Source: an uncultured Candidatus Saccharibacteria bacterium | GTDB lineage: Bacteria > Patescibacteriota > Minisyncoccia > UBA6257 > 1-14-0-10-44-23 | Reading direction: 5' to 3' | DNA: 59,546 bases | NCBI GenBank assembly: GCA_964641225.1 | Contig: CAZXKC010000006.1 | Location: 1-59,546 of the forward strand | Shown here: piece by piece, positions 1 to 59,546 of the stretch | Layout of the letters: every line of letters begins with the position of its first letter | How positions within the stretch are numbered: the stretch's first letter is position 1 | Translations under genes and position numbers: made by a program | The notes under the pieces: generated by a model | Told to the model about the DNA's origin: nothing | Seen by the model: only the letters and a program-made list of their open reading frames with translations | Databases searched by the model: none

Positions 1-57
1 TTCTTTTCCATATCCTTCATATTATACGTGGATACTATAAAACGCTATACTTGATGC

Positions 58-1809
58 ATGCAGGAGTTACTCCAAAAGAAAATTGCCGAGACGCTTAGTG
101 TGCCGCTCGAACAGGTGAGTATCACCGTGCCGGAGATCGCCGAGTTCGGACACTACTCGACTAACGTTGCGATGCGTCTATTCGCAGAGCGGAAGAAGCA
201 TGCCCCGGCCAGCACGGCGGGGACGCCGCTCGTTTTAGCCGAGGAGTTTGCGCAAAAACTAAAGGCTGCCGCTCCGGAGATGTTTGCCGACGTAAAAGCC
301 GTAAAGCCGGGCTTCATTAATTTTTGGATTTCGGAAAAGTTTCTATCTGATGAATTCGCCAAAGGTGATGTCGCGCAAAATATCGGGGAAGGTAAAAAAG
401 TCATCGTCGAGTACGCCTCATGCAACATCGCTAAGCCGATGCACGTCGGCCACCTACGCTCGACCATCATCGGCGATGCGCTCGCTAACATCCACGCCTA
501 CCTAGGCTACGACGTTATCCGCTGGAACTACATCGGCGATTGGGGGACGCAGTTTGGAAAGTTGATATATGCATATAAGAATCCTTTGCAGGTCGGTAGC
601 ACGAAAGGAATTACTAAAGAAAATTTAGATGCTCGTATCAAAGCGAAACCCATTGAAACCCTTTTAGATTTGTACGTTGGTTATCACGAATATGTTCAGG
701 GCTCCAAATCTGACATTGGGCTCGCAATAGAGAATGGCGCGCGAGCCGAGTTTAAAAAGCTGGAGGAGGGGGATGCCGAGAATCGTAAGTTACTCGAATG
801 GTTTAAGGCCGAGTCGCTGGTCGCGTTTAATGCGCTCTTCGCGCGTCTCGGGGTGAAGTTTGATATTGAATACGGCGAGGCGTTTTATGAAAAGGCGCTG
901 GCCGGTGTTAATGCCGAACTTGCGGAGAAGAAGCTGTCGGAGCAGAGTGAAGGCGCGGTCATCGTTAACTTAGACAAGTTTAAGTTGCCACCGGCGCTCG
1001 TCCAGAAAGGGGACGGAGCCAGTTTGTATCTCACGCGCGACATCGCCAATCTTGAGTATCGTTTGAAGGAGTACAAGCCGGCCAAGATTTTGCTCGTCGT
1101 TGCCAATCAGCAGGCGCTGCACTTTGAGCAGCTCTTTGCGGTTGCGCAGCTGCTTGGACTTACGGGTTCGGAATTGCAACACGTGAAGTTTGGTATGGTG
1201 CTTGGCCCGGATGGTAAGAAGTTCGCGACTCGCGAAGGCAAGCTGATTAAGCTCGAGGAGCTGCTTGACGAGGTAACGGCCAAGGCGATGGCGGTTGTGT
1301 CGCGCAACAACGCGGAGATGCCACCAGAGCAGGCCAAGGCCATCGCCGAAATGGTTGGCATCGGCGCGCTCAAATACAATGACTTAAAAGAAAATCGCAA
1401 CTCCGACATTACGTTTAACTGGGAGGCGATGCTGGATTTGCACGGAGACAGCGCGCCGTATTTACAGTATGCCGCTGTCCGGTTTATGAACATCATCCGC
1501 AAGGCGGGGGAGGTAGGCAAGGGCGACATCTCGATGCTGACGGACGAGCTCGCGATGCCACTTATTAAAAAAGTCTTAGACTTTAATGATGTCGTGCAGC
1601 TCTGCGCGCAGACGTATTACACCAGCCATTTGGCTAAGTATTTGTTTGAGCTGGCCAAACTCGGGAACCAGTATTACGAAAGCGTGCGTATTCTGGATGA
1701 CGAGAACGTAGAACGAAAAAAAGCGCGGCTGCTTTTGATTGATTCGGTTGCACAGACGATCACGAAGGGGTTGGGACTTTTGGGGATTACGGTGCCGGAG
1801 AGGATTTAG
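58..1809 (+). CDS. argS: Arginine--tRNA ligase
   Basis: 583-aa ORF. Class I HIGH-type motif (AKPMHVGHLRS), ArgRS-like KKFATREGK segment and a C-terminal anticodon-binding region. Confidence 0.93.
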   Translation: MQELLQKKIAETLSVPLEQVSITVPEIAEFGHYSTNVAMRLFAERKKHAPASTAGTPLVLAEEFAQKLKAAAPEMFADVKAVKPGFINFWISEKFLSDEFAKGDVAQNIGEGKKVIVEYASCNIAKPMHVGHLRSTIIGDALANIHAYLGYDVIRWNYIGDWGTQFGKLIYAYKNPLQVGSTKGITKENLDARIKAKPIETLLDLYVGYHEYVQGSKSDIGLAIENGARAEFKKLEEGDAENRKLLEWFKAESLVAFNALFARLGVKFDIEYGEAFYEKALAGVNAELAEKKLSEQSEGAVIVNLDKFKLPPALVQKGDGASLYLTRDIANLEYRLKEYKPAKILLVVANQQALHFEQLFAVAQLLGLTGSELQHVKFGMVLGPDGKKFATREGKLIKLEELLDEVTAKAMAVVSRNNAEMPPEQAKAIAEMVGIGALKYNDLKENRNSDITFNWEAMLDLHGDSAPYLQYAAVRFMNIIRKAGEVGKGDISMLTDELAMPLIKKVLDFNDVVQLCAQTYYTSHLAKYLFELAKLGNQYYESVRILDDENVERKKARLLLIDSVAQTITKGLGLLGITVPERI

Positions 1810-1862
1810 AAACAGCGTGGCACCTGTCGGGAGTACTTCTCCTCGCGCAGGTGCCGTGTGGG

Positions 1863-2132
1863 CTACTTCTTGAGAGCACGTGCTCGTCCGTCATTGCAGA
1901 TGACGACCGGGAAACCGTTCCATGTTGACGGAACCCGCGACTTCAAACGCTCGAACTCCTCGCTAGAGCTTCGTTGATACGATACAAGAATAGCGAAGTT
2001 GCCATCCTTTCTTGTGACGCCAGTGCTCCATCCGGTGAGGTCGATGTCTGCGAGGTGGCTACCCAATTCATCTGCCGCCGCTTCGGCGGCTTTGTATTTC
2101 TCAGTCACGAAGGGGTCCTCCTCTGCATCCAA
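1863..2132 (-). CDS. Hypothetical protein (GC-rich cassette A)
   Basis: 89-aa ORF opened by TTG with no in-frame ATG. The in-frame GTG at 2108 has GAGGAGG 8 nt upstream and is the likelier start. A GC hairpin at 1819-1857 lies just downstream. Confidence 0.45.
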   Translation of the reverse strand: MDAEEDPFVTEKYKAAEAAADELGSHLADIDLTGWSTGVTRKDGNFAILVSYQRSSSEEFERLKSRVPSTWNGFPVVICNDGRARALKK

Positions 2133-2196
2133 AATGGATGCTAGATTATGCTAATTGCTGGGACTGCTCTTGTCAATTTGCTAATCTGATTTTTGA

Positions 2197-2205
2197 TGGT
2201 ATAAT
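2197..2205 (+). promoter_or_regulatory. Extended -10 promoter element TGgTATAAT
   Basis: Exact TGN-TATAAT match. It lies ~140 nt upstream of an intrinsic terminator with no ORF in between. Confidence 0.45.
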
Positions 2206-2211
2206 CACTCT

Positions 2212-2372
2212 ACATAACGGCCAAGCTGTCTGACCCCGAACTAGAGTTGCTTCGCAACACAGTACGGGGCGAGGTATACAGCTAGCCGCTACATAGCAGT
2301 GAGGTTGTCTGATATACAACTAACTGCGGCAAGATTTTTTGATCAGCCGCGCTAGTTGCGCGGATTTTATTT
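2212..2372 (+). ncRNA. Candidate small RNA (~160 nt) between the promoter and the terminator
   Basis: No ORF. Nested helices are visible: GGCCAAGCUGU/ACAGCUAGCC closing stem, CCCCG/CGGGG, GUUGC-UUC-GCAAC hairpin and a GCAGU..GUUGU/ACAAC..ACUGC hairpin. It ends in a terminator. No known family recognised. Confidence 0.4.
2347..2372 (+). terminator. Rho-independent terminator
   Basis: CCGCGC-tagtt-GCGCGG stem-loop followed by ATTTTATTT. Confidence 0.6.
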
Positions 2373-2391
2373 GAGGGCTTAGTGAGCCCTC

Positions 2392-2479
2392 ACCCCGTGA
2401 GATGCACCAGCTATCTCGCTGGGGTTGCTATCTTAGTCACCACCCCGAAGAGATAGGCGAGTACGCCATCTCATGGGGT
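2392..2479 (+). promoter_or_regulatory. Structured leader hairpin immediately upstream of ileS
   Basis: A 13-bp closing helix (ACCCCGTGAGATG / CATCTCATGGGGT) encloses nested CTATCTC/GAGATAG and GGGG/CCCC helices. The 3' arm ends 20 nt before the ileS ATG. Confidence 0.35.
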
Positions 2480-2498
2480 GAAAATTTAATAAATTTTC

Positions 2499-5400
2499 AT
2501 GTTAAAAAATTTAAAGGAGTTCAAGTTGCCGGAGATAGAGGAGCAGGTTCTAAAGTTTTGGAAAGAGCACTCGATTTTTAAACAATCGCTTGCAAAAAAT
2601 AAAGGCAAAAATAAATTTGTCTTTTTTGAAGGGCCGCCGACGGCAAACGGTATGCCAGGGTTGCACCACCAGCTCGCACGTTCATTTAAAGACATCATCC
2701 CGCGGTTTAAGGCGATGCAGGGCTACGACGTGCCGCGCAAGGCAGGCTGGGATACGCATGGGCTACCCGTTGAGATCCAGGCGGAGAAGGAGCTTGGGCT
2801 TAACGGTAAGCAGGATATTGAAAAATATGGGATCGCCGAGTTTAACGCAAAATGCCGTGATTTGGTGTGGAGATATCGAACGGAATTTGAGGCGGCGACG
2901 GAGCGGCTTGGTTTTTGGCTCGACCTTGAACACCCGTATGTGACCTATGAAAATAATTACGTTGAATCACTTTGGTGGATAATCGGCCAGATTGATAAAA
3001 AGAAATTGCTGTATCAAGGCCACAAGATTGTGCCGTGGTGTACGCGCTGCGGTACCTCGCTTTCAAGTCATGAGCTCGCGCAGGGATATAAGGAGGTAGA
3101 GGATACGTCGGTGTATGTGAAGTTCAAACTCAAAACTCAAAACTCAAAACTCAAAACGAAATTACCAACATATATTCTTTCGTGGACAACTACTCCTTGG
3201 ACCTTGCCCGGCAATGTGGCCTTAGCGGTTGGTGAAAAAATTGAGTATTCGTTAATTGAAGTTGGCGTCGAGAACTATATTCTTGCGAAGAATAGGTTAG
3301 CAACAGTTTTCCCGGATCCTTCTGTTTATAGTTTAAAGTATACTGTGTATGGTCGCGATTTAGTTGGCCTAAATTATCAGCCCCTATTTGACGTTAAGCC
3401 GCTTAAAACAAAGAAGGCGTACAAGGTGTATGCTGCCGACTTTGTGACGACTACAGACGGAACTGGGGTAGTACACACGGCCGTGATGTATGGTGAGGAC
3501 GACTATCGTCTAGGTATTGAGCTTGGGCTGCCACAGCATCACACCGTTGATGAGCGGGGACATTTCACAAAAGACGTTAAGAGTTTGGTCGGGATGTACG
3601 CAAAAAGCGGCAAGGCCGAGGCGCATATTATCGAGCACCTGACAAAAAATAATTTATTACTAAAGACGGAAAAGTACAAACACGAGTATCCGCATTGCTG
3701 GCGCTGCAGTACGCCACTTTTGTATTACGCACGCAGCTCATGGTTTGTCGGTATGTCAAAGCTGCGCAAGCAATTGCTTTCAGCAAACAAGACGATCAAT
3801 TGGACACCGGCGCATATTAAAGAGGGTCGCTTCGGCGAATGGCTCAAAGAGGTGAAGGATTGGAATTTTTCGCGTGAGCGTTACTGGGGTACGCCGCTAC
3901 CGGTCTGGCGCAGCAAGGATCACAAGCAGCAACTCGTGGTTACTTCGCTTGATGACATTAAGAAATACGGTAATTTACAGGGCAACCGATTTTTTGGTAT
4001 TCGGCATGGAGAGTCGACGCACAATATTCAAAACAAGCTTGCCTCAGGTTCTGAAAAAGTACTTCGTAGTGAGTTGACGCCGCGTGGGATAGAGCAGGTT
4101 GAGGCTGCGGCTAAAGAACTCAAGAAGCACAAAATTAATGTAATCATTGCCTCACCGTATTATCGCGCACAGCAGACGGCGCAGATTTTGGCAAAGGCAC
4201 TGAAGGTCAAAGTAATAACTGATAAACGTCTTGGCGAGGTGAACGCAGGTATTTATAGCTGGCAGAGGATTGAGGCATATTGGGAGTTTTATCGTAAAAC
4301 GGAAAATTGGCTCAGGGCGGCTCCGGAAAAGGGCGAGTCGCACGCTGACGTACTCAAGCGTGTTATTGCGTGCGCGCGAGATATTAATAAAAAATTCAAA
4401 AATAAGAATATTTTGTTTGTAAGTCACGGCGATCCGCTACGCTTCTTGTATGGTGGTTTCAAAGGTTTTACAAATGAGCAGTTTAAATCAATGCATTACG
4501 ACCCCGCACCTGCGAGCGTGATTGAGTTTGACCCACCGGTGTTGCCGTTTAATGATGAGGGCCGCGTTGATCTGCACCGGCCATATATTGATCACGTTGT
4601 GCTCCGAGACCCTAAAACGAAAAAAGAATTGCATCGTGTCAAAGAGGTCGTCGATGGTTGGTTTGATTCCGGCTCAATGCCGTACGCCCAGAGTCATTTT
4701 CCATTTGAGCAGTCTGAGGGCGGCAAAGTAAGCCCTGAAACGTTTAAAAAGATTGATTTTCCGGCCGATTTTATCGCCGAAGGTATCGATCAAACACGCG
4801 GTTGGTTTTACACGCTTCTAGCCGTCTCAACGCTGCTCGATCTGCCGGCTGCATACAAAAACGTGATCTGCCTCGGCCTTATTCACGACAAGAATGGGCA
4901 GAAGATGAGTAAGAGTCGTGGCAACATTGTTAATCCGATGGAGCTGATGCAAAAGCATGGTGCTGATGTGATGCGCTGGTATTTCTACACAGTCGGCGAT
5001 CCAGGGGATTCAAAGAATTTTGACGAGGCTGACTTTGGAAAAATCACACGCCGTTTTGTAATGATTTTGTACAACTCTTTTGTATTTTGGAACTCATATG
5101 CAAAAGGTGGGCAGACTAAAGATGCGTATAAGTCGACAAATGTTTTAGACGTTTGGATTTTAGCGCGGTTGCATCAGTTAATGGCTGAAGTAACGCGTAA
5201 TCTAGAAAAATACGAGATCGGCAAAGCTGCTCAGTTGATAGAGTTGTTTACTGATGATTTGAGTCGGTGGTACATTCGCCGTAGTCGTGATCGGTTCCAG
5301 AGCAATGCGCGTGGTGGCAGTGTAGACGAGGCCGATTTTCGCGCTGGTAGTGCAACCCTGCAAGAGGCTCTGCTTCAACTTTCAAAATTAATGGCACCGT

Positions 5401-6011
5401 TTATGCCATTCTTCAGCGATGCGCTGTATCAGGCGGTCGGCGGACAAAAAGATTCCGTGCATCTTGATGAATTTCCAGTGGGAGATGCGACTTTGGCCGA
5501 CACAGAGCTCATTGAAGATATGACCGCAGTTCGTGATCTCGCGGCAAAGGCGCTTGCGCTTCGTTCAGAGGCCGGTATTAAGGTGCGCCAGCCACTTAAC
5601 GCACTCTATCTCTCTGACGCTCGCCTTGCGGCAAAGATTGAATTGATGGCGATCCTTAAAGATGAGGTAAATGTGAAAAAGGTGTTAGTTGATGCTAGTA
5701 AGGTAAATGCTGACGGGGTTGGCTTGGATACAACTATCACTGCGCAGCTTAAAGAAGAAGGTGTAGTCCGCGAACTTATCCGGGCGATTCAAGGTCTACG
5801 TGCAAGCGCCGGATACTTAATGGGAGATGATATCGTACTTGTGGTTGCCGGCACTCAGGAGTTAAGCGATCTCGTGCAGCGTCATTCTGTGACCATTAAA
5901 AAATCAGTGAATGCAAAATTGATTGAGCTTGCGAAGAATGAAAAAGTTGATGCACAGATTGATACAAAGATTGAGGACGCTCAGGTCTGGATAGGGGTAC
6001 GCAGGCTCTAA
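2499..6011 (+). CDS. ileS: Isoleucine--tRNA ligase with an inserted histidine-phosphatase domain
   Basis: 1170-aa ORF. Contains the HIGH-region PTANGMPGLHH, KMSKS, Zn-type CxxC pairs (CTRCGT, CWRCST) and WFDSGS. The extra ~190 aa are described in the next feature. Confidence 0.93.
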   Translation: MLKNLKEFKLPEIEEQVLKFWKEHSIFKQSLAKNKGKNKFVFFEGPPTANGMPGLHHQLARSFKDIIPRFKAMQGYDVPRKAGWDTHGLPVEIQAEKELGLNGKQDIEKYGIAEFNAKCRDLVWRYRTEFEAATERLGFWLDLEHPYVTYENNYVESLWWIIGQIDKKKLLYQGHKIVPWCTRCGTSLSSHELAQGYKEVEDTSVYVKFKLKTQNSKLKTKLPTYILSWTTTPWTLPGNVALAVGEKIEYSLIEVGVENYILAKNRLATVFPDPSVYSLKYTVYGRDLVGLNYQPLFDVKPLKTKKAYKVYAADFVTTTDGTGVVHTAVMYGEDDYRLGIELGLPQHHTVDERGHFTKDVKSLVGMYAKSGKAEAHIIEHLTKNNLLLKTEKYKHEYPHCWRCSTPLLYYARSSWFVGMSKLRKQLLSANKTINWTPAHIKEGRFGEWLKEVKDWNFSRERYWGTPLPVWRSKDHKQQLVVTSLDDIKKYGNLQGNRFFGIRHGESTHNIQNKLASGSEKVLRSELTPRGIEQVEAAAKELKKHKINVIIASPYYRAQQTAQILAKALKVKVITDKRLGEVNAGIYSWQRIEAYWEFYRKTENWLRAAPEKGESHADVLKRVIACARDINKKFKNKNILFVSHGDPLRFLYGGFKGFTNEQFKSMHYDPAPASVIEFDPPVLPFNDEGRVDLHRPYIDHVVLRDPKTKKELHRVKEVVDGWFDSGSMPYAQSHFPFEQSEGGKVSPETFKKIDFPADFIAEGIDQTRGWFYTLLAVSTLLDLPAAYKNVICLGLIHDKNGQKMSKSRGNIVNPMELMQKHGADVMRWYFYTVGDPGDSKNFDEADFGKITRRFVMILYNSFVFWNSYAKGGQTKDAYKSTNVLDVWILARLHQLMAEVTRNLEKYEIGKAAQLIELFTDDLSRWYIRRSRDRFQSNARGGSVDEADFRAGSATLQEALLQLSKLMAPFMPFFSDALYQAVGGQKDSVHLDEFPVGDATLADTELIEDMTAVRDLAAKALALRSEAGIKVRQPLNALYLSDARLAAKIELMAILKDEVNVKKVLVDASKVNADGVGLDTTITAQLKEEGVVRELIRAIQGLRASAGYLMGDDIVLVVAGTQELSDLVQRHSVTIKKSVNAKLIELAKNEKVDAQIDTKIEDAQVWIGVRRL
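3984..4562 (+). other. Histidine phosphatase (phosphoglycerate-mutase-like) domain inserted in IleRS (aa ~496-688)
   Basis: RHGES (aa 502-506) and the distal VSHGDP motif are both present. The domain is flanked by contiguous IleRS sequence (..GTPLPVWRSKD.. and ..DLHRPYIDHV..). Confidence 0.75.
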
Positions 6012-6086
6012 GCCAGTCATAGCCTTACGCCGCGTTGCTCTCTGGTTTCGAGCCTTAGCTCTAAAAATGACACGACCCGCAGGCTT

Positions 6087-6449
6087 CTACGAGTGTGTCA
6101 TAGACGATGCCTGCGGGTCGGCTGCTTCTTCCTGTCCAGGTGCGAGCGCGAGCTGAACGCTTGTCAGCTCCTCGCCGATCGCGGCATGGACCTTGCCAGC
6201 GGTGATCGAGTTGAGATGAAAGCGGAGATTGGCCGCCTCCGTCTGATCTCCTTGCCCGGCGAGAACCTTGAGCTCTCCTCCGATTTGAGTCAGGCGGCTC
6301 TTGTCTGCCAAGACATTCGCCATAGACGTTACTTCATTCCACTGGTTCCTGGCGCAGATTTCTTTGATCTCCGCCACCAGGATCGCTATCTCAGCGCTAC
6401 GTGTTGGCGTTTCTGCGGTCATCCAGAATTCCTCCGAGGGCTCAGGCAC
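6087..6449 (-). CDS. Hypothetical protein (GC-rich cassette B)
   Basis: The ORF opens at GTG. The internal ATG at 6422 has GGAGG 8 nt upstream and is the likelier start (111 aa). The stop lies in the loop of an 11-bp GC hairpin (6073-6119) followed by a T-run on the minus strand. Confidence 0.55.
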   Translation of the reverse strand: MPEPSEEFWMTAETPTRSAEIAILVAEIKEICARNQWNEVTSMANVLADKSRLTQIGGELKVLAGQGDQTEAANLRFHLNSITAGKVHAAIGEELTSVQLALAPGQEEAADPQASSMTHS

Positions 6450-6462
6450 AACGAGTGCGTGA

Positions 6463-6494
6463 GTAAAAACAGCATGGAGCAGTTTGCATGCTGT
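6463..6494 (-). terminator. Rho-independent terminator of trpS
   Basis: ACAGCATG / CATGCTGT 8-bp stem followed by TTTTAC on the minus strand, just downstream of the trpS stop. Confidence 0.6.
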
Positions 6495-6515
6495 GTCAAT
6501 AGAAAAAATCAGTTT

Positions 6516-7493
6516 TTAGATCAAACCGATTTTTTGGTAGACCTCTTTGAGTTTTGCTTGGGCAATTTTGTTTGCTTTCTTTGAGCCGGCGTCAAAAATT
6601 TTGAGAACTTTTGCAGGATTCTTCATTAACTCTGCTTTTTTGGTGCGAATTGGGGCGAGGTACTCAGCTGTAACCTCGGCAACGTAGGTTTTAAACTGGC
6701 CGTAGTTCTTGCCGACGAATTCTGCTTCGAGAGCGGCGATTGTTTTACCGGTGATAGCAGTTGCAATGCGCAAAAGGTTGCTGATGCCTGGCTTTCCGGT
6801 TTCGTCGAATTTTACCTCGCTACCGGAGTCAGTAACTGCGCTCATGATTTTTTTCTTTACCACCTCGGGCTCGTCGTCTAAGAATAAGCAGCCGCTTGGT
6901 TGCGACTTGCTCATTTTTTTAAGCGGATCGGCGAGGCTCATTACGCGTGGAGTTTCGGTATGAAGTGCCTTGGGTTCAGAAAAGATTTCTCCGTAGCGGC
7001 CATTAAATTTACGTACGATTGTTCTGGTGAGCTCAAGATGCTGGTCCTGGTCGTCACCAACGGGCACAAAGACAGGATTGTATAGCATAACGTCGGCTGC
7101 CATTAAAACTGGGTAGTCAAAAAGGCCCGCATTGGCTTCCATTCGCTCACTTTTATCTTTATATTGCGTCATGCGGTTTAGCTCGCCCATTGGTGTGACC
7201 GTGTTAAATATCCATGAAAGTTGTGTATGCGCAGGAATTTTTGATTGAAGGAAGAGAACTGATTTTTTTGCCGTAAGACCCGCCGCGAGATATGTTGCCG
7301 CGAGTTCTTTGATTTGTTCAGATTGTTCTTTCGCAGAGGTTGGTTCGGTGAGTGCATGTAAATCAGCAAGCATAAAATAGCACCCATATTTGTCTGAGTT
7401 CTGAAGATCCACAAAGTTTTTGAGCGCACCAAAATAGTTGCCGATATGTAGGCGGCCGGAGGGCTGAATACCTGAAAGAATAACTGGTTTCAT
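6516..7493 (-). CDS. trpS: Tryptophan--tRNA ligase
   Basis: 325-aa ORF. N-terminal GIQPSGRLHIGNY (HIGH) and KMSKS motifs. Confidence 0.93.
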   Translation of the reverse strand: MKPVILSGIQPSGRLHIGNYFGALKNFVDLQNSDKYGCYFMLADLHALTEPTSAKEQSEQIKELAATYLAAGLTAKKSVLFLQSKIPAHTQLSWIFNTVTPMGELNRMTQYKDKSERMEANAGLFDYPVLMAADVMLYNPVFVPVGDDQDQHLELTRTIVRKFNGRYGEIFSEPKALHTETPRVMSLADPLKKMSKSQPSGCLFLDDEPEVVKKKIMSAVTDSGSEVKFDETGKPGISNLLRIATAITGKTIAALEAEFVGKNYGQFKTYVAEVTAEYLAPIRTKKAELMKNPAKVLKIFDAGSKKANKIAQAKLKEVYQKIGLI

Positions 7494-7642
7494 ATGAATA
7501 TGAGCTCTATGCGAGCTATAGGGATTTTAGCGTAAAAAGAGTCTAAATTCTAGGGTGTGCAGTAAAGGGCTTGGTCGGGTATACTTAATGAGGCATTCTA
7601 GGATTCTTTCACTGTTTCGAAGATGGAAAGGGAGGTGCGACG

Positions 7643-8386
7643 ATGTTTCAGCTTTCTTTGTGGGAGGCGACCGTCGTCGCACTGGTGCTTATTCACATGA
7701 GCATCATGTGTGTGACGCTCTATCTTCATAGGAGCCAAACTCACGGCGGAGTTCTCTTCCACCCGGTCGTTTCGCACGTTATGCGTTTCTGGTTGTGGCT
7801 TACTACCGGAACAGTAACTAGGGAATGGGTGCCGGTACATCTGGAGCACCATGAGGCGCCCGACAAGCCGGGCGACCCGCACAGTCCGCGCGTGCATGGC
7901 AAGGTGATGGCTTTGTTTTTCGCTCATGTGCTCTATCGCCGAGCTGCTCGCGATCCAGCCATTCTGGCAAAGTTCGAGGATCGTGTTCCTAGTGATTGGG
8001 TTGAGATGAAGCTGTACGCGAAACACAGTTGGTTGGGGATCTTGTTGTTGTTCTGTGTTCAGTTCATTTTGTTCGGCTTCATCGGAGTCATCATCTGGTT
8101 CAGCCAGCTAGCCGCTCTATTAGTTGGCACTACGATCATCAACGGATTCGGTCATCTGACAGGGTATCGTAACTATCCTTCACAGGATAATGATGCACGC
8201 AATCTCTTTCCGATAGACTTTATTTTGGGAGGAGAGGCTCTTCACGACAATCACCACGCTGCGCTTCGTTCACCGAAGTTGTCGCGAAGATGGTTCGAGT
8301 TCGACATCGGGTGGGCGTACATCCAATGTTTGCGCGTACTAGGACTGGCAAGGCTTCAGAAGATCGGAGATTCTCGATCCTGGTGA
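7643..8386 (+). CDS. Membrane fatty-acid (acyl-CoA/acyl-lipid delta-9-type) desaturase
   Basis: Three histidine boxes (HRSQTH, HLEHH..DPHSP, HDNHH) and hydrophobic segments. GGGAGGTG sits 6 nt before the ATG. Confidence 0.8.
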   Translation: MFQLSLWEATVVALVLIHMSIMCVTLYLHRSQTHGGVLFHPVVSHVMRFWLWLTTGTVTREWVPVHLEHHEAPDKPGDPHSPRVHGKVMALFFAHVLYRRAARDPAILAKFEDRVPSDWVEMKLYAKHSWLGILLLFCVQFILFGFIGVIIWFSQLAALLVGTTIINGFGHLTGYRNYPSQDNDARNLFPIDFILGGEALHDNHHAALRSPKLSRRWFEFDIGWAYIQCLRVLGLARLQKIGDSRSW

Positions 8387-8399
8387 CTTACAAGTTGCA

Positions 8400-8825
8400 T
8401 TGTTCCCGCCGCAGCCTCGCGCATTCTTGGTTCGACCAAGGGTGCGCGTTTGGCAATCTATCATACATGATATAATTTTTTTTATGGAGCTTTCAAAGAT
8501 GAAATGCATTCCGTGCGAGGTTGGTGGGACACCGCTTACTCCTCTTGAGATTGCAAAGTATGAAGCTGCTTTGGGTGCTACCGAGTGGAAAATTTTGTTT
8601 GATGTGCCTGAGGCTGGTAGGCTCGTCCGCCTGTATGAATTTGATGATTTTGCTGGTGTTATGAAATTTGTAAATAAGGTTGCCGATGTGGCCGAGGCAC
8701 ATGGCCATCATCCGAATATTCGTATATTTAGCTGGAATAAGCTCGAGTTAGAATTATTTACGCACAAAATTGGAGGATTGTCAGAGGCGGACTTTGTGAT
8801 GGCGGCTAAAATTGATGCAATCTAA
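8400..8825 (+). CDS. Pterin-4-alpha-carbinolamine dehydratase
   Basis: PCD-family core with the AEAHGHHPNI motif. The true start is probably the ATG at 8484 (MELSKMK..), because the first 28 codons are not protein-like. Confidence 0.8.
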   Translation: MFPPQPRAFLVRPRVRVWQSIIHDIIFFMELSKMKCIPCEVGGTPLTPLEIAKYEAALGATEWKILFDVPEAGRLVRLYEFDDFAGVMKFVNKVADVAEAHGHHPNIRIFSWNKLELELFTHKIGGLSEADFVMAAKIDAI

Positions 8826-8829
8826 AAAC

Positions 8830-8955
8830 GTCCCAAAGGGTTGCAGCTCGTTTCGCCTTCTGCAAGGCGCGAGCAAAAGACAATATGCCTGCATGGGCTT
8901 TTGCGAGTAACGCAGTCAGACGGTGAAACGAGCTTAGCAACGCAGGGAAAAGATA
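8830..8955 (-). ncRNA. Partial copy (3' hairpin domain only) of the repeated structured element
   Basis: Aligns to the 3' domain of the elements at 10060-10339 and 50382-50651 (GGGTTGC..CGTTTC..TCTGC // GCAG..GAAACG..GCAAC). It carries a C-G to U-A compensatory change (AGCTCGTTTC/GAAACGAGCT versus CCCGTTTCG/CGAAACGG). On the minus strand it ends in ACGTTTTT. Confidence 0.5.
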
Positions 8956-8990
8956 CCTTGAAAATGCGGCTATTTAGTTTGTCGCATTTC

Positions 8991-9764
8991 TTACTCAATC
9001 GTCAGCGTTCCTGTCATGCTCGTATTATAGTTGTCGCGGAATTTGTATGCGCCCGGGGCGAGTGAGCTTGTATATAAGACATATGAGGCGCCGACAGCAA
9101 GCACGTGTTCACCGCCTAATGTAGGGAAGATTACGGCGTGAACGCCTACGTCGTTATTTGTAAAGAATACGATGCTGCCTTGAGAGACCGTGAGTGCAGC
9201 AGGACTGAAGGCTCCATTTTTCATTCCAATGGTGTAGCTTTGATTGGCAGTTGCCGGTACGTTTGCTTCAAAGCGCACTTGGAATGGATTGCCATTAACA
9301 TCTTTGAGCTGAAGATCCTCTGCAGTTGAGAATACCTTGTTGCCGTTATCAGAATATAAGTTTGCGTAGTAAATACCTGCAGGGGAGAGTGCGACGTTTG
9401 CCTTAACGTTTGTGTGCGTGCCGCGCGAGAGCAGCGGGCTGGCGCCCAATACTGCTCCTTGGATTTCTTTCGGGCCATCATGGGCAACTGAGCGAATTAC
9501 GACAAAGCCGGCTTTTTCAAGAGTTGCTGAGGCAATTATCGTTGATGAGTTGGGCTTTTGATTTTTGACTACTAGAGCGTTGTTAATTTTTGTTGCTGTC
9601 GTTGTGGTCGGTTTCGTAGGAGTCGGCGCTGTTGTAGTAGGAGTTTGCGTAACTGGCTGTTGCGTTTCATCCGGCGGTAGTGCAGGGGAGCTGCCTTGCT
9701 GCATCAGAATAATAATGAAGACGATGACCGCGACTACCAGAAGCCACAATAATTTTTTATTCAT
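8991..9764 (-). CDS. Exported or membrane-anchored hypothetical protein with a Thr/Pro linker and a cupredoxin-like C-terminal domain
   Basis: 257 aa. N-terminal hydrophobic anchor, PT-rich linker, beta-rich C-terminus. The cupredoxin-like assignment is tentative. Confidence 0.6.
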   Translation of the reverse strand: MNKKLLWLLVVAVIVFIIILMQQGSSPALPPDETQQPVTQTPTTTAPTPTKPTTTTATKINNALVVKNQKPNSSTIIASATLEKAGFVVIRSVAHDGPKEIQGAVLGASPLLSRGTHTNVKANVALSPAGIYYANLYSDNGNKVFSTAEDLQLKDVNGNPFQVRFEANVPATANQSYTIGMKNGAFSPAALTVSQGSIVFFTNNDVGVHAVIFPTLGGEHVLAVGASYVLYTSSLAPGAYKFRDNYNTSMTGTLTIE

Positions 9765-9964
9765 ATGAGTTAATAACTGTTTATACCAGTATACCGTACA
9801 TTTTTATTTTCACTTTTTATCCTTTCAAGATACAAGTTATGCACTTTTTTTGTTGTGTTGGCATTGCGCTGTGCGCTAATGCTGTCATGATGAGAAAGAG
9901 CTTAAACGATTTCTTTTTGTATCTTTAAAACGTCGTGCAAAAAGACACTAAGATGTATTTGTAT

Positions 9965-10054
9965 ATGAAAAAGAAAAAGGCAAAAAAGACAGCGAAAAGG
10001 AGAACTGTTAAACGAACTGTAAAGCGAAAGACTGCAAAGAAGAGCCGTCGTTAG
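9965..10054 (+). CDS. Candidate 29-aa highly basic peptide (MKKKKAKKTAKRRTVKRTVKRKTAKKSRR)
   Basis: ATG-to-TAG frame read by hand; it is below the ORF-track cutoff. It lies directly 5' of the structured element. Coding status is uncertain. Confidence 0.25.
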   Translation: MKKKKAKKTAKRRTVKRTVKRKTAKKSRR

Positions 10055-10059
10055 AAAAA

Positions 10060-10339
10060 GACCCCTATCACGATATATACTTTATCCCGCGCCCTAGATA
10101 CATTTTCATTAGCTCAAGGAGAGACACCGCAAGGAGTAGAGTTTACTCTACTTCGAGGATGTCCCGACATAGAGATGGTGAAAATGTATCAGGTCCCGAA
10201 GGGTTGCTAGCCCGTTTCGTCGTCTGCGTTGTTACGAGTCATAAGCCGAAGTTAAAAAAATTCTGTCTTACGACTCGCGTCTAGCAGCCGAACGAAACGG
10301 ATCAGCAACGCGAGGAAAAGATTTATCGTGATAGGGGTC
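10060..10339 (+). ncRNA. Repeated structured RNA element, full copy 1 (~280 nt)
   Basis: A perfect 16-bp closing helix (GACCCCTATCACGATA / TATCGTGATAGGGGTC) encloses several internal helices. An 81-nt core (10149-10229) is identical to the reverse complement of 50487-50567. An intrinsic terminator follows on the plus strand. Confidence 0.6.
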
Positions 10340-10367
10340 GAGAGCCCTTACGGGCTCTTTTAATTTT
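10340..10367 (+). terminator. Rho-independent terminator after the structured element
   Basis: AGAGCCC-ttac-GGGCTCT followed by TTTAATTTT. The T-run is on the plus strand only. Confidence 0.6.
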
Positions 10368-12545
10368 CTAGACTTCGATAATCACGGGCAGAATCATGGG
10401 GCGGCGCAGTGTCTTGTTGTAGAGCGCTAAGCCGAGCTGGTCGCGAATAATGCCTTTGATGTAATCGCTCTCAGCTTCTTGGCGCACCTTGCTCTGATTT
10501 ACTTGGTTAACAAGCGTTTTTACTTTCAGACGAATGTCGCTCATGAGTGTGCCTTGATCCTTGAGATAGATAAAGCCGCGGCTGATGATGTCCGGATTTT
10601 TTACTAATTTACCGGTACGTTTTTCAATCGTGCAGATAACGACGATCATACCTTCTTGGGCAAGTAATTTGCGATCACGCAGCACCACGGCTTCGACGTC
10701 GCCGACGCCGAGTCCGTCGACCATGACGTAGGTCGAGTCGACATGCTGTTCGGTCGGGCGGATACCGTTTTCGGTAAGCTCAACAATCTGTCCGTTGTCG
10801 ACAACGATGACGCGGTCTTTTGGAATTCCGACGCTTTTCATGTTGTGATAGTTCGCGGCGCGCATATAGATGTGGCCGTGGACAGGGATGATGTACTTCG
10901 GCTTACAAAGCTTCGCAACGAGCGCCAAGTCCGGACCAGGGCAGTGACCTGAAGAGTGGATGTCTAAGTCGCTGTTGGTGTGTACTTCTGCGCCCTGACG
11001 GACGAGGTTGTCTTTGACGGCCTGCACCGAGCGTTCGTTACCCGGAATAACCGAGGAGCTGAAGATAACGGTATCGGTGTTTTTGATTTTGACGTACTTG
11101 TGTTCGCCATTAATGATGCGCATCAAGCCGGCGTTTTCCTGGCCCTGGGCACCGGTCGTTAGCACGAGAACCTTGTTGTCCTCATGCTTCTGGACCTCTT
11201 CGATTGGAATTAGCGAACCGTTTTTGTAGGACAAGTAGCCAAGCTGACGGGCGATTTCAAGGTTGTCTTTCATCGAGCGGCCGTTGATAGCAACTTTGCG
11301 ACCGATTTTTTCGGCGATCTTGATGATTTCCGCGAGACGCTCGATCATTGAGGCGAAGGTGGAAAGAATAATACGGCCCTCGGATTTGAGGAATAACTTC
11401 TCGATGTTCTCGATAACGATTTCTTCGGAGACGGTGTGGCCCTCCTCGTGAGCATTAGTCGAGTCGATAAGCAGTGAGTGCACGCCCTGGGTGCCGAGCC
11501 ATTCGTATTCTTGCAGGTTAAACGGGTTACCCTCGCGGTCGTACTCCAAACGGAAGTCGGCGAAGTGTACCATTTTGCCAACCGGAGTTTCGAGCATCAC
11601 GCCGGTAGTATCCGGGACAGTGTGCGCAACACCAAAGAATTCGGCCGTAAAGTGTTCGCTGATTTTGGAGCGGGTGTGGTTTTTGATAACTTCAAAACGC
11701 ATCTTCGGCGCGTTTGGCATTTCGTCTAAGCGTTTCTTCAAGATTTCGCGAATCAGCTGCGTTCCGTAAATGACCGGATTGCCAAGCTTTTCAAGCACGT
11801 AGGGGACTGCGCCAAAGTGGTCGTAGTGCGCATGCGTGATTATTATGCCTTTGATGTTCTTTTTCTTTTTTTCAAGATAGCTGATGTTCGGAATAATCCA
11901 GTCGATGCCCGGTGTGTCCTCCTCAGGGAACTGAATACCCATGTCGATGATAACGATTTCGTCGTTGTACTCAAAGAATGAGCAGTTGCGGCCGACCTCT
12001 TCGAGTCCACCAAGTGGAATCCAGTAGAGTGTGTCGCGTTTAAGGGGGACATCACCAGTTAGGGCGCCTTCTTTCTTAATGAACTTGCGTTCACTAAACA
12101 TCGTGATCATTTGCTGGCGCGGCATTCGATTGGTTCGATTTTTAATCGGTTTGTTCGAAAGCTCACGCGGCGTTATACCACCCTTATCGATTTGTGGGCG
12201 AGCAGCGTGTTCTTGGGCGCGTTGTGCCTGGTGCTGTTTTGCCTCTGCATCTGTAAAGACGCGGCCACCATCGATGTGAACGGCACGGCGCGTTTGCTGA
12301 ATTTTAAAGACGCCGGTTTTGATCGGCGTTTGCCCAGTCTCGCCCGGATGGCGATTCGAGGCGGACGGTTTTAGAGCCGCTTCGGCGTCGCTCGGCATCA
12401 GCGGTTTGCTGTTAGTGACTGAATGAGGCAGGTGGCTTGCGGCTGGCTTGCCCGCTGCGGCGGGACCACGACTTACGACTGATCGAAAGCGCGGGCGATT
12501 ATTAGGGCGCCGTCCTTTTGACGGCTCTTTTATATTAGGAGTCAT
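10368..12545 (-). CDS. rnj: Ribonuclease J with a ~165-aa basic, low-complexity N-terminal extension
   Basis: Metallo-beta-lactamase HAHYDH motif and beta-CASP/RNase J architecture from about aa 170. The start at 12545 is supported by a TAATAA hexamer 6 nt upstream. Confidence 0.88.
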   Translation of the reverse strand: MTPNIKEPSKGRRPNNRPRFRSVVSRGPAAAGKPAASHLPHSVTNSKPLMPSDAEAALKPSASNRHPGETGQTPIKTGVFKIQQTRRAVHIDGGRVFTDAEAKQHQAQRAQEHAARPQIDKGGITPRELSNKPIKNRTNRMPRQQMITMFSERKFIKKEGALTGDVPLKRDTLYWIPLGGLEEVGRNCSFFEYNDEIVIIDMGIQFPEEDTPGIDWIIPNISYLEKKKKNIKGIIITHAHYDHFGAVPYVLEKLGNPVIYGTQLIREILKKRLDEMPNAPKMRFEVIKNHTRSKISEHFTAEFFGVAHTVPDTTGVMLETPVGKMVHFADFRLEYDREGNPFNLQEYEWLGTQGVHSLLIDSTNAHEEGHTVSEEIVIENIEKLFLKSEGRIILSTFASMIERLAEIIKIAEKIGRKVAINGRSMKDNLEIARQLGYLSYKNGSLIPIEEVQKHEDNKVLVLTTGAQGQENAGLMRIINGEHKYVKIKNTDTVIFSSSVIPGNERSVQAVKDNLVRQGAEVHTNSDLDIHSSGHCPGPDLALVAKLCKPKYIIPVHGHIYMRAANYHNMKSVGIPKDRVIVVDNGQIVELTENGIRPTEQHVDSTYVMVDGLGVGDVEAVVLRDRKLLAQEGMIVVICTIEKRTGKLVKNPDIISRGFIYLKDQGTLMSDIRLKVKTLVNQVNQSKVRQEAESDYIKGIIRDQLGLALYNKTLRRPMILPVIIEV

Positions 12546-12664
12546 GATTAATTATTAATTTTTAATTACTTTTTTGATATTAAGTTCAGGGTGGCGTGAA
12601 CCAGAACAAGTACGGTTCACGCCTGCCCCGAACCGTGCGCGCTTTGCGCGCTCTGGTTCAGGGG

Positions 12665-12746
12665 TGCCGCGGGTGGGAGTTGAACCCACATGAGTTGCCT
12701 CGTACGCACCTGAAGCGTATGCGTCTGCCAATTTCGCCACCGCGGC
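12665..12746 (-). tRNA. tRNA-Leu (anticodon CAG)
   Basis: Hand-folded. Acceptor GCCGCGG/CCGCGGC, anticodon stem TACGC/GCGTA with loop TTCAGGT, long variable arm, T-arm GTGGG-TTCAACT-CCCAC. CCA is not encoded. Confidence 0.85.
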
Positions 12747-12774
12747 ATTCTTTGAGATTTTTTGCAGTCATCCC

Positions 12775-12852
12775 GAAGCCGAGGGATCTCATTCTGGATT
12801 CCGGCTCTGCTGGCCGGAATGACAGAGGGGTGTAATGAGATGCTTCGGCTTC
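12775..12852 (-). other. Long GC-rich compound hairpin downstream of the PGI/PMI gene
   Basis: 19-nt arms (GAAGCCGAGGGATCTCATT / AATGAGATGCTTCGGCTTC, 2 mismatches) enclose an inner 8-bp hairpin (ATTCCGGC/GCCGGAAT). No U-tail. Confidence 0.4.
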
Positions 12853-12871
12853 AGCATGACGACGAGAGCGC

Positions 12872-13885
12872 TTACAAACTTTTTTGTTTTGCCAAATCTT
12901 TTATCTTGTTTACTACTTCAAGTCCGAGGGGATTTCGATTGATGCGTTTTGCTGTTTCCAGTCCGATCCACTGCGCCATTGCTATGCCATTTGCCGTTAT
13001 CTCGAGGGGAGTCTTACCCGGCACCTGTATAGTTTCTGACGCAATGCCGTACTCGTCAAGCGTGGCCGCCGTTAATTCAAATTCCTTTTGGCGCTGCGTA
13101 TATTCTGCTTCGCTGGTTATAAAAAGTGCATATATATTTTTCGGCTTGGTTTCAATTAAATTTAATTCGTTGTGATTAACTTCAGGGATCGTGTTTGCAA
13201 AGGCTAGTGTTTTACCAGTTTCAGTAATACTGATTTTAACGATCTGGCCGAGATGGCTTAGCGATTGTGTTGAATATGCTAAAACAGTTTTTCCAGACAT
13301 CCGCGCGGCTGTCTTTTCGGCGCGCTTTGCAAACCAGTCAGAATCAATCTGCGCGGAGAGGTCGGGAATATGTAGGCGGGGGAAAACGGATTTCAGAATC
13401 TGTAACGTTGCATAGAGCGTGAGCCCATAGGCTTGTCGAGGCTGAAGCGTACTGTCTGCACTAAATGTTGCGTGCGGCAGCTGTTTCGCTTGTGCCTGTT
13501 CTAAGAGTGTTCCACCACCAGCAACCACCGCGACTAATTTTTTCGCTTTGACTGCTTTTGTGAAGCCATCAAGCGTTTCGCGAGTGTTGCCGGAGAAAGA
13601 AACAAAGATATAGAGGGGGTTTTTGAAGGGAAGCTGGGGTAGTCCCGAGTCCTTCCATGTCACAACCGGTACACCTACAATAGCACAGTCTAGGATATTT
13701 TGCAAGATGCTACCGGGCGTTCCCGACCCGCCCATGCCAATAAAGCAGATGGAATCAGGCTTTTTAGTCTTTACAGCCTTTTTAAGGATATCCATATTTC
13801 CGGCTTTTATCGCATCAAAACTAAGCTGTTTTGGGAATGCTAAAATATTGCTTTTAAAGAGGTTTTGATCGGATTTGAGAGACAT
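12872..13885 (-). CDS. Bifunctional phosphoglucose/phosphomannose isomerase (SIS family)
   Basis: 337 aa. GMGGSG, SFSGNTRET and EVNHNE motifs typical of the PGI/PMI family. Confidence 0.75.
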   Translation of the reverse strand: MSLKSDQNLFKSNILAFPKQLSFDAIKAGNMDILKKAVKTKKPDSICFIGMGGSGTPGSILQNILDCAIVGVPVVTWKDSGLPQLPFKNPLYIFVSFSGNTRETLDGFTKAVKAKKLVAVVAGGGTLLEQAQAKQLPHATFSADSTLQPRQAYGLTLYATLQILKSVFPRLHIPDLSAQIDSDWFAKRAEKTAARMSGKTVLAYSTQSLSHLGQIVKISITETGKTLAFANTIPEVNHNELNLIETKPKNIYALFITSEAEYTQRQKEFELTAATLDEYGIASETIQVPGKTPLEITANGIAMAQWIGLETAKRINRNPLGLEVVNKIKDLAKQKSL

Positions 13886-13894
13886 GCGAGGTGT

Positions 13895-15574
13895 TTATTG
13901 GGCGCTGCTACTTGCTGCTTTAAAGACCCGCGCGGTTTTGAGATACCACTCGTAGGCGTTTGAGAGGTGGTCTGCGGGCGAGCTGATGAGCGGGCGGACA
14001 ATACCTCCTAGATCAGTTGGAGCGGCGTATAAATAGAGCGGTGAATAGAGGAAGATGGCCGGCTTATCGGTGTTAATCTGTTCTTGAATTTTTACGACCG
14101 CATCGGTACGTGTTGTAGGGTCAAAGGTTGTGCGAGCCTGTTCAATCAGTTTGTCGACAGTTTTGTTGTTATACATCGCCAGATTTAAACCAGGTGAAAA
14201 TTGCTGACTGCTGTGCCAGAAGGAGAATAAGTCGGAATTTGCACGCAAAATATTACCAAATAAAAGCAGTTGGTAGGTGCGCGGTTTGATTGCCGCCTCT
14301 TCAATTGCGTCCGGTGGCACTATTTTAACGGTAACTTTTACGCCAAGTGCCTGCCACTGTTCTTTGAGTATATCGGCTGTCTGTGTCAAAAACGGTAAGT
14401 CTGGCGTGGTTAATTCAAGATCAAGCCGCTGGACGGTTTTGCCGACGGTGCGTGTTTGTACGCCATCTTGGCCGATTCTCCAGCCCTGCTTGGCTAAGAG
14501 CGCCTTTGCCTCTTCAAAGGAAAAATGATCAGCAGCATAGGTCGAGCTGCTGTACTCAGGTAATTGCTGGCTGACAGGGCCATGCGCGATGACGGCGGTG
14601 TCGCCAAAAATTTCCTGCGCAATCGCGGCTTTGTCTGTCGCCAAAGCGAGCGCCGTGCGCACCGAGTTGTCTTTAAAGGCCGCTGTTACTGTTGGATTAA
14701 AGAAGAGCGCGTAGTATTGCGGCAGCGGGAGCTTGTAGAGAGTATGATTTATTTTTAAGTCGGCGACGCGATCTTGGCTGATGCCGCCGAGGCCATCAAT
14801 TTGCTTATGATTAAATGCGAGTAGTGCATCTTGATAGGTTGAGAAGAAGTTGAGACTGAATTTCTCAATTAATGCGCGCGGTCCGGCATAGAGATTGCTT
14901 GCGGTGAGGTGATACGCGGTAATGATGCCGTCTTTTTGTTTTTCGTAACTGACAAATGAGTATGGTCCGCTGGTGACCGGCTCAAGGTTGTAGTTTGACA
15001 GACGGATGTTGGCTATCGGAACGTTTTCAAAAATGTGCGCCGGTGCAATGCGCAGCTGCTTGAGTGCATCGCCAAAATAGCTATATGGAGCCTTGAGTGT
15101 GAATCGAACTTGCACGCCGCTGACGCGTTCAACGGTCACGCCCTGCCAGTTATTAAAGAGAGGGCTGCCGGCGTCTGGGTGCTGAATTGTTTGCACGGTA
15201 AAGACGACGTCGTCGCTTGTGATGGCCTTACCATCGCTCCAGGTCATGTCGGTTTTTAGCGTAACGAGCCAGACCTTGCCGGTTGAGCTGGTTGCGTAGC
15301 GCTCTGAGAGCGTTGGCAGATCAGCAAACATCATGGTGACCAAATCACGATCTACTGCAGAGCTGCCGATATACATCGGATTGATTGCAGTCGGTTGTCC
15401 GATAAGGCCTTCGGTGTATTCTCCGCCGCGGGCTGGAGCGATTGTTGTGTGCAGGGTCAGCAGGCTCCAGAGTGCGAGTGAGCCGCTGGCTATGGCAAGT
15501 ACGCCGCAGGCTATAAAGATGCCGCGTTCGGCTGATGTCAGATTTTTAAAAATGCGAATAAGATAGCTGAGCAT
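13895..15574 (-). CDS. ABC transporter substrate-binding protein, family 5 (peptide/nickel type)
   Basis: 559 aa. N-terminal membrane anchor and SBP_bac_5-like sequence throughout. Confidence 0.75.
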   Translation of the reverse strand: MLSYLIRIFKNLTSAERGIFIACGVLAIASGSLALWSLLTLHTTIAPARGGEYTEGLIGQPTAINPMYIGSSAVDRDLVTMMFADLPTLSERYATSSTGKVWLVTLKTDMTWSDGKAITSDDVVFTVQTIQHPDAGSPLFNNWQGVTVERVSGVQVRFTLKAPYSYFGDALKQLRIAPAHIFENVPIANIRLSNYNLEPVTSGPYSFVSYEKQKDGIITAYHLTASNLYAGPRALIEKFSLNFFSTYQDALLAFNHKQIDGLGGISQDRVADLKINHTLYKLPLPQYYALFFNPTVTAAFKDNSVRTALALATDKAAIAQEIFGDTAVIAHGPVSQQLPEYSSSTYAADHFSFEEAKALLAKQGWRIGQDGVQTRTVGKTVQRLDLELTTPDLPFLTQTADILKEQWQALGVKVTVKIVPPDAIEEAAIKPRTYQLLLFGNILRANSDLFSFWHSSQQFSPGLNLAMYNNKTVDKLIEQARTTFDPTTRTDAVVKIQEQINTDKPAIFLYSPLYLYAAPTDLGGIVRPLISSPADHLSNAYEWYLKTARVFKAASSSAQ

Positions 15575-15614
15575 GTGCTGATGTATTCATTATACCCGCA
15601 CAGCCACCGCACGA

Positions 15615-15953
15615 CTACTTTGTCGTGGTAGTTCCAGGCGTGATCGTGATTGGTGCTGAACTTGAGGCGTTGATGTTGACCGTCGGCGTTGTGCTGCTGG
15701 CGTTATCTGAAGTCGTGCTTATAGCTGGGTGATAGAGCAGACTGAAGAGCGCGAGGCCGGCAAAGACAACAATTAAGATGATCGTGAGCCAATAGAAAAG
15801 ACGTTCAAGGCCGCGGCGCTGTTGATAGATTCCGCCACCGCCACCTGCGCCGCCAAGAAATCCTGAGGCGTCGCTGTCGCGCTGTTGGAGAAGGATAAGG
15901 ACGATGACTGCGGCTGAAACGATGATTTGAGCAATACTAATGGCCTGTTGCAT
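15615..15953 (-). CDS. secG: Preprotein translocase subunit SecG with a Ser/Thr-rich C-terminal tail
   Basis: Two TM segments separated by a Gly-rich loop (LLQQRDSDASGFLGGAGGGGG), typical of SecG. Confidence 0.75.
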   Translation of the reverse strand: MQQAISIAQIIVSAAVIVLILLQQRDSDASGFLGGAGGGGGIYQQRRGLERLFYWLTIILIVVFAGLALFSLLYHPAISTTSDNASSTTPTVNINASSSAPITITPGTTTTK

Positions 15954-15972
15954 ACGCTATATATAGAAAACG

Positions 15973-16329
15973 TTATGATTTCGGACGATGTACTATATGA
16001 ATCAGTACATTGACGATCGTAATAATGAGTGTGCCTGCTACTAATGCAGGCAATCCCGTTATAGTAAGGTTTTGGCTGTACAAGTCAAGGATATAGAGCA
16101 GCCCACCGGTAATGACCAGATTAAAGAGTCCAAAGGTTAAAATAATCAGCGGGCCGAGGAAGAAACGAATGAGCGGCTTGATGACAACGTTTAAAACAGT
16201 AAAAACAGCAACCAGTGCACCAAAGGCTTGCCAGTTGTTAATATTGAGATCAAATCCGGCGATAAAGTAGGCGCTGCCGGCGAGCGCTATCGCGTTACCA
16301 ACTAGGCTCCAGAGAAGTTGGGAGAGCAT
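15973..16329 (-). CDS. Four-TM membrane protein, DUF360 / holin superfamily IV-like
   Basis: 118 aa. Hydrophobic pattern and KPLIRFFLGPLIILTFGLF resemble the YvlD/DUF360 family. Confidence 0.6.
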   Translation of the reverse strand: MLSQLLWSLVGNAIALAGSAYFIAGFDLNINNWQAFGALVAVFTVLNVVIKPLIRFFLGPLIILTFGLFNLVITGGLLYILDLYSQNLTITGLPALVAGTLIITIVNVLIHIVHRPKS

Positions 16330-16407
16330 ACATAGAGTTTAGCATATAAGGCGCGCGGGCGGTCACGACTCGAAGGTCGGACCGCCCGGTGTAGGCGATG
16401 AAGGGAG

Positions 16408-16617
16408 CTATCCTTGCGGCAGCTCTCTTCGTATGTGAAGCCGTCCGGCAAGCTGAGCGGAGATCTGATCCGAGAGTCGTCGTCGCTCTATTGTTTCAGG
16501 ATCTTCGCGCAGCTTGCGCTGTTCGTCCGCGAAGGTGGCGAGCTGCTCTTTGACGAGAGCCTCAACTGATCTTCGCAGCGAGTTGCTGGTGCGGCGAGGT
16601 TTCTTGGGCATGCGCAC
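16408..16617 (-). CDS. Hypothetical small basic / coiled-coil protein (GC-rich cassette C)
   Basis: The likely start is the ATG at 16611, with AAGGAGG 5 nt upstream. A 9-bp GC hairpin (CGGGCGGTC/GACCGCCCG) lies downstream on the minus strand. Confidence 0.55.
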   Translation of the reverse strand: MRMPKKPRRTSNSLRRSVEALVKEQLATFADEQRKLREDPETIERRRLSDQISAQLAGRLHIRRELPQG

Positions 16618-16662
16618 CTCCTTGTACTTCTTTTAGTATAGCGCTTTTAAAGATTTTGCAAC

Positions 16663-16682
16663 ATATCTCATATATGAGATAT
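16663..16682. repeat. 20-bp perfect palindrome ATATCTCATATATGAGATAT (variant of the recurrent motif)
   Basis: Read directly; it is its own reverse complement. Confidence 0.9.
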
Positions 16683-16746
16683 TCCCAGCGGTTTGGAAGG
16701 CTGTATTCTGATGGTTTTTGCTCGTTATTCAGGTTCAATTGCTTGC

Positions 16747-16768
16747 ATTATATCATATATGATATAAT
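16747..16768. repeat. 22-bp perfect palindrome ATTATATCATATATGATATAAT (recurrent motif copy 1), containing TGATATAAT
   Basis: Read directly. The right half is an extended -10 element 17 nt upstream of the HTH-murA ATG. Confidence 0.9.
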
Positions 16769-16785
16769 TATCTGACTTTACTACT

Positions 16786-18321
16786 ATGCCTAAAACCAAG
16801 CCAGAAGCACGCACGCCGTTTCATGGACGTATCGGAAAACTCATTGAAGCATTCCGAGAGCGCGCCGGATTAACGCAACAAGAGCTCGCAAAAATTGCCG
16901 GCACAAGTCAGAGCGCAATTGCGCGCATGGAGGACGGCGAACAAAATTTTACCGTTGAGATGCTTGAAAAAATTTCTGCAGCACTCAAGCGCGACATTGT
17001 TACGCTTTCGAAGGGGAGTATTGATTTTGAAATCGAAGGCGGACATCCACTCTCTGGCTCAGTCGTTACGAAGACGAGCAAAAATGCCGCCGTTGGGTTG
17101 CTCTGTGCGGCGCTTCTCAACCAAAATGTGACGACGCTTAAGAATATGCCGAAGATCGAGGAGGTGAAGCGTTTGATTGAGGTGCTCGAAAGCATCGGGG
17201 TTGAGATTCACTGGGTGGGCGATGATTTGCAGATCAATCCTCCGAAGAAACTGAATATGGCCGGACTCAATATTGCCTCGGCGATCAAGACGCGCAGCAT
17301 CATCATGTTTATCGGTCCGCTGATTCATCAGTTGAAGCAATTTTCGTTGCCCCAGGTTGGTGGGTGTAAGCTGGGGAGTCGCACGGTGCGCCCGCATTTT
17401 TATGCGCTCGAAAAATTAGGAGTTTCAATCGAGGCGCATCACGACAACTACGCCGTTAGTTATAAAGAGCTCGCGCCAAACTATATTGTGCTCTACGAGT
17501 CAGGTGATACGGTTACTGAAAATGTGCTGATGGCCGCTGCGCTGATTCCTGGCAAAACAACGATCAAATTTGCCTCGGCAAATTATCAGGTCCAGGACAT
17601 GTGTCACTTTTTGCAGGAGCTCGGAGTGAAGATCGAGGGGATTGGAACGACGACGCTGGTTGTACACGGCGTGAAGTCGATTAATAAACCGATTACGTAT
17701 GCCCCGAGCGAGGATCCGATTGAGTCGATGTTTTTCATCGCCGCCGCCGCAACTACCAATTCTTCAATTGAAATAAAGCGCTGCCCAATTGATTTTTTGG
17801 AGATCGAGCTTTTGAAGTTAGAAAAAATGGGGTGGAAGTTTACGCTTTCAAAGCCGTATAAAGCCGCCAATGGGTTTGCAAATCTGGTTGATATCACGAC
17901 GCATCCGAGCACGCTTGTTGCGCTTGAAGAAAAAATTGATTCGCGACCGTATCCGGGTATGAATATCGACAACCTGCCATTTTTTGCAGTGATCGCAACG
18001 CAGGCGCAGGGTCGCACACTGATTCACGACTGGGTCTACGAAAAAAGAGCTATCTATTATACAGAGCTTGATAAGCTGGGGGCGAACACGGTTCTAGCCG
18101 ATCCGCACCGCGTATTTATTCAGGGTCCTACGCCGCTTCGGGCAAACCAGGTTGTGTGTCCGCCCGCACTGCGCCCGGCAACGATTATTTTGATCGGTAT
18201 GCTTGCCGCAAAGGGGACCTCGATTTTGCGTAACGTGTATTCAATCAATCGTGGATACGAAGATCTCGCAAGCCGATTGAATAAGTTGGGGGCGAAGATA
18301 AAAATACTCAGAGAAGAGTAA
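16786..18321 (+). CDS. murA: XRE-family HTH domain fused to UDP-N-acetylglucosamine 1-carboxyvinyltransferase
   Basis: aa 1-75 form an HTH (LTQQELAKIAGTSQSAIARMEDG). The remainder is MurA-like (KTSKNAAVGLLCAALL, active-site loop VGGCKLGSRTVRPH). Confidence 0.85.
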   Translation: MPKTKPEARTPFHGRIGKLIEAFRERAGLTQQELAKIAGTSQSAIARMEDGEQNFTVEMLEKISAALKRDIVTLSKGSIDFEIEGGHPLSGSVVTKTSKNAAVGLLCAALLNQNVTTLKNMPKIEEVKRLIEVLESIGVEIHWVGDDLQINPPKKLNMAGLNIASAIKTRSIIMFIGPLIHQLKQFSLPQVGGCKLGSRTVRPHFYALEKLGVSIEAHHDNYAVSYKELAPNYIVLYESGDTVTENVLMAAALIPGKTTIKFASANYQVQDMCHFLQELGVKIEGIGTTTLVVHGVKSINKPITYAPSEDPIESMFFIAAAATTNSSIEIKRCPIDFLEIELLKLEKMGWKFTLSKPYKAANGFANLVDITTHPSTLVALEEKIDSRPYPGMNIDNLPFFAVIATQAQGRTLIHDWVYEKRAIYYTELDKLGANTVLADPHRVFIQGPTPLRANQVVCPPALRPATIILIGMLAAKGTSILRNVYSINRGYEDLASRLNKLGAKIKILREE

Positions 18322-18446
18322 CGCTCGGCATGTGTTTCCGAGGCACGACATACTTTTCTACTGAAAAGTTGTCTCCCTCTCGCGCCGTCGCGCTGCGATA
18401 GTCCTCGGAGAACGCATGCCTCGCGTTATAACCAGAGGAAATAAGG

Positions 18447-18477
18447 AAACAGCAGCCGCGTGGTGCTGTTTTCGTTT
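18447..18477 (+). terminator. Rho-independent terminator after murA
   Basis: AAACAGCA / TGCTGTTT stem followed by TCGTTT. Confidence 0.5.
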
Positions 18478-18632
18478 AGATTTGACGGATTTCGATAAAA
18501 AATGTAGGGTACGAGGAGGTCTTTCACAATGCGAGCCGGACGGAATGCTCGGAGTGTTTCCGAGATGGCCGATCCCGTTGCGCTTCCCGCCCCCGTACGT
18601 GTACGGGACAAGCCGGAAAGGTTAGGTGTGCG

Positions 18633-19544
18633 ATGTCGGATTCGTTCAGGCTGTGCGAGGTTCAGGCCGAGATGATCCAGGACGCAATCAAACGTCGTCA
18701 AGGACTGGTCGTCGGCTGGCGGTTCTGGTTTATCTTGCTGGGAACCATTTGTCTGATCTGGAACCCAGCCTCGGTGCTCTTCGGGGATGCTTTTCCGTAT
18801 CGTGCCGGACAGTTCATCACAATCTGGACGGTCGGAGCCTGCGGGCTTGCAAGCTGGCTCTTCATGTTCGATCGCGGGAAGGTAGCCTACATCCACCAGT
18901 GCCGCGAGGGCATCCTGAAGGTTGTGGTGCTTTCTGAAAGCGCGATGTTCTCCTGTGACTTCTGCGCATTGCCAGAACGCGTTGTTCTGAAACTGCCCCT
19001 CACCGGGTGGCGCAAGGACTGCGGCGAACTGACCGGAGTTACGGGCAGATTCCGTTATCACAAGCTCGAGATGGCCGAGCCGGGCGAGGGGCCGCGCGGG
19101 TTCGATCTCTTCGTCTATGCGCAGGGCGCTGCGGGCGAGGCTACCTCAATTGCGTTGGACGAGCTCCTCTCGTTCTGGCTCCCGAAGTACGCCTCCTGTC
19201 TTGGCAAAGACGTCCGGTTCAGCGCAATGATGCGGCGGCTCGCCGATGAGGGCGACAAGTTGCGGGATGCGTTGAAAGAGGAGCACGGGCAGTGGGCGGC
19301 GGCGCGGGAAGAGCTTCTTAGCAAGCTGCGTGCCGCCAACGAAACACTCCTTTGTGCGGCCGAATCATTGGCAAACAAAGCGTTGTATGGGCGTTCGGAT
19401 CCGGCAAGGAGTTTGAGGGTGGCCATTCTCGCGACTTTGGTCGAGTCGCTGCCCGAAGACGATTCTCGCCGAAGGACAATCGGAAAGCAGCTCGAGGACG
19501 TCAAGAAGAGGCCAGAGAAGCCCTCTGTGCGTACAAGGTCCTAA
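18633..19544 (+). CDS. Hypothetical membrane protein (GC-rich cassette D)
   Basis: 303 aa. Two or three N-terminal TM helices followed by soluble and coiled-coil regions. No family recognised. Confidence 0.6.
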   Translation: MSDSFRLCEVQAEMIQDAIKRRQGLVVGWRFWFILLGTICLIWNPASVLFGDAFPYRAGQFITIWTVGACGLASWLFMFDRGKVAYIHQCREGILKVVVLSESAMFSCDFCALPERVVLKLPLTGWRKDCGELTGVTGRFRYHKLEMAEPGEGPRGFDLFVYAQGAAGEATSIALDELLSFWLPKYASCLGKDVRFSAMMRRLADEGDKLRDALKEEHGQWAAAREELLSKLRAANETLLCAAESLANKALYGRSDPARSLRVAILATLVESLPEDDSRRRTIGKQLEDVKKRPEKPSVRTRS

Positions 19545-19584
19545 GTCGAAGGGGGAGAAAGACTTCGGCAAACATGTTTTTCAC

Positions 19585-19631
19585 GGCGCGTCCAGCACTG
19601 CTCGCAGAGCTGGACGCGCCGTTTCACTTTT
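19585..19631 (+). terminator. Rho-independent terminator
   Basis: Perfect 12-bp stem GGCGCGTCCAGC / GCTGGACGCGCC followed by GTTTCACTTTT. Confidence 0.7.
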
Positions 19632-19679
19632 ATATACGTTATACTAAAGAAGACTGAGGGCCTAACCAGGAGGTGTGCC

Positions 19680-19934
19680 ATGGCCAAGGGTCGTCTGCAC
19701 CGGCTGATGCAGGTGCTTCCTGCCGGCTTGTCCGGCTACGTACTGGTTCCTTTCGAGGAATACCAGGAACGTTCGGATCGTCTGCCGCTGAGCGTCGAGC
19801 TCTACGGTGACGATTGGGATCTGGAAGAGACTCCGGAGCCGTCCGTTCGGACGGGTGCGCGTCGTCAGGGCTGTCGTTCCAAGCGACGGCCCTTAGCTTT
19901 TTGTAAGAAAATGGATCCCTCGAAATACTCGTGA
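19680..19934 (+). CDS. Hypothetical protein (GC-rich cassette D)
   Basis: 84 aa. AGGAGGTG lies 5 nt before the ATG. Confidence 0.5.
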   Translation: MAKGRLHRLMQVLPAGLSGYVLVPFEEYQERSDRLPLSVELYGDDWDLEETPEPSVRTGARRQGCRSKRRPLAFCKKMDPSKYS

Positions 19935-19938
19935 CGAC

Positions 19939-21000
19939 ATGAGTACATGTCGATTTGTATCTTCAAAATTTTCTTGCTACCATACCTCCACTATGTTTAT
20001 TCGCCGGATTGGAATTGATTTGGGAACTGCCAACACGATTGTGTTCGTGCCAGGCAAGGGATTTGTTGTAAATGAACCAACTATTGTTGCGCTCGGGCAA
20101 CCGGATAATCGTGTGCTTGCTGTAGGGCAGGAGGCAAAGAACATGATCGGGCGGACGCCGCAGGATATTGTTGCGTATAAGCCACTCAAGGACGGCGTGA
20201 TTGCCGACTACTATATAACGAAGGCGATGCTCAAGTATTTTATTGCCAAAGCAATTGGGCAGTGGAACATTATCAAGCCTGATGTAGTTATTTCTGTGCC
20301 TGCCGGAATTACGCAAAATGAGCGACGTGCAGTAACGAACGCAACGCGTGAGGCTGGTGCGAAAGAAGTTTATATTGTACGTGAGCCAATTTTAGCTGCA
20401 CTCGGTGCGGAAATTCCAATTAACTCCCACTCGGGCAACATGATTATTAACGTTGGCGGCGGAACCAGTGAGGTGGCGGTTGTTTCGCTCGGATCAATTG
20501 TTAGTTGGGCGTCAGTAAGAATCGCCGGCAATAAGTTTGATGCGGCAATCATGGAATTTATCAAAAAGAAATTTTCAGTGTATATCGGCGAGCAGACGGC
20601 TGAGCAGGTGAAGATGGAGGTAGGCAGTGCGCTACCGATGAAGGACAAGCTTTCTATCAAAGTGCGCGGACGCGACGTGTCGTCTGGTTTGCCAAAAGAT
20701 ATTACGGTCAACAGTAACGAAATTGCCGAGGCGTTGAATCCGCTTTTGATTGATGTGGCCCAAAACGTGCAGACGGTGTTTAATTCAACGCCGCCGGAGC
20801 TCGTTGCCGATATTATGGAAAAGGGAATTATGATTTCCGGCGGCGGCGCACTTTTGCGTAATATTGATGAATTTTTCAAGCGTATGACCGGCGTGTCGTG
20901 CTACGTTGCTGAGGAGCCGCTGTTTTGTGTTGCGAAAGGATCAGGTTTGATCTTGGACCACCTTGAGGTGTATAAACGGACGCTGCTTAATAAGCGTTAG
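19939..21000 (+). CDS. mreB: Rod shape-determining protein MreB (paralog 1)
   Basis: Actin-fold motifs IGIDLGTANT and GGGTSEVAV. The likelier start is the ATG at 19993 (MFIRRIGIDLG). Confidence 0.9.
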   Translation: MSTCRFVSSKFSCYHTSTMFIRRIGIDLGTANTIVFVPGKGFVVNEPTIVALGQPDNRVLAVGQEAKNMIGRTPQDIVAYKPLKDGVIADYYITKAMLKYFIAKAIGQWNIIKPDVVISVPAGITQNERRAVTNATREAGAKEVYIVREPILAALGAEIPINSHSGNMIINVGGGTSEVAVVSLGSIVSWASVRIAGNKFDAAIMEFIKKKFSVYIGEQTAEQVKMEVGSALPMKDKLSIKVRGRDVSSGLPKDITVNSNEIAEALNPLLIDVAQNVQTVFNSTPPELVADIMEKGIMISGGGALLRNIDEFFKRMTGVSCYVAEEPLFCVAKGSGLILDHLEVYKRTLLNKR

Positions 21001-21034
21001 AGTTGTTTTCTTGTATCTTGTATACTGAGGGCAT

Positions 21035-21559
21035 ATGCCATCACCTGAGAAATTGAATCCGGAGATTCCGGCGTCCCCGCGGAAAACCCTGCGGGACATG
21101 ATTACGTTTGAGGCTGGACTTGATACGGGATATGGGAAGAATGCATATATTAGTTTGCGCGCTGCGGTGAAGGCATTTTTAAGCGGCTATGACCGACTCA
21201 AACTTATTGCTGAAAATCAGCAGGAGCTTATCGCTGAGTTTTCCAAAAAAGTTCCGTACTACGATGAATATATCGCAGATCGAGCGGGCGATCACAAAAG
21301 TAGCGATGAAACCACAGAGATCATCGGTGCAAAGACCAATAAAATCCGCGTAACACTTTTACAGATTCAGATTGATCGTTGTAATGAATTGCGCGAACGA
21401 ATTTTAAAAGTTCTTGAAGGGGGTGTTAAGGCGCTTAAGAAAAGCGAAGATGAATTTGAAAATAATATATTAAAGCTTGATAAAGCGCTTGATGGTCTGC
21501 ATGGCATCGTTAAGGGTGAAATTGGTAGAAGTATTGGACTTGCTCCAGAAAAAAAATAA
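21035..21559 (+). CDS. Hypothetical protein
   Basis: 174-aa ORF with backbone-like composition. TATACT lies 8 nt upstream of the ATG. Confidence 0.5.
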   Translation: MPSPEKLNPEIPASPRKTLRDMITFEAGLDTGYGKNAYISLRAAVKAFLSGYDRLKLIAENQQELIAEFSKKVPYYDEYIADRAGDHKSSDETTEIIGAKTNKIRVTLLQIQIDRCNELRERILKVLEGGVKALKKSEDEFENNILKLDKALDGLHGIVKGEIGRSIGLAPEKK

Positions 21560-21561
21560 GT

Positions 21562-22323
21562 ATGGCTACGATCGCTGCGCTTACAAAAGAATTGCAGCAG
21601 CGCGTGAAGAGCGGCGTGCTTGCGCACGCCTATGTGTTTCACGGGCCAATGGTAGCGGCGCAATTTTCGGTCGCTAAATCGCTCGCCAATTTTTTAGAAA
21701 CAAAACAATGGAGTGAGCCGGAAGGAGTTTTGCTTGATGCAAAATGTATTGACGGTACGCAGCAGAATTTAGGAGTGGATGTCACTCGGGAATTTTCTGA
21801 GTTCTTATATCGACAGCCGGTGGCGAGTGCCAAGCGAACACTGATTGTTAGTAGTGCTGCTGAGTTTACGGATCAGGCGCAGAATGCGATTTTAAAAATT
21901 GTTGAGGAGCCGCCGAGTCACGGCCTTATTATTTTGACGCTGCGCGATGTTAACTCGCTTTTGCCTGCGCTGCGGTCGCGGTTGCAGAAAATATACGTGG
22001 CGCCATCACCAGAGGACCTGCCCGCCATGCACGCAGAGGCGAGGCAGGCGGGGCGCGCACGGGAATTAGTAGAAAAGTTTTTAATGTCTGCAGCCGGAGA
22101 GCGTAGCAAATTAGTGAAAGGATTAGTTGATGAGGATAAGGAGGCGGAAAAAAATGAACAAATTGTTGAGGCGTTTGTACGTGAATTAATTGCTGAGCTT
22201 GCCAAGAAACCGGAACAGCATGTGCATGCGCTTAAGGAGCTATTAAAGCGTCAGACGGCAATGGGTGATTACAGCACCAGTAAAAAATTGCAGCTAGAGG
22301 CGGCGTTGCAGTTTTTGCGGTAG
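21562..22323 (+). CDS. holB: DNA polymerase III delta-prime subunit-like protein
   Basis: AHAYVFHGP and NAILKIVEEPP motifs. Short AAA+ clamp-loader-like fold. Confidence 0.6.
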   Translation: MATIAALTKELQQRVKSGVLAHAYVFHGPMVAAQFSVAKSLANFLETKQWSEPEGVLLDAKCIDGTQQNLGVDVTREFSEFLYRQPVASAKRTLIVSSAAEFTDQAQNAILKIVEEPPSHGLIILTLRDVNSLLPALRSRLQKIYVAPSPEDLPAMHAEARQAGRARELVEKFLMSAAGERSKLVKGLVDEDKEAEKNEQIVEAFVRELIAELAKKPEQHVHALKELLKRQTAMGDYSTSKKLQLEAALQFLR

Positions 22324-22422
22324 CAAAAACTGAGTTGATAGTTTATGGTTTATAGTGAATAGTATTAGAATAAGGATTGCATTTGCACTATAACCTATCA
22401 ACTATAACCGATAACCTTTCCC

Positions 22423-22974
22423 ATGGATTCTATTCTTAAAGATATTGAAAAATCAGTTTCGGGCGCAATTTCGGCAATGAGCGGAGAGCTTGCGGGCGTA
22501 CGTACAAGCAGGCCAAGCCCGGCTTTGGTTGAGGATATTAAGATTGAGTATTTTGGCCAGATGGTGCCTATTAAGCAGCTCGGTAACATCAGCATTATCC
22601 CGCCGCGGGAAATGGCTATTAATTTGTGGGATCCGTCAGGGCTAAACGTAGTTGTGAAGGCGCTTGAAGATGCCAAGCGGGGATTTAGTGTTTCGCCGCG
22701 CGGCAGCGCCGTTGTCGTTACTTTGCCGCCACTATCTCAGGACCGACGCGATGAGCTGATTAAAGTTGCAAAGACGATGGCTGAGCAGACTAAAATCAAG
22801 TTGCGCGGCTTGCGTGATAGCGCCAATAAAAGTTTGGCAGCTGCAAAAATTTCAAAATCTATTACTGAGGATATGGAGTTTAAGGGTAAGAAAAAAGTGC
22901 AGGAGGTAATCGATAAGGCAAATAAAGATATTGAGGCGCAGGTTGAGAAAAAAGTAAAAGAAATTAACGAGTAA
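22423..22974 (+). CDS. frr: Ribosome recycling factor
   Basis: 183 aa. RRF-typical sequence (LAGVRTSRPSPALVEDIKIEYFG ... RRDELIK). Confidence 0.92.
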   Translation: MDSILKDIEKSVSGAISAMSGELAGVRTSRPSPALVEDIKIEYFGQMVPIKQLGNISIIPPREMAINLWDPSGLNVVVKALEDAKRGFSVSPRGSAVVVTLPPLSQDRRDELIKVAKTMAEQTKIKLRGLRDSANKSLAAAKISKSITEDMEFKGKKKVQEVIDKANKDIEAQVEKKVKEINE

Positions 22975-22975
22975 G

Positions 22976-24022
22976 ATGATTACCGGGATTATTTTATTTC
23001 TTGGACTGTCTCTACTCGTATTTATCCACGAGCTTGGGCATTTTATTGCTGCCAAGCAGGCAGGAATTAAGGTAGAAGAGTTTGGCTTTGGTTTTCCGCC
23101 GCGACTGTGGGGATTTAGAAAAGGAGAGACGACATATAGTCTTAATTGGTTGCCCATTGGTGGTTTTGTTCGTATCTACGGAGAGAATAAACATAAGGCC
23201 GAAGAGATTGCGAAAATAACCGGTGAACGCATTGATCACGCGCGGGCATTTTTTAATCAGTCACTGTGGCGACGGTTTGTCGTGATTGCCGCTGGTATTT
23301 CAATTAATTTTATCGCCGGGTGGCTACTGCTCTCTATCGTATATTCCGTCGGAGACAGGCCACGGGTGCAGATAACGCAGGTGCAGCCGGGTAGTCCTGC
23401 GGTTGCGATTGATCTACAGGAGGGTGATGAGCTTATCGCGTATAAAAAAGCCGAAGATTTTGTGCAGTTCACAAAAATGCATCAGGGTGAGCAGGTTACG
23501 TTTGATATTATGCGCGATGCAGAGGTGCTTTCGAAAACAGTAACGTTACGCAGTATTCTAAAGACAGGGGAGCCTGCGCTTGGCGCGGCTGTGTCTGATT
23601 TTGGATTTGAACGACTATCGGTCGGTAGCGCCCTTATTAAAGGACTGACTGATTCGGTGACGATGGTCGCTGAAATTTTTAAGGCATTTGGCAGCCTGAT
23701 TGCTCAGCTTGTTACGGGAGCGAAGCTACCTGATAATATTGTCGGTCCTGTTGGAATCTTTAGCATGGCTGGTGAGTTTGGGAAACTCGGGTTTGTATAT
23801 GTAATTCAAATCATCGCAATGATCTCACTTAACTTGGCGGCGCTGAACGCAATTCCGTTTCCGGCGCTTGATGGCGGACGCATTCTGTTTCTGATTATTG
23901 AAAAGATTAAAGGTTCGCCGATTACGCCGAAACGTGAGATGTGGGCAAATCTGATCAGCTTTGGGCTTTTGATTCTGCTCATGATTGTTATCACGGGGCG
24001 CGATATCGTGAGACTCTTTTAA
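22976..24022 (+). CDS. rseP: RIP site-2 metalloprotease RseP family
   Basis: HELGHF zinc motif in TM1, a central PDZ-like region and the C-terminal NLAALNAIPFPALDGG motif. Confidence 0.85.
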   Translation: MITGIILFLGLSLLVFIHELGHFIAAKQAGIKVEEFGFGFPPRLWGFRKGETTYSLNWLPIGGFVRIYGENKHKAEEIAKITGERIDHARAFFNQSLWRRFVVIAAGISINFIAGWLLLSIVYSVGDRPRVQITQVQPGSPAVAIDLQEGDELIAYKKAEDFVQFTKMHQGEQVTFDIMRDAEVLSKTVTLRSILKTGEPALGAAVSDFGFERLSVGSALIKGLTDSVTMVAEIFKAFGSLIAQLVTGAKLPDNIVGPVGIFSMAGEFGKLGFVYVIQIIAMISLNLAALNAIPFPALDGGRILFLIIEKIKGSPITPKREMWANLISFGLLILLMIVITGRDIVRLF

Positions 24023-24028
24023 CGTCGC

Positions 24029-24055
24029 GAGCCGCTCTCCAGGGGAGAGCGGCTC
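24029..24055 (+). terminator. Perfect 12-bp GC hairpin after rseP with no U-tail
   Basis: GAGCCGCTCTCC-agg-GGAGAGCGGCTC. Confidence 0.4.
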
Positions 24056-24099
24056 TACGCGTATGCCATGACGCATGACCCTGACCTGCTACCAGATCT

Positions 24100-24312
24100 C
24101 TACTGGAGCTGGCCTTGTTTTTGATCGATTCCTTTCTGTGGCGAGCTTGCTCGTACCACGATGGTGACTACTACGATGAAGAAGACGGCTACTGCTCCGA
24201 GTGCGATGAGGAAGATCACTTCTCTCTGAGAGAGAGGGATGGATTGTTCATGGAAGCTGTACACGTGTTTCATCTGACATCTCCCGGGTGAACTACCTAG
24301 TGATTCAAGCAC
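24100..24312 (-). CDS. Small single-TM protein (GC-rich cassette E)
   Basis: The likely start is the ATG at 24273 (MKHVYSF.., 57 aa), with GGGAGA ~7 nt upstream. One clear TM helix. Confidence 0.45.
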   Translation of the reverse strand: MLESLGSSPGRCQMKHVYSFHEQSIPLSQREVIFLIALGAVAVFFIVVVTIVVRASSPQKGIDQKQGQLQ

Positions 24313-24451
24313 TGATTGCGGGCGGGGTCAATTATTAAAACGTTGCGAGCCGCACCTCGAGTTGAAGTGCGGCTCTGTGCTTGCGCCTGCCTCGCTGGAG
24401 CGAGGCAGGGTGGGCCCGTCGGTCTGTCCGATGCGATGAAGCGGATATGTT

Positions 24452-24562
24452 TCATCTCCACGGCATCTTGGCGAGCCAGTAGATCTGAGAAAGCAATGCG
24501 ACCGTGATGAGTGCGCCAAGGGACACGTCATAGACTCCGAGCCGCTTCTCTTTGAAGCTCAT
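24452..24562 (-). CDS. Candidate 36-aa hydrophobic peptide (MSFKEKRLGVYDVSLGALITVALLSQIYWLAKMPWR)
   Basis: Hand-translated; below the ORF-track cutoff. GGAG lies 3 nt upstream of the ATG. One TM-like segment. Confidence 0.25.
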   Translation of the reverse strand: MSFKEKRLGVYDVSLGALITVALLSQIYWLAKMPWR

Positions 24563-24619
24563 GTTCTCCGTCGCATCTCTGCGACGCCCCCGAGCCAGGC
24601 CAATTCCCAGCGTTTCCAG

Positions 24620-24639
24620 TTATATCATATATGATATAA
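24620..24639. repeat. 20-bp perfect palindrome TTATATCATATATGATATAA (recurrent motif copy 2), with TGATATAAT reading into 24640
   Basis: Read directly. Shares the same 16-bp core as the other copies. Confidence 0.9.
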
Positions 24640-24646
24640 TAGTCAA

Positions 24647-24745
24647 CAGGGCAGTAGAAATGCGAGTGCGCGAAGCCCCGGTAGTAGAACAAGTTCACTA
24701 CAGGGCAGGCGCGGGGTTCACATGCTCGCATTTTCACTGCCCGGT
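24647..24745 (+). ncRNA. Candidate ~100-nt long-hairpin RNA starting at the predicted TSS of the palindrome promoter
   Basis: Imperfect inverted repeat (CAGGGCAGTAGAAATGCGAG ... CTCGCATTTTCACTGCCCGG) with inner GTAGTAGAAC-aa-GTTCACTAC. The arms resemble the sequences flanking tRNA-Gly at 33172/33271. Confidence 0.4.
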
Positions 24746-24803
24746 CAATATTCGTATTATCCTAGCTTGTAGGGAGTAGCGTGTAACTGGTAGTATAGAA
24801 GGC

Positions 24804-26057
24804 ATGAGACAGAGTCAACTTTTCACTAAAACACGCAAAGAGGTTCCTTCCGACGAAGTTGCAAAAAATGCGCAGCTGTTAATTCGCGCCGGCTACATTC
24901 ATAAGGAGATGGCGGGGGTCTATGCGTACCTTCCTCTTGGTTTGCGCGTGCTTAACAATATTCAAAATATTATTCGAGAAGAGATGAATGCGGTTGGGGG
25001 TGTTGAAATACAGATGACTGCCCTCCAGGATAAAGAAAAATGGGAAAAGAGCAATCGATGGGACGACAAAGTAGTTGATGTCTGGTTTAAAACTAAATTG
25101 AAAAACGATCAGGAGGTCGGCCTTGGTTTTACGCATGACGAGGCGCTTATTGATATTTTGAAAAATTATATTGCGTCATATAAAGATTTGCCCCGTTATA
25201 TCTACCAGATTCAAAATAAGTTCAGAAATGAATTACGTTCTAAGAGCGGCATTATGCGAGGACGGGAATTTTTGATGAAGGATTTATATTCGTTTACTCG
25301 CACGCAAGCAGAGCTCGATGCGTTTTACGAAAAAGTGGCCCAGGCCTATCATCGAATTTTTGAGCGTTGTGGTATCGGCAGCAAAACATATTACACGTTC
25401 TCAAGCGGTGGAACATTTGCGCAGTATTCTCATGAATTTCAAACGATATCTGATGCCGGTGAGGATAAGATTTTTGTGGATGAAAAGAAAAAGATTGCTA
25501 TCAATCATGAAGTTATGAATGATGAAGTTCTCAAAAGTCTCGACATTAATAAAGTTGATTTGGTTGAGAAGAAAGGTATCGAGGTTGGAAATATTTTCCG
25601 TCAGGGGACTCGTTTTACAGATGCTCTGGGCGTCTACTACACAGATGAAAAAGGTGATCGTCAGTCGTTGTACATGGGCGGATATGGTATTGGCGTAAGC
25701 CGTGTCATGGGAACAATTGTTGAGGTCTTAGGGGACGACAAAGGATTGGTCTGGCCAAAGGAGATTGCGCCGTTTGCTGTGCATTTGGTTTCGATCGCCG
25801 GAAAGACTGGCGAGAAGATTACTGCGGCAGCCGATACGTTGTACGCAGATTTAACCAAGGCTGGAGTAGAAGTTTTGTATGATGACCGTGACATTTCTGC
25901 AGGTGGAAAGCTTGCCGATGCAGATTTAATTGGAATTCCAATGCGAATTGTGATCAGCGAAAAGACATTAGAAAAGGATTCTGTTGAGGTGAAGGATCGC
26001 GTGAGCGGGGAGGTGAAGATGATGGCTCTCTCAGAGATTGTGGGTGCAGTTGCGTAA
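24804..26057 (+). CDS. proS: Proline--tRNA ligase (short form without the large INS editing domain)
   Basis: 417 aa. Class II ProRS N-terminus (MRQSQLFTKTRKE..AGYI) and a C-terminal anticodon-binding domain. TGgTAGTAT lies 7 nt before the ATG. Confidence 0.88.
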   Translation: MRQSQLFTKTRKEVPSDEVAKNAQLLIRAGYIHKEMAGVYAYLPLGLRVLNNIQNIIREEMNAVGGVEIQMTALQDKEKWEKSNRWDDKVVDVWFKTKLKNDQEVGLGFTHDEALIDILKNYIASYKDLPRYIYQIQNKFRNELRSKSGIMRGREFLMKDLYSFTRTQAELDAFYEKVAQAYHRIFERCGIGSKTYYTFSSGGTFAQYSHEFQTISDAGEDKIFVDEKKKIAINHEVMNDEVLKSLDINKVDLVEKKGIEVGNIFRQGTRFTDALGVYYTDEKGDRQSLYMGGYGIGVSRVMGTIVEVLGDDKGLVWPKEIAPFAVHLVSIAGKTGEKITAAADTLYADLTKAGVEVLYDDRDISAGGKLADADLIGIPMRIVISEKTLEKDSVEVKDRVSGEVKMMALSEIVGAVA

Positions 26058-27168
26058 GCACTCCTGTTCCTGCTACCATGAGCAGCACCACAGAAACGCT
26101 GCTTTCTTGTATATGAAAATCAAAAATCCTTTTAGTTTTTTTAGACACAATGTTGGTATTGATTTAGGCACAGCTAACACGCTTATTTATGTAAGCGGAC
26201 GAGGTATTGTGGTTAACGAGCCAACGGCTGTAGCTCTTAATACAAAGACTAATAAAGTGGTGGCAGTAGGTCATGAGGCAAAGGCAATGCTCGGCCGTAC
26301 ACCTTTACACATGAGCGTGGTTCGTCCGCTCATTGGCGGAGTTATTAGTGACTTTGAAATGGCGCAGGAAATTTTGCGCCAATTTTTAAAAAAGCTTGCG
26401 AAGGGAAGTACGTTTTCATATTATCAGCACGCCGTTGTCGGTGTGCCAGCTGATCTGACCGAGGTTGAGCGAAAGTCGGTTGAAGACGCTGTTATCGGTG
26501 CGGGTGTGAGTCAGGCATATATTATAGAAAGCGCGATTGCTTCGGCGCTTGGTGCGCGTCTGCCGGTTGGTGATCCGGTCGCCAACATGATTATTGATAT
26601 CGGCGGTGGTACGACTGAGATCGCAATTATTTCAATGGGCGGTGCGGTAACGATTCGTAGTTTAAAAATCGGCGGCGATAAATTAAATGATGATATCGTG
26701 AAATTTGTTCGTGATGAGTTTCAATTAATTATTGGTGAGCCGACTGCAGAGGCGATTAAGATTGAGCTTGGTAGTGCAATTCCAGTTAACGACAAGCTGG
26801 AGATGGCGATTTCCGGAAGAGACCTGCTTACCGGTTTGCCAAAAGAGGTGCTTCTTAAAGACATGCATGTTCGCGCCGCTATTAATAAGTCATTGCGACA
26901 GATTGTTGAGACCGCTAAAGAGGTTATTGAAACAGCTCCACCGGAACTCGCCGGCGACTTGCTTAAGCGCGGTGTGTATTTGTGCGGCGGAGGCAGTTTG
27001 CTGCGCGGTATTGATGTGCTGATGAGCAAAGAGCTCGCGACTACAGCAACGGTCGTTGATGATCCGCTGACCTGTGCGGCTCGAGGTGCCGGCATTGCAG
27101 TTGAGAATCTTGAAAAATACGACTATATTTTAAATAGCCCGCTTAAGCCACGCGACATTAAACTGTAA
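26038..27168 (+). CDS. mreB: Rod shape-determining protein MreB (paralog 2)
   Basis: VGIDLGTANT and IGGGTTEIAI motifs. The likelier start is the ATG at 26113 (MKIKNPFSFF..). Confidence 0.9.
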   Translation: MWVQLRKHSCSCYHEQHHRNAAFLYMKIKNPFSFFRHNVGIDLGTANTLIYVSGRGIVVNEPTAVALNTKTNKVVAVGHEAKAMLGRTPLHMSVVRPLIGGVISDFEMAQEILRQFLKKLAKGSTFSYYQHAVVGVPADLTEVERKSVEDAVIGAGVSQAYIIESAIASALGARLPVGDPVANMIIDIGGGTTEIAIISMGGAVTIRSLKIGGDKLNDDIVKFVRDEFQLIIGEPTAEAIKIELGSAIPVNDKLEMAISGRDLLTGLPKEVLLKDMHVRAAINKSLRQIVETAKEVIETAPPELAGDLLKRGVYLCGGGSLLRGIDVLMSKELATTATVVDDPLTCAARGAGIAVENLEKYDYILNSPLKPRDIKL

Positions 27169-27187
27169 GAAGGTATAGTATTACCTC

Positions 27188-27928
27188 ATGCCCCGTTCTC
27201 GACTGATTGTTTCAATCGCAATTTTTTCAGCACTGTTTGTTCTAGGACAATTATTTTTTGTGCCTAAGACGGCTATGAATTCGGCAATTCTTACCGCGCT
27301 CCAGGCGCCGCGGATTTTTTTTAGCGCGTTGCGGAATAAGCATACGCTTATCACGCAACTTCAGGATTTAGGTATTGAGAACCAGGCCCTGCGCGGGCAG
27401 CTTGCTCAGGCATATGCGATACCGCACATTATGGAAGAGGGGCGCGATCAGTATGTGCGTGCCGTCGTCTATTCGGTATACCCTTTGACGAGTTCGAAAA
27501 TTCTTACAATTGGCGCAGGGTCCGAGGATGGTGTCGCTGTTGGTATGCCTGTGTTAGTAAAGCCAGGACTGTTTATTGGCGAGGTTGCGCAGGTGTTTGA
27601 TAATCAGAGTCTTGTACGCACTATTTTTGACGCCGGGCAAACAGCCTCAAGTACCTCATGGCAGCTTGCCGTTAAAATTGGGAAAGGTGCAACTGACGCA
27701 TTGCTTGTTGCTGATGCTGAGCCGCGCCTGACAATTATCTCTCGCAAGAAAGCAATTGCTGTAGGTGATGATGTGACGCTCGCAGGCAAACAATATCCGT
27801 ATGGTCTTTCGGTCGGCTCAGTCGGATCAATTATTGATAATCCAAGTAGCGTATTTTTAGAGGCGGTGCTTTCGCAGGCATATTCATTTACGGATTTAAA
27901 TGAGGTATTTGTGCTTTTACCGCGATGA
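27188..27928 (+). CDS. mreC: Rod shape-determining protein MreC
   Basis: N-terminal anchor, coiled coil (LQDLGIENQALRGQLAQ) and a beta-rich C-terminus. Sits in mreB-mreC-mreD-mrdA order. Confidence 0.8.
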   Translation: MPRSRLIVSIAIFSALFVLGQLFFVPKTAMNSAILTALQAPRIFFSALRNKHTLITQLQDLGIENQALRGQLAQAYAIPHIMEEGRDQYVRAVVYSVYPLTSSKILTIGAGSEDGVAVGMPVLVKPGLFIGEVAQVFDNQSLVRTIFDAGQTASSTSWQLAVKIGKGATDALLVADAEPRLTIISRKKAIAVGDDVTLAGKQYPYGLSVGSVGSIIDNPSSVFLEAVLSQAYSFTDLNEVFVLLPR

Positions 27929-28392
27929 CAATCGCTGCGCGTGTTAGTCTGATTTCTATCATTGCAGTCGCGTGTGCAGCTGTACTGATGCGCGTGCCTT
28001 TATTTACTATCGGCCCGGTGCAGCCCAATCTTATATTGTGTGTGCTTATTGCATCATCGCTTTTTACTACGAACGGTTCATTTTTCGCCGTGCTTGTTGC
28101 GGTAACTACCATTTTTGCCCGACCAAGTCCCGCATTTTTCGATCCATTTACAATTGGGTTGGTTGTAGCAGCATTTTTTATTTTTTTTATTAAGAAATAT
28201 GCCGTGTGGCCGAATCGTCTTGGCGTCATTATCCTTGCTGCGCTAAGCACTATTACTATGTATCTTATTGTTTCTGTGCGTTTTATTGGTACGCATCCGT
28301 GGTTATTTTTCTTTGAACTTATTGCTAATATTGTTGTCAGTATTTGTATTTTTGAATTTTTTACCCTGCTGATCGGTCGGCGACATGAGTAA
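27925..28392 (+). CDS. mreD: Rod shape-determining protein MreD
   Basis: 155-aa polytopic membrane protein overlapping the mreC stop. The call rests on gene order. Confidence 0.65.
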   Translation: MTIAARVSLISIIAVACAAVLMRVPLFTIGPVQPNLILCVLIASSLFTTNGSFFAVLVAVTTIFARPSPAFFDPFTIGLVVAAFFIFFIKKYAVWPNRLGVIILAALSTITMYLIVSVRFIGTHPWLFFFELIANIVVSICIFEFFTLLIGRRHE

Positions 28393-28596
28393 GATAGCGG
28401 GTCGAGGATTTGTAGTATGCTCTGTGGTAGTATAGTGGCACAGATTTTATGCCCGGTGCGACAGCTGCGATCTCTCCGCGATCCTGTTCCGTACTGGCAC
28501 ACATAGAGTCTGAGACGCATTAACATTCTTTATGTATATATCTATGTCGTTTCCCGAGAGTATTATTAACCCCCAATCGCAGTTGTAGCACCGGGT

Positions 28597-30462
28597 ATGC
28601 GCCGAAGGAAAGATTTAATTTTTGAAGAATTCACGCCTGAGCCTGCTGGGCAGAGCGAGGTGGATTATATTGAAGTTCCCGTATCTTCTACCGTATTCGT
28701 GGTCATGAGTATTGGTATCTTAGTCGTTCTGGCAGGATTATTTAGCCGCCTGGCATATCTGAATGTAGGACAGCATAGTTTTTACGCTGCGCGCGCAATT
28801 GGTAATGTTAACTTGCAGCGGCCGGTGCCGGCCCAGCGCGGAACGATTACTGACAGGTATGGTGAGGTGTTGGCAAAAAATACTGATACATTTAGCGTGT
28901 TTGCCGATGCGCCGACACTTTTAAAAGATCGGCAGCAACTGGATGCAATTTTGAGTCAGCTTTCGGCAACGCTGGATACGCCGATTGAAACGCTTGAGTC
29001 TGCCTTTGCCGCTGCTGATTATGAGCAGGCGTCGGAGATTCCTATCGTTCGCAACATTAGCCCCGAGGCTGCTATTGCGGTACGCGGCCTAAATCTTCCT
29101 TCGATTGTTGTTGAAAATGATTTGCGAAGACAATATATTGACGGGCAGATTTTTGCGCCGATTATCGGTTATACGGGAACGCAGGATAATAATCCGGTGG
29201 TTATAGGAAAGGCCGGACTGGAGCGTACGTACGATGCTTTGCTGCGCGGAACAGACGGTATATATATCACAACCCGAGATGCAAAAGGCAAGATTCTTGA
29301 TACGCATCTTAATAGTGATCCTGTTTCCGGAAAATCAATTGCTACGACTATTGATGCGGAATTGCAGCGCTATTTTTACCAACGGTTACAGCAAGGATTG
29401 AGATCCTTAGGAATTTTTTCCGGCGTTGGCATGGCTATGGATCCGAAAACAGGGGAGATTTTAGCTATGGTTTCTTTGCCAAGTTATGACAACAATCTTT
29501 TCGTGACCCCTGGGCAAAGTGCGGCTCGTTCTGCGCTTTTAACTGACGCCGTTCGCAAACCACTTTTCAACCGCGCTGTCTCGGGCGCATATAACCCCGG
29601 TTCAACTATTAAGCCGCTCGTTGCAATGGCGGCGCTTCACGAAAAAATTATTACTCCTAATGACACGATTTATTCTGCGGGATATATCGATGTACCTAAC
29701 CCTTATGTTCCAGATAAGCCGAGTAGATTCGTAGAGTTTAATATGCACCAGTATGGCTGGGTAGATGTGCGTAGTGCGCTCGCAAAGTCGAGTAACATTT
29801 ATTTTTATACGGTCGGCGGCGGGTTTGGCGGTATTGCCGGCCTTGGTCTTGATCGGCTGCATCATTATTGGGAAAAATTTGGACTTGGCCAGAAAACGGG
29901 CGTAGGTATTGACCCTGAGTCGGCTGGATTTTTACCGACAGCAGAGGAGAAGCAGGAGCGTACGCATCAGCCGTGGAGACTCGGTGATACATTTAACGTT
30001 TCTATCGGACAGGGCGATTTGCTTGTGTCTCCGGTTCAGTTATTAAATTTGTATGCCTCTATCGCAAATGACGGGGTGATGTATAAGCCCTCGCTGATTC
30101 ATGCGATTAACGGCGAGGCCGTCGCACCGTCTCAGGTTGTGCTTGATTATAGCGATTGGCGTACTGAACTAAGCGAGGTGCAGGCCGGACTGCGCGATGG
30201 TGTTCAAAAGACTTATGGTACATCGTATACGCTTAATACGCTGCCGTTTACTATTGCCGCAAAAACCGGCAGTGCTCAGATTAAAAATAATTCTGAAACA
30301 AACGCCTTTTTCGTTGGCTATGCACCATATGAAGATCCGCGGATTGTTGTCTCAATTCTTGTAGAAAACGCGCAGACTGGCGCGCTTAACGCCGTGCCTG
30401 TTGCTAAAGATATTTTGAATTGGTATTACGAAAATCGGCTTAATAAACAAGATAGCGAATAA
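28597..30462 (+). CDS. mrdA: Penicillin-binding protein 2 (elongasome transpeptidase)
   Basis: STIKP (SxxK), SNIY (SxN) and KTGSA (KTG) motifs. N-terminal TM segment and pedestal domain. Confidence 0.9.
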   Translation: MRRRKDLIFEEFTPEPAGQSEVDYIEVPVSSTVFVVMSIGILVVLAGLFSRLAYLNVGQHSFYAARAIGNVNLQRPVPAQRGTITDRYGEVLAKNTDTFSVFADAPTLLKDRQQLDAILSQLSATLDTPIETLESAFAAADYEQASEIPIVRNISPEAAIAVRGLNLPSIVVENDLRRQYIDGQIFAPIIGYTGTQDNNPVVIGKAGLERTYDALLRGTDGIYITTRDAKGKILDTHLNSDPVSGKSIATTIDAELQRYFYQRLQQGLRSLGIFSGVGMAMDPKTGEILAMVSLPSYDNNLFVTPGQSAARSALLTDAVRKPLFNRAVSGAYNPGSTIKPLVAMAALHEKIITPNDTIYSAGYIDVPNPYVPDKPSRFVEFNMHQYGWVDVRSALAKSSNIYFYTVGGGFGGIAGLGLDRLHHYWEKFGLGQKTGVGIDPESAGFLPTAEEKQERTHQPWRLGDTFNVSIGQGDLLVSPVQLLNLYASIANDGVMYKPSLIHAINGEAVAPSQVVLDYSDWRTELSEVQAGLRDGVQKTYGTSYTLNTLPFTIAAKTGSAQIKNNSETNAFFVGYAPYEDPRIVVSILVENAQTGALNAVPVAKDILNWYYENRLNKQDSE

Positions 30463-30567
30463 AAACGCGCAGGTGCCTTTTTTTATCTGGTTTATGAAAA
30501 TATGTTGACCAGAGTTGCGCTGACTGTTTTAAAGATACTAGTCGCCCGGAGGGAATAAGGTACTATG

Positions 30568-30591
30568 GAATATATCATATATGATATATTC
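30568..30591. repeat. 24-bp perfect palindrome GAATATATCATATATGATATATTC (recurrent motif copy 3)
   Basis: Read directly. The ATG of the downstream ORF (30581) is in the palindrome centre. Confidence 0.9.
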
Positions 30592-31042
30592 TCAGCCGAT
30601 TATCGTGACGCTTGTTACCTCTGCTTTACCTATTATTGAGCGCGGTGCCGTGCCGCTCGGACTGGGTCTTGGGCTTTCGCCGTTTGCTACCTACGTTGTG
30701 GTTGTGCTGGGCAATATGCTGCCGGTGCTGCCACTACTTTTTTTCTTGAGATATATATCGCAGTGGGCGATAGAGCATATTCCGCTGGCGCAACGCGCGT
30801 TAACCTGGGTTTTTGATCATGTGCGCAGCAAGGAGGGTAAAAAAATGGAGGCGTTTGGGTTTGGTGCACTTGTGTTGTTAGTCGCAATTCCATCGCCAGT
30901 GACGGGAATATGGACCGCCAGCGTGGTTGCTTATCTTATTAAGATGCCGATTAAAAAAGCATTTTTTGCAATTTTGCTGGGCGTTTTGATCGCCACTGCG
31001 TTGCTCTTGGCAGGCACACTTGGTATCATTAAGCTACTTTAG
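30581..31042 (+). CDS. Small membrane protein, COG2426 / putative small multidrug export family
   Basis: 153 aa, 4 TM segments. The N-terminal LPIIERGAVPLGL motif resembles this family. Confidence 0.55.
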   Translation: MIYSQPIIVTLVTSALPIIERGAVPLGLGLGLSPFATYVVVVLGNMLPVLPLLFFLRYISQWAIEHIPLAQRALTWVFDHVRSKEGKKMEAFGFGALVLLVAIPSPVTGIWTASVVAYLIKMPIKKAFFAILLGVLIATALLLAGTLGIIKLL

Positions 31043-31044
31043 CT

Positions 31045-31788
31045 ATGAAACTTCTTATCGCAAACTGGAAAGAAAATCCGCTGACTGCAGCCGAGGCTAT
31101 GGCGCTTGCAAAGGCCTCCGACGTAGAGGGTGTTGTTGTCTGTCCGCCGCACGTATTTATCGGTGCCGCTGTAAAAACACTCAAGAAGGCTGCGCTTGGT
31201 GCTCAGGATGGATTTTATGAACCGCAGGGTCCGTTTACGGGCGAGGTTTCAATGGCTCAGCTTGCTGGAGTTGGGGTGCGTTATGTGATCATTGGCCATT
31301 CTGCGCGGCGCGCGCTCGGTGAGGATGATACGATTGTTGCCAAAAAAGTTGCCGCTGCATTTGAGGCCGGTCTTATCCCGGTGTTATGTATCGGGGAGAC
31401 AAAAGAAGATCACGATGCCGGGCGTACAAAAGAGGTGATTGATCGTCAGTTGCGAGCCGCATTTTCTCGCATTCCTGCAGAGCATAGCGGCGCTGCTAAA
31501 GAGGCAATTATTACCTACGAACCAGTCTGGGCGATTAGTACAAATCAGACGCCAGGGGTGACTCCGGTTTCTGACAGTCCGGCCTCGGCGCAAACGATTG
31601 TTCGATACTTGGAGGGAATTGTGCGTGGCCTGCCGATCAGTCCAAAATTTATGTATGGCGGTTCAGTTAATGAAGAGACGCTTGAAGGATTTCTAGCGTG
31701 TCCGGAGTTTAGCGGGGCGCTTGTTGGAGCGGCGAGTTTGCGCGCCGACGAATTTAAAAAAATGATTAAGATTGCGCAGAAGCTTTAG
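31045..31788 (+). CDS. tpiA: Triosephosphate isomerase
   Basis: ANWKEN, IIGHSARR, CIGET, YEPVWAI and YGGSV motifs. Confidence 0.92.
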   Translation: MKLLIANWKENPLTAAEAMALAKASDVEGVVVCPPHVFIGAAVKTLKKAALGAQDGFYEPQGPFTGEVSMAQLAGVGVRYVIIGHSARRALGEDDTIVAKKVAAAFEAGLIPVLCIGETKEDHDAGRTKEVIDRQLRAAFSRIPAEHSGAAKEAIITYEPVWAISTNQTPGVTPVSDSPASAQTIVRYLEGIVRGLPISPKFMYGGSVNEETLEGFLACPEFSGALVGAASLRADEFKKMIKIAQKL

Positions 31789-31861
31789 ATTTTGTACCTG
31801 TAACATTGTCGGGATTTTGTCTGTTATACTTAGGACAGAAACATAATTATTTATTATTTCT

Positions 31862-32641
31862 ATGGCGACACAGTCGACACATGATTATTCAGTAAAATCA
31901 ATTTTTTGGTATCTCCTTAACGGAGTGCTTGTTGTAGTAACTGTTTTTGGGCTCATGGGCGTAGGAACTCTTGTTCGGTACAGTAACGCGATTGCGCCGA
32001 GCCGCACGATTCAGGTGAGCGGCGAGGGCAAGGTAGATATTGTTCCGGATGTGGCCACAATTTCAGCCTCTGTTGTTACCCGCGGTTCTGATGCAAATAA
32101 AGTACAGACTGAGAGTACGCAGAAAATGAACGCTGCTGTTGCCTTTGTCAAAAGCCAGGGTGTGCCGACGGCTGATATAAAGACAACCGGATTTAATTTG
32201 TATCCGACTAGTCGCTACGAACCAAACACCGGCGCTCAAATCCCAACCGGTTTTGAGGCAACACAGACGATCACCATCAAAGTCCGCGGCATTGATCAGA
32301 GTGCTCAAAAGGCGAGTATGATTGCTGGTGGTTTGGTGCCTGCCGGTGCAAATCAACTTTCTGGTATTCAGTATGATATTGAAAATCCAGACGCACAGCG
32401 CAACGCCGCTCGCCAGATGGCATTTGATAATGCCTTCGAAAAGGCTCGCAGTATGGCTGCGCAAAACCGAGTTCGTATCGCGCGCGTGATAACGTTCTCA
32501 GAAAGTGCTGATTATGGTGGTCCGATTTACTATGCAAAAGGCGGTATTGCCATGGACGCTGCCGCGCCGTCTGCTCCAAGTATAGAGCCGGGCACTCAGG
32601 AGGTGAAAATGAATGTCAGCGTGACCTACGAAATTCGCTAG
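31862..32641 (+). CDS. SIMPL (DUF541) domain protein
   Basis: N-terminal anchor plus IQVSGEGKVDIVPDVA.. and C-terminal EPGTQEV..V.V.YEI, typical of the SIMPL/BP26 family. Confidence 0.75.
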   Translation: MATQSTHDYSVKSIFWYLLNGVLVVVTVFGLMGVGTLVRYSNAIAPSRTIQVSGEGKVDIVPDVATISASVVTRGSDANKVQTESTQKMNAAVAFVKSQGVPTADIKTTGFNLYPTSRYEPNTGAQIPTGFEATQTITIKVRGIDQSAQKASMIAGGLVPAGANQLSGIQYDIENPDAQRNAARQMAFDNAFEKARSMAAQNRVRIARVITFSESADYGGPIYYAKGGIAMDAAAPSAPSIEPGTQEVKMNVSVTYEIR

Positions 32642-32742
32642 TTGTTTTTACGGGGTTTGGCGCTATACGGGAACGAGGTTCTATCCCGTTCTGCGCCAAA
32701 CCCTTTCTGCTTTTTTCTCGTAGTACGTTATACTATGAGTGT

Positions 32743-33021
32743 ATGAGGTATTTTTTAGCACTCTTTCTTCTGATTATTACCGTATTTATCGGCGCGCAAA
32801 GCTACCGTCTTTTGGTGCAGCGCGCTGATTATACCAAGCATACGCAGGAGTTGGAGGGTCAGGCGCATGAGATCTCTGCTGAAAATACTGCGCTCGCCAA
32901 AGATATTCAGTTTTACCAAAATCCGGCAAACGCAACCAAAGAGCTGCAGTCAAAAGTAAATTATCGTAAGCCCGACGAACAGATTATTATTCTGGTACCT
33001 GCCGATGACACTACGCGTTAG
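32743..33021 (+). CDS. Septum formation initiator (FtsB/DivIC-like) protein
   Basis: 92 aa. One TM segment followed by a coiled coil. TATACT lies 8 nt upstream of the ATG. Confidence 0.6.
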   Translation: MRYFLALFLLIITVFIGAQSYRLLVQRADYTKHTQELEGQAHEISAENTALAKDIQFYQNPANATKELQSKVNYRKPDEQIIILVPADDTTR

Positions 33022-33194
33022 TTGCAAATGTATGTCTGCTAACGTTAGAATAGGTCAATCTTAGTGCAGGATTAGCTATGCTGGGTTTTTGTAAGCAGGC
33101 AAAAACGGGCAGCTTCTGATAAACTATTCGATTGAAAGCTGCCCGGGTATATGCGTGATCTTTCCCAAGCCGGGCAGTAGAGATGTGAGAAGGT

Positions 33195-33265
33195 GCGGGC
33201 GTAGTATAATGGCAGTACGCGACCTTCCCAAGGTTGAGGCGTGAGTTCGATTCTCATCGTCCGCT
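33195..33265 (+). tRNA. tRNA-Gly (anticodon CCC)
   Basis: Hand-folded. Acceptor GCGGGCG/CGTCCGC, anticodon stem CGACC/GGTTG with loop TTCCCAA, T-arm GTGAG-TTCGATT-CTCAT. CCA is not encoded. Confidence 0.85.
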
Positions 33266-33360
33266 CAAAGTAGCTCGCATCACACTACCCGGTAACAGTT
33301 AAGCAACGGCTTCGATTCCCGTATCCTGCTCATGGTACTATAAGCTAACTTTGCTATGCT

Positions 33361-35187
33361 ATGAGGATTTTAATCAACCTCAAACATCCTGTTGTTATTT
33401 TTTTTATCGTTGTACTCCTTGGTCTTACTACGGGCGTAATTGTGTTTGAGCATCATTTTGCGAATCGGTTTTTTCCCGGCATATCGTTAGGCGGTATTAA
33501 TGTTGGCGGAAATACGTATCAGGAGGTGCGCGATAACGCGCAGCGCATTGTTCAGCTGCTTGAACAGGAGGGTGTGCAGGTAGTGCTCACAAGTAAGAAT
33601 GGACAAAAAACAATCGTTATCCCTAAGCGTTCCACCGGGCTGACGCCGGATGTTGTAGTTGAGTATTTTACAATTGGTGATTATAAAAAAGCGATCGACG
33701 ATGCCTTTGCGATCGGCCATACTGGTTCACTGATTACGCGTCTAAAGGAGCAGGTGAGCGTTGTGGTGGGTCGGTACGAAGGTGATTACGCAGTAGTGCC
33801 GCTTGAGGATTCTATTCGGGCATTATTGCAGCGAGAGTCTCATGAGATGCTGCCTCAGCCGGAGGACGCGCGATTTACCGCGACGGCAACACGGGTAACA
33901 TTACTTCCTGAAAAAATTGGCGAGAAGATTGATGTTGACGCAGTTGTTGCCGCACTCCAGGTTGCCGTGCGCGGACTAAAAACAAATCGTTTGCAGGCGC
34001 AGGTTATCGAGATACCCGCAGGTGTAACAGCGGCAAAGATCGAGCCGCTGCGGGACTTTGTTGCTGCGCTGGCAAAAAATGCACCTTTAAAATTATCGTA
34101 TAACGGAAAGATACTGTATTTGGGTGGGGCACGACTTGCCGGGTGGCTGACGGTAGATGCTGCGCAGCCGGGCGTGGTAATTAACGTGGCGCAGGCGCCG
34201 CTTAAGAATTTTGTACGCCAGTATATAGACGGAGATTTACCAGGCGCACCGATCAATAGTCGCTTTGCTATGCAGGGCGGTAAGTTAGTTGAGATTGTGC
34301 CCGGCGTCTCCGGAATAGTTGTTGATACGGCTGCACTTGCTGCTCAACTTGAAGCGCTGCTTAACGCGCGGTATGTCTCTTCGGTATTTAAAGGTCAGAT
34401 ACAAACCGCTGATATTGCCGGCATGGAGATTCCTATTTCCTTTCGGCAGGAGTATCCGCTGATTACCTCGAGTACAATTGCGCAATATAAAATCACAGAT
34501 TTAATTGGTTCGGCAAGCACGAGTTTTAAGGGGAGTACGGCTGATCGAATTGTAAATATTAAGCTTGGTGTTGAGCGTTCGAGTGGTTCGCTGATCGCCC
34601 CGGGCGAAGAGTTTTCTTTGGTTGGTGCTATCGGAGAGGTTACGGAGGAGACCGGATTTACCAAAGAGTACGTGATTAAAGGTGACCGTAGTATTAAAGA
34701 GGCAGGTGGAGGATTGTGCCAATTGGCGACGACGGTATTTCGTGGTGCGCTCAACGCCGGTTTGCCAATAACCGAACGGCAAAATCACAGTTATGTTGTC
34801 GGATATTATGGACCCGGACTGGACGCAACAATTTATGGGCCGCATCCTGATTTAAAATTTGTAAATGATACGGGTCGCTATGTGCTTTTTCAGATGCGTA
34901 CAGAGGGAACTAATTTGATTGCGGAGCTTTACGGAACCTCTGATCACCGCGTAGCGACGACGACCGAGCCTGCGCTTGGTGATTACATCGATCCGCCGCC
35001 GACGCGATATATTCCCGATCTCGAGCTTGCCTGGGGTGCTGTTGATTGTCATGACCAGCCTCGAAAAGGGTTGACTGCGGTTGCGACGACAACGGTGACC
35101 TATGCTGACGGGACTGTTCGTACCAAGGTGTTTAATAGTGTGTATACCCCGTGGCCAAAAGTGTGCCTTGTAGGTATTAAAAAATAG
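33361..35187 (+). CDS. VanW family protein
   Basis: 608 aa. N-terminal TM segment. C-terminal VanW core (GGGLCQLATTVFRGALNAGLPITERQNHSY). Confidence 0.85.
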   Translation: MRILINLKHPVVIFFIVVLLGLTTGVIVFEHHFANRFFPGISLGGINVGGNTYQEVRDNAQRIVQLLEQEGVQVVLTSKNGQKTIVIPKRSTGLTPDVVVEYFTIGDYKKAIDDAFAIGHTGSLITRLKEQVSVVVGRYEGDYAVVPLEDSIRALLQRESHEMLPQPEDARFTATATRVTLLPEKIGEKIDVDAVVAALQVAVRGLKTNRLQAQVIEIPAGVTAAKIEPLRDFVAALAKNAPLKLSYNGKILYLGGARLAGWLTVDAAQPGVVINVAQAPLKNFVRQYIDGDLPGAPINSRFAMQGGKLVEIVPGVSGIVVDTAALAAQLEALLNARYVSSVFKGQIQTADIAGMEIPISFRQEYPLITSSTIAQYKITDLIGSASTSFKGSTADRIVNIKLGVERSSGSLIAPGEEFSLVGAIGEVTEETGFTKEYVIKGDRSIKEAGGGLCQLATTVFRGALNAGLPITERQNHSYVVGYYGPGLDATIYGPHPDLKFVNDTGRYVLFQMRTEGTNLIAELYGTSDHRVATTTEPALGDYIDPPPTRYIPDLELAWGAVDCHDQPRKGLTAVATTTVTYADGTVRTKVFNSVYTPWPKVCLVGIKK

Positions 35188-35205
35188 GGAAGTCATAAAA
35201 ACGAG

Positions 35206-35233
35206 CGCGCCCCAGGTCCTTGGCCTGGGGCGT
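35206..35233. terminator. Shared hairpin terminator between the convergent vanW-like and RT genes
   Basis: CGCCCCAGG-tccttgg-CCTGGGGCG. On the plus strand it is followed by TTCGCTATTT. Confidence 0.55.
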
Positions 35234-35236
35234 TCG

Positions 35237-36313
35237 CTATTTGAAGATGAATCCGTCGTCTGGCGGGTTGACGCAGTCGTCCCATGTATCCCAGAAGGTG
35301 TCTGGGTTGATGCGCATCCCAGATCCTTGGCGGAGTTGTTCTTCTTGGAATTTGAGTTTGCTGTAGAGTGAGTCGATCTCTCGGTCGAGCTGGTTCTTGC
35401 CTGGTTCACCGAGTTGCTTGAAAGTGCCGTGCAGGCCGTGAATCGCAGCGATGTGCTCGTAGCCCAGCTCTTCGTTGGCTCCATAGACAGCCTGGTAGAG
35501 GAGCCACCGAAGCTTTTTGCGGAAGTCTTGGCTAAGCGCCAGCCGTGCCGCTTTATGCCATCCGTTCCAGAAGAGGAGAATGCCGGTGATGCAAATCGGG
35601 TGTCCGGCGAACAGATCACCAGAGAACGACTTTTTCTCATTCAGCCTGAATCCAGCAGTCCGTACAGCGTCGCGGATCATTCGCTTAGCTGCCTCTGGAA
35701 TCCGGTTTCGTGAGGAGGCCGTGATGTCGTCGGCATACCGCGTGATCGTGATCGCGAAGCGGCGGGCGATTGCTTCGAGCTGCCGGTCAAGGCGAGCGTC
35801 GCAGTAGAGATTGAAGAGCGTGGGTGCCGATGGAGAGCCGAAGGGCAATCCACCGGACTCAGTCAGGCAGTGCTGAGCCAGGAAGTGACGCCAGAGCTCA
35901 ATCGATTCTCCCTGGCCGATTGCCCGCAAGCCGAGCCCGTCAATGATCTGGGCGAGTTCGATGCCCGGCGTGCTGTCGTATGCGTCTTTGATGTCGATGC
36001 TGTAGAAGAACCGATTACGCCAGTGTCGCTTCACGTTTGCTAGCGGTGACCTACCAGGCCAGAAGGCTGTTGCGATCGAGTCCTTGCGCTCATGAATGGT
36101 CCTGAAGCCGAACACGAGCGTGGAATTGAGATGTCTGTGCAACTTTCGCATCGCGAAGTTTGGCCGGTGTTCTCGTCGCACTTTGTTTTTGTGTGCGGCC
36201 TCAACGATTCTCCATGCAGGAGCCGGTACTTCGCTGATTTCACCGGTTTCCTTGTTTTGCCAAAAGCCCTTGAGGTCATCAAGGGCCCTGGTCGGATTAA
36301 ATACCAGGTCCAT
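35237..36313 (-). CDS. Reverse transcriptase, retron-like / defence-associated RT clade
   Basis: 358 aa. RT motifs in order: FYSIDIKDAYDS (motif A), GGLPFGSPSAPTLFNLY (B), ITRYADDITAS (C, YADD), GFRLNEKKS (D/E) and ICITGILL (VTG-like motif 7). GAGGTG RBS. No endonuclease, maturase or other fused domain. Confidence 0.85.
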   Translation of the reverse strand: MDLVFNPTRALDDLKGFWQNKETGEISEVPAPAWRIVEAAHKNKVRREHRPNFAMRKLHRHLNSTLVFGFRTIHERKDSIATAFWPGRSPLANVKRHWRNRFFYSIDIKDAYDSTPGIELAQIIDGLGLRAIGQGESIELWRHFLAQHCLTESGGLPFGSPSAPTLFNLYCDARLDRQLEAIARRFAITITRYADDITASSRNRIPEAAKRMIRDAVRTAGFRLNEKKSFSGDLFAGHPICITGILLFWNGWHKAARLALSQDFRKKLRWLLYQAVYGANEELGYEHIAAIHGLHGTFKQLGEPGKNQLDREIDSLYSKLKFQEEQLRQGSGMRINPDTFWDTWDDCVNPPDDGFIFK

Positions 36314-36397
36314 GATTCACCTCGGGTTTTGTGATGTGCCAGACAACGAGCCGTGCACGCATTGACCTTACCTCAGGAGAGGGCGTATTTGCAACTA

Positions 36398-36435
36398 TAA
36401 AAATAGTAAACCCTCCTGCCGATGCGACAGGAGGG
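36398..36435 (-). terminator. Intrinsic terminator-like hairpin between the upstream RNA region and the RT ORF
   Basis: CCCTCCTG-9 nt-CAGGAGGG followed on the minus strand by TTTACTATTTTT. Confidence 0.55.
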
Positions 36436-36761
36436 TGTGATGGCGCTAGGGGGTTATACGCGCATTACCCATGAGTGTTTGGATTTTGGGCACCCCGGTT
36501 GGGGTTGAGTTTCTAGCGTGAATCGCGACTGATCGCGGCGACGACCATCGTACTCCGATGTCCGATCTTCGCGAGGAGGTCGTCCTTCCTCGTCCTGATC
36601 CTGGTCGGAAACCATCTGCGCCGGCGATCTCGAACAAACGCTCCCTTGCGAGAGCAACACCAGCCACCAGCGTGACCAGCGAGAGCTTGCGCTCCAATGC
36701 CCGCATCCTCCGCTCACCTTACGCCACAAGCGGCCCATCTTGTCCGCTGCGAACCCCCTTC
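36398..36761 (-). ncRNA. Candidate RT-associated non-coding RNA region (~360 nt, GC-rich)
   Basis: A putative minus-strand promoter, TTGCGC-17 nt-TACATT, lies at 36796-36768. Many local hairpins, including GCTCTC-GCAA-GGGAGC, CGCGA-TCAG-TCGCG and AACCCC-AACC-GGGGTG. Three overlapping ORFs in different frames and strands are not protein-like. The 5' boundary is approximate. Confidence 0.35.
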
Positions 36762-36798
36762 ACATTTAATGTAACTTTTTTACTGAGGATGCGCAATC

Positions 36799-36827
36799 TT
36801 GCCTAGACTGTATTTTTTCTGTAGCAT
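36799..36827 (+). promoter_or_regulatory. Candidate promoter for tRNA-Thr (TTGCCT-17 nt-TAGCAT)
   Basis: Hexamers and spacing read directly. It would give a ~120-nt hairpin-rich leader before the tRNA. Confidence 0.3.
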
Positions 36828-36953
36828 ACAGTAACCGCGCCGATATAAGCCCGTCGTTCTCCAAAGGAGAACGAATCAGGGCGGGCTTGTCGGTAGATGA
36901 TACGGCTCCGCCATTTTGTAGCCGCACTCCAAGGAGTGCCCCGATAGTTCAGT

Positions 36954-37029
36954 GCCACCTTAGCTCAGCTGGTAGAGCAATACTTTCGTAAAGTAGAGGT
37001 CCCGAGTTCGACTCTCGGAGGTGGCTCCA
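36954..37029 (+). tRNA. tRNA-Thr (anticodon CGU), CCA encoded
   Basis: Hand-folded. Acceptor GCCACCT/AGGTGGC, D-arm GCTC-AGCTGGTA-GAGC, anticodon loop TTCGTAA, T-arm CCGAG-TTCGACT-CTCGG, then T-CCA. Confidence 0.88.
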
Positions 37030-37772
37030 TGGATATTTCTCAGCTTACAGAAAAATTGACTGGTCAGTACGATAAAGGCAACGTGCACATTACTGCGTAT
37101 GCCGGTACGGGTGGTGATGACGCCAAGGATTGGGCGCAGATGCTGCTTACGATGTATGCGCGATTTAGCGGTGCGCAGGGGTGGGCGGTTGGTCAGATTG
37201 ATGACAACACGATTGAAATTAAAGGACAGTATGCGTATGGTCTTTTAAAAAAAGAGGCGGGTGTACACCGGCTTGTGCGCATTTCGCCGTATGATGCGAA
37301 GAAGTTGCGCCACACAAGTTTTGCGCTTGTTGAGGTGGTGCCGATTTTGCCAGAGATGGCGCGCAAATTAACTATCCCGCCGGAAGATTTACGTGTTGAA
37401 ACCGCGCGTGCCGGTGGACCCGGTGGGCAGAATGTAAACCGTCGCGAAACTGCGGTACGTATCGTACATTTACCAACAGGTATCGCGGTGACATGTCGCG
37501 AGGAGCGTGGCCAGCTACAAAACAAAGAGAAGGCGATGGTTATGCTCAAGAGCAAGCTCTTGCATTTACAAGAGACCTACCAGAAGGCGACGCTTGCTGA
37601 TTTGCGTACGCATGCCAAACCGGACTTTGGTAGCCAGATTCGTTCATATGTGCTCCACCCGTATAAAATGGTCAAAGACCACAGAACAAAGGCGGAAACA
37701 ACGCGCGCTGAAGAGGTTTTGAAAGGTGAATTGGATAAATTCATTGAGGCGGAGCTGACTGAATCTGTATAA
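37029..37772 (+). CDS. prfB: Peptide chain release factor 2 lacking the N-terminal domain 1
   Basis: 247 aa. SPY (SPF-equivalent) motif followed by RHTSFA, GGQ motif (GGPGGQNVN) and C-terminal GSQIRSYVL. The alignment to RF2 starts at about residue 110 of the E. coli protein. The ATG shares its A with the tRNA CCA end. Confidence 0.8.
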
Positions 37773-37790
37773 ATACGGTATTATTACCGT

Positions 37791-39116
37791 ATGCCTTCGT
37801 TTGCCCAGAAACATCGTTTTCTTTTGCTTAGCATTGCAATGCTTGCAACGCTGATTGCTGTTGGTGTTGTGACCTATCATTTTGCCGCACTTGCAGAGCA
37901 GGAGAAGTTGGTTGAACGTACGCAAACTGTTGCGAGCGCGCTCGGCGCCTCGGAGATTGCGCAGTTAAGCGGCGATATTACTGATTTAGATACGCCGGCG
38001 TATCAATTATTGAAAGATAGATTGATCAGAATCGGTGTGGTCAATACCGACGTTGTCTCGGTGTATGTAACGGGATATAGGCAAGGTACGGTATTTTTTT
38101 ACGCAGATTCTGTGGCTGAACACGACGTTGATGAGGCGGCGCCCGGGTTAGAGTATCCCGAGGCGACACCTTTATTTAAGAGTGTTTTTACGGAGGGCAA
38201 CACAACTTTTGAGGGACCGCTCGCTGATCGCTGGGGAACGTGGGCCTCGGGTCTGGTGCCTGTGCTTGATCCGATTACCGGTGCTGTGATCGCCGCGGTT
38301 GGTATGGACATCGACGGCAACGTCTACCGATTGCGCGTGGTTACTCGCACTGCTGTACCTGTATCGCTTCTCGGAATGGTCTTTTTGCTGTGCTTTATTG
38401 TATATTTCCGATATACAAAAAATAAAGAGCTGCTTGATCTTAAGTCGAAATTTGTCTCAATTGCATCTCATGAGTTGCGTTCTCCAATCTCCGGTATTAT
38501 CTGGGCCACAGAATCACTCAAGACGACGACTGCGATTGATCCGGATATTAAAAAGACGATTGAGTTAGTTGGAAGTACCGGCAGACATCTGCTATCGACG
38601 GTTAATGAGATTCTTAATTTATCTGCCCTTGAAGGAGCGCATGTGCAAAAAGTTACTCGAGGGCTCGTAAGCATGAAGGCCTTGGTTGTTGAGATTATCG
38701 AGAGCCTGGTGCTTGTTGCGCAAGAGCGCGATGTTGAAATTGTTATCGACGCTTCGCTTACAGATTCAGTCGAGATTGTTTGTGATCGCGAAAAAACTAA
38801 GCGGATAGTATCGAATGTGTTAACAAACGCGCTTAAGTATTCATCGAAGGGAGGGACGGTGACGATTGCATATCGAGCCGAGCGCGGAGTACCTGTCGTT
38901 AGTGTCTCTGACCAGGGTATGGGTGTTCCGGTCAGCGAGGAGAGCCGTATTTTTAAAGGTGATTTTCGTGCCGGCAATGCCGCGCAGTCAGAGATTGCCG
39001 GAAGCGGCATGGGGTTGCATTTGGCGCGCGAACTCATGGAGCGTCAGGGTGGCACGATTCGGTTTGAGTCTTCGGCAGGTAAGGGAACGACATTTTTTAT
39101 TCGATTTAAGCCCTAG
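37791..39116 (+). CDS. Sensor histidine kinase
   Basis: Two TM segments flank an extracytoplasmic domain. H-box SHELRSP. HATPase N/G boxes (NALKYS, GSGMGL). Confidence 0.85.
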   Translation: MPSFAQKHRFLLLSIAMLATLIAVGVVTYHFAALAEQEKLVERTQTVASALGASEIAQLSGDITDLDTPAYQLLKDRLIRIGVVNTDVVSVYVTGYRQGTVFFYADSVAEHDVDEAAPGLEYPEATPLFKSVFTEGNTTFEGPLADRWGTWASGLVPVLDPITGAVIAAVGMDIDGNVYRLRVVTRTAVPVSLLGMVFLLCFIVYFRYTKNKELLDLKSKFVSIASHELRSPISGIIWATESLKTTTAIDPDIKKTIELVGSTGRHLLSTVNEILNLSALEGAHVQKVTRGLVSMKALVVEIIESLVLVAQERDVEIVIDASLTDSVEIVCDREKTKRIVSNVLTNALKYSSKGGTVTIAYRAERGVPVVSVSDQGMGVPVSEESRIFKGDFRAGNAAQSEIAGSGMGLHLARELMERQGGTIRFESSAGKGTTFFIRFKP

Positions 39117-39147
39117 TCTGCAAAAAATGAAGTATAGAGTATACTGA

Positions 39148-39540
39148 ATGCATATGGCATACACTATTCTTACAATCGACGATGATGCATTGATGCGTGC
39201 TTCTATCGTGAATGCCTTTAAGGCTGAGCGTGATTTTTCGGTGATTGAGGCGGCCGGCGGTAAAGACGGATTGTCGCTCGCGCTATCAAAACACCCGGAT
39301 CTTATTTTGCTTGATATTGCGATGTCGGATTTAGATGGTTTGGCGGTATTGCGTCAGCTTCGCCAAGACGTTTGGGGTAAGACGGCGCTCGTTATATTGC
39401 TTACAAGCCTAACGGTTTCTGACATGATTATGGAGGAGGTTGCGACTCAGGAGCCGGCGTTTACCTTGCGTAAAGATGAATGCAGCATCGCTGATGTTGT
39501 CGGTAAAGTGAAGGAGGCGCTGAAAATTGGTAGTTTGTAG
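39148..39540 (+). CDS. Stand-alone response regulator receiver domain
   Basis: CheY-like fold with IDDD, LLDIAMSDLDG and LLTS. No output domain. Confidence 0.85.
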   Translation: MHMAYTILTIDDDALMRASIVNAFKAERDFSVIEAAGGKDGLSLALSKHPDLILLDIAMSDLDGLAVLRQLRQDVWGKTALVILLTSLTVSDMIMEEVATQEPAFTLRKDECSIADVVGKVKEALKIGSL

Positions 39541-39635
39541 TAGGTAGTGAGTAGAGAGAAATATGCTATAATTTTACGAGTGAGGCCTATTTTTGCTTTG
39601 CTACTCCCTACAAACTACGCACTATACATTCGAAA

Positions 39636-40319
39636 ATGATTCAATTTATTAATGTTTCTAAAATTTACGAAAATCGAGCCGTTGGGCTCGAGGACGTAAG
39701 TTTTACTATAAAGCCGGGTGAGTTTGTCTCGCTCGTTGGCCGATCAGGCGCCGGTAAAAGCACTCTTATTAAGCTGCTTATTGGCGAGGAGCATCCGAGC
39801 AAGGGCAGAATCTTGTTTGGCGCATACGAAGTTAACAAGCTTAAAAGCAACGACATGAGCCAGCTGCGTCGCCAAATTGGTATTGTATTTCAAGATTTTC
39901 GATTGCTGCCCAATAAGACTGCGTTTGAAAACGCTGCCTTTGCGCTTGAGGCGGGGGGGCGGCCTCAGTCAGAAATTGAAGAATTCGTGCCACAGGTACT
40001 TGAAATGGTTGGGTTGGCCAGCAAAAAAAATCATTTTCCGCACCAGCTTTCCGGCGGAGAAAAACAACGTGTTGCAATTGCTCGCGCTATGATTCACCAC
40101 CCGGCTGTGATTATTGCTGATGAGCCGACCGGAAACTTAGACGATATTAACAGCGAAGAGATTATTAAACTTCTGTTACGTATCAATGAATTAGGCACAA
40201 CTGTGCTGCTTGCAACACACAATAAAGATATTGTGAACAAGCTGAAGCGGCGCGTGATTTCGATGGTAGATGGCCGGATTGTGCGAGATGAGCCAAACGG
40301 GAAATACATCATAATGTAA
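39636..40319 (+). CDS. ftsE: Cell division ATP-binding protein FtsE
   Basis: Walker A GRSGAGKST, signature LSGGEKQR, Walker B IIADEPTG. Followed by ftsX. Confidence 0.9.
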   Translation: MIQFINVSKIYENRAVGLEDVSFTIKPGEFVSLVGRSGAGKSTLIKLLIGEEHPSKGRILFGAYEVNKLKSNDMSQLRRQIGIVFQDFRLLPNKTAFENAAFALEAGGRPQSEIEEFVPQVLEMVGLASKKNHFPHQLSGGEKQRVAIARAMIHHPAVIIADEPTGNLDDINSEEIIKLLLRINELGTTVLLATHNKDIVNKLKRRVISMVDGRIVRDEPNGKYIIM

Positions 40320-40380
40320 TTACAAATAACAGATTATAAATTACAAATGGAAAACAGAGCGTTCAATCAAATTTTTTCTT

Positions 40381-40408
40381 TGCAATTTGCAATTTGCAAT
40401 TTGTAATC
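40381..40408 (+). repeat. Tandem heptamer TGCAATT x3 (+ TGTAATC) in the ftsE-ftsX spacer
   Basis: Read directly. ATTACAAAT also occurs twice upstream (40319, 40340) in inverted orientation to ATTTGTAAT at 40399. TATAAT follows, 8 nt before the ftsX ATG. Confidence 0.8.
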
Positions 40409-40422
40409 TATAATTACCCCGC

Positions 40423-41331
40423 ATGGCAACAAGCTTCCTGCGAATTCTTAAATACGGATTTCAAAGTTTTTGGCGAAACGGCTGGCTTTCAATGGCAACT
40501 GTTTTGGTTATGGTACTCGCGCTGATGACGCTTGAGGGGTTGTTGTTGTTTGATGTGATGACGAGTGCTGCAGTTACGTCTATTCAAGACAAGATAGATA
40601 TTGCCGTGTACTTTAAACGCAGCTCGGCTGAAGACGACATGCTTGCACTTAAGAAGGCTGTTGAAAAGTTGCCGGAAGTAAAATTGGTTGAATACGTTTC
40701 GAGCGATGAAGCGCTTGAGGATTTTAAGGCCAAGCACGCAAATGATCCGACGATTAATCAGGCACTTGCTGAGCTTAGTCAAAATCCGTTGCTTGCATCT
40801 ATTAATATCAAGGCTAACGATCCAAATCAGTATGCAGGTATTGCAAGTTATCTTGATAAGAGTGCGCCCAGCGGCTTGATAGAAAAGGTAACGTATAGTC
40901 AAAATAAGGGCGCCATTGATCGTCTTAATAAGTTCGTTGATACCCTGAACCGGATGGGGCTTGCAACAACGCTCTTTCTTGCGTTTGCGGCAAGTCTTGT
41001 TGCATTTAATACGATCCGCTTGGCCATTTATTCTAATCGCGACGAGATCGGTATTATGCGCTTGGTAGGTGCCTCAAACACGTTTATTAAGGGTCCGTAT
41101 TTGGTTACGGGCATTATGTACGGCTTTTTTGGCGTCCTGGTTGCACTTATTTTTATGGCGCCGGTTATGAACATTGTTGATCCATACATAAGCCACCTCG
41201 TGCCCGAGGTGCATCTTGAAACATATTTCTACGCTAACATTTTCTCGCTCTTCGGATACATGCTTCTCTTTGGAGCCGCGCTTGGATTTATTAGTAGCTG
41301 GATCGCTACGCGTCGCTACCTTAAAGTCTAG
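40423..41331 (+). CDS. ftsX: Cell division permease FtsX
   Basis: 302 aa. TM1, large extracytoplasmic loop and three C-terminal TM segments. Gene order with ftsE. Confidence 0.88.
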   Translation: MATSFLRILKYGFQSFWRNGWLSMATVLVMVLALMTLEGLLLFDVMTSAAVTSIQDKIDIAVYFKRSSAEDDMLALKKAVEKLPEVKLVEYVSSDEALEDFKAKHANDPTINQALAELSQNPLLASINIKANDPNQYAGIASYLDKSAPSGLIEKVTYSQNKGAIDRLNKFVDTLNRMGLATTLFLAFAASLVAFNTIRLAIYSNRDEIGIMRLVGASNTFIKGPYLVTGIMYGFFGVLVALIFMAPVMNIVDPYISHLVPEVHLETYFYANIFSLFGYMLLFGAALGFISSWIATRRYLKV

Positions 41332-41332
41332 A

Positions 41333-42970
41333 TTAGGATTTTTCAGGATCATATCCTTCTTCTGCGGGAAGGACGCTTTTTTGTTTCTTGAAATATCGAA
41401 CTGCAAGCCATGCGCCGCCAGCAACTGCGGCTACGACCCCTGCGGTTACAATGTAGGCAGTGGTGTGTGTAGGGGGCGTGAGCAATACAGTTTTTGCCGG
41501 TGCAACTTTTATAAACGTACCATCTTCATTAGCGGCGTAGACAATGATTGTATGTGTGCCGTCTGCCAAGCCTTCGATGTCTTTACTGGTTGTTCCTGCT
41601 GGAACAGTAATTGTTTTTTCGAGCTTATGGTTCTGATCAAAAATATCAATACGATATCCGTATTGCGATCCGCCTCCCTGCGCGGCGGGCCAGCTTACGT
41701 TCGTACCGCCACCCTGCCCCGGGTTTGTGTTGATGCCGGGATTACTCGAAGAACCTCCCGGTGATCCATCTGGAGGATTATTCGACGAGCCGCTCGTGCC
41801 TGGTCCTGTTGCGCCTCCCGGAGTGGTTGAGGTTGATGCGGGCGTCGTACTACTCGGAGTACCGGGTGGGTTGCTCGTTCCTCCTGGGTTGTTGTCAGTT
41901 GGCGGATTACTTGGAGGATTTGAAGGTGGGTTGCCTGGCGGAGTTGAGGGTGGCGTTGAGGTTGATGCGGGAGGATCTTGAGGCGGCGGGTTTGTTGGTG
42001 GTTCGGTGGACGGAGTAGCTGATCCGGCCGGCGTCCTAAACGCAATTGTATACGTAGTTAATACAATTTGGTTACCCGGGCTTGAAAACATATCGGCAAA
42101 ATAATTGGTTGCTCCCTGAAGCCCGCTTACAATAACGGTGTGTTCGAGCTCAAGTGTCTGATCTGTGTTGCCGGCGATCGTATAGAGCGGGTTAAGCTGA
42201 GTGCGAATGCCTACGCGTGCATCAGTGGCGACATTAGTGGTCCAGGCAACTGTCACGGTGCTTGGGGTGCTCGTGACAATTCGCGCATTGGTGATTATGA
42301 TGCTATTTTCTTGCTCTTGTATTGTTGATGTTGAATTAGACGGTGCTTGAATGGTGCTGCTTGCATCACTGTTGTATGCGCCCTGGCTTATCGGCGCATA
42401 CAGCGCCAGCTTAAAAGTGAAGGGTTGTTGGTTTTGGCCGATTTTTGCGACACCGTTTTGGTATTCGCTTGTGAAGCTTCGATTGTGTTCGATTGATAAA
42501 ATACGGTCTGCATAATACATGCCCAGACCGGAGAGGTTGGAAGTAATTTGTAGGCTGTATGTTTCACCAGTGATAACCGGGATCGGGGTTTGGATTTCAA
42601 AATGAACTTTATTACCTCCGGCGATCTGTGCGAGATGGGGAATCGAGGCGTTGATAATTCCAATCTCTTGCTGGCTTGCATCAAATAATGTCAGCGTAAC
42701 GGGGCCTGATGAGCCGGTGTTATCAACCCATAGATCAAGTCCTGTCAGCGTTGTCGTCAGTGGCGATTGGAATATTTCATAGACTGGTCCTGCGGCCGTA
42801 TTCATGGCAAAGCGTTGTGATTGCCAGGAGTCAGGGGCAAATTCAAAAATAACGCTGTCGGCATGGGCGAGCAGAGGAGTAACAATAAGTAGCAACGTTA
42901 ATAAGGCAGTGAAACGCTTCACCTTCTTATCATACCACTTGCTAATGAGGCTGGCGGGTGTAATCACCAA
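41333..42970 (-). CDS. Secreted, C-terminally anchored protein with a Pro/Thr/Ser/Gly-rich low-complexity region
   Basis: The ORF opens at TTG. The in-frame GTG at 42922 gives a signal peptide (MKRFTALLTLLLIVTPLLAHA) and removes the overlap with the upstream gene. Fn3/Ig-like beta regions and a C-terminal TM segment. Confidence 0.7.
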   Translation of the reverse strand: MVITPASLISKWYDKKVKRFTALLTLLLIVTPLLAHADSVIFEFAPDSWQSQRFAMNTAAGPVYEIFQSPLTTTLTGLDLWVDNTGSSGPVTLTLFDASQQEIGIINASIPHLAQIAGGNKVHFEIQTPIPVITGETYSLQITSNLSGLGMYYADRILSIEHNRSFTSEYQNGVAKIGQNQQPFTFKLALYAPISQGAYNSDASSTIQAPSNSTSTIQEQENSIIITNARIVTSTPSTVTVAWTTNVATDARVGIRTQLNPLYTIAGNTDQTLELEHTVIVSGLQGATNYFADMFSSPGNQIVLTTYTIAFRTPAGSATPSTEPPTNPPPQDPPASTSTPPSTPPGNPPSNPPSNPPTDNNPGGTSNPPGTPSSTTPASTSTTPGGATGPGTSGSSNNPPDGSPGGSSSNPGINTNPGQGGGTNVSWPAAQGGGSQYGYRIDIFDQNHKLEKTITVPAGTTSKDIEGLADGTHTIIVYAANEDGTFIKVAPAKTVLLTPPTHTTAYIVTAGVVAAVAGGAWLAVRYFKKQKSVLPAEEGYDPEKS

Positions 42971-43601
42971 GATGAGCGTGATCGTTGATAGTGATTAGGT
43001 TCCAGTCCTTCTTTTTGTTTTTTTCAAGCGTAGCTACAGTAATACCGGTATTGTTAAGAGATGTTGCGTAAAAGAAATCCGATGCTATTTTACCGCTTAC
43101 ATCCTCTCCGTGAATCATAACTGCGAATAATACCTTGAGTAGTCGTGCGTGACTCACCACCAGAATATATTGGTAGTCTAATGTCGCAAGATGATTAAGA
43201 AATTCTGCCGCGCGAGTTCTAATTTCTTGAAAGCTTTCTTCGTCGCTATGCTTCCAGCTTGCGTTTGCGCCTGCGGCCCAATGCTGCTCGATAAGATCAC
43301 GTACTGCAACTGCCTCCGGGTCTTTTTTGAGTTTGCCGTCAAGACTGCTGGGCCATCTGAATTCGCCGATAAGATTATCCTTTCTGATTTGTAATGATTT
43401 ATCCTCAGCAATCGTTTCTGCAGTTTGCTTTGCGCGCGCATACGGGCTGGTGATTATGTGATCTACAGGAATAGATTCAAAACGTGCTGCTAATATTCGG
43501 GCTTGTTCGCGTCCTTTTTCAGTCAGGGGTTCATCTGGGGTTTGCTGCGTTCCATTTTGATTAGAAACACATTCTCCATGTCTTACAAAATATACTTTCA
43601 T
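42942..43601 (-). CDS. Histidine phosphatase family protein (phosphoglycerate mutase-like)
   Basis: N-terminal VRHGE motif and distal VSHA motif. Confidence 0.8.
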   Translation of the reverse strand: MKVYFVRHGECVSNQNGTQQTPDEPLTEKGREQARILAARFESIPVDHIITSPYARAKQTAETIAEDKSLQIRKDNLIGEFRWPSSLDGKLKKDPEAVAVRDLIEQHWAAGANASWKHSDEESFQEIRTRAAEFLNHLATLDYQYILVVSHARLLKVLFAVMIHGEDVSGKIASDFFYATSLNNTGITVATLEKNKKKDWNLITINDHAHLGDYTRQPH

Positions 43602-43602
43602 A

Positions 43603-45375
43603 CTAGTATGCTGCGCGAAGCGCGTTAAGGGTTACGCCGACGTCGATAATTTCTTGAATTGTTGCCGCGGCAACCGGAGTAATGAGGCCTAAAGAGGCGA
43701 GCGCCATACCGATTACTGATAATCCGATACCGATAACGATACTTTGCAGCGCGATTTGTGTCGCACGATGAGAGAGCGCCAATGTTTCGCCTACAAGCAA
43801 AACATCGTGGCTCAAAATTGCCGTACTCGCTGCTTCAATTGAAGCACTATTTTCTGTGCCTGAAAAGACGATGCCTGCATCTGCGAGTGCGAGTGCCGGC
43901 GCGTCGTTAAGGCCGTCACCAACCATTACGACGACTTCGCCGGCTGCGCGTGCTGCTTTTACAATTTCAAATTTTCGTTCTGGCGTTGCGCGTGCATAGA
44001 TCTTTGCGCCGCTATTGCCGAATAAGCGCATGGCATTTTCCTCTGAGTCGCCAGTGATGATTGCAACCTTATATTTTTTCGTGATCGTCGCAAGAAACTG
44101 TGCAGCATTTTGCTTGAGCTCGTCTGAAAACAAGAAGCGGGCAAGGCGAGTGCCACCCTTCATCATATCGAGAGCTATGCCACCCTCCGTTGTTTCCACA
44201 CTTTTTAAAAGTTGATATTGCACTCCGTCAACTGAGCCCGTGATGCCTTCACCGATTTTCTCAGTAACCTGTTTAGCAACTAACTCCGGCAGACTACGCC
44301 GGCTACGCTCGGCGGTAATTGCGCGCGCGAGCGGGTGCAGCGAGTGAAGCTCTATGGCCGCTGCGATGACGAGTACGTGCGCCTCATCAATATTTTTATT
44401 GTAGAGTTTGATTTCTGTCAGTGTCGGCGTTCCCAGTGTCAGGGTTCCTGTTTTATCAAAAAATAATGTTGTTGCGCGGCTTAATACTTCGAGCACAGAA
44501 GGCTTTTTAATAATGATTGTTTTTTTCGCTGCTTTGCTCATGCCTCCAAGAAAGGCGATTGGCGCGGCAATTAAGAGTGGGCAAGGTGTTGCAATCGCGA
44601 GCACTGCTAATGTTCGGGCCAGATCGCGTGTAATCAGATATGTTGCGCCAGCGGTGACAAGCGCGATAACAGTAAATGGCCAGTTAAATTTTTGGGCAAG
44701 ACGAACAATGCGCGCAGGGTGTTTTTTTGTTTCTTCAACGAGTTTAATAATTTTTTGATAGCTTGATGTTTCAAAGGTACCTGAGGTTTCTAATTCAAAT
44801 GATCCCCCGGTATTTACTGACCCGCTTTTGATAAAGTCACTGATTTTAAGTTCGACCGGAAGGCTTTCGCCGGTTAAGTTTGCTTCATTGATAGTTGCAT
44901 GTTGTGAGCGCAGGAAACCATCAAGCGGAATAAGTTCATTGGTTTTTACGAAAATAATTGAGCCTTCAGTAACATCCTGAATAGGCATCTCTTTAAATCC
45001 GCCCGCATGCTTGACCAGCACATTTTTTGGTAGGCGATCTAATAACGCGCGCAGCGATGCCTCGGCTCGATCTGATCCAAATTCTTCGAGTGCGCCCGAG
45101 AGCGTGATCATGAGCGCAACGATTGCGCCGGCGAGATAGTACTCTGACGAGAGCAGGGCTGTGGCCATGGCGAGCATGGCAATGTAGTCGAGCGACCAGC
45201 GTCCTTCGCGCACTTTCTCAATTGATTCAATAAGCAGCTTTAAAAGTCCGAGCGCGATCGCGGCAATATAAATAACTGGCTGCGAGGCTATGGCTGCAGC
45301 AATAGTGACGGCGAGAATAAGCGCGGGAACGGCGAAGAGGGAGTTTTTGCGTATAAATGTAGGCAGGCTGTGCAT
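43603..45375 (-). CDS. P-type (P1B-like, heavy-metal/cation) ATPase without an N-terminal metal-binding domain
   Basis: DKTGTLT phosphorylation site, GDGLNDAPAL hinge and TPCPL in the TM region. Confidence 0.85.
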   Translation of the reverse strand: MHSLPTFIRKNSLFAVPALILAVTIAAAIASQPVIYIAAIALGLLKLLIESIEKVREGRWSLDYIAMLAMATALLSSEYYLAGAIVALMITLSGALEEFGSDRAEASLRALLDRLPKNVLVKHAGGFKEMPIQDVTEGSIIFVKTNELIPLDGFLRSQHATINEANLTGESLPVELKISDFIKSGSVNTGGSFELETSGTFETSSYQKIIKLVEETKKHPARIVRLAQKFNWPFTVIALVTAGATYLITRDLARTLAVLAIATPCPLLIAAPIAFLGGMSKAAKKTIIIKKPSVLEVLSRATTLFFDKTGTLTLGTPTLTEIKLYNKNIDEAHVLVIAAAIELHSLHPLARAITAERSRRSLPELVAKQVTEKIGEGITGSVDGVQYQLLKSVETTEGGIALDMMKGGTRLARFLFSDELKQNAAQFLATITKKYKVAIITGDSEENAMRLFGNSGAKIYARATPERKFEIVKAARAAGEVVVMVGDGLNDAPALALADAGIVFSGTENSASIEAASTAILSHDVLLVGETLALSHRATQIALQSIVIGIGLSVIGMALASLGLITPVAAATIQEIIDVGVTLNALRAAY

Positions 45376-45439
45376 AATGTTCCGTTATAATAGCTTTTTT
45401 CGGCTGCTTCGGCAAAAGTAAGCATGGTATTATAAAGTC

Positions 45440-45781
45440 ATGAGCCCATTTACTGAGGAACGACCATGGGGTAATTTTCGTCATTTTACGGCCCAAGAGC
45501 CTGTAACAGTTAAAATTTTGAATATTAAAGCAGGGCAGGCATTTAGTCTGCAGTTTCATCACAAGCGTGAAGAATTTTGGCATGTGATTAGCGGAACTCC
45601 GAAGATAACTGCTGGCAAAAAAATAGTTGCTGCAAAACCTGGTGATGAATTTTTTATAGCGAAAGAAGCTCAACACCGCATTGAAGCAGGCAATACAGAC
45701 GCTCACGTGTTAGAAATTTCTTTTGGCGAGTTTGATGAAAACGATATCGTAAGACTTAAGGATAACTATGGCCGTGCGTAA
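45440..45781 (+). CDS. Cupin domain protein, type II phosphomannose isomerase C-terminal-like
   Basis: ERPWGNF ... SLQFHHKREEFWHV motif. TGgTATTAT lies 6 nt before the ATG. Confidence 0.65.
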   Translation: MSPFTEERPWGNFRHFTAQEPVTVKILNIKAGQAFSLQFHHKREEFWHVISGTPKITAGKKIVAAKPGDEFFIAKEAQHRIEAGNTDAHVLEISFGEFDENDIVRLKDNYGRA

Positions 45782-46916
45782 GAAGAAAATTATTACTCGA
45801 ACGAAGAACCTGAAGAAAACAAAAGCAGCCCGCCGTGGCGGGCAAGTCGGCAGTGTTGTTAAACGCGCAGTGCGTAAAGTTCTACTAAAACGACAGCTAA
45901 AAGCGCCTGTCAAAAAACATCAGCTTGTTCGTGCCCCGCATAATCCGATTATCACCCCTAGTCATCAGGACTGGGAGTCGCGAGCAACATTTAATCCGGC
46001 AGCAGTTGCGTATAAAGACAACGTACACGTACTTTACCGTGCTGTTGGCGCGGATGATCGTTCGGTCTTGGGTTATGCTTCGAGCAGTGATGGGCTTTCG
46101 GTTAATCACCGGTGGCCGATGCCGGTCTATGACCAAGGAATTCCGCGGGTTCCAAAAAGTTTGATAAAAATTCCGTACAGTTCTGGGGGAGGAACCAGTG
46201 GCGGCTGTGAGGATCCGCGGATAACCGTTATCGACGACACATTGTATCTGATTTATACCGCTTTTGACGGGTGGGGGTCGTTGCGGCTTGCGCTGACTTC
46301 GATCACTATAGATGACTTTATTAATCATCGTTGGAATTGGGAGCATCCGGTGATGATTTCGCCGCCCGGACAAATTCATAAAAATTGGGTGTTGTTTCCG
46401 GAAAAAATTCAGGGTCAGTATGCGCTTTTGCATAGCATTTCGCCCGAGGTGCAAATTGCATATTTTGATAGCTTGGATCATTTGGACGGTACACGATTTG
46501 TAACAAGCGTGTTTAGAAGTAGTGCTCCACGTAAAGGAGCGTGGGATAGTTGGATGCGTGGCGTTGGCCCGCCGCCGCTTAAAACTAATTACGGTTGGCT
46601 TGTGTTGTATCACGCCATGGATTTCCGCGACCCGAATCGATACAAGCTTGGCGCGATGATTTTAGATTTAAACGATCCATCGAAAATTTTATATCGGGCG
46701 CAACAGCCAATTCTGGAGCCGGACGCGTATTATGAAAATCAAGGATTTAAGTCAGGGGTTATATATTCGTGCGGGGCGGTGATTAAGGAGGGGCAGTTGA
46801 TCGTATATTATGGGGGTGCTGATACGGTTGTCTGTGTTGCCTCTGCAAAACTTGATGAGTTTTTGGGCCAATTGGTCGGACAGGGTAATCCGCGATTAAC
46901 TATTAGATCAAAATAA
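45768..46916 (+). CDS. Glycoside hydrolase family 130 (mannoside phosphorylase-like) with a ~60-aa basic N-terminal tail
   Basis: NPIITP..WESRATFNPAA, GCEDPRIT, GWLVLYHA and YYGGADT motifs typical of GH130. Confidence 0.85.
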   Translation: MAVRKKKIITRTKNLKKTKAARRGGQVGSVVKRAVRKVLLKRQLKAPVKKHQLVRAPHNPIITPSHQDWESRATFNPAAVAYKDNVHVLYRAVGADDRSVLGYASSSDGLSVNHRWPMPVYDQGIPRVPKSLIKIPYSSGGGTSGGCEDPRITVIDDTLYLIYTAFDGWGSLRLALTSITIDDFINHRWNWEHPVMISPPGQIHKNWVLFPEKIQGQYALLHSISPEVQIAYFDSLDHLDGTRFVTSVFRSSAPRKGAWDSWMRGVGPPPLKTNYGWLVLYHAMDFRDPNRYKLGAMILDLNDPSKILYRAQQPILEPDAYYENQGFKSGVIYSCGAVIKEGQLIVYYGGADTVVCVASAKLDEFLGQLVGQGNPRLTIRSK

Positions 46917-48841
46917 TGGAAACTTTTTTTAGACGTTCATACGAAAATCCGATCCTCGTGCCTCGGTACGAGGTTGAGTGGGATGCTCAGGGCGCCTTTA
47001 ACGGCTGTCCGGTTAAAGATGGAAAATACACGCATATGGTGTATCGCGCGCAGAGTGCGCCCCAATCTGTAGGAGGGGTCATGATGAGTTTGTCGACAAT
47101 TGGCTATGCCCGCAGCACTGATGGTATTCATTTTCCTGAACGCCGGCAATTAATTGTGCCCAGTGAATCCTGGGATCAATTTGGCTGCGAAGATCCTCGA
47201 ATTACAAAATTAGGGGATACGTTTTACATTTTTTATACCGCACTTGGTGGCTATCCATTTAATGCGGACAATATTAAAGTTGCTGTTGCTACTACAAAGG
47301 ATTTTAAAAAGATACTCAGCAAACATTTAGTCACGCCATTTAACGCAAAGGCGATGGTGTTATTTCCGGAAAAAATTGGTAAGCAGTATGCGGCCATGCT
47401 TACCGTACACACTGACCGTCCGCCGACTCAGATTTGTTTGGCACTGTTTGATCGGATTGAAGACATTTGGTCAAAAGACTATTGGGATGCGTGGTATGGG
47501 ACATTGCCTGCTCATTTAGTCGGAATTCGTAAATCAATTAACGATCATATGGAGGTCGGAGCGCCGCCGCTTAAAACAAAGCAGGGTTGGCTGTTCTTTT
47601 ATTCATACATTGAAAATTATTTTTCTCCACCGGCGACCTTCGGCGTGCACGCTGCACTGCTTGATTTGCATAATCCGGCTAAAGTTTTGGGTCGAAGTAT
47701 GGAGCCGCTGCTCACGCCGAAAGAGGAGTACGAACGATTCGGCGCAGTTCCGAATATTGTTTTTCCGACCGGCGCACTCATTAATTGGAGGAGTTTGACG
47801 CTCTACTACGGTGCAGCCGATACAACGACTTCGATTGCTAATCTTTCAGTGTCTGCACTTATCAAAGAATTGCTCGCGCCAAAGCAGCGCGTGGCGCAAT
47901 TACAGCGTTTTGCCGGTAACCCGATTTTACGCCCAGAGCCAACCCATCCCTGGGAGGCAAAGGCGGTATACAACACCGCGGCGATCATGATCAATGATGT
48001 CGTTCACCTTATATATCGCGGCCAATCGCCAGATAATACTTCTGTGTTTGGCTACGCCCGCAGTGATGACGGCTATAACATTAGCGAGCGTTGGCCCGAA
48101 CCTGTGTATGTTCCTCGGGCACCGTTTGAACAAAAATTAATTGAGGGTGGTAATTCTGGTTGTGAAGATCCGCGCCTAACCCGAATAGGGGACGTAATTT
48201 ATATGCTCTATACGGCGTATAACGGTAAAGATTTACCACACATCGCGCTTACATCGATTTTGGTTTCCGATTTTTTGGCTAAGCGCTGGAAGTGGGCGAC
48301 ACCAGTACTCATTTCTAAAATGGATGCTGATGACAAGGATGCAGCTGTGTTTCCGAAACTATTCAATGGAAAATATGGTGTATTTCACAGGTTGGACGGC
48401 AACATCTGGCTTGATTTTGTCGATGAGCTCTACGCAGTTTGGAAAAAGCCGCTTGAAGGAAAGGTGATTATGACTCCTCGAACGAGCATGCACGACAGCC
48501 GTAAAATCGGCATTGCCGGTCCACCGATTGAAACTGATGACGGCTGGCTCCTTATTTATCACGGCGTGTCACGCCGCGACGATCACCACTATCACTTGCG
48601 CGCGGCATTGCTTGATAAAAAGGATCCGACAAAGGTGCTCGCGCGCACCAAGGACGAAATTTTAGATACGGAGACGGCCTACGAGCGCTACGGCATTGTC
48701 CCCAACGTTGTCTTCTCCTGTGGCGCGGTGGTTAAAAATGGTCAGCTGATTGTGTATTACGGCGCAGCCGACACAGTTATCGGCGTTGCTTCAATGCCAC
48801 TTGAGGAGTTGATGCAGAAGTTGCGGAGCGAAAAAGCGTAA
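46916..48841 (+). CDS. Tandem double GH130-domain protein
   Basis: Two complete copies of the GH130 motif set (GCEDPRITK / GCEDPRLTR and YYGAADT twice). Confidence 0.85.
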   Translation: METFFRRSYENPILVPRYEVEWDAQGAFNGCPVKDGKYTHMVYRAQSAPQSVGGVMMSLSTIGYARSTDGIHFPERRQLIVPSESWDQFGCEDPRITKLGDTFYIFYTALGGYPFNADNIKVAVATTKDFKKILSKHLVTPFNAKAMVLFPEKIGKQYAAMLTVHTDRPPTQICLALFDRIEDIWSKDYWDAWYGTLPAHLVGIRKSINDHMEVGAPPLKTKQGWLFFYSYIENYFSPPATFGVHAALLDLHNPAKVLGRSMEPLLTPKEEYERFGAVPNIVFPTGALINWRSLTLYYGAADTTTSIANLSVSALIKELLAPKQRVAQLQRFAGNPILRPEPTHPWEAKAVYNTAAIMINDVVHLIYRGQSPDNTSVFGYARSDDGYNISERWPEPVYVPRAPFEQKLIEGGNSGCEDPRLTRIGDVIYMLYTAYNGKDLPHIALTSILVSDFLAKRWKWATPVLISKMDADDKDAAVFPKLFNGKYGVFHRLDGNIWLDFVDELYAVWKKPLEGKVIMTPRTSMHDSRKIGIAGPPIETDDGWLLIYHGVSRRDDHHYHLRAALLDKKDPTKVLARTKDEILDTETAYERYGIVPNVVFSCGAVVKNGQLIVYYGAADTVIGVASMPLEELMQKLRSEKA

Positions 48842-48848
48842 CGCTCGA

Positions 48849-48910
48849 TTCGGGTTTCGCGCCCGGGCTCACCGCAAGCGGATGGTCGCGAAACCCGAAC
48901 CTTCGCTTTT
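48849..48910 (+). terminator. Rho-independent terminator after the GH130 genes
   Basis: 13-bp stem TTCGGGTTTCGCG / CGCGAAACCCGAA followed by CCTTCGCTTTT. Confidence 0.6.
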
Positions 48911-48925
48911 GAATGGGGGAACCTA

Positions 48926-48951
48926 AAAATATATCATATATGATATATTTT
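48926..48951. repeat. 26-bp perfect palindrome AAAATATATCATATATGATATATTTT (recurrent motif copy 4)
   Basis: Read directly. It lies between two convergent gene ends, with no gene start nearby. Confidence 0.9.
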
Positions 48952-48954
48952 CTT

Positions 48955-49500
48955 TTACACGTTTTTGTTGAACTCGCTGGCAAGCATGCTATAGCAGACG
49001 TTATCTAAGAATTTTCCATTTACGTTCTCAAATTGTCGGATAATGCCTTCTTGCTTAAATCCACAGCGTTCGATCACGGCTTTGCTTTTTTCATTGCCGA
49101 CTGCGTGATAGATTGCGACACGGTTGAGTTTGAGGTCTTCAAAGCAGTAGGCGAGTAATCGCTTCACGCAGGAGGTCATAATACCTTTTCCATTCGCATC
49201 TTGACTGAGCCAATACCCAATACTCGTTTTTTTATCCTGCTCATTGATTGCGTGTAGTCCAATCGCTCCGATGAAAGTTTCTTTGTGCCAAATTCCAAGA
49301 CTCATGCCGCCGTCTTTCGTGGCAATTTTTTCAATGAAGAATTTTTCATCAGCCACCGTTTTTGTTTTATCTACCCATGGCAACCAATCGCGTAAAAATT
49401 TTCGATTCTTCTCAATCAACGCAAAGGCAATTTCGGCGTCTTCCGGTCGAAGCTGAATCAATTCGATTTCGTCATTAACTTTGAGGCGGAGCGGTTCCAT
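48955..49500 (-). CDS. GNAT family N-acetyltransferase (RimJ/RimL-like)
   Basis: 181 aa. Acetyltransferase core (GKGIMTSCVKRLLAYCFEDLKLNRV). Confidence 0.8.
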   Translation of the reverse strand: MEPLRLKVNDEIELIQLRPEDAEIAFALIEKNRKFLRDWLPWVDKTKTVADEKFFIEKIATKDGGMSLGIWHKETFIGAIGLHAINEQDKKTSIGYWLSQDANGKGIMTSCVKRLLAYCFEDLKLNRVAIYHAVGNEKSKAVIERCGFKQEGIIRQFENVNGKFLDNVCYSMLASEFNKNV

Positions 49501-49502
49501 GA

Positions 49503-49994
49503 TTATTTATTCGGTAACGTATGACAAACTCGTGGATCGTCAGGATTTTTCAGGAAATATTTCTGGTGATACTCTTCGGCTTTCCAGAAGGTTGGCGCGG
49601 CAATGATCTCAGTAACAATTTTTTCGCTGAATTTTCCTGAGGCAGATAATTCTTTGATCACTTTTTCGGCTACAGCTTTTTGCTCAGGTGAGTGATAAAA
49701 AATAGCCGAGCGGTACTGGCTGCCGACATCCGGACCTTGGCGATTTACGGTTGTCGGGTCGTGTAGCTCAAAAAACGTGCGCACAAGTTGTTCGTAGGAA
49801 GTTTTGGTTGGATCAAACGTAATATTGACCGCCTCGGCGTGGCCGGTGTTTTCGTAGCAGACTTGTTTGTAGGTTACGTTATCAACGTGCCCGCCGGTGT
49901 AGCCGACTTCGGTTTCGATCACGCCCGGTTGTGTGCGAAAGATTTCTTCAACGCCCCAAAAGCAGCCCGCGGCAAAGGTTGCTAATTCGGTCAT
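49503..49994 (-). CDS. msrA: Peptide methionine (S)-S-oxide reductase
   Basis: GCFWG active-site motif, then GYTGG and HDPT. Confidence 0.92.
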
Positions 49995-50359
49995 AGAACT
50001 GAAACAGTTGCGATGTAATAGAGAGTTATAAGTAGTGTAGTAAACGCAAGTAATAGGACGCCTCCGGCGGCCAGTTCTTTTACCTTTGCGATGCCCGGGT
50101 GGTGTTCTTGGACCAGCGCGTCAGCAAGTTCTTCGATCGCCGTGTTAAAAATCTCAGCAACGAGGGTGACGATAATCAAGATAATGATAATTATTCGGTC
50201 ATATGCGGCTACGCCAAATAGGGCGAGTAGGGTAACAGCGATGATGCCTGCGATGATTAAGAGTCGAAAGCTACGTTCTGTTGCTGCATGTGTCCAGCCG
50301 CGTATAGCTCCGGAAATGCTGGTTGCCAGTGATTGTTTTTCTTTTGTTGGGTGTGCCAT
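49991..50359 (-). CDS. dgkA: Diacylglycerol / undecaprenol kinase family protein
   Basis: 122 aa, 3 TM segments, [12 protein letters not shown] motif. TATACT lies 8 nt upstream of the ATG. Confidence 0.75.
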
Positions 50360-50381
50360 ATTTTTATAGTATACTGATTAA

Positions 50382-50651
50382 GACCCTATCTCACAATATC
50401 CTTGCCCCGTGTTGCTGTCCGTTTCTGCTCTCTGCTAGGAACGAGGAAAAGACAATATGCTTGAGCATAGGCTTTTCTGAGTAACGACGCAGACGACGAA
50501 ACGGGCTAGCAACCCTTCGGGACCTGATACATTTTCACCATCTCTATGTCGGGACATCCTCGAAGTAGGTAAACCTGCTCCTTGCAGTGTCCCTTCGTGA
50601 GTTGATGAAAATTGATCTAGGGCGTGGCCAATGTTATTGTGAGATAGGGTC
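50382..50651 (-). ncRNA. Repeated structured RNA element, full copy 2 (~270 nt)
   Basis: Perfect 17-bp closing helix (GACCCTATCTCACAATA / TATTGTGAGATAGGGTC). 50487-50567 is the exact reverse complement of 10149-10229. The variable hairpins differ from copy 1 but remain paired. Confidence 0.6.
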
Positions 50652-50705
50652 TAAGAGACGGCTGGGGAGTCGACAGCTGCCTACTAACGTTTTTACATTA
50701 TTACT

Positions 50706-50978
50706 ATGATGGATGGTAAAAAGTGCATGTGCACCACCATGATGATCGGTAAGTGGCTTATGATCATCGGTGCTATTAACTGGGGACTTGTCGGTTTGGG
50801 CTGGCTCTTTGGCGGCGCAGACTGGAACCTCGTTCACATGCTGCTTGGTAACTGGATGATGGTTGAGGCCATTGTCTACGTATTAGTTGGTGTGGCTGGT
50901 GTGATGAAAATCTTCGGCTGCCGCTGCAAAACCTGCATGGCCGGCAAGACCGGTATGATGGGTGAGCAGAAAATGTAA
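50706..50978 (+). CDS. DUF378 family small membrane protein with a Cys-rich C-terminus
   Basis: IGAINWGLVG motif and two TM segments. Confidence 0.7.
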   Translation: MMDGKKCMCTTMMIGKWLMIIGAINWGLVGLGWLFGGADWNLVHMLLGNWMMVEAIVYVLVGVAGVMKIFGCRCKTCMAGKTGMMGEQKM

Positions 50979-51069
50979 TGTATCTTCTCAGGGCTTGGCT
51001 AACCCCAAGCCCAGGGAAATCTGAGGGCGCCTTTTGTGGGCGTTTTATTTTTTCCTAATTATGCTATAG

Positions 51070-51645
51070 TTGCGCTACAAATATATGAAAAAATCTACGT
51101 GGATAATTTTAGCAGTCGTTGCCCTCATCGTGCTTTGGGGTATTACCGGTTACAATCGACTCGTGAGTCTTAATGCAGGAGTTGATAATCAGTGGGCGCA
51201 GGTGGAGACGCAGTATCAGCGTCGTTTTGACCTGATTCCGAATTTAGTTAGTTCTGTAAAAGGTGTACTTACTCAGGAACAGAAGGTATTTGGTGATATT
51301 GCCGATGCACGTACGCGATACAGTGGTGCCACGACTGTAAGCGACAAGGTTGCAGCCGCAAATGACGTTGAATCAGCTCTCGGTAGACTTTTAGTAATTG
51401 TAGAAAATTACCCGCAGTTACAGTCATCGCAGACCGTTCAGACGCTGATGACTCAGCTTGAAGGAACAGAAAATCGTATCAGCGTTGAGCGTAAGCGTTT
51501 CAATGACAACGTAACCAGCTTGAATGTTGCTACGCAGCGTTTCCCGTCCTCGATTCTTGCTGGTATCTTTGGATTCCACGGCCGTGAATACTTCCAGGCT
51601 GCAGAAGGGTCTGAGGTTGCGCCAACAGTTGATTTGACTCAATAG
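51070..51645 (+). CDS. LemA family protein
   Basis: N-terminal TM segment plus YNRLV.., QVETQYQRRFDLIPNLV and ENYPQLQSSQ motifs. The likelier start is the ATG at 51085. Confidence 0.85.
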   Translation: MRYKYMKKSTWIILAVVALIVLWGITGYNRLVSLNAGVDNQWAQVETQYQRRFDLIPNLVSSVKGVLTQEQKVFGDIADARTRYSGATTVSDKVAAANDVESALGRLLVIVENYPQLQSSQTVQTLMTQLEGTENRISVERKRFNDNVTSLNVATQRFPSSILAGIFGFHGREYFQAAEGSEVAPTVDLTQ

Positions 51646-51655
51646 TATTAGTGAT

Positions 51656-52543
51656 ATGCGTTTTGCAGCTGCGAAATATTTTGTAGCTGCAGTGGTCGGA
51701 GTTATTGCAATTCCGTTTATTGCAGCTGCCTATGTTAGTCCGGGGAAACCAACAGGTTTTGTTAATGATTTTGCCGGTGTTATTTCTGTCGCTGATCGAC
51801 AGGAGTTGGAGCAAAACATAACTCAATTTACAAAAGATACTAGTATTGAAATTGCTGCAGTGACTGTTCCATCGCTCGGCGACGATACGATCGAAAACTA
51901 TGCCGTAGCGTTGTTCCAAGAATGGGGTATTGGCGGCAAAGAAAAAGATACTGGGGTGCTCTTACTTGTGGCACCGAGCGATCGACAGGTGCGTATTGAA
52001 GTCGGGTATGGTTTGGAGGGGGCGCTTACCGACGCGCAGGCTGGGCAAATTATTGACCTGATGACGCCGAATTTTAAAGCAGGGGATTTTAGTGGCGGTA
52101 TCAAGATCGGCGTGCAGGCAATCGAAAGTGCTGTCCAAGGCGAGGGAGTTCCTAGTACATCAGCACCTGTTCATTTTTCATTTGATTTTGGATTGCTTTT
52201 CTTTTTTATAATCTTTCTTTTTAGAGGAATTTTTGTCTTGTTCGCCCGCACAAAGTCGTGGTGGCTTGGTGGCGTGCTCGGTGCTGTTGGTGGCGGAATT
52301 TGGGGGCTTATTGCCGGATCACTTTTAACAGCCGGTATTGCTGCGATTGTTCTTATTCCGATCGGTTTACTTTTTGATTTTATCGCCAGTAAGTCATTTG
52401 GGAAAATAACCGGCCGCAATCCGAATATATGGCTCGGCGGCGGACCGTTTGGCGGAGGTGGCGGTGGTTTTGGAGGTGGGGGAGGTTTTGGTGGATTCGG
52501 CGGCGGGAGTTCGGGGGGAGGCGGCGCAAGCGGCCGTTTCTAA
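51656..52543 (+). CDS. TPM domain protein (YgcG-like) with TM segments and a Gly-rich tail
   Basis: TPM-phosphatase-like N-domain (VNDFAGVIS.., GVLLLVAPSDRQVRIEVGYGLE). Canonical pairing with LemA. Confidence 0.8.
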   Translation: MRFAAAKYFVAAVVGVIAIPFIAAAYVSPGKPTGFVNDFAGVISVADRQELEQNITQFTKDTSIEIAAVTVPSLGDDTIENYAVALFQEWGIGGKEKDTGVLLLVAPSDRQVRIEVGYGLEGALTDAQAGQIIDLMTPNFKAGDFSGGIKIGVQAIESAVQGEGVPSTSAPVHFSFDFGLLFFFIIFLFRGIFVLFARTKSWWLGGVLGAVGGGIWGLIAGSLLTAGIAAIVLIPIGLLFDFIASKSFGKITGRNPNIWLGGGPFGGGGGGFGGGGGFGGFGGGSSGGGGASGRF

Positions 52544-52595
52544 GAGTGGTCCCGCCTGAGGCGGGCAAGCTTGACACGTCTGCTATAGTGGATGG

Positions 52596-52733
52596 ACCAG
52601 GCAGATCCTAGCGGTCAAAGTCGTACCTGGTCGTAACTCACACACATTACGTATATGATGGATCCAGCCGGCGGTTGCAGCTGCTAAGAGCAGCGTGCTC
52701 CGGGCGGGCGCTTCGCGCCCGCCCGTTTTTCTT
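52596..52733 (+). ncRNA. Candidate small RNA (~140 nt)
   Basis: Extended -10 TGcTATAGT at 52581-52589, a 5' hairpin GACCAGG...CCTGGTC, and a strong terminator at 52701-52733 (CGGGCGGGCGC-ttc-GCGCCCGCCCG + TTTTTCTT). It contains only a 10-codon ATG frame. Confidence 0.4.
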
Positions 52734-52780
52734 ATGCACTTGCTAGTTTTCTCTGCTTTTCTATATACTGAAAGAGTAGT

Positions 52781-53065
52781 TCACAAGCTCGCGCTGTGAG
52801 GCGCGAGAAGGCAACGGAGAGCTCTCGATGATGAAGTCGCGGAATTGGTTGCAGCGTCTCCTGTTCCGCTTCCGCAGGATTCCGACCAGGAACATGCGTC
52901 CCATCTGAAGGGAGAGTGAGTATCTACGGCCACGTGGGAGGTCGAAAAGGGCTCATAACCCTGATCCCGAGTCAGCTCAATGGCTAATCTTTGCCCTAGG
53001 ACCGGGCAAGTTGCGGCAGCACTGAGGGGGTTTCGCGAATGGTAAACGCGGAGCCCCTTCTTCAT
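52781..53065 (-). CDS. Hypothetical protein (GC-rich cassette G), doubtful
   Basis: 94-aa ORF in a GC-rich patch. No clear RBS and low-complexity composition. Confidence 0.3.
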   Translation of the reverse strand: MKKGLRVYHSRNPLSAAATCPVLGQRLAIELTRDQGYEPFSTSHVAVDTHSPFRWDACSWSESCGSGTGDAATNSATSSSRALRCLLAPHSASL

Positions 53066-53292
53066 ATCCTGGGTAGATGTGTATAATATGTGGACTTAAG
53101 TCAAATTCCCGCATAGCGGGATACTTTTTCATGATTTTGTCTATGAAATATTTACTGTATTACGGCGGTATAATTAGATAGAACTTCGCGGAAGTTTAGG
53201 GTTTCCTGATCAGAGACCCACGTAGGCACAGTCGATAATTAATCGTGTAACTCAATACCAGTAGTGCACGAAAGATTCACTAATCTACTATT

Positions 53293-53373
53293 ATGGACCC
53301 AGTCAAGAAAGGACCAGGTAAGCCGCAGCCAGGACAACCGATGCCTCCGCAGCAACCGATGGGCGGACACTAA
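53293..53373 (+). CDS. Candidate 26-aa Pro/Gln/Gly-rich peptide (MDPVKKGPGKPQPGQPMPPQQPMGGH)
   Basis: Hand-translated. TATAAT at 53170 lies upstream and a strong terminator follows immediately downstream. Confidence 0.25.
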   Translation: MDPVKKGPGKPQPGQPMPPQQPMGGH

Positions 53374-53383
53374 GGAATTTTAC

Positions 53384-53407
53384 AAAAACCCGCTTCCGCG
53401 GGTTTTT
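53384..53407. terminator. Bidirectional rho-independent terminator
   Basis: AAAAACCCGC-ttcc-GCGGGTTTTT, with A- and T-runs on both sides. Confidence 0.75.
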
Positions 53408-53424
53408 GGTTTATTGAGCTCAAT

Positions 53425-54495
53425 TTAGAATCGTGGATCGAAGTTCCGCATTTGCTCCCTCTCTTCGAAGTAGAATCTGTGGTTATTATACGATCCTGGC
53501 TCAAAGCGGGGAATAATATAGGCCAGCGTGACGCCGATTGTGATTACTGCTGCCATCCAGATACTTATCAAGACTGCAAGCGTCGGACCGCTGGCAGTAT
53601 TTTTCTTTCGGAGCATTGAGATGCCGGCTAAGAATATGATAATCATCGGGATAACGACGACTGCATAGGCGGCAGCGGCTGCAAACGGGAAGTAGCGTTC
53701 ACCAATGAGCACGATGAAACGAATAAAGTCTGGATCCATGCGCGGGTCAGGGACGTTGACCAGAAATCCAAGAATCGCAACGGTGGCCGCTACGCAACCG
53801 ACGCTGCCGGCAAATGTGAAGAGAACACCGATCAGTGTGCGTAGCGCCGGAATAATTTTACTAAAGAGCGTTCCCAGGAGACTAAATAGAGCGGCAAAGA
53901 ATTGGGCGACTGTTCCGGCTGGTGTTTTTAATTTCTGCTTGTCGGTCTCCACGCGCGCCTTGACCGCCTCTTCAAGATTTTTGAGCGTGACCGGATCACC
54001 CTGCATCTCCATTTTTTGAGAGATTGTCTGTGCTTCAGGTACGATAAGCCAGAGCAGTACGTAGATCGCAATGCCAAGTCCTGAAAAAAGCGTGAATACG
54101 GCAAATATAATTCGAATATACAGCGCATCAATTCCAAAATACGCAGCTAATCCGCCGGCTACTCCGGCAATAATTTTATTATCAGTATCACGGTAGAGTT
54201 TTTTCAGAGGTCGGGCAGCGTACTCGTTCTGATGTCGCGGCTCATCTGAGGCGATGTCCTCGCTGGTACCCATGCTGCGGATGACCGATTCAACCTCTGC
54301 CATTGTAACTGCCTGTGCTTTGCGATGAGTTGCTACCTGGAATTGTTCGGCAATACGCGCCTCGATGTCGGCGATAATTTCCGAGTCGGTAAAGGTTTTT
54401 TTAATTGACTCAAGATATGAGCGCAGACGCTCATAGGCATCTTCTTCTATCGAGAAGAGGATATTATTGAGAGTTATATTCAGTGCTTTTTTCAT
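53425..54495 (-). CDS. PspC domain-containing membrane protein
   Basis: PspC motif (LYRDTDNKIIAGVAGGLAAYFGIDALYIRIIF) and multiple C-terminal TM segments. Confidence 0.75.
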   Translation of the reverse strand: MKKALNITLNNILFSIEEDAYERLRSYLESIKKTFTDSEIIADIEARIAEQFQVATHRKAQAVTMAEVESVIRSMGTSEDIASDEPRHQNEYAARPLKKLYRDTDNKIIAGVAGGLAAYFGIDALYIRIIFAVFTLFSGLGIAIYVLLWLIVPEAQTISQKMEMQGDPVTLKNLEEAVKARVETDKQKLKTPAGTVAQFFAALFSLLGTLFSKIIPALRTLIGVLFTFAGSVGCVAATVAILGFLVNVPDPRMDPDFIRFIVLIGERYFPFAAAAAYAVVVIPMIIIFLAGISMLRKKNTASGPTLAVLISIWMAAVITIGVTLAYIIPRFEPGSYNNHRFYFEEREQMRNFDPRF

Positions 54496-54497
54496 AC

Positions 54498-54857
54498 TTA
54501 TTTCATAAGGGCGTTAATTGAGGCGGCCAGTGTTTTCCATGTAGACTTGAGGCGTATAAGCGTTGTTTTTCCTTTTTCCGTCAGACTGTAGTATTTGCGC
54601 GGTGGACCTGATTCTGATTCCTCCCAACGGTAACTGAGATAGTTTTCGGAGCGCAGTCTGCTTAGAAGAGGGTAGAGGGTGCCCTCGACGACCAGCAGAT
54701 CGGCTTGTTTAAGTTCTGCGAGAATATCTGACGCATATACCTCGCCGCGAGAGATAATGAGTAACGTGCAGAATTCTAAGAGTCCTTTGCGCATCTGACT
54801 GGCGCTATTTTCTTCTTTAGTTGTTTCTTTATCGGGCATACTAAAAGTATTACACAT
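54498..54857 (-). CDS. PadR family transcriptional regulator
   Basis: Winged-helix PadR core (GEVYASDILAEL..EGTLYPLLSRL..RKYYSLTEKG). The likelier start is the ATG at 54839 (MPDKETT..). Confidence 0.85.
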   Translation of the reverse strand: MCNTFSMPDKETTKEENSASQMRKGLLEFCTLLIISRGEVYASDILAELKQADLLVVEGTLYPLLSRLRSENYLSYRWEESESGPPRKYYSLTEKGKTTLIRLKSTWKTLAASINALMK

Positions 54858-54886
54858 AGTACCTTGTAATACAAGGTACTATGTGT
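54852..54886. promoter_or_regulatory. 35-bp near-perfect palindrome, candidate PadR operator
   Basis: ACACATAGTACCTTGTA-A-TACAAGGTACTATGTGT, with 17-bp arms around one central base. Contains ATGT/ACAT half-sites ~13 nt upstream of the PadR ATG. Confidence 0.55.
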
Positions 54887-55349
54887 GGAAAACTTTAACC
54901 GACTTATTATAAGTCTTTACTTTGGAACCGATACGAGAGTTTTTTTGTCCAGCAACAGAGCTGGCGCCCAGAAAATTAAAACCCAGAAAAATGGAAATGT
55001 GCACCGGTATGTGTACTATGGCTGTACGCGCAGTAGAGATATTAATTGTAAGAGTGGCTATCTTCGCGAAGAGCAATTAGTAGAACAGCTTGTAGAGCTA
55101 ATTGATAAAATGGATTTGGACGAGCTTGGTATGCGAGAGCAGTTAGAAAAAGAGGTTATAAAAAATCGCAAATTTATGAGAGGCGTGCTTGGGATCAAGA
55201 GTGAAAAAATAGATCAGCAAGATATTGATACCAGAAACTATGCAAAGTATGTCTTACGAGAGGGAAGTTTGCCGGAGAAACGGGAATTACTTATCAGTAT
55301 GAGAAGTCAGTTAGCGATCAAAAATAAAAAAGTTTATATGTTTTCATAG
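54885..55349 (+). pseudogene. C-terminal remnant of a large serine recombinase
   Basis: Only the zinc-ribbon/coiled-coil part (VHRYVYYGCTRSRDINCKSGYLREEQLVEQLVELI..) is present. The N-terminal resolvase catalytic domain is absent. Confidence 0.6.
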
Positions 55350-55398
55350 ATGAATTAGAAGTTTGATTTTCGGTCGGTGTGGGATATGATTATCAACA

Positions 55399-57642
55399 AT
55401 GGAATCATTTGATCGATTTGAAGCAATGCAGCCTAGGGGTTCGCGTTCTAGCGCCGTCTTTGAACAGGTGCGCCCAGGACGGAACGAACAAGAGAGAATT
55501 CTTGAGCAGTTCACTCCAGAAGAACGGAGTATTATTCGTTCACGACAAGAACTCCTTTCCTCATTAGCCTATTTTATAGGTAAGGATTTTAAGATTCCCA
55601 TTCTTTTAAATGAGCCAGGTGAGGGATGGCATTGGAATTGGGAAGAAAATCACATAAAAATAGATCCGAAAGACTTGCTGGAAAAACCGATTGACTATCT
55701 TCGTTTTGTTATTTCTCACGAAGCAGGTCACCGGCGTATTAGTCGTGCCGATGTATTACCGCGAGAAACCCTTGAGAAGCCGGGATTTTCTTTTATGCTT
55801 AATGCGATCGAGGATCCGCGGGACAATAATTTTGTTGCAGAGGCGTATCCAAGATTTCGTCAGCAGATGAAACTTGCTTATGAGCTTGACCAGCAGTTTG
55901 AGCAGGAGGCTAAAAAGGCTGCTAAGGAAGATCTTGGACAGACTCCACGTTTTGTGCAAGCCGGCTTGGAATACATCAAGCAGTGGTTTCGTGAGGTGCA
56001 GGAGCAAACAGCAGAAATAGATAAAGCTTTACCAGCAGAGGTCCAGGAAGTTGTCACAAAGACTTTAGCAGCTGCTCAGGATGCTTGGTGGCGATATCCT
56101 TCCAAGGAAGAGGCTAATAAAGGTGAAAAGATAATTAGAAAATATGCCACAAAGGTTGCCCAAATTGCCCTTAAGAAAGTTTGGCCTGAGTTTCAAAAAC
56201 TTGTGGAGCAGGATCAGAAAGATCAAGAAGCTCAACAGGCACTTGACCAAATGCAACAGCCCGAAGGCGATACTTCAGGTGAAGCTCAAGGCGAAGGGCA
56301 GCCACAGCCTAGTGGTGCCGGATCTAGGAGTCGTATCCCTGAACAGCTAAAGAAACAACTTTCCGAAGAAGAACAAAAAGAACTTGAAAGAGCAATTGAA
56401 CAAGCTATTGAAAGTGCTCAGGGTAAGGCGCAACAGGGTGGGCAGGGATCAGAAGATAGCTCTCAAGAGAGTCCCCAGGAAGGCGCGCCGTCTCAGGCTG
56501 GTCATGTTGATCAGAGTTCTTTTTCTGATGAACTTAAAAAGAAAATTCGTGAATATATCGAAAGCCTTACTGAAGATCAGCGTAAACAACTTGAGACTCA
56601 AGCCAGGCAAGCCATTAAAGATTTTGAGGACAAGCTCAATGAAGAATTACAAGGTAAATTTTCTCAAAGTGAAAGCGAAGAGTTAGGCCAAGGTTCAGAA
56701 TCTGAAGAAGGGCGAGAACCTAGCGATCAACGATCAGCTGGTGGTAGCGCTTTGCGAAGCGGGGAGTTTCCAGATAAACCAGTTGAAGTTGATCCTAGTG
56801 TACTTACCTACAGGGAGCGAGTAGAAAGACTTGTAAATTTGGATGAGAATTTATATGAAAAATATCGCCGCGAAGTTTTGCCGCTTATTGATAAGCTAGA
56901 ATCAGAACTTCGGGAAATTTTCGTTGATCGAGAGACTACCGCCTGGAAAGGTGGCTTTAGGGTAGGTAAACGCATAGATATTAAACGCAGGATACAGGAA
57001 AAAGCAAAGTCAATTTCTCCTGCAGAGAGTAAGGCTTGGCAAAAGCGTGAGTTGCCAGATAAAAATGATTACGCAATAACACTGCTCGTTGATTTATCGG
57101 GATCGATGCGAAAAGAAAAGCGTATTGAAGAAACGTTTAAGTCCGTCATTGTCCTAGTTGAAGTGCTTAACCGGCTAGGCGTTGATGTTGAGGTATTAGG
57201 ATTTAATGATGATTTGTATGAATACCAGAATTTCGGACAGCCGTTGTCAAAAAAGATACGCGAACATATGGGCGGCATGCCTAAAGAAGTTGACGATAGT
57301 TGCTGCAAGGGATGTGGTAATGAGCATAGCGAAACTGACTTAGGTTGGGCAACTAGTGTTGCTTCCCAGCGCTTAGCTCAGCAAAAAACTGCTCGTAAAA
57401 TTCTGATTACTTTATCAGACGGTATTTTGGCTGGATCATCTAAGCATCCTGGAAGAGATAATGAGATAGCAGGTGTTGTAAAGAATATTTTGAAGGATAC
57501 TGATATTCGTCCTGTTGGCCTTGGAGTTGGAACCGGAACGGAATCTATTACTCAACATTATCCAGGGGCTAAGTCAGTTTTAACTGTTAAAGAGATGGTC
57601 GACACATTTCCAGATTTGTTGCGTGAGATTATTGCTAAATAA
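55399..57642 (+). CDS. HExxH metallopeptidase-like / acidic linker / von Willebrand factor A (vWA) protein (CobT- or DUF2201-like)
   Basis: 747 aa. HEAGH at ~aa 107, a long E/Q/S-rich acidic middle region, and a C-terminal vWA domain with the MIDAS motif LLVDLSGSM. Confidence 0.75.
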   Translation: MESFDRFEAMQPRGSRSSAVFEQVRPGRNEQERILEQFTPEERSIIRSRQELLSSLAYFIGKDFKIPILLNEPGEGWHWNWEENHIKIDPKDLLEKPIDYLRFVISHEAGHRRISRADVLPRETLEKPGFSFMLNAIEDPRDNNFVAEAYPRFRQQMKLAYELDQQFEQEAKKAAKEDLGQTPRFVQAGLEYIKQWFREVQEQTAEIDKALPAEVQEVVTKTLAAAQDAWWRYPSKEEANKGEKIIRKYATKVAQIALKKVWPEFQKLVEQDQKDQEAQQALDQMQQPEGDTSGEAQGEGQPQPSGAGSRSRIPEQLKKQLSEEEQKELERAIEQAIESAQGKAQQGGQGSEDSSQESPQEGAPSQAGHVDQSSFSDELKKKIREYIESLTEDQRKQLETQARQAIKDFEDKLNEELQGKFSQSESEELGQGSESEEGREPSDQRSAGGSALRSGEFPDKPVEVDPSVLTYRERVERLVNLDENLYEKYRREVLPLIDKLESELREIFVDRETTAWKGGFRVGKRIDIKRRIQEKAKSISPAESKAWQKRELPDKNDYAITLLVDLSGSMRKEKRIEETFKSVIVLVEVLNRLGVDVEVLGFNDDLYEYQNFGQPLSKKIREHMGGMPKEVDDSCCKGCGNEHSETDLGWATSVASQRLAQQKTARKILITLSDGILAGSSKHPGRDNEIAGVVKNILKDTDIRPVGLGVGTGTESITQHYPGAKSVLTVKEMVDTFPDLLREIIAK

Positions 57643-57666
57643 GATAGTTTTTAGTAACATTTACCT

Positions 57667-58074
57667 ATGGTCACATATCCTGACAGTACCGGACTTTCAA
57701 CATTTTTGGAGCATACCCAGGGAAGCAAGGAGGTGAGTTTATTGATAAGTCCCGAAGTAGAGATTGCTGATCTTATTAAAGAACTTAGTCAGCGAGAATT
57801 TTTACCTCTTAAGGCATACGTTGATTTAAACACTCCCGGTAAGTATTTTATAGTTTTAGATTTGCAAAATGCAAAAGATTTATACGATATCGTCTGTCAG
57901 TATACGACTGGGCAGATTAGTGTTTTTGATATAAAAGGGCAGCAGTCTTTGTGGATAAATCCCAATTACGCCGAGACTTCACTTGTTGTTGTAATACCGC
58001 GTGAAAAGTTACCCGAAGCTGAAGCAACTGGCTTGCTGTTTCGTAATGCTGCCGGACTTACTCTTCAACTCTAA
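57667..58074 (+). CDS. Hypothetical protein between the vWA and AAA+ genes
   Basis: 135-aa ORF. No family recognised. Confidence 0.5.
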   Translation: MVTYPDSTGLSTFLEHTQGSKEVSLLISPEVEIADLIKELSQREFLPLKAYVDLNTPGKYFIVLDLQNAKDLYDIVCQYTTGQISVFDIKGQQSLWINPNYAETSLVVVIPREKLPEAEATGLLFRNAAGLTLQL

Positions 58075-58079
58075 AAGAT

Positions 58080-59546
58080 ATGCCTCGCGAACAATTTCAA
58101 GCACAACGAGCAGAGGGGGTTGATAAGAAGCTTCAACCAATTATTGAGACAGAGGGCTCCGTGTCTTATTTGGGTGTTGAATTGCCGAAGGCAAAAAATC
58201 GTGAGAATGCCCCCAAAAAAGAACAATACGCTGACTATATAAATGATAAATTTAGTCTTGAGCTTCAGCAGAAGATTGCTATTTCTTTACTTCAGGGTAG
58301 CGCAGTCCTTGTTGAGGGAGGAACGTCTATTGGCAAGACAACAACGGTGCGTAAGATGGCCTCTGATCTTGGTTGGGAGGTGCACTATGTGAACCTCAAC
58401 GGTGCAACCGATGTAGAAGATTTGATGGGTCGTTATATTCCAAATCCGCATCGACGCGGGGATACTGATCCTGAATATTCTTTTGCCGATGGTAAGGTTA
58501 CCTCCGGCCTTCGAGTGGAAGAGGGGAAAATAAAGGTAATCATTCTCGATGAGTATAATTCTGCCTCACCGAATATTCTTATTAGACTTCACGAAGTACT
58601 AGATGCTCTGAATCGTGACGGAGAAGTAGTTTTAGCCGAAGACGCTTCAGAGAAGTTGCGAGTTCAAAAAGCAGTTACTAAAGTTGTTGCTTTGGCTAAT
58701 CCTCCAGGTAAGGGCTATTTGCAACGTGAACCTATGGATCCTGCTCAGCTGCGAAGGTGGGTTTATATTAAGGAGGCAAGCGAGTTGCCCGATGAGACTT
58801 TTGCTTATTCAACAAGGTCACTGTTTTGTTTAGAGTCAGGCGAAACGCTTGCCCCAGAGCGAGCTTTTTTGCCGAGCAGACCCGAAGGCCCGCTGAGTCC
58901 CAAGGCGTTTGCCGAAATTCCAGGTATTGAGCAAATCATCGCAAAATATATCGAATTCCACCGGGGTGCAAAAGAGCTTCTTGCTTCTCGCAAGCTGGCC
59001 GCAGATCAACCGCAGGCGTTTACGTTCGACGATCGTGAGGAGCCGCGCCGTGTACGTGATTTCATTCGTCATTTTTATCGAGGTGATTTGAATGCTGTAT
59101 TTAAAACCGCCCTTCGTTATTATTATGCCGGTAAACTTCTCGATAGGGCAGATAAGGACAAGCTTGAGGAGCTTATCGCTAATGTTGAATACGTACCGCC
59201 GGTTAATACTAAACGCAAAGGAGCTGAGGAAGAAGCCGAAGAAACAGCCTTGCCTATTGCCGCCCGGGCCGCTGAGCTTGAAGCCCTACTCTCGGGTCGC
59301 AAGATTGAATTACCTGTTCCAGAACAACTAAAACTGGCTACCGAAATTCTTGGCAAAGAAAATGTTTTTGGATCGGCTGCCGTTGAGAAGGCCTTTGGCG
59401 TGCAAGTGAAAGAAATCCCGACGATTCCATTTAGTCGCGCAGAACTTGAGCAGGCTAGAAAACTTGAACAGATGCTCGTATTACGCATTAATAAGACTAA
59501 AGATGGTAAGCCGATGAGCATGGATGGAATAAGCAAAACTCTTATG
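58080..59546 (+). CDS. AAA+ ATPase (AAA_5: MoxR/CobS-like), 3'-partial at the window edge
   Basis: Not in the ORF track because it has no stop in the window. Hand-translated: 489 codons with no stop. Walker A EGGTSIGKTT, Walker B VIILDEYN, then ALANPPG..R. Confidence 0.75.
   Translation, partial: MPREQFQAQRAEGVDKKLQPIIETEGSVSYLGVELPKAKNRENAPKKEQYADYINDKFSLELQQKIAISLLQGSAVLVEGGTSIGKTTTVRKMASDLGWEVHYVNLNGATDVEDLMGRYIPNPHRRGDTDPEYSFADGKVTSGLRVEEGKIKVIILDEYNSASPNILIRLHEVLDALNRDGEVVLAEDASEKLRVQKAVTKVVALANPPGKGYLQREPMDPAQLRRWVYIKEASELPDETFAYSTRSLFCLESGETLAPERAFLPSRPEGPLSPKAFAEIPGIEQIIAKYIEFHRGAKELLASRKLAADQPQAFTFDDREEPRRVRDFIRHFYRGDLNAVFKTALRYYYAGKLLDRADKDKLEELIANVEYVPPVNTKRKGAEEEAEETALPIAARAAELEALLSGRKIELPVPEQLKLATEILGKENVFGSAAVEKAFGVQVKEIPTIPFSRAELEQARKLEQMLVLRINKTKDGKPMSMDGISKTLM

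Follow-up and report, generated by a model that had tools for sequence, protein, structure and literature searches.

A histidine phosphatase domain nested in the isoleucyl-tRNA synthetase of a Parcubacteria/Paceibacteria bacterium

Why would an essential aminoacyl-tRNA synthetase carry a second, apparently active enzyme within its own catalytic body? Aminoacyl-tRNA synthetases are well studied, yet one bacterial radiation keeps such an arrangement, and the question is raised here by the ileS gene of a tiny-genome Parcubacteria/Paceibacteria (CPR) bacterium. The gene lies in a stretch of 59,546 nt that was analysed as a whole (the window), in which no second ileS was found. Its product, P0001, is divided by the additional domain as follows:

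2499..6011, forward strand: ileS, a complete open reading frame for a type-2 isoleucyl-tRNA synthetase (IleRS) of 1170 residues (P0001), a single uninterrupted frame that includes the nested phosphatase
2499..3983, forward strand: IleRS residues 1-495, with the Rossmann N-half, the CP core, the CP1 editing domain, CP2, the CP2-3 linker and the first strands of CP3
3984..4562, forward strand: nested branch-1 histidine phosphatase domain, residues 496-688 (Pfam match over residues 501-679, nt 3999-4535)
4563..6011, forward strand: IleRS residues 689-1170, with the CP3 return strand, the DGWFDSG and KMSKS motifs, the anticodon-binding domain and DUF5915

The synthetase itself appears to be intact. 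P0001 matches the ileS profile TIGR00392 with 878.3 bits (cut-off 621.4) in two stretches that flank the insert, and Pfam reports tRNA-synt_1 (E 9.6e-118, likewise in two stretches), His_Phos_1, Anticodon_1 and DUF5915. In the N-half, and with domain names after PMC7191050 and PMC7955072, we find the HIGH-type signature in its GxHH variant (G54-L55-H56-H57, nt 2658-2669), which is shared with the Priestia megaterium structure 8c8w, the CP core cysteines C181, C184, C400 and C403, the CP1 editing motif WTTTPWT (residues 229-235) and the CP2-3 linker DWNFSRERYWG (residues 454-464). These motifs of residues 1-495 are invariant in alignment A1, which comprises 27 full-length relatives; of the CP1 editing residues, H326 is invariant and D335 nearly so among the 27. 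Downstream of the insert follow the CP3 return strand DLHRPYID (residues 691-698), DGWFDSG (residues 719-725), KMSKS (residues 802-806, nt 4902-4916), the anticodon-binding domain (residues 884-1035) and DUF5915 (residues 1050-1169). The AF2 model of P0001 (pLDDT 89.6, pTM 0.81) has the body fold of the solved type-2 enzymes of P. megaterium (8c8u, 8c8v, 8c8w) and Thermus thermophilus (1ile): the nearest solved structure is 8c8w with E 7e-238, and Foldseek returned TM-scores, relative to the target, of 0.81 to 8c8v, 0.90 to 1ile and 0.89 to 6ldk. The solved type-2 enzymes and P0001 have in common GxHH, KMSKS, the CP1 editing motifs, and the anticodon-binding and C-terminal domains. P0001 is a complete and apparently working type-2 IleRS, for which aminoacylation is predicted.

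The intervening domain was recognized in the initial annotation as a PGAM-like histidine phosphatase inserted between nt 3984 and 4562, an identification borne out by the domain scan: within the whole of P0001, His_Phos_1 (PF00300) is matched with E 2.1e-38 and 132.4 bits (gathering score 21.7) over profile positions 4-183 of 194, and the stretch 3984-4562 alone gives E 6.3e-40. The domain is truly nested, and its flanks are those quoted in that annotation: IleRS sequence ending in DDIKKYG stops at residue 491 and is taken up again with GRVDLHRPYID at residue 688, TIGR00392 being matched on either side. Structure prediction, which had been recommended as well, resolves the insert as a separate domain of alpha/beta fold (pLDDT 85-96). 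It sits at the tip of the CP3 subdomain, 30 residues past the CP2-3 linker. Where P0001 has a phosphatase of 193 residues, solved type-2 enzymes have a loop of about 7 residues (around 478-485 in 8c8w) and T. thermophilus has a zinc knuckle; the phosphatase domain thus takes the place of the short loop or zinc knuckle of other type-2 IleRS, and the CP3 cysteines are lost in the subclade of P0001.

Both catalytic histidines had been noted from the motifs RHGES and VSHGDP, and both are indeed present, together with the two arginines and the glutamate of the catalytic set:

4002..4007, forward strand: R502-H503, the RHG motif (RHGES), with H503 as presumed phospho-acceptor; unchanged in all 27 full-length relatives
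4164..4166, forward strand: R556, second phosphate-binding arginine; invariant in the same alignment
4335..4337, forward strand: E613, GES motif, presumed proton donor; invariant in the same alignment, with one E-to-Q exception among 292 copies
4425..4427, forward strand: H643, distal histidine of the SHG motif (VSHGDP); invariant in the same alignment

N509 is invariant in A1 along with these residues. When the distribution among orthologues was examined, 248 of 249 nested copies proved to retain the R-H...R...E...H set, as did 43 of 43 short copies (those below 260 residues, which were counted as free-standing); in total, 291 of 292 complete copies have it. As overall identity is only about 39%, this retention points to selection on catalysis. 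It also bears on the view that the insert is an inactive structural or docking module, whose fold is kept while its chemistry is irrelevant. The loss of the zinc knuckle from CP3 in the subclade of P0001 would suit such a module, which might stabilise the region, but the nearly complete retention of the catalytic pentad at this level of divergence renders it highly improbable.

A fusion of this kind could also be produced by a mis-joined contig, and a coverage break at either junction had been named as a warning sign. However, Logan contigs from two other, independent samples (2828 and 1604 nt) span both junctions with 0 differences, no alternative joints or loose ends were seen in them at the junctions, the reading frame is continuous, and the GC content shows no step at either side. 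Moreover, 15 genomes and over 120 protein clusters (JGI, NCBI, ENA and Logan) show the same design. We regard an assembly chimera as practically impossible and reject it.

The initial annotation knew of no described IleRS with such an insertion, and here it has to be corrected. Kantor et al. 2013 (mBio, PMC3812714) reported a CPR (SR1) IleRS split by one nudix and two phosphoglycerate-mutase domains; this was the only report that we found in the literature on histidine phosphatase or PGAM domains in IleRS of CPR/Patescibacteria. The SR1 protein likewise has a domain of the His_Phos_1/PGAM superfamily nested in frame in a CPR IleRS. P0001 differs from it in possessing one PGAM copy rather than two, in the absence of the nudix domain (no NUDIX domain and no second His_Phos_1 copy were found in P0001 by Pfam), and in belonging to Parcubacteria/Paceibacteria instead of SR1. 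The 2013 account consists of one sentence and gives no insertion site, conservation analysis, synteny or function. The design has nevertheless been in print since 2013, is widespread, and gains a further example with P0001. Two curated families provide partial parallels. NF040702 (isoleucine--tRNA ligase, N-acetyltransferase domain-containing) sets a precedent for an IleRS with an additional built-in enzyme, but that enzyme is a GNAT and not a phosphatase; P0001 scores 334 bits against its cut-off of 1999 and has no acetyltransferase match. In NF005567 (Rv2228c type), a CobC-like histidine phosphatase is joined to a nucleic-acid enzyme, yet as an end-to-end fusion with RNase H and not nested; here the score is 95 bits against 326. 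Another CPR IleRS, P0151, hosts a GNAT and a Y1 transposase-like domain.

Since the design is described by Kantor et al. 2013 and the closest relatives share it, the nested phosphatase is the normal form of IleRS in the lineage and no rarity: when IleRS relatives were ranked by the N-terminal 480 residues alone, the best 120 of 120 carried PF00300. The nested design is shared by 29 proteins, and 15 GTDB species-representative Patescibacteria genomes have the domain at the same site, a count in which distant nested forms are under-sampled because the profile used to scan genome contigs was made from 11 closer sequences. Relatives bear the labels Harrisonbacteria, Liptonbacteria, Jorgensenbacteria, Paceibacterota and Parcubacteria. 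Pairwise identities of insert and body are strongly correlated (r = 0.86), and the insert, with a mean identity of 39%, equals the C-terminal domain in conservation, which suggests that it is passed on vertically with the synthetase. Phosphatase copies are nevertheless not confined to one position: they are known at three different surface loops of IleRS, all of them variable and with pLDDT dips, and some IleRS have tandem runs of 2-4 copies.

The closest free-standing homologues, which come from other CPR lineages, match the profile of the insert with E about 1e-55 and are 36-43% identical to the domain in P0001; their genes are found next to ileS. Wherever the flanks of a free-form locus can be read (L023-L027), the phosphatase gene is located 1-10 nt upstream of ileS or is convergent with it, and the neighbouring ileS is insert-free wherever the contig includes the site. 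The usual order is argS-phosphatase-ileS, as exemplified by the operon infC-rpmI-rplT-argS-X-ileS. The products of the genes between argS and ileS (such as P0055 in L024 and P0060 in L026) belong to the subfamily of the insert, but are separate polypeptides of 189-195 residues beside an insert-free IleRS of 931-955 residues. Nested and free forms never occur together in the 20 loci (15 nested, 5 free). The upstream neighbour argS is itself shared, being present in 7 nested-form and 5 free-form loci, and the adjacency persists across lineages in which ArgRS is only 27-38% identical. Judged by sequence, the nested domain is most probably the orthologue of the free-standing phosphatase that adjoins ileS in other CPR lineages. 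A tree of 195 domains (FastTree), in which some of the rows taken as free may be gene fragments, leaves 79 of 192 branches open; its resolution is too low to decide between fusion and fission or to number the events, although its well-supported branches force at least 3-4 transitions between the nested and the free state. The genetic evidence is unusually coherent: the phosphatase is nested in ileS or beside it, either state excludes the other, and constraint on the catalytic residues is strong.

What could this phosphatase do? A nucleotide, a phospho-tRNA end and a metabolite related to the adenylate were put forward in the initial annotation as conceivable substrates. The best solved relatives of the insert are PSP1/PspA (4ij5), PhoE (1ebb, 1h2e) and CobC (6nru, 6e4b), with profile E-values from 1.7e-28 to 4e-24; they share with it the full fold, the cap and the catalytic set, and the alignment with 4ij5 runs end to end, cap region included. 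Because its closest solved relatives are PSP1 4ij5, PhoE 1ebb/1h2e and CobC 6nru and the cap region is aligned, we take the domain to be of the small-molecule type. These relatives are, however, free-standing, and the insert scores below the PspA and CobC equivalog cut-offs, which places it outside those functional families. In bits, the scores are 94 against 225 for dPGM_arch, 91 against 163 for CobC (TIGR03162), 90 against 350 for PspA and 36 against 74.5 for SixA; as no curated equivalog cut-off is reached, the substrate class can only be guessed at from these similarities.

Our preferred reading, to which we would give a probability of roughly 0.4, is that an active small-molecule phosphomonoesterase is tethered to type-2 IleRS, that it acts on a molecule probably of the nucleotide type, and that the coupling is selected. 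A PhoE/PspA/CobC-like branch-1 histidine phosphatase would sit in the tip of CP3 and would form a phospho-histidine at H503 as its catalytic intermediate, E613 donating the proton. The substrate would be a small phosphorylated molecule, probably a nucleotide, and the selected trait would be the coupling to IleRS by tethering and equal expression rather than a spatially precise transfer out of the synthetic or the editing site. Tethering is preferred over precise geometry because the copies are spread over three surface loops and can follow one another in tandem, 2-4 at a time. Any benefit to aminoacylation would be presumptive, like the enzymatic activity and the substrate class. Besides the scores below every curated cut-off, two points weigh against this reading: the repeated capture by IleRS and a site near the linker of the A76 pocket would fit a tRNA-directed role as well, and in compact CPR operons gene adjacency can come without a functional link.

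The latter point leads to the possibility that the domain is a passenger, that is, a housekeeping small-molecule phosphatase (for phosphoserine, a sugar phosphate or a nucleotide, for instance) which has no mechanistic tie to aminoacylation and was carried from the operon into permissive loops of an essential gene with high expression. The capped, small-molecule type of the domain would agree with this, as would the variable nature of all three insertion sites and the position of the free form within a general translation operon; furthermore, the occurrence of unrelated domains in CPR IleRS (those of P0151, the nudix of SR1, the acetyltransferase of NF040702) suggests a permissive host. On the other hand, one and the same phosphatase family is bound to IleRS in three ways, as an adjacent gene, nested at three or more sites, and in tandem. 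Together with the mutual exclusion of nested and free forms, this is more specific than expected from chance fusion, and the adjacency to ileS outlasts the strong divergence of ArgRS. We consider a passenger doubtful. If it were one, it would represent a clean natural case of a domain insertion tolerated in CP3, which would be useful for engineering.

A tRNA-directed role would mean that the domain heals tRNA ends: as a third active site it would strip a blocking 2'- or 3'-phosphate or pyrophosphate from A76 of the tRNA(Ile) held by IleRS, for example after damage by a nuclease or toxin. In its favour are the strong genetic tie to an enzyme that handles tRNA and the position of the insert in CP3 right after the CP2-3 linker, which contributes to the tRNA A76 pocket (PMC7955072). 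But the domain has the kind of cap that is typical of small-molecule phosphatases, and where copies lie at three sites and as many as four follow in tandem, they cannot all have access to a single tRNA end. Nor would damage to ends single out tRNA(Ile). For one solved IleRS-tRNA structure no contact between CP3 and the tRNA is reported. The isoelectric point of the insert ranges from 5.1 to 9.8 among relatives and tracks that of the body, so that no conserved basic face, as a sign of RNA binding, was found by this measure; several members go down to 5.1, and conserved positive charge is absent. Finally, we know of no nucleic-acid substrate in the histidine phosphatase superfamily. Altogether, we judge healing of tRNA ends unlikely.

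The substrate might also be a protein. The superfamily includes the protein phosphatases SixA, Sts-1 and PGAM5, and kinase toxins phosphorylate GltX and TrpS. Accordingly, the domain might dephosphorylate IleRS or another translation protein, undoing for instance the action of a HipA-type toxin kinase, or might sense a phosphometabolite and tune IleRS; the retained catalytic residues would be in line with such a role. Minimal, protein-directed SixA has no cap, whereas the insert has a full one and scores far under the SixA cut-off, and no kinase partner adjoins ileS in any locus examined. A role as protein phosphatase or regulator appears very unlikely.

More far-reaching than the tethered small-molecule enzyme favoured above would be the claim that in Patescibacteria the phosphatase, nested or adjacent to ileS, serves class Ia aminoacylation as a genuine functional partner and is no mere passenger. 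It would provide a third catalytic activity on something that IleRS processes or is harmed by: a tRNA 3' end that bears a phosphate or pyrophosphate, a nucleotide by-product (such as AMP, PPi or Ap4A), or an adenylate mimic with a phosphate or phosphoramidate group that targets the synthetase. We regard it as tentative and, on balance, questionable. If it holds, with tRNA ends, by-products or synthetase poisons as substrates, class I synthetases would gain a new quality-control or defence activity.

The surroundings of ileS in the window contain three further genes of relevance:

58..1809, forward strand: argS, arginyl-tRNA synthetase (tRNA-synt_1d, DALR_1 and Arg_tRNA_synt_N by Pfam), the conserved upstream neighbour of ileS
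6516..7493, reverse strand: trpS, tryptophanyl-tRNA synthetase (PF00579, E 5e-77), convergent with ileS, in the same arrangement in L001-L003
42942..43601, reverse strand: free-standing His_Phos_1 gene, 219 residues (PF00300, E 3.7e-33)

A remnant of a free phosphatase in the 690-bp spacer between argS and ileS (1810-2498) was considered and dismissed: tblastn with nine free homologues matches only 3984-4535 and 42942-43601 in the window, and an 89-residue reverse reading frame in the spacer has no family match. The separate phosphatase gene at 42942-43601 had been pointed out from the start, and its profile match agrees. As a source or counterpart of the insert it is rejected. Its product and the insert align over only 84 residues, with 33% identity, and the free phosphatases beside ileS in other lineages, at 36-43% closer to the insert, are 24-29% identical to this product; by identity it is a distant paralogue.

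Our analysis shows that the histidine phosphatase nested in the isoleucyl-tRNA synthetase (IleRS) of the window is real, lineage-wide and under selection for catalysis, and that it is an orthologue of an ileS-adjacent phosphatase gene. The host gene is identified as isoleucine--tRNA ligase by TIGR00392 (NCBIfam; 878 bits in two matched stretches, cut-off 621), and its Pfam layout comprises Anticodon_1, DUF5915 and, in two stretches, tRNA-synt_1. Among solved proteins the enzyme comes closest to Priestia megaterium IleRS2 (8c8w, E 7e-238) and Thermus thermophilus IleRS (1ile). An AlphaFold2 model built with 27 relatives reached a pLDDT of 89.6 and a pTM of 0.81, and its IleRS body gives target-normalised TM-scores of 0.81-0.90 against 8c8v, 1ile and 6ldk. 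Judged from this model and from the motifs below, all present and invariant among relatives, the window enzyme looks like a functional type-2 IleRS:

2499-6011, +, ileS (IleRS), a single long ORF of 1170 aa
aa 54-57, HIGH motif in the GxHH variant (GLHH)
aa 802-806, KMSKS
WTTTPWT, editing motif
C181, C184, C400 and C403, CP-core cysteines

The initial annotation had read 3984-4562 as a histidine phosphatase within IleRS, and both observation and reading hold: the stretch equals aa 496-688 of the ORF, by itself scores E 6.3e-40 against PF00300, contains the RHGES and VSHGDP motifs, and lies between the IleRS flanks as quoted. In the whole protein, Pfam places His_Phos_1 (PF00300) at aa 501-679, between both tRNA-synt_1 stretches (E 2.1e-38; 132 bits, gathering score 21.7). 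The structure prediction proposed as a check yields a discrete alpha/beta domain with a pLDDT of 85-96, both junctions included (AlphaFold2). Aligned to 8c8w, the phosphatase stands where that enzyme has some 7 loop residues flanked by ...SIKELQKHA and ...IELHKPYVDDV, a site that belongs to the CP3 subdomain by published nomenclature (PMC7955072, PMC7191050). CP3 begins right behind the CP2-3 linker, ARDWNVSRNRYWG in yeast (PMC7955072; PMC7191050), which lines the tRNA A76/reveromycin pocket (PMC7955072). In the window IleRS this linker is DWNFSRERYWG (aa 454-464). A zinc knuckle lies within CP3 of T. thermophilus IleRS (PMC7191050). The CxxC...CxxC flanking the phosphatase is kept by distant members of the nested family, and its cysteines are lost in the window's subclade.

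That the insert is an artefact has a practically negligible probability. GC content across ileS is 0.42-0.50, without a step at the junctions. The sequence occurs in four runs of one bioreactor-metagenome study, and contigs from two samples (2828 and 1604 nt) each span both junctions with zero differences, so the break expected of an assembly chimera is absent. Neither alternative joints nor loose ends were found; the two runs of lower coverage are fragmented all along the stretch, not specifically at the junctions.

The design had been thought undescribed, but a passage in Kantor et al. 2013 (PMC3812714) already records one CPR IleRS that is interrupted by PGAM and nudix domains. The window gene belongs to this noted, uncharacterised design and adds no new kind. 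No other paper on phosphatase-bearing IleRS, and no functional study of it, was found in the literature searched. NCBI has a model for IleRS with GNAT (NF040702), whereas the phosphatase form has none, and many database entries are named just 'class I tRNA ligase family protein' or 'isoleucyl-tRNA synthetase'.

Its distribution, a further check suggested by the initial annotation, was surveyed with IleRS residues 1-480, a query blind to the insert. Because PF00300 is present in 120/120 best matches (61-80% identity), the nested phosphatase is the rule in the window's clade. A search scored on the insert region only gave 29 proteins, drawn from JGI, NCBI, ENA and Logan, that share the Pfam architecture and are about 1140-1230 aa long. 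When each GTDB species was scanned through a single genome, the domain appeared at the same site, within a frame about 1160-1300 aa long with IleRS motifs, in 15 Patescibacteria genomes, labelled Harrisonbacteria, Campbellbacteria, Nomurabacteria, Paceibacterota, Pacebacteria or generically 'Saccharibacteria' (TPA). Against 1.84 billion representative proteins the insert profile had 699 matches at E <= 1e-30, the top 150 of which are a mixture of domain-bearing full-length IleRS, pieces of genes of this type, and proteins about 190 aa long. One CPR-type IleRS with a nested phosphatase lies on a contig (JBLIKX010000016.1) that is labelled as a Crocinitomicaceae (Bacteroidota) MAG and is probably a binning contaminant.

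Contigs were examined for four of the short top matches; the fifth (P0037), on a 636-bp contig, was uninformative. The free phosphatase genes are arranged as follows:

L024/L025, infC-rpmI-rplT-argS-phosphatase (189 aa)-ileS (931 aa, insert-free), phosphatase-ileS gap 1 nt
L026, argS ... phosphatase (195 aa)-ileS (955 aa), gap 7 nt
L027, phosphatase 10 nt upstream of the N-terminus of a class Ia synthetase, read as IleRS from its sequence motifs
L023, argS-phosphatase, then a convergent ileS without insert

The L023 ileS (2682-5609, -) is split into two ORFs (412 and 554 aa) on a contig containing Ns; the split could reflect a frameshift, a gap in the sequencing or a gene that is truly split. 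By a six-frame HMM scan each locus has exactly one member of the family, which is nested in the window and the 15 nested loci but free in the 5 free loci; across these loci the two forms are mutually exclusive. In both kinds ileS has argS upstream. The window shares this order (argS at 58-1809, +), and no phosphatase-gene remnant was found in its argS-ileS spacer. Where relatives encode the free phosphatase, this spacer has an 89-aa ORF on the opposite strand (1863-2132, -), which matches no family and has no similarity to the phosphatase. The separate His_Phos gene at 42942-43601 (-), reported in the initial annotation, does exist, but is a paralogue of the insert, since the free proteins are 36-43% identical to the insert and only 24-29% to that gene. 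In a FastTree phylogeny of 195 domain copies the verified free proteins fall into two well-supported clades of solely short sequences (<260 aa), both amid CP3-nested copies. Because the backbone of this tree is unresolved, fusion is not separable from fission.

The residues N496, R502, H503, G504, N509, L526, T527, G530, S552, R556, E613, R621, K636 and H643 are invariant in 27 full-length relatives. Among all complete copies that could be collected, the R-H...R...E...H set is retained in 248/249 within long proteins and in 43/43 short proteins; the loss of catalytic residues in orthologs that might have spoken against the initial reading was not seen, and an inactive module is very improbable. 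Mean pairwise identity is 39% for the insert, 39% for the C-terminal domain and 54-58% for the Rossmann halves, and insert identity co-varies with that of the IleRS body (r = 0.86). The kept residues and these identities show that the domain has diverged jointly with its host under constraint on catalysis.

By sequence profile, the solved proteins nearest to the insert are Hydrogenobacter PSP1 (4ij5), PhoE (1ebb/1h2e) and CobC (6nru/6e4b). With PSP1 it aligns end to end, and the alignment takes in the part of the fold that caps the active site. It stays below each curated cut-off for dPGM, CobC, PspA and SixA, so that none of these functional families was reached; a role as protein phosphatase or regulator is improbable. 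The pI of the insert ranges from 5.1 to 9.8 and tracks that of the IleRS body, and hence there is no conserved basic face.

Variant IleRS carry two to four His_Phos copies, and two sites beyond CP3 take up copies as well, namely the stretch from DxWFDSG to KMSKS and that from KMSKS to the anticodon-binding domain:

P0043, two tandem copies in CP3
P0033, one copy in CP3 and one between DxWFDSG and KMSKS
P0041 and P0070, copies between DxWFDSG and KMSKS and after KMSKS
P0046 and P0077, one copy in CP3 and one after KMSKS
P0031 (partial protein), four copies in a row

A partial IleRS of 1066 aa (P0151) has, besides His_Phos at aa 680-854, a Y1_Tnp/IS200-like transposase domain at aa 340-461 (within the CP1 region) and a GNAT acetyltransferase at aa 935-1063, so that nested enzymes seem to accumulate preferentially in CPR IleRS.

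Because the fold is capped, the charge unconserved, and copies are found in three loops, with as many as four in succession, we tentatively favour, with a probability of roughly 0.4, a predicted active phosphomonoesterase acting on a small, probably nucleotide-type substrate, for which the selected trait would be that it is close to IleRS and expressed together with it, not that it has a fixed geometry. A site for healing tRNA ends would agree with the position of the insert beside the A76-pocket linker, but the charge pattern, the cap and the forms with several copies or sites make it unlikely. Alternatively, since CPR IleRS likewise hosts GNAT, nudix and transposase-like domains, the phosphatase may be a pure passenger, an explanation that we regard as possible, if rather doubtful.

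In the window, argS, ileS and trpS (6516-7493, -) form a row of three class I synthetase genes, a trio also seen in three other loci (L001-L003). The 500-bp spacer between the convergent ileS and trpS (6012-6515) is GC-rich (0.57-0.59 against about 0.47 around it) and contains two ORFs that overlap, 120 aa (-) and 163 aa (+), neither with a Pfam match; in L001 this gap is only about 64 nt. Further features of the window are:

10368-12545, -, RNase J of 725 aa, with an N-terminal extension of about 180 residues, without a Pfam match, before the metallo-beta-lactamase domain
16786-18321, +, protein of 511 aa, an unusual fusion in which an EPSP_synthase-family (MurA/AroA-type) enzyme follows an N-terminal DNA-binding domain of the HTH_3 family
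41333-42970, -, protein of 545 aa without a Pfam match, with a long low-complexity region rich in Pro/Thr/Ser/Gly/Asn and, at its C-terminus, a hydrophobic anchor; the first 29 nt of its gene are also the last of the free-standing His_Phos gene
43603-45375, P-type ATPase, directly upstream of that His_Phos gene

Follow-up and report, generated by a model that had tools for sequence, protein, structure and literature searches.

Rickettsia palindromic elements (RPE) are dispersed palindromic repeats, short and non-coding, for which no transposase is known; they lie between genes as well as in frame inside unrelated housekeeping genes, to which they add a tolerated peptide (PMC10969869). ERIC/IRU and Correia (NEMIS) elements are MITE-like and transcribed within mRNAs, their effects being exerted via RNase III/RNase E stems and via promoter boxes at their ends (PMC10969869). 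The element described here is, like RPE, palindromic, dispersed and not associated with any known transposase, and one of its copies, in the genome designated L009, adds 91 residues to a protein in frame. On the contrary, it bears no sequence relationship to RPE, occurs in a different phylum, encodes no conserved peptide, is ~272 nt long rather than roughly 100-150 bp, and is branched, with three helices meeting at a junction, while RPE form a single hairpin. A further difference from RPE is that only one of its seven full-length copies lies inside a gene and most copies carry stops in every frame, so that the element is not generally compatible with coding. As in ERIC/IRU and Correia (NEMIS) elements, its terminal inverted repeats pair, it sits in intergenic positions near gene ends, and the end of one copy holds a -35-like box; those elements, however, are simple imperfect hairpins of 100-150 bp, whereas this one is larger and branched and has conserved internal loops. 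Correia elements have TA target duplications, unlike the present element, which shows no target duplication.

Structure conserved above sequence and absence of target-site duplications are shared with REP/REPIN-RAYT sites, IS200/IS605 ends and integron attC sites, in all of which pairing is needed for recognition, and these traits agree with the strand-symmetric covariation of the element. Nonetheless, those sites are much smaller (~35-140 nt) and are tied to a RAYT, TnpA or IntI gene, none of which was found among the open reading frames of the window (the whole stretch of 59,546 nucleotides analysed here) or in ~1.3 Mb of fetched loci. The element is not a fixed RNA gene; as a family it is new, within a class of selfish elements that is broadly known, and it probably represents a family of short, non-autonomous, mobile palindromic elements of a few Patescibacteria lineages (Paceibacteria/Harrisonbacteria-like CPR) that depend on their fold to spread, probably in single-stranded form.

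Two full-length copies and one partial copy lie in the 59.5 kb window, and two copies lie within 13 kb of the genome L024. The features of the window to which the text refers are the following.

8830 to 8975, minus strand: copy 3, 5'-truncated and decayed (blastn, covariance model, fold z = -3.25).
9965 to 10054, plus strand: mini-ORF of 29 codons, Lys/Arg-rich, a host gene beside copy 1 and not part of the element (conserved in L007).
10060 to 10339, plus strand: copy 1, full length, 280 nt (covariance model 305.9 bits (R1) and 282.6 bits (R2), from model position 1 to the end; fold z = -11.3).
10060 to 10077, plus strand: left arm of the copy 1 closing helix (terminal inverted repeat), pairing with 10322-10339 (consensus structure, helix 1).
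10086 to 10091, plus strand: inner closing helix CCCGCG, pairing with CGCGAG at 10309-10314 (consensus structure).
10093 to 10193, plus strand: 5' hairpin domain, ~100 nt, bearing a variable hairpin at its apex and, in an internal loop, the invariant AC..AG (helices 4-6).
10195 to 10203, plus strand: junction mini-hairpin CCCGAAGGG (consensus structure).
10204 to 10308, plus strand: 3' hairpin domain, ~105 nt, with a variable tip (helices 8-10).
10322 to 10339, plus strand: right arm of the copy 1 closing helix (inverted-repeat comparison).
10340 to 10359, plus strand: intrinsic terminator of the mini-ORF transcription unit, a host feature (its orthologue lies directly 3' of the mini-ORF in L007).
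50368 to 50396, minus strand: promoter-like site, a consensus match only, with -35 TTGTGA in the right terminal repeat of copy 2, a 17-nt spacer and -10 TATACT in the flank.
50381 to 50652, minus strand: copy 2, full length, 272 nt (covariance model 259.3 and 237.8 bits; fold z = -8.2).
50481 to 50568, minus strand: 88-nt tract 99% identical to 10148-10235, a likely gene-conversion tract between copies 1 and 2 (windowed identity).

A preliminary description made from the sequence of the window had proposed two homologous full copies and a third locus holding the 3' hairpin domain, and both proposals hold. Copies 1 and 2 align by blastn with 81% identity across 252 nt (E=1e-55), and copy 3 matches copy 2 with 78% identity across 105 nt (E=1e-15), its positions 8841-8940 on the minus strand corresponding to model positions 143-247 in the covariance-model match. 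As it consists of an intact 3' hairpin domain (8841-8940) and only degenerate remnants of the adjoining parts, copy 3 is truncated at its 5' end and decayed; its flanking genes are convergent, and the remnant overlaps the final codons and the stop of a PCD gene (ORF 8400-8825). Copy 2, which had been placed upstream of dgkA, does have that gene downstream of it and takes up 272 nt of the 346-nt interval from dgkA (minus strand) to a divergent DUF378-like gene (plus strand), the promoter-like -10 TATACT standing 8 nt before the dgkA ATG.

The layout of the element comprises terminal inverted repeats of at least 18 bp that pair with each other and extend into an interrupted closing helix of ~27 bp, inside which two ~100 nt hairpins are joined at a small invariant CCCnnnGGG hairpin. 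The paired closing helices reported for both window copies were recovered, being GACCCCTATCACGATA/TATCGTGATAGGGGTC in copy 1 and AGACCCTATCTCACAAT/ATTGTGAGATAGGGTCT in copy 2, and 12 of the 18 pairs of helix 1 in the consensus structure are changed on both sides. Terminal arms of 16-23 bp are complementary within all seven full copies, with a weak consensus between copies (AGAaCCTATCtCAATAAT), and the ends differ even between copies of one genome while matching within each copy. Arm-to-arm template switching, as a separate consideration, could also maintain perfect palindromes in the absence of selection. Constraint is stronger in the interior than at the ends: the inner closing helix is nearly invariant (CgCG...AACgcG) and the junction mini-hairpin CCCnnnGGGTT fully so in all seven copies, and the internal loop of the 3' hairpin domain carries the conserved motifs TGCnTnGTTA and CnnGnCTnGCA. 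The internal loops and the junction thereby present polar, invariant, unpaired motifs, a trait commoner in a functional RNA or a specific protein-binding site than in a simple MITE. Copies are 271-280 nt long and non-coding, the internal open reading frame not being conserved; a small-peptide or toxin gene was discarded, since this frame is disrupted by a frameshift in L007 and lacks an ATG in L030.

A covariance model built from the window copies and used to search for relatives retrieved additional full-length copies from four other Patescibacteria metagenome-assembled genomes (CAZJVT01, JAHFLF01, with a 601-kb contig, JBGOTK01 and JAUYKI01), which brings the family to seven full copies in five genomes, with covariance-model E-values from 1e-22 to 1e-95. 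Sequence identity among the seven ranges from 44 to 74%, copy pairs of the same genome being 66-74% identical, copies of the window and of its close relative L007 66-73%, and the remaining between-genome pairs 44-57%. All copies share the same fold, with the long closing helix, the two ~100-nt hairpins and the small junction hairpin. Helix-preserving divergence, already claimed from the window copies, is much stronger than was visible there: ~90% of the pair cells are canonical across the seven copies and 76 of 101 pairs covary on both sides versus 40 +/- 3.7 in shuffles, although only seven copies are known and the pairing counts are inflated by the fitting of the alignments to the structure. 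An alignment of four sequences gave 93% paired cells, with 54 of 101 pairs changed on both sides versus 18.6 +/- 3.3 after shuffling (a value reached by none of 500 shuffles), and slid controls of this alignment were just 36-44% paired.

Pairing was then considered with regard to the strand on which it acts. G-U and A-C cells number 31 and 22, respectively (p=0.27), and antisense rows fitted to the same model give 41 versus 20, so that the small G-U excess is a fitting artefact. For diverged copies, the covariance model scores the antisense and sense strands equally, the reverse strands of copies 1 and 2 fold as well against shuffles (z = -12.5 and -9.6) as the forward ones (z = -11.3 and -8.2), and single-stranded DNA parameters likewise yield a fold z of -9.9. 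This symmetry bears on the reading of the element as a functional structured non-coding RNA, be it a small-RNA gene family or a cis-regulatory UTR element, in which the host would select fold and loops and copies would arise by duplication. Such an RNA would account for the very strong covariation, for the invariant unpaired motifs and for the location of all copies within or beside transcription units. It would also constitute a new family, in line with the earlier statement that no known RNA family matches, which the Rfam checks of the window and of the diverged copies bear out: a scan of the entire window gave no match at the gathering threshold, the two loci yielded no relevant family at E<=10, the L009, L024 and L030 copies returned only tRNAs and chance matches at E<=1, and no Rfam 15 family, be it a group I/II intron, ribozyme, HEARO, 6S or retron-like model, came near threshold. 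Against it stand the lack of a G-U over A-C asymmetry and the equal fit of the antisense strand, the absence of any site conserved across genomes, a copy antisense to both of its neighbours and another in frame within an enzyme gene, the decay of copy 3, the lack of a promoter or terminator belonging to the element, and a patchy distribution. A functional non-coding RNA is therefore considered unlikely, and a role of the element as RNA stays putative.

Comparison of genomic sites points to mobility. In the closest genome (L007), with an RNase J 93% identical to that of the window, the element occupies a different site of the same intergenic region, the order being mini-ORF, element and terminator in the window and element, mini-ORF and terminator in L007. 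Because the element is placed on opposite sides of the mini-ORF, the window and L007 each carry the empty site of the other. The highly basic mini-ORF described upstream of copy 1 is indeed present at 9965-10054; the terminator at 10340-10359 exists too but had been mistakenly assigned to copy 1, since in L007 it directly follows the mini-ORF with no element in between and hence belongs to that gene. In L024, two copies flank one gene, one of them overlapping the secG stop codon and the other starting 3 nt after the stop of a substrate-binding-protein (SBP) gene, and one L024 copy is antisense to both flanking genes. Orientation relative to transcription could be scored for only three copies, two being sense and one antisense. 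No copy was present at 18 loci with the same gene order (three further species-level relatives), and no element site is common to different genomes, every genome having different sites. The element is thus multi-copy, occupies different sites in relatives with clean empty sites, and inserts within a few bases of gene ends or, in one case, in frame into a gene. Insertion into a pre-existing hairpin was rejected, the empty sites having no arms.

The earlier preference for a functional RNA over a decaying repeat hence stands in part: structure is conserved, helices covary and unpaired motifs are invariant, but the different sites in relatives, the in-gene and antisense copies, the 18 empty loci, the decayed copy 3 and the lack of strand asymmetry do not agree with it. 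The alternative then contemplated, a MITE with target-site duplications and without structural conservation, is likewise only partly right, as the element is mobile but has no duplications and keeps its structure.

A classical MITE, i.e., double-stranded DNA whose terminal inverted repeats are bound by the DDE transposase that moves it, would require the duplications to be very short or decayed and the internal pairing to be a by-product. Terminal inverted repeats with a weak consensus, as well as a size, copy number, intergenic location and presence/absence pattern typical of such elements (PMC10969869), are compatible with it; specifically, the element is below ~500 bp, has no coding capacity, and is dispersed in copies with presence/absence differences. 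Target-site duplications are missing: no direct repeat of at least 2 bp was detected at the ends of any of the seven copies, those with perfect terminal repeats included, nor was a duplication seen in the comparison of filled and empty sites of the PGI/PMI gene treated below. Moreover, the ends vary between copies of one genome yet stay matched within each, the stronger constraint on the interior than on the ends is the reverse of type II MITEs, and no parent insertion sequence was found, the search for a transposase or recombinase partner, or for a longer element with the same ends, having been negative in the ~1.3 Mb of fetched loci, as was that for an autonomous partner among the window open reading frames. 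We consider this reading distinctly unlikely. An IS200/IS605-type target motif was discarded too, since the left flanks have no common tetranucleotide, unlike IS200/IS605, which needs a conserved tetra- or pentanucleotide target at that side.

The L009 copy (7089-7364) represents a net insertion of 273 nt in a PGI/PMI gene, in frame and with no stops in the host frame, that is absent from the window, L007 and all 26 other homologues. It adds 91 residues, 4 residues before the invariant PRQ motif, and comprises a 90-residue stretch with pLDDT <50, flanked on both sides by host-protein parts of confident fold, the inserted peptide being accordingly predicted to form a disordered loop; it has no homologue among 5.8 billion proteins. 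The host frame is the sole stop-free frame of this copy, and other copies have 0-11 stops in that frame. The interruption of a conserved enzyme gene so close to an invariant motif, together with a closing helix that juxtaposes both ends, might suggest a small self-splicing or host-spliced intervening sequence, whose closing helix would join the splice sites and render insertion into genes and UTRs harmless. However, no group I/II intron or ribozyme model matches at E<=10 and the ends have no conserved splice-site nucleotides, for which reasons a group I/II intron was rejected; the in-gene copy adds a multiple of three nucleotides in a stop-free frame, which is expected if translated and needless if spliced, and a copy antisense to host transcription is also at odds with splicing. 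An intervening sequence thus appears extremely improbable.

The possibility that the element spreads through RNA was weighed considering its resemblance to retron msr-msd regions: its ends pair as a1/a2, a long 3' hairpin comes after 5' stem-loops, and it has a similar total length. The window also encodes a retron-type reverse transcriptase (35237-36313, minus strand; Pfam RVT_1 1e-18, PADLOC RT_III-A 2e-26). In such a SINE-like or retron-derived element, a folded transcript would be copied by a reverse transcriptase acting in trans and the cDNA would integrate, and incomplete reverse transcription would give a 5' truncation like that of copy 3. Nonetheless, the reverse transcriptase gene, located in a GC-rich island beside tRNA-Thr, is separated from copies 1 and 2 by 25 and 14 kb, respectively, and has its own structured upstream region, with no blastn similarity to the element; a link between the two was rejected, neither a sequence nor a positional one having been found. 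Unlike msr-msd, the element is non-adjacent to the reverse transcriptase, multi-copy, dispersed in both orientations and once inside a gene, and its pairing has no strand asymmetry. One copy is, in addition, antisense to host transcription, and the ends are precise, without a tail or variable duplication. RNA-mediated spread is hence deemed very unlikely.

Windowed identity between copies 1 and 2 reaches 60/60 in the core, while the flanks match at 15-25 of 30 positions, and an inverted-repeat comparison of the window found the 88-nt arms 10148-10235 and 50481-50568 to be 99% complementary. The invariant 81-nt core that had been postulated does not hold, as relatives vary there: the L007 copy matches at only 49 of the 60 columns where copies 1 and 2 match at all 60. 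Since the L007 copy differs within the tract, the near-identity of copies 1 and 2 there, judged from these alignments, is best explained by recent gene conversion between the window copies. A template/variable repeat pair of a DGR was excluded, the differences not being adenine-specific and the identical core being flanked by indels. The element leaves truncated relics, and its copies within one genome probably exchange sequence by gene conversion. As identity outside the conversion tract is at most 74% for every pair, sequence divergence indicates that all copies are old, and the mobility that they record is past mobility, the evidence covering diverged copies only.

Regarding distribution, exact-pattern scans located a conserved 19-mer in the L007 genome only among genome contigs, and gave only chance matches for the 3'-domain pattern in genome and metagenome contigs and for two patterns in viral contigs; exact patterns miss diverged copies, so these scans understate the distribution. 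There was no blastn match in plasmids and phages, no match of the spurious internal open reading frame to a protein database searched for translated copies, and nothing in the literature on such CPR repeats. Exact-protein look-ups for strain variants of the window returned short Logan contigs ending inside copy 2, or no record, and the search for the dgkA locus of relatives via the neighbouring GH130-like protein found no close homologue in the closest genome, so that the empty site of copy 2 was not obtained.

Considering that (i) the ends match within each copy, (ii) helices covary without a bias of G-U over A-C, and (iii) target-site duplications are absent from all seven copies, the property under selection would be the fold of one strand, which brings the two ends together. 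Symmetry and absent duplications would favour single-stranded DNA as the form that folds, e.g., on the lagging-strand template, and a structure-specific enzyme supplied in trans might cut and rejoin the ends, as for REP/REPIN-RAYT, IS200/IS605 and integron attC. Effects on the host would be secondary: when co-transcribed, the fold would be a long double-stranded stem and a possible processing or stability site, and an end of the element could supply a -35 box. Within a coding sequence, the element would be tolerated only as an open, disordered loop. A bolder and more doubtful version of the mobile-element reading, which we put forward tentatively, would make it a class of CPR mobile DNA, so far undescribed, that is defined by its structure: a branched unit of ~272 nt that would move as a folded single strand without target-site duplication, with a candidate enzyme reading the three-helix junction and the invariant loop motifs and not the terminal sequence. 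If true, it would be a much larger, branched analogue of attC and REPIN sites that is also tolerable inside proteins.

The family has practical consequences for annotation, as assemblies break at such repeats (two Logan contigs, L004 and L005, end inside copy 2) and as covariation screens meet in them mimics of structured RNA genes. Because its fold is kept through 50% divergence, its pairing is strand-symmetric and target-site duplications are absent, the element offers a clean model system for structure-dependent, possibly single-strand, transposition without a visible transposase. CPR bacteria have tiny, tightly packed genomes in which spacers span 0-100 nt, and descriptions of their repeats are very scarce; an element that occupies entire promoter regions, provides stop codons and adds 91 residues to an enzyme indicates that such genomes carry and tolerate selfish DNA.

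The repeat introduced in the preliminary description as an RNA element was confirmed at three places in the window:
10060-10339, plus strand: copy 1, full length
50381-50652, minus strand: copy 2, full length
about 8830-8975, minus strand: copy 3, truncated at its 5' side

By blastn, copies 1 and 2 align over 252 nt at 81% identity (E=1e-55) and copies 2 and 3 over 105 nt at 78%, while a repeat finder recovered both closing helices together with an 88-nt tract (10148-10235 versus 50481-50568) that is 99% complementary. Relative to dinucleotide shuffles, the two full copies fold with z = -11.3 and -8.2. The reported absence of an RNA family was upheld by an Rfam 15 search of both loci (E<=10), which returned nothing relevant, the only matches in the whole window being three tRNAs. 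Two Logan contigs of the window's genome stop within copy 2, as expected of an assembly-breaking repeat.

RNase J, encoded beside copy 1, has its nearest relatives in Patescibacteria MAGs, whose records are labelled Harrisonbacteria, Paceibacteria, Giovannonibacteria or, for a number of TPA entries, "Saccharibacteria". The top match (93% amino-acid identity) belongs to CAZJVT010000001.1, here L007, which is collinear with the window over 3.2-23.2 kb. L007 has a single copy with 77% identity to copy 1; the intergenic region is the one that holds copy 1 in the window, but the site within it differs. A first covariance model (R1), built from three full copies and run on ~1.07 Mb of fetched Patescibacteria loci, and a second one (R2) detected further members.

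Full-length copies in other Patescibacteria genomes
L030:862-1132, minus strand; R1, 118 bits
L009:7090-7363, plus strand; R1, 103 bits
L024:9108-9379, plus strand; R1, 76 bits
L024:7109-7380, antisense to the neighbouring genes by its polar motifs; R2

Seven full copies from five genomes are thus known, with pairwise identities of 44-74%: 66-74% within a genome and 44-57% between genomes, except for the closely related window/L007 pair (66-73%). Exact-pattern scans of large sequence collections retrieved the L007 copy and chance matches only, 18 loci of conserved gene order, drawn from three other relatives, were devoid of copies, the diverged copies matched no Rfam family, and plasmid and phage collections gave no match to the element. 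Literature searches found no account of such repeats in Patescibacteria. The two L024 copies, 66% identical and in opposite orientations, bracket a single substrate-binding protein (SBP) gene; the arrangement resembles a composite transposon, although chance may account for it in so compact a genome.

All copies share one branched architecture with matched ends, in which a terminal helix of ~18 bp, followed by small internal loops, 3 bp and 6 bp (CCCGCG/CGCGGG), encloses a 5' hairpin of ~100 nt, a 9-nt mini-hairpin CCCnnnGGG and a 3' hairpin of ~105 nt. In a four-sequence, model-made alignment, standard pairs fill 93.2% of cells and both sides have changed in 54 of 101 pairs, versus 18.6 +/- 3.3 in shuffled alignments (0/500 shuffles), whereas pairing falls to 36-44% when partner columns are slid. 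By our own script, seven sense rows display 90% pairing and 76 of 101 covarying pairs (40 +/- 3.7 shuffled). Because both alignments were fitted to the structure, the numbers are biased in its favour, but the margin is wide. Letters that are invariant or almost so concentrate in unpaired places (CgCG, AC..AG, CCCnnnGGGTT, TGCnTnGTTA, CnnGnCTnGCA, AACgcG), indicating that the element has polarity and sequence-specific parts.

On the strand of a functional RNA, G-U is expected to be tolerated and A-C to be avoided. The counts for the element are 31 G-U and 22 A-C cells (p=0.27); for antisense rows under a fit to the same model they are 41 and 20, so that the small G-U excess comes from the fitting. 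Antisense covariance-model scores of the diverged copies are as good as sense ones, reverse complements of the full copies fold equally well (z = -12.5 and -9.6), and copy 1 reaches z = -9.9 under single-stranded DNA parameters. The pairing is thus strand-symmetric: what is constrained is Watson-Crick complementarity itself, whichever strand is considered. For three copies the orientation could be compared with host transcription, the others lying uninformatively between convergent or divergent genes: the L009 copy, inside a gene, and L024:9108-9379, downstream of a co-directional gene, are sense, and L024:7109-7380, between two co-directional genes, is antisense by its polar motifs.

Comparison with L007 demonstrates mobility. 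The window shows a promoter-proximal conserved block, a mini-ORF, the element and a terminator, while in L007 the same block is followed by the element, the mini-ORF and the same terminator. Each genome therefore displays the other's empty site, and since these sites are devoid of the closing-helix arms, the arms travel with the element, which is a mobile one present in several copies per genome. The terminator previously assigned to the RNA is hence that of the mini-ORF. This ORF (9965-10054, plus strand; 29 codons, extremely Lys/Arg-rich, MKKKKAKKTAKRRTVKRTVKRKTAKKSRR) probably encodes a real small basic protein, as its sequence is conserved at L007 ~12337-12426 (minus strand, 28 codons) along with the upstream block and the terminator. 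L007 also contains, between that terminator and the RNase J stop codon, an extra ~100-nt segment (~12192-12295) lacking in the window and holding the inverted repeat GGTGAGG...CCCTCACC; this segment may be another small element that inserted there.

The L009 copy interrupts a PGI/PMI (SIS-domain enzyme) gene with a net gain of 273 nt, the uninterrupted site of the window and L007 (...GAC/GCT AGT ACG CTT/CTC CAG...) reading ...GAC AGT G[GATCC...GGATC]T CTT CAG... in L009. Its host frame is the sole stop-free one of the six, while the same frame holds 0-11 stops in other copies. The resulting 91-residue insert, unique among 27 homologues, sits four residues before an invariant PRQ motif, and in an AlphaFold2 model pLDDT is >90 on both sides and 27-38 over residues 142-231; a protein database search with the inserted peptide found no homologue. 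Translation of the insert, as in Rickettsia palindromic elements, would be expected to come with a length divisible by three and an open frame, neither of which an intron needs. The element can be tolerated in coding sequence. The same protein (L009 6663-7970) has a second, 10-residue insertion, FGLRQSSARQ (residues ~316-325), lacking in the other aligned homologues.

Copies are located a few bases from gene ends. Copy 1 starts 5 nt past the mini-ORF stop. The 346-nt spacer of a divergent gene pair is taken up over 272 nt by copy 2, whose end lies 22 nt upstream of the dgkA start codon (ATG). Copy 3 directly adjoins one stop codon and itself encodes the final codons and the stop of PCD. In L024, one copy overlaps with the stop codon of secG, and the other begins 3 nt beyond that of the SBP gene; in L030, 3 nt separate the end of the copy from tRNA-Gly. 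Direct repeats of at least 2 bp flank none of the copies, and no motif is common to the left flanks. The terminal 18 nt follow a weak consensus, AGAaCCTATCtCAATAAT, and vary between copies of one genome while the two ends of each copy match, a pattern more in keeping with pairing within the molecule than with recognition of a fixed double-stranded sequence by a protein. Host effects are plausible: within co-transcribed mRNAs the long perfect stem could be a processing site, and the end of copy 2 offers a putative -35 box (TTGTGA), with a spacing of 17 nt to a TATACT box that immediately precedes dgkA. Elsewhere in the window there are six occurrences of the palindrome (A)TATCATATATGATATA (8455-8479, 16662-16686, 16747-16771, 24619-24643, 30569-30593 and 48928-48952). 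Most of them lie just ahead of gene starts, so that the motif may serve this organism as a promoter or operator element.

The nearest known kinds are bacterial palindromic dispersed repeats, such as the MITE-like ERIC and Correia and, above all, Rickettsia palindromic elements, which insert in frame as the L009 copy does (PMC10969869). Target-site duplication, a defining MITE feature, is absent, so the element is not filed as a MITE in the strict sense. In its working it is closer to the structure-dependent, duplication-free REPIN/RAYT, IS200/IS605 ends and attC, but is larger, branched and without a visible enzyme. Propagation would require a folded single strand, whose closing helix would juxtapose the ends of the element and so present them to a structure-specific enzyme acting in trans; the pairing symmetry would be best accounted for by single-stranded DNA, because G-T is not favoured in DNA.

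No candidate mobilising enzyme was found among the window ORFs, and no longer element with the same ends in the fetched loci. The ORFs are housekeeping ones with two exceptions:
35237-36313, minus strand (flanks 35188-36953): 358-aa retron-type reverse transcriptase (Pfam RVT_1, 1e-18)
54885-55349, plus strand: 154-aa ORF with a weak serine-recombinase zinc beta-ribbon match (E=0.0014, below Pfam's cut-off)

The reverse transcriptase, with best PADLOC matches to RT_III-A, II-A and IX (1e-25 to 1e-26), lies in an island of 54-60% GC (~48% in the window) that directly adjoins tRNA-Thr (36954-37029), with a 640-nt structured non-coding stretch upstream (z = -4.0). It probably represents a retron-like defence locus gained by horizontal transfer; a sequence link to the repeat was looked for and none was found, the resemblance of retron RNA to the element being architectural only. 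In a related Harrisonbacteria genome (L080 19479-20880; also L079 and L081), a 340-aa reverse transcriptase beside a conserved ArgRS-IleRS-TrpRS-RNase J cluster adjoins a bAvd-like gene, suggestive of a diversity-generating retroelement; reverse transcriptases of more than one type thus occur in this group. The 154-aa ORF precedes a 747-aa VWA-domain protein, a 135-aa protein without match (55399-58074) and a 761-nt ORF-less gap (58075-58835); together they may be what is left of an integrated element.

On the basis of seven known copies and alignments fitted to the model, the feature stands and so does the conservation of its structure, but it is a mobile palindromic repeat family and not a fixed RNA gene. 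As for the "invariant core", copies 1 and 2 are identical at 60/60 central columns, with flanking windows at only 15-25/30, while the L007 copy matches copy 1 at 49/60 of those columns. A recent gene-conversion tract explains this pattern best, better than extreme constraint would. In copy 3 the 5' part is gone and so is most pairing beyond the 3' hairpin (z = -3.25), a decay showing that an inserted copy is not maintained by the host. Together, the conversion tract and this decay suggest that selection on the fold operates during propagation, within lineages of active copies, and not at every site where a copy rests.

What the first reader, a model, noticed from the sequence alone, without database searches (positions are those of the whole stretch)
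35206..36835. Orphan retron-like reverse transcriptase with a ~360-nt GC-rich upstream RNA region and no recognisable effector
The 358-aa minus-strand ORF carries the full RT palm motif series, including ITRYADDITAS and an ICITGILL (VTG-like) motif 7. That pattern matches retron and retron-related defence RTs, not group II intron or DGR RTs.

It has no fused effector domain and no adjacent effector gene. Its neighbours are a convergent VanW gene and a tRNA-Thr.

Upstream on the same strand lies ~450 nt of visibly GC-rich sequence with three features:
- a plausible promoter (TTGCGC-17-TACATT);
- many short GC hairpins;
- an intrinsic-terminator-like hairpin (36398-36435) about 85 nt before the RT start.

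Only mutually overlapping, non-protein-like ORFs occur in that region. RT plus ncRNA alone is the architecture of minimal RT defence systems such as retrons and the ncRNA-templated DRT classes. I could not see canonical a1/a2 retron repeats by eye.

The cassette also differs from the host backbone in composition and in using an SD (GAGGTG). I am not aware of such an RT module being described in a reduced, CPR-like genome, so I consider it the most likely undescribed system here.
Basis: partly seen in the sequence, partly recalled or inferred. Interest (0 to 1): 0.85.

Follow-up and report, generated by a model that had tools for sequence, protein, structure and literature searches.

The report
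Effector-less retron in a CPR bacterium
A tiny bacterium carries a two-part retron (a reverse transcriptase plus its own folded RNA) with no toxin partner, and this pair has been kept intact in several related lineages, which suggests retron-type elements can work without the usual third component.

Summary
Window 35237-36313 (-) encodes an intact 358-aa reverse transcriptase (RT). By sequence and predicted fold, its closest solved relatives are all retron RTs. It matches no defined retron type.

The ~370 nt upstream is a conserved, non-coding, highly structured RNA. Compensatory changes in relatives support this pairing.

RT and RNA occur together, between VanW and tRNA-Thr, in five contigs of related Parcubacteria-like bacteria. 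Both are absent together from two relatives with the same gene order.

More distant RT relatives sit in other genomic contexts. They have 12-15 bp a1/a2 repeats ending 20-35 nt before the RT start. No locus has a conserved effector gene.

Selection is purifying. RT dN/dS is 0.2. The RNA is 97% identical where the RT's synonymous sites differ by 26%.

Best reading: a self-contained two-component retron-type element that makes cDNA from its own RNA, probably with an accessory (defence-like) role. The cDNA product and the function are inferred, not shown. I rate it a new variant of a known kind, of moderate-to-high interest.

The parts
35237..36313 (-). Retron-type reverse transcriptase gene, 358 aa
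   Evidence: - ORF; RVT_1 E=1e-18.
- Best PADLOC matches are retron RT_III-A, II-A and IX at about 90 bits.
- All 13 PDB sequence hits at E<=0.001 but the weakest (8bgj, a non-retron RT domain) are retron RTs.
- AlphaFold model pLDDT 86. The top 12 Foldseek PDB hits are retron RTs.
- Invariant across 25 relatives: H97 (N-V-K-R-H, region X), D107, Y193-x-D195-D196, G244 (I-T-G, RT7).
- dN/dS is 0.2 between L001 and L002.
35208..35232 (-). Terminator-like hairpin after the RT gene
   Evidence: 9-bp stem with 8 GC pairs, followed by a T-run. An equivalent GC hairpin plus T-run follows the RT in L001 and L002.
36318..36323 (-). Shine-Dalgarno-like GAGGTG, 4 nt before the RT ATG
   Evidence: Sequence. 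RT genes of relatives have AAGGAGG at the same place, while the neighbouring host genes checked show no such motif apart from prfB copies whose upstream overlaps the tRNA-Thr 3' end.
36365..36394 (-). Candidate internal promoter for the RT: TTGCAA-18-TAAGGT
   Evidence: Sequence. L001 has TTGCAA-17-TAGGGT and L013/L014 have TAGGGT at the same place. It is below the consensus-scan threshold, so this is inferred only.
36400..36436 (-). Intrinsic-terminator-like hairpin ending the ncRNA (12-bp stem, then T-run)
   Evidence: Found. A hairpin in the same position in L001, L002, L013 and L014 has a different sequence but keeps its pairing.
36448..36455 (-). a2 arm (AACCCCCT) of the closing inverted repeat
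   Evidence: Inverted repeat I13. It covaries with a1 in four lineages. It is homologous to CTAACCCC(C) a2 arms of 12-15 bp repeats in L016-L018.
36752..36759 (-). a1 arm (AGGGGGTT) at the predicted 5' end of the ncRNA
   Evidence: It lies about 9 nt downstream of the -10-like TACATT.
36460..36751 (-). Body of the ncRNA
   Evidence: **Elements**
- Hairpin H1: 36751-36725.
- Long-range stems P2 (36724-36720 with 36464-36460), P3 (36717-36713 with 36475-36471) and P4 (36708-36699 with 36491-36481).
- Short hairpins H2 (36695-36682), H3 (36681-36658) and H4 (36655-36640), msr-like.
- Long hairpin H5 of about 100 nt (36629-36531), msd-like.
- Hairpin H7 (36505-36492).

**Support**
- MFE z-score is -3.8 for the window and -5.4 for L001.
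- The same architecture appears in each sequence's own fold.
- 16 compensatory pairs between the window and L001/L002, and 14 between L013 and L014.
- On a hand-curated alignment of P1, H2, H3 and H4: 97% of cells paired, 19 of 35 pairs changed on both sides, and 0 of 500 shuffles reached that.
- A covariance model of H3-H4 finds an independent copy upstream of the L015 RT, E=0.02.
36768..36796 (-). Candidate promoter of the ncRNA: TTGCGC-17-TACATT
   Evidence: Sequence. The position is conserved in L001/L002 and L013. It scores 8 of 12 and is below the scan threshold, so it is inferred.

Best explanation
**What it is**
This is a self-contained, two-component retron-type retroelement. It consists of one gene for a retron-clade reverse transcriptase and, just upstream on the same strand, its cognate structured non-coding RNA of about 360 nt. 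The pair sits as a 1.65-kb insert between VanW and tRNA-Thr in a Parcubacteria-like CPR genome.

**Shown by computation**
- The RT is intact, has all catalytic residues and the retron-specific region X and region Y signatures, and is under purifying selection.
- The RNA is non-coding and more conserved than the RT's synonymous sites.
- The RNA is closed by an a1/a2 duplex. It contains three short hairpins (H2-H4, msr-like) followed by a long hairpin (H5, msd-like).
- RT and RNA are gained and lost as one unit.
- No effector gene or domain travels with them in any of 12 contigs (at least 10 distinct loci) examined.

**Inferred mechanism**
- The RNA is made from its own promoter and mostly ends at its own terminator, so it accumulates in excess.
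- The RT is translated from read-through or from a weak internal promoter, using a strong SD that host genes lack.
- The RT binds the H2-H4 hairpins.
- The RT primes on the 2'-OH of a G beside the a1/a2 duplex and copies the H5-H7 part into an msDNA-like cDNA of roughly 100-150 nt.

**Inferred role**
The RT-RNA-cDNA complex itself is the functional output. It works like the single-protein RT+ncRNA defence systems (DRT2 or DRT9 style) but is built from retron parts. The role is accessory and probably anti-phage.
For: **RT identity**
- PADLOC: all top hits are retron types.
- NCBIfam: retron_St85_RT E=3e-25, against group II 1e-6 and Drt2 8e-5.
- PDB sequence hits are, all but the weakest of 13, retron RTs.
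- Fold: the top 12 Foldseek hits are retron RTs.
- H97 of NVKRH and G244 of ITG are invariant in 25 relatives.

**RNA**
- Conserved, with indels that are not multiples of 3.
- Its ORFs are not conserved.
- L001 vs L002: the RNA has 11 differences in about 400 nt, against pS=0.26 in the RT. RT dN/dS is 0.2.
- Folding z-scores are -3.8 and -5.4.
- Compensatory changes are seen.
- Homologous perfect a1/a2 repeats of 12-15 bp, 178-197 nt apart and ending 20-35 nt before the RT start, occur in L015-L018.
- L015 has two RNA copies with different but internally complementary a1/a2 arms and the same H3-H4 core.

**Unit behaviour**
- RT plus RNA lie between VanW and tRNA-Thr in the window, L001, L002, L013 and L014.
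- Both are absent from the syntenic relatives L009/L010 and L011/L012.

**No effector**
- Flanking genes are housekeeping and are shared with RT-less relatives.
- No conserved neighbour appears in L005-L008 or L015-L018.
- The RT model shows no extra domain; residues 336-358 are disordered.
Against: - No cDNA product, branching G or phenotype can be shown with these tools. No G is conserved directly after a1 across lineages.
- The RNA is longer and more branched than classical msr-msd. It has extra long-range stems P2-P4, and a terminator separates it from the RT, which is unusual for retrons.
- All characterised defensive retrons need an effector, so an effector-free mechanism has no precedent within the retron clade.
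- Only contigs were available, so a partner encoded elsewhere in these genomes cannot be excluded.
- The covariation alignment across the two subfamilies was hand-fitted to the structure, which biases it.
- The promoters are below consensus thresholds.
Confidence: 0.55

Rival explanations
1. It is an ordinary tripartite retron whose toxin or effector is encoded elsewhere in the genome, or is a host protein. The RT-msDNA complex would restrain or sense through that distant partner.
For: Every characterised defensive retron has an effector (PMC7736814, PMC8632793). Only contigs were examined, so distant genes are unseen. Host genomes of this type are small, and defence genes can be scattered.
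Against: RT plus RNA alone appears in at least five unrelated genomic contexts as well as at the VanW locus. A module that moves without its partner would not function on arrival. No conserved neighbour lies within +/-5-8 kb in any locus.
Confidence: 0.2
2. It is a domesticated or residual retron with a non-defence role, or none. Under this reading it is inherited vertically at a fixed locus, as type XIII retrons are in myxobacteria, and its msDNA serves a housekeeping or regulatory purpose.
For: - The chromosomal position is the same in four divergent lineages (VanW 52-56% identical, RT 34-54%).
- Both RT and RNA are under purifying selection.
- There is no toxin partner.
Against: - The module is missing from two relatives with identical gene order, one of them closer to the window than L001 is (VanW 71% and 61%). 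It is therefore dispensable.
- RT GC3 is 0.67 against 0.43-0.51 for neighbours, and the RT uses an SD foreign to the host. Both point to a foreign origin.
- The locus is a hot spot for other selfish or defence-like genes: HNH, GIY-YIG, PDDEXK, a DGR-like RT.
Confidence: 0.13
3. The small HNH endonuclease gene found between the ncRNA and tRNA-Thr in some relatives is the effector. Under this reading the window copy is a retron that has lost it.
For: An HNH gene of 150-167 aa lies next to the ncRNA, divergently oriented, in L002, L013 and L014. HNH nucleases are known retron effector parts (type I-A).
Against: - The same HNH is present in L009/L010, which have no RT or RNA. It is absent from the window and from L001, which is almost identical to HNH-bearing L002.
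- Its best defence-library match is 'homing endonuclease', E about 1e-9.
- Its GC is 0.43 against 0.60 for the RT.
- No HNH lies near the RT in L015-L018.
- The window RT and RNA remain intact.
Confidence: 0.07
4. The RT belongs to another class (group II intron, DGR, or UG/DRT), or the upstream RNA is an unrelated housekeeping RNA that merely lies next to it.
For: The RNA has its own promoter-like and terminator-like signals. RT plus ncRNA is also the layout of DRT2 and DRT9. Fold hits include group II and DRT RTs further down the list.
Against: - No Rfam family other than tRNA matches.
- There are no TR/VR-like repeats.
- The group II HMM scores 27.7 bits against a cutoff of 300, and Drt2 scores 22 against 390.
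- No DRT model is among the top PADLOC hits.
- The RNA is always next to the RT and is absent when the RT is absent.
Confidence: 0.03

Closest known systems
Bacterial retrons (Mestre et al. 2020 classification, types I-XIII; e.g. Ec86/Eco1, Ec78/Eco7, Ec67/Eco2)
   Same: - The RT is retron-clade by HMM, by PDB sequence hits and by fold.
- It has the region X N-x-x-x-H and the RT7 x-T-G signatures.
- The ncRNA is directly upstream on the same strand and closed by an a1/a2 inverted repeat.
- Short hairpins are followed by a long hairpin.
- The module is about 1.6-2 kb and has a patchy distribution.
   Different: - There is no effector gene or fused domain in any of 12 related contigs.
- The RT reaches only about 90 bits on every type model (NCBIfam 89 against a cutoff of 235), so it fits no defined type.
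- The RNA is about 300 nt between a1 and a2, with extra long-range stems.
- A terminator-like hairpin plus 135 nt separates a2 from the RT start.
- The host is a CPR bacterium, where DGRs make up about 80% of known RTs (PMC8632793).
Single-protein RT+ncRNA defence systems (DRT2, DRT9; UG/Abi RTs)
   Same: The system is one RT gene plus an upstream structured ncRNA with no separate effector. The cDNA product itself would be the functional output.
   Different: - The RT is not in the UG/Abi clade (Drt2 HMM 22 bits against a cutoff of 390).
- No stop-free reading frame is conserved in the template region, so a Neo-like de novo gene is not supported.
- The RNA has retron-type a1/a2 arms.
Type XIII retrons of myxobacteria (Mx162, Mx65)
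   Same: Apparent long-term retention at one chromosomal locus within a lineage, and a long RNA/msDNA.
   Different: Type XIII has two accessory genes. The PADLOC RT_XIII match here covers only part of the protein, at 70 bits. The module here is absent from some close relatives.

Membership tests
Retron | RT belongs to the retron/retron-like clade | tested here: met
   PADLOC top 25 hits are all retron RT models. NCBIfam best is retron_St85_RT, E=3e-25. PDB sequence hits are retron RTs apart from the weakest (8bgj). The Foldseek top 12 are retron RTs.
Retron | Region X NAXXH motif between RT2 and RT3 (H most conserved; PMC7736814) | tested here: met
   The window has A-N-V-K-R-H (residues 92-97) and L001 has N-I-E-R-H. 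H97 is invariant in 25 relatives. The A position is V or I, so this is a variant.
Retron | VTG triplet in RT7 / region Y (G most conserved) | tested here: met
   I-T-G at residues 242-244. G244 is invariant in 25 relatives.
Retron | Contiguous ncRNA upstream on the same strand, flanked by a1/a2 inverted repeats | tested here: met
   - 36759-36752 pairs with 36455-36448.
- The arms covary: GUU/AAC, GUC/GAC, CUG/CAG and UUGG/CCAA in four lineages.
- Relatives have homologous 12-15 bp repeats.
- Two differently armed copies occur in L015.
Retron | msr with short stem-loops and msd with a long hairpin | tested here: inconclusive
   Three short hairpins (H2-H4) followed by a hairpin of about 100 nt (H5) are predicted in all lineages, and H2-H4 covary. 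The extra stems P2-P4 and hairpins H1 and H7 are not classical. The msr/msd boundary is unknown.
Retron | Branching G and 2'-5' linked msDNA product | not testable with these tools
   No G is conserved immediately 3' of a1 across lineages. Relatives L016-L018 end a1 in UUAG; from memory, Ec86's a1 ends the same way. This needs msDNA extraction or sequencing.
Retron | Third component: effector gene or fused effector domain (tripartite system) | tested here: not met
   - The insert relative to RT-less syntenic relatives is RT plus RNA only.
- Flanking genes are housekeeping.
- The RT has no extra domain.
- No neighbour is conserved across 12 contigs.
Retron | Assignment to one of the 13 described types | tested here: not met
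   The best PADLOC type models all score about 85-91 bits with no clear winner. The NCBIfam score is 89 bits against a cutoff of 235. The nearest proteins among 1.84 billion representatives are 37-38% identical.
Group II intron | Intron RNA domains around the ORF and a maturase-type RT | tested here: not met
   No Rfam intron hit. TIGR04416 scores 27.7 bits against a cutoff of 300.
Diversity-generating retroelement | TR/VR near-repeat pair next to the RT | tested here: not met
   No direct repeat of 35 nt or more in 28000-44000.
DRT2 / UG-type RT+ncRNA systems | RT of the UG/Abi clade | tested here: not met
   Drt2 NCBIfam scores 22 bits against a cutoff of 390. No DRT/UG model is in the PADLOC top 25.

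The most novel reading that the evidence does not exclude
A lineage of retron-clade RTs works as a complete system with only its ncRNA. The RT-RNA-cDNA complex would itself be the effector or sensor, with no toxin partner. This minimal retron would be maintained by selection in ultra-small CPR bacteria. Retron parts would then have converged on the single-protein DRT logic, or would represent the ancestral effector-free state of retrons.
Probability: 0.3. Interest if true: 0.8.

Novelty: new variant of a known kind. Interest (0 to 1): 0.58.

Why it matters
**Why it would matter**
- Retron biology is currently framed as a toxin held in check by RT-msDNA. A conserved, selected retron-type pair with no toxin asks what msDNA can do on its own. 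It also offers a compact RT+RNA pair of about 1.6 kb for cDNA production.
- It extends retron-type elements into CPR/Parcubacteria, where DGRs dominate the known RTs.
- It gives a concrete RNA family to test: a1/a2, the H2-H4 core, and a long variable hairpin, with natural variants and one genome carrying two RNA copies.

**Why it might not**
If a distant effector exists, this is simply a new retron type.

Tried and rejected
**Hypotheses tested and rejected**
- *Protein-coding upstream region.* Rejected. The 86-aa and 94-aa ORFs have no tblastn match in L001/L002 (E>1), and indels are not multiples of 3.
- *Known RNA family.* No Rfam hit at E<=10 in the window region or at E<=5 in L013.
- *DGR.* No TR/VR repeats.
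- *Neo-like stop-free template frame, as in DRT2.* No frame is consistently open across lineages.
- *tRNA-linked integrated island.* No integrase and no duplicated tRNA-Thr 3' end.
- *VanW as effector.* Rejected. It is present with the same neighbours in RT-less relatives and across Parcubacteria, and has no PADLOC hit.
- *Phage origin.* Only matches at 28% identity or less in 50,697 phage records.

**Searches that added nothing**
- Two exact-pattern scans of JGI metagenome contigs with the most conserved RNA blocks found nothing.
- The GTDB representative-genome scan found only two RTs at 26% identity.

**Analyses that did not resolve**
- MAFFT alone could not align the two RNA subfamilies. 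I used per-sequence folds, a hand-curated helix alignment and a small covariance model. The model did not reach L016-L018.
- The neighbour-joining tree of RTs is star-like. It does not resolve whether the two VanW-locus RT clades are sisters.
Full report
**1. What is in the window**

The minus strand carries a 358-aa ORF at 35237-36313. It matches Pfam RVT_1 at E=1e-18. A terminator-like hairpin follows it at 35232-35208.

VanW (33361-35187, +) is convergent with it. tRNA-Thr(CGU) lies at 36954-37029 (+), and a short release-factor gene starts at 37029.

Between the RT start and the tRNA lie about 640 nt. This stretch contains:
- an SD-like GAGGTG (36323-36318);
- a terminator-like hairpin (36436-36410 plus a T-run);
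- a GC-rich stretch;
- the promoter-like pair TTGCGC (36796-36791) - 17 nt - TACATT (36773-36768).

The cassette has GC 0.559, against 0.477 for the rest of the window. Only 1.6% of equal-sized windows reach that value. RT GC3 is 0.67, against 0.43-0.51 for neighbouring genes. The seven neighbouring genes checked that do not overlap the tRNA lack an SD-like motif.

**2. Which kind of RT**

- PADLOC's top 25 models are all retron RTs. The best are III-A at 2e-26, II-A and IX, and all score about 85-91 bits.
- NCBIfam gives retron_St85_RT at 3e-25, but only 89 bits against a cutoff of 235. Group II intron RT scores 1e-6 and Drt2 scores 8e-5.
- All 13 PDB chains matched by sequence but the weakest (8bgj, a non-retron RT domain) are retron RTs: Ec86, Ec78, Ec67, Ec83, Kva2.
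- An AlphaFold model built on 25 relatives has pLDDT 86 and pTM 0.82. It shows no extra domain, and residues 336-358 are disordered.
- Its 12 best Foldseek PDB matches are retron RTs. Group II, DRT9 and DRT2 RTs come later in the list.
- The two signatures that Mestre et al. use for retron RTs (PMC7736814) are present as variants. Region X reads N-V-K-R-H, and RT7 reads I-T-G. H97 and G244 are invariant in 25 relatives, as are D107 and Y193-x-D195-D196.

The RT is therefore retron-clade, but it fits none of the described types.

**3. How rare it is**

Among 5.8 billion protein clusters, only two proteins are close to it. P0002 is 53% identical. P0003 is 59% identical over its C-terminal part.

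An exhaustive HMMER pass over 1.84 billion representatives finds the next relatives at 37-38% identity (P0050, P0051). No close relative was found in 185,579 species-representative genomes. Two exact-pattern RNA scans of JGI metagenome contigs also found nothing.

**4. The module is a unit at a fixed locus**

Contigs that carry the module:
- P0002 (L001) sits convergent with a VanW gene that is 56% identical to the window's.
- P0003 (L002) is in fact an intact 367-aa RT. It sits next to tRNA-Thr and a release factor that is 86% identical to the window's.
- Two further RTs, 36% and 34% identical, occupy the same slot between VanW and tRNA-Thr in L013 and L014.

Relatives that lack the module:
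- L009/L010 have a VanW 71% identical to the window's, closer than L001's. L011/L012 have 61%.
- Both have the same gene order: MreC, PBP2, TIM, SIMPL, DivIC, tRNA-Gly, VanW, tRNA-Thr, prfB, HisKA, response regulator, FtsE, FtsX.
- Both have no RT and no trace of the upstream RNA.

So the insert is RT plus RNA only, about 1.65 kb. It is dispensable to the host. The hosts are Parcubacteria/Paceibacteria-like, judging from the names on VanW homologs.

**5. The upstream region is an RNA, not a gene**

- The window and L001/L002 align over the whole region, with indels of 2, 4, 7 and 18 nt.
- The window's 86-aa and 94-aa ORFs have no protein-level match in L001 or L002.
- Between L001 and L002, the RT differs at 10.9% of sites (pS 0.26, dN/dS 0.2). 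The RNA has only 11 differences in about 400 nt. The RNA sequence is therefore under stronger constraint than the RT's synonymous sites.
- Predicted folding is more stable than shuffled sequence: z=-3.8 for the window and -5.4 for L001.

**6. Structure of the RNA**

Each sequence folded on its own gives the same plan:
- a closing duplex P1;
- further long-range stems P2-P4;
- three adjacent short hairpins H2, H3 and H4, where H4 carries a GNRA tetraloop in all four lineages and H2 in the window and L014;
- a long hairpin H5 of about 100-120 nt;
- one or two small hairpins;
- a terminator-like hairpin.

RNAalifold finds 16 pairs with changes on both sides between the window and L001/L002. It finds 14 between L013 and L014.

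I also made a hand-curated alignment of P1, H2, H3 and H4 from the four lineages. On it, 97% of cells pair and 19 of 35 pairs change on both sides. No shuffle out of 500, and no slid register, comes close. That alignment was fitted to the structure, so the numbers lean in its favour.

An independent check is a 46-position covariance model of H3-H4. It finds a matching element just upstream of the distant RT in L015, at E=0.02 in 243 kb.

**7. The a1/a2 repeat exists**

The window's best long-range inverted repeat is AGGGGGTT (36759-36752) with AACCCCCT (36455-36448). The arms are 296 nt apart.

Eight base pairs alone are within chance. Two lines of evidence support it:
- The distal positions covary. 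They read GUU/AAC in the window, GUC/GAC in L001, CUG/CAG in L013 and UUGG/CCAA in L014.
- More distant RT relatives in other genomic contexts carry perfect repeats of 12-15 bp with the same core. Examples are GTTGGGGGTTAG/CTAACCCCCAAC in L018, TAAAGGGGTTAGAGT/ACTCTAACCCCTTTA in L016, and GGATTTGGGGTTAG/CTAACCCCAAATCC in L017. The arms are 178-197 nt apart and end 20-35 nt before the RT start codon. That is the classical retron layout.

L015 carries two RNA copies, one before and one after the RT. They share the same H3-H4 core but have different, internally complementary arms (GAGACCTAGGGA/TCCCTAGGTCTC and GGATCCGGAG/CTCCGGATCC) and different long-hairpin parts.

The window's RNA is thus an enlarged member of a retron-type RNA family. 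A terminator-like hairpin and a possible internal promoter (TTGCAA-18-TAAGGT, 36394-36365) have come to lie between a2 and the RT.

**8. No effector**

- Genes within about 8 kb on either side of the window cassette are housekeeping. They give only generic ATPase or kinase matches in PADLOC. They are shared with RT-less relatives.
- Across L005-L008 and L015-L018, the RT's neighbours differ every time.
- An HNH gene of 150-167 aa sits between the RNA and tRNA-Thr in L002, L013 and L014. Several facts count against it as an effector:
  - The same gene is present in RT-less L009/L010.
  - It is absent from the window and from L001, which is nearly identical to L002.
  - Its best match is a 'homing endonuclease' model.
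  - Its GC is 0.43, against 0.60 for the RT.

I treat the HNH gene as an independent selfish gene, with a small residual chance that it is a facultative partner.

**9. Other readings**

- No Rfam family other than tRNA matches.
- There is no TR/VR repeat.
- No stop-free frame is conserved in the template region, so a DRT2-style created gene is not supported.
- Phage records hold only matches at 28% identity or less.
- There is no integrase and no duplicated tRNA end.

**10. Mechanism and what remains inferred**

Shown by computation:
- an intact, selected, retron-clade RT;
- a selected, structured, a1/a2-closed RNA;
- co-inheritance of the two;
- absence of any partner gene nearby.

Inferred:
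- the RNA is transcribed from about 36761 to about 36400;
- the RT recognises H2-H4;
- the RT primes from a 2'-OH of a G at the a1/a2 junction and copies the H5 side into msDNA.

No G is conserved right after a1, so the branch point is unknown. The role is the weakest step.

RT plus RNA alone recurs in many contexts, which a system with a separate partner should not do. I therefore favour a self-sufficient two-component system whose cDNA complex is the output. It would work like DRT2/DRT9-type systems while belonging to the retron clade. A distant effector is the main rival.

Vertical versus horizontal history is unresolved:
- The same locus in four lineages suggests inheritance.
- The atypical GC3, the foreign SD and a star-like RT tree allow transfer between relatives.

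**11. Novelty**

Full-text searches found no paper describing retrons in CPR/Patescibacteria. A review notes that DGRs make up about 80% of CPR RTs. It also notes that about 25% of catalogued retron RTs have no assigned partner (PMC8632793). Effector-less retron RTs are therefore known as database entries but are not characterised.

I rate this a new variant of a known kind, with interest 0.58.

Noticed in passing
L015:6757-6974 and L015:~8060-8320: One RT (7001-7939) is flanked by two ncRNA copies. They share the same H3-H4 core but have different, internally complementary a1/a2 arms and different long-hairpin parts. The gene caller's 108-aa ORF (8059-8385) is probably the second RNA.
   Followed up: partly
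L002:1989-2444, L009:7850-8353, L013:5896-6348, L014:~5950-6393: A small Cys-rich HNH gene (best match 'homing endonuclease', E about 1e-9) sits next to tRNA-Thr in some relatives. It occurs with or without the RT. It is absent from the window, L001 and L011/L012.
   Followed up: partly
L014:215-1303 (-): A second, unrelated RT of 362 aa (PADLOC generic 'RT' 172 bits, then Cas1_IIIb and UG17 models) lies with two unknown ORFs between prfB and FtsE. Together with the other inserts, this suggests the region is a hot spot for retroelements and selfish genes.
   Followed up: no
window 37029-37772 (+) and 36954-37029 (+): The release-factor gene is short (247 aa). Its Pfam PCRF match begins at profile position 86. 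The gene starts on the last base of tRNA-Thr. Relatives have the same short form (244-252 aa).
   Followed up: no
window-wide; L001, L013-L018: Host genes in these CPR contigs lack SD-like motifs upstream, apart from prfB copies whose upstream overlaps the tRNA-Thr 3' end. The RT genes almost always have AAGGAGG or GAGGTG 4-10 nt before the start; L001/L002 are the exception.
   Followed up: partly
L015-L018, about 45-60 nt before a2 and just after a2: The compact relatives conserve a motif (A/G)ACCTCAGCG before a2, and CGCTG immediately after a2. These could pair around the a2 arm. In the window, a possible counterpart is CGCTAG (about 36515) with CTAGCG (36450-36445).
   Followed up: no
window ~17900-20200: This is the only other stretch of the window as GC-rich as the RT cassette (GC about 0.57 in 1.6-kb windows).
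   Followed up: no
L011/L012:4456-5811 and 12300-12644: RT-less relatives carry other small selfish or defence-like genes in the same neighbourhood: PDDEXK_3, GIY-YIG and 23S_rRNA_IVP.
   Followed up: no
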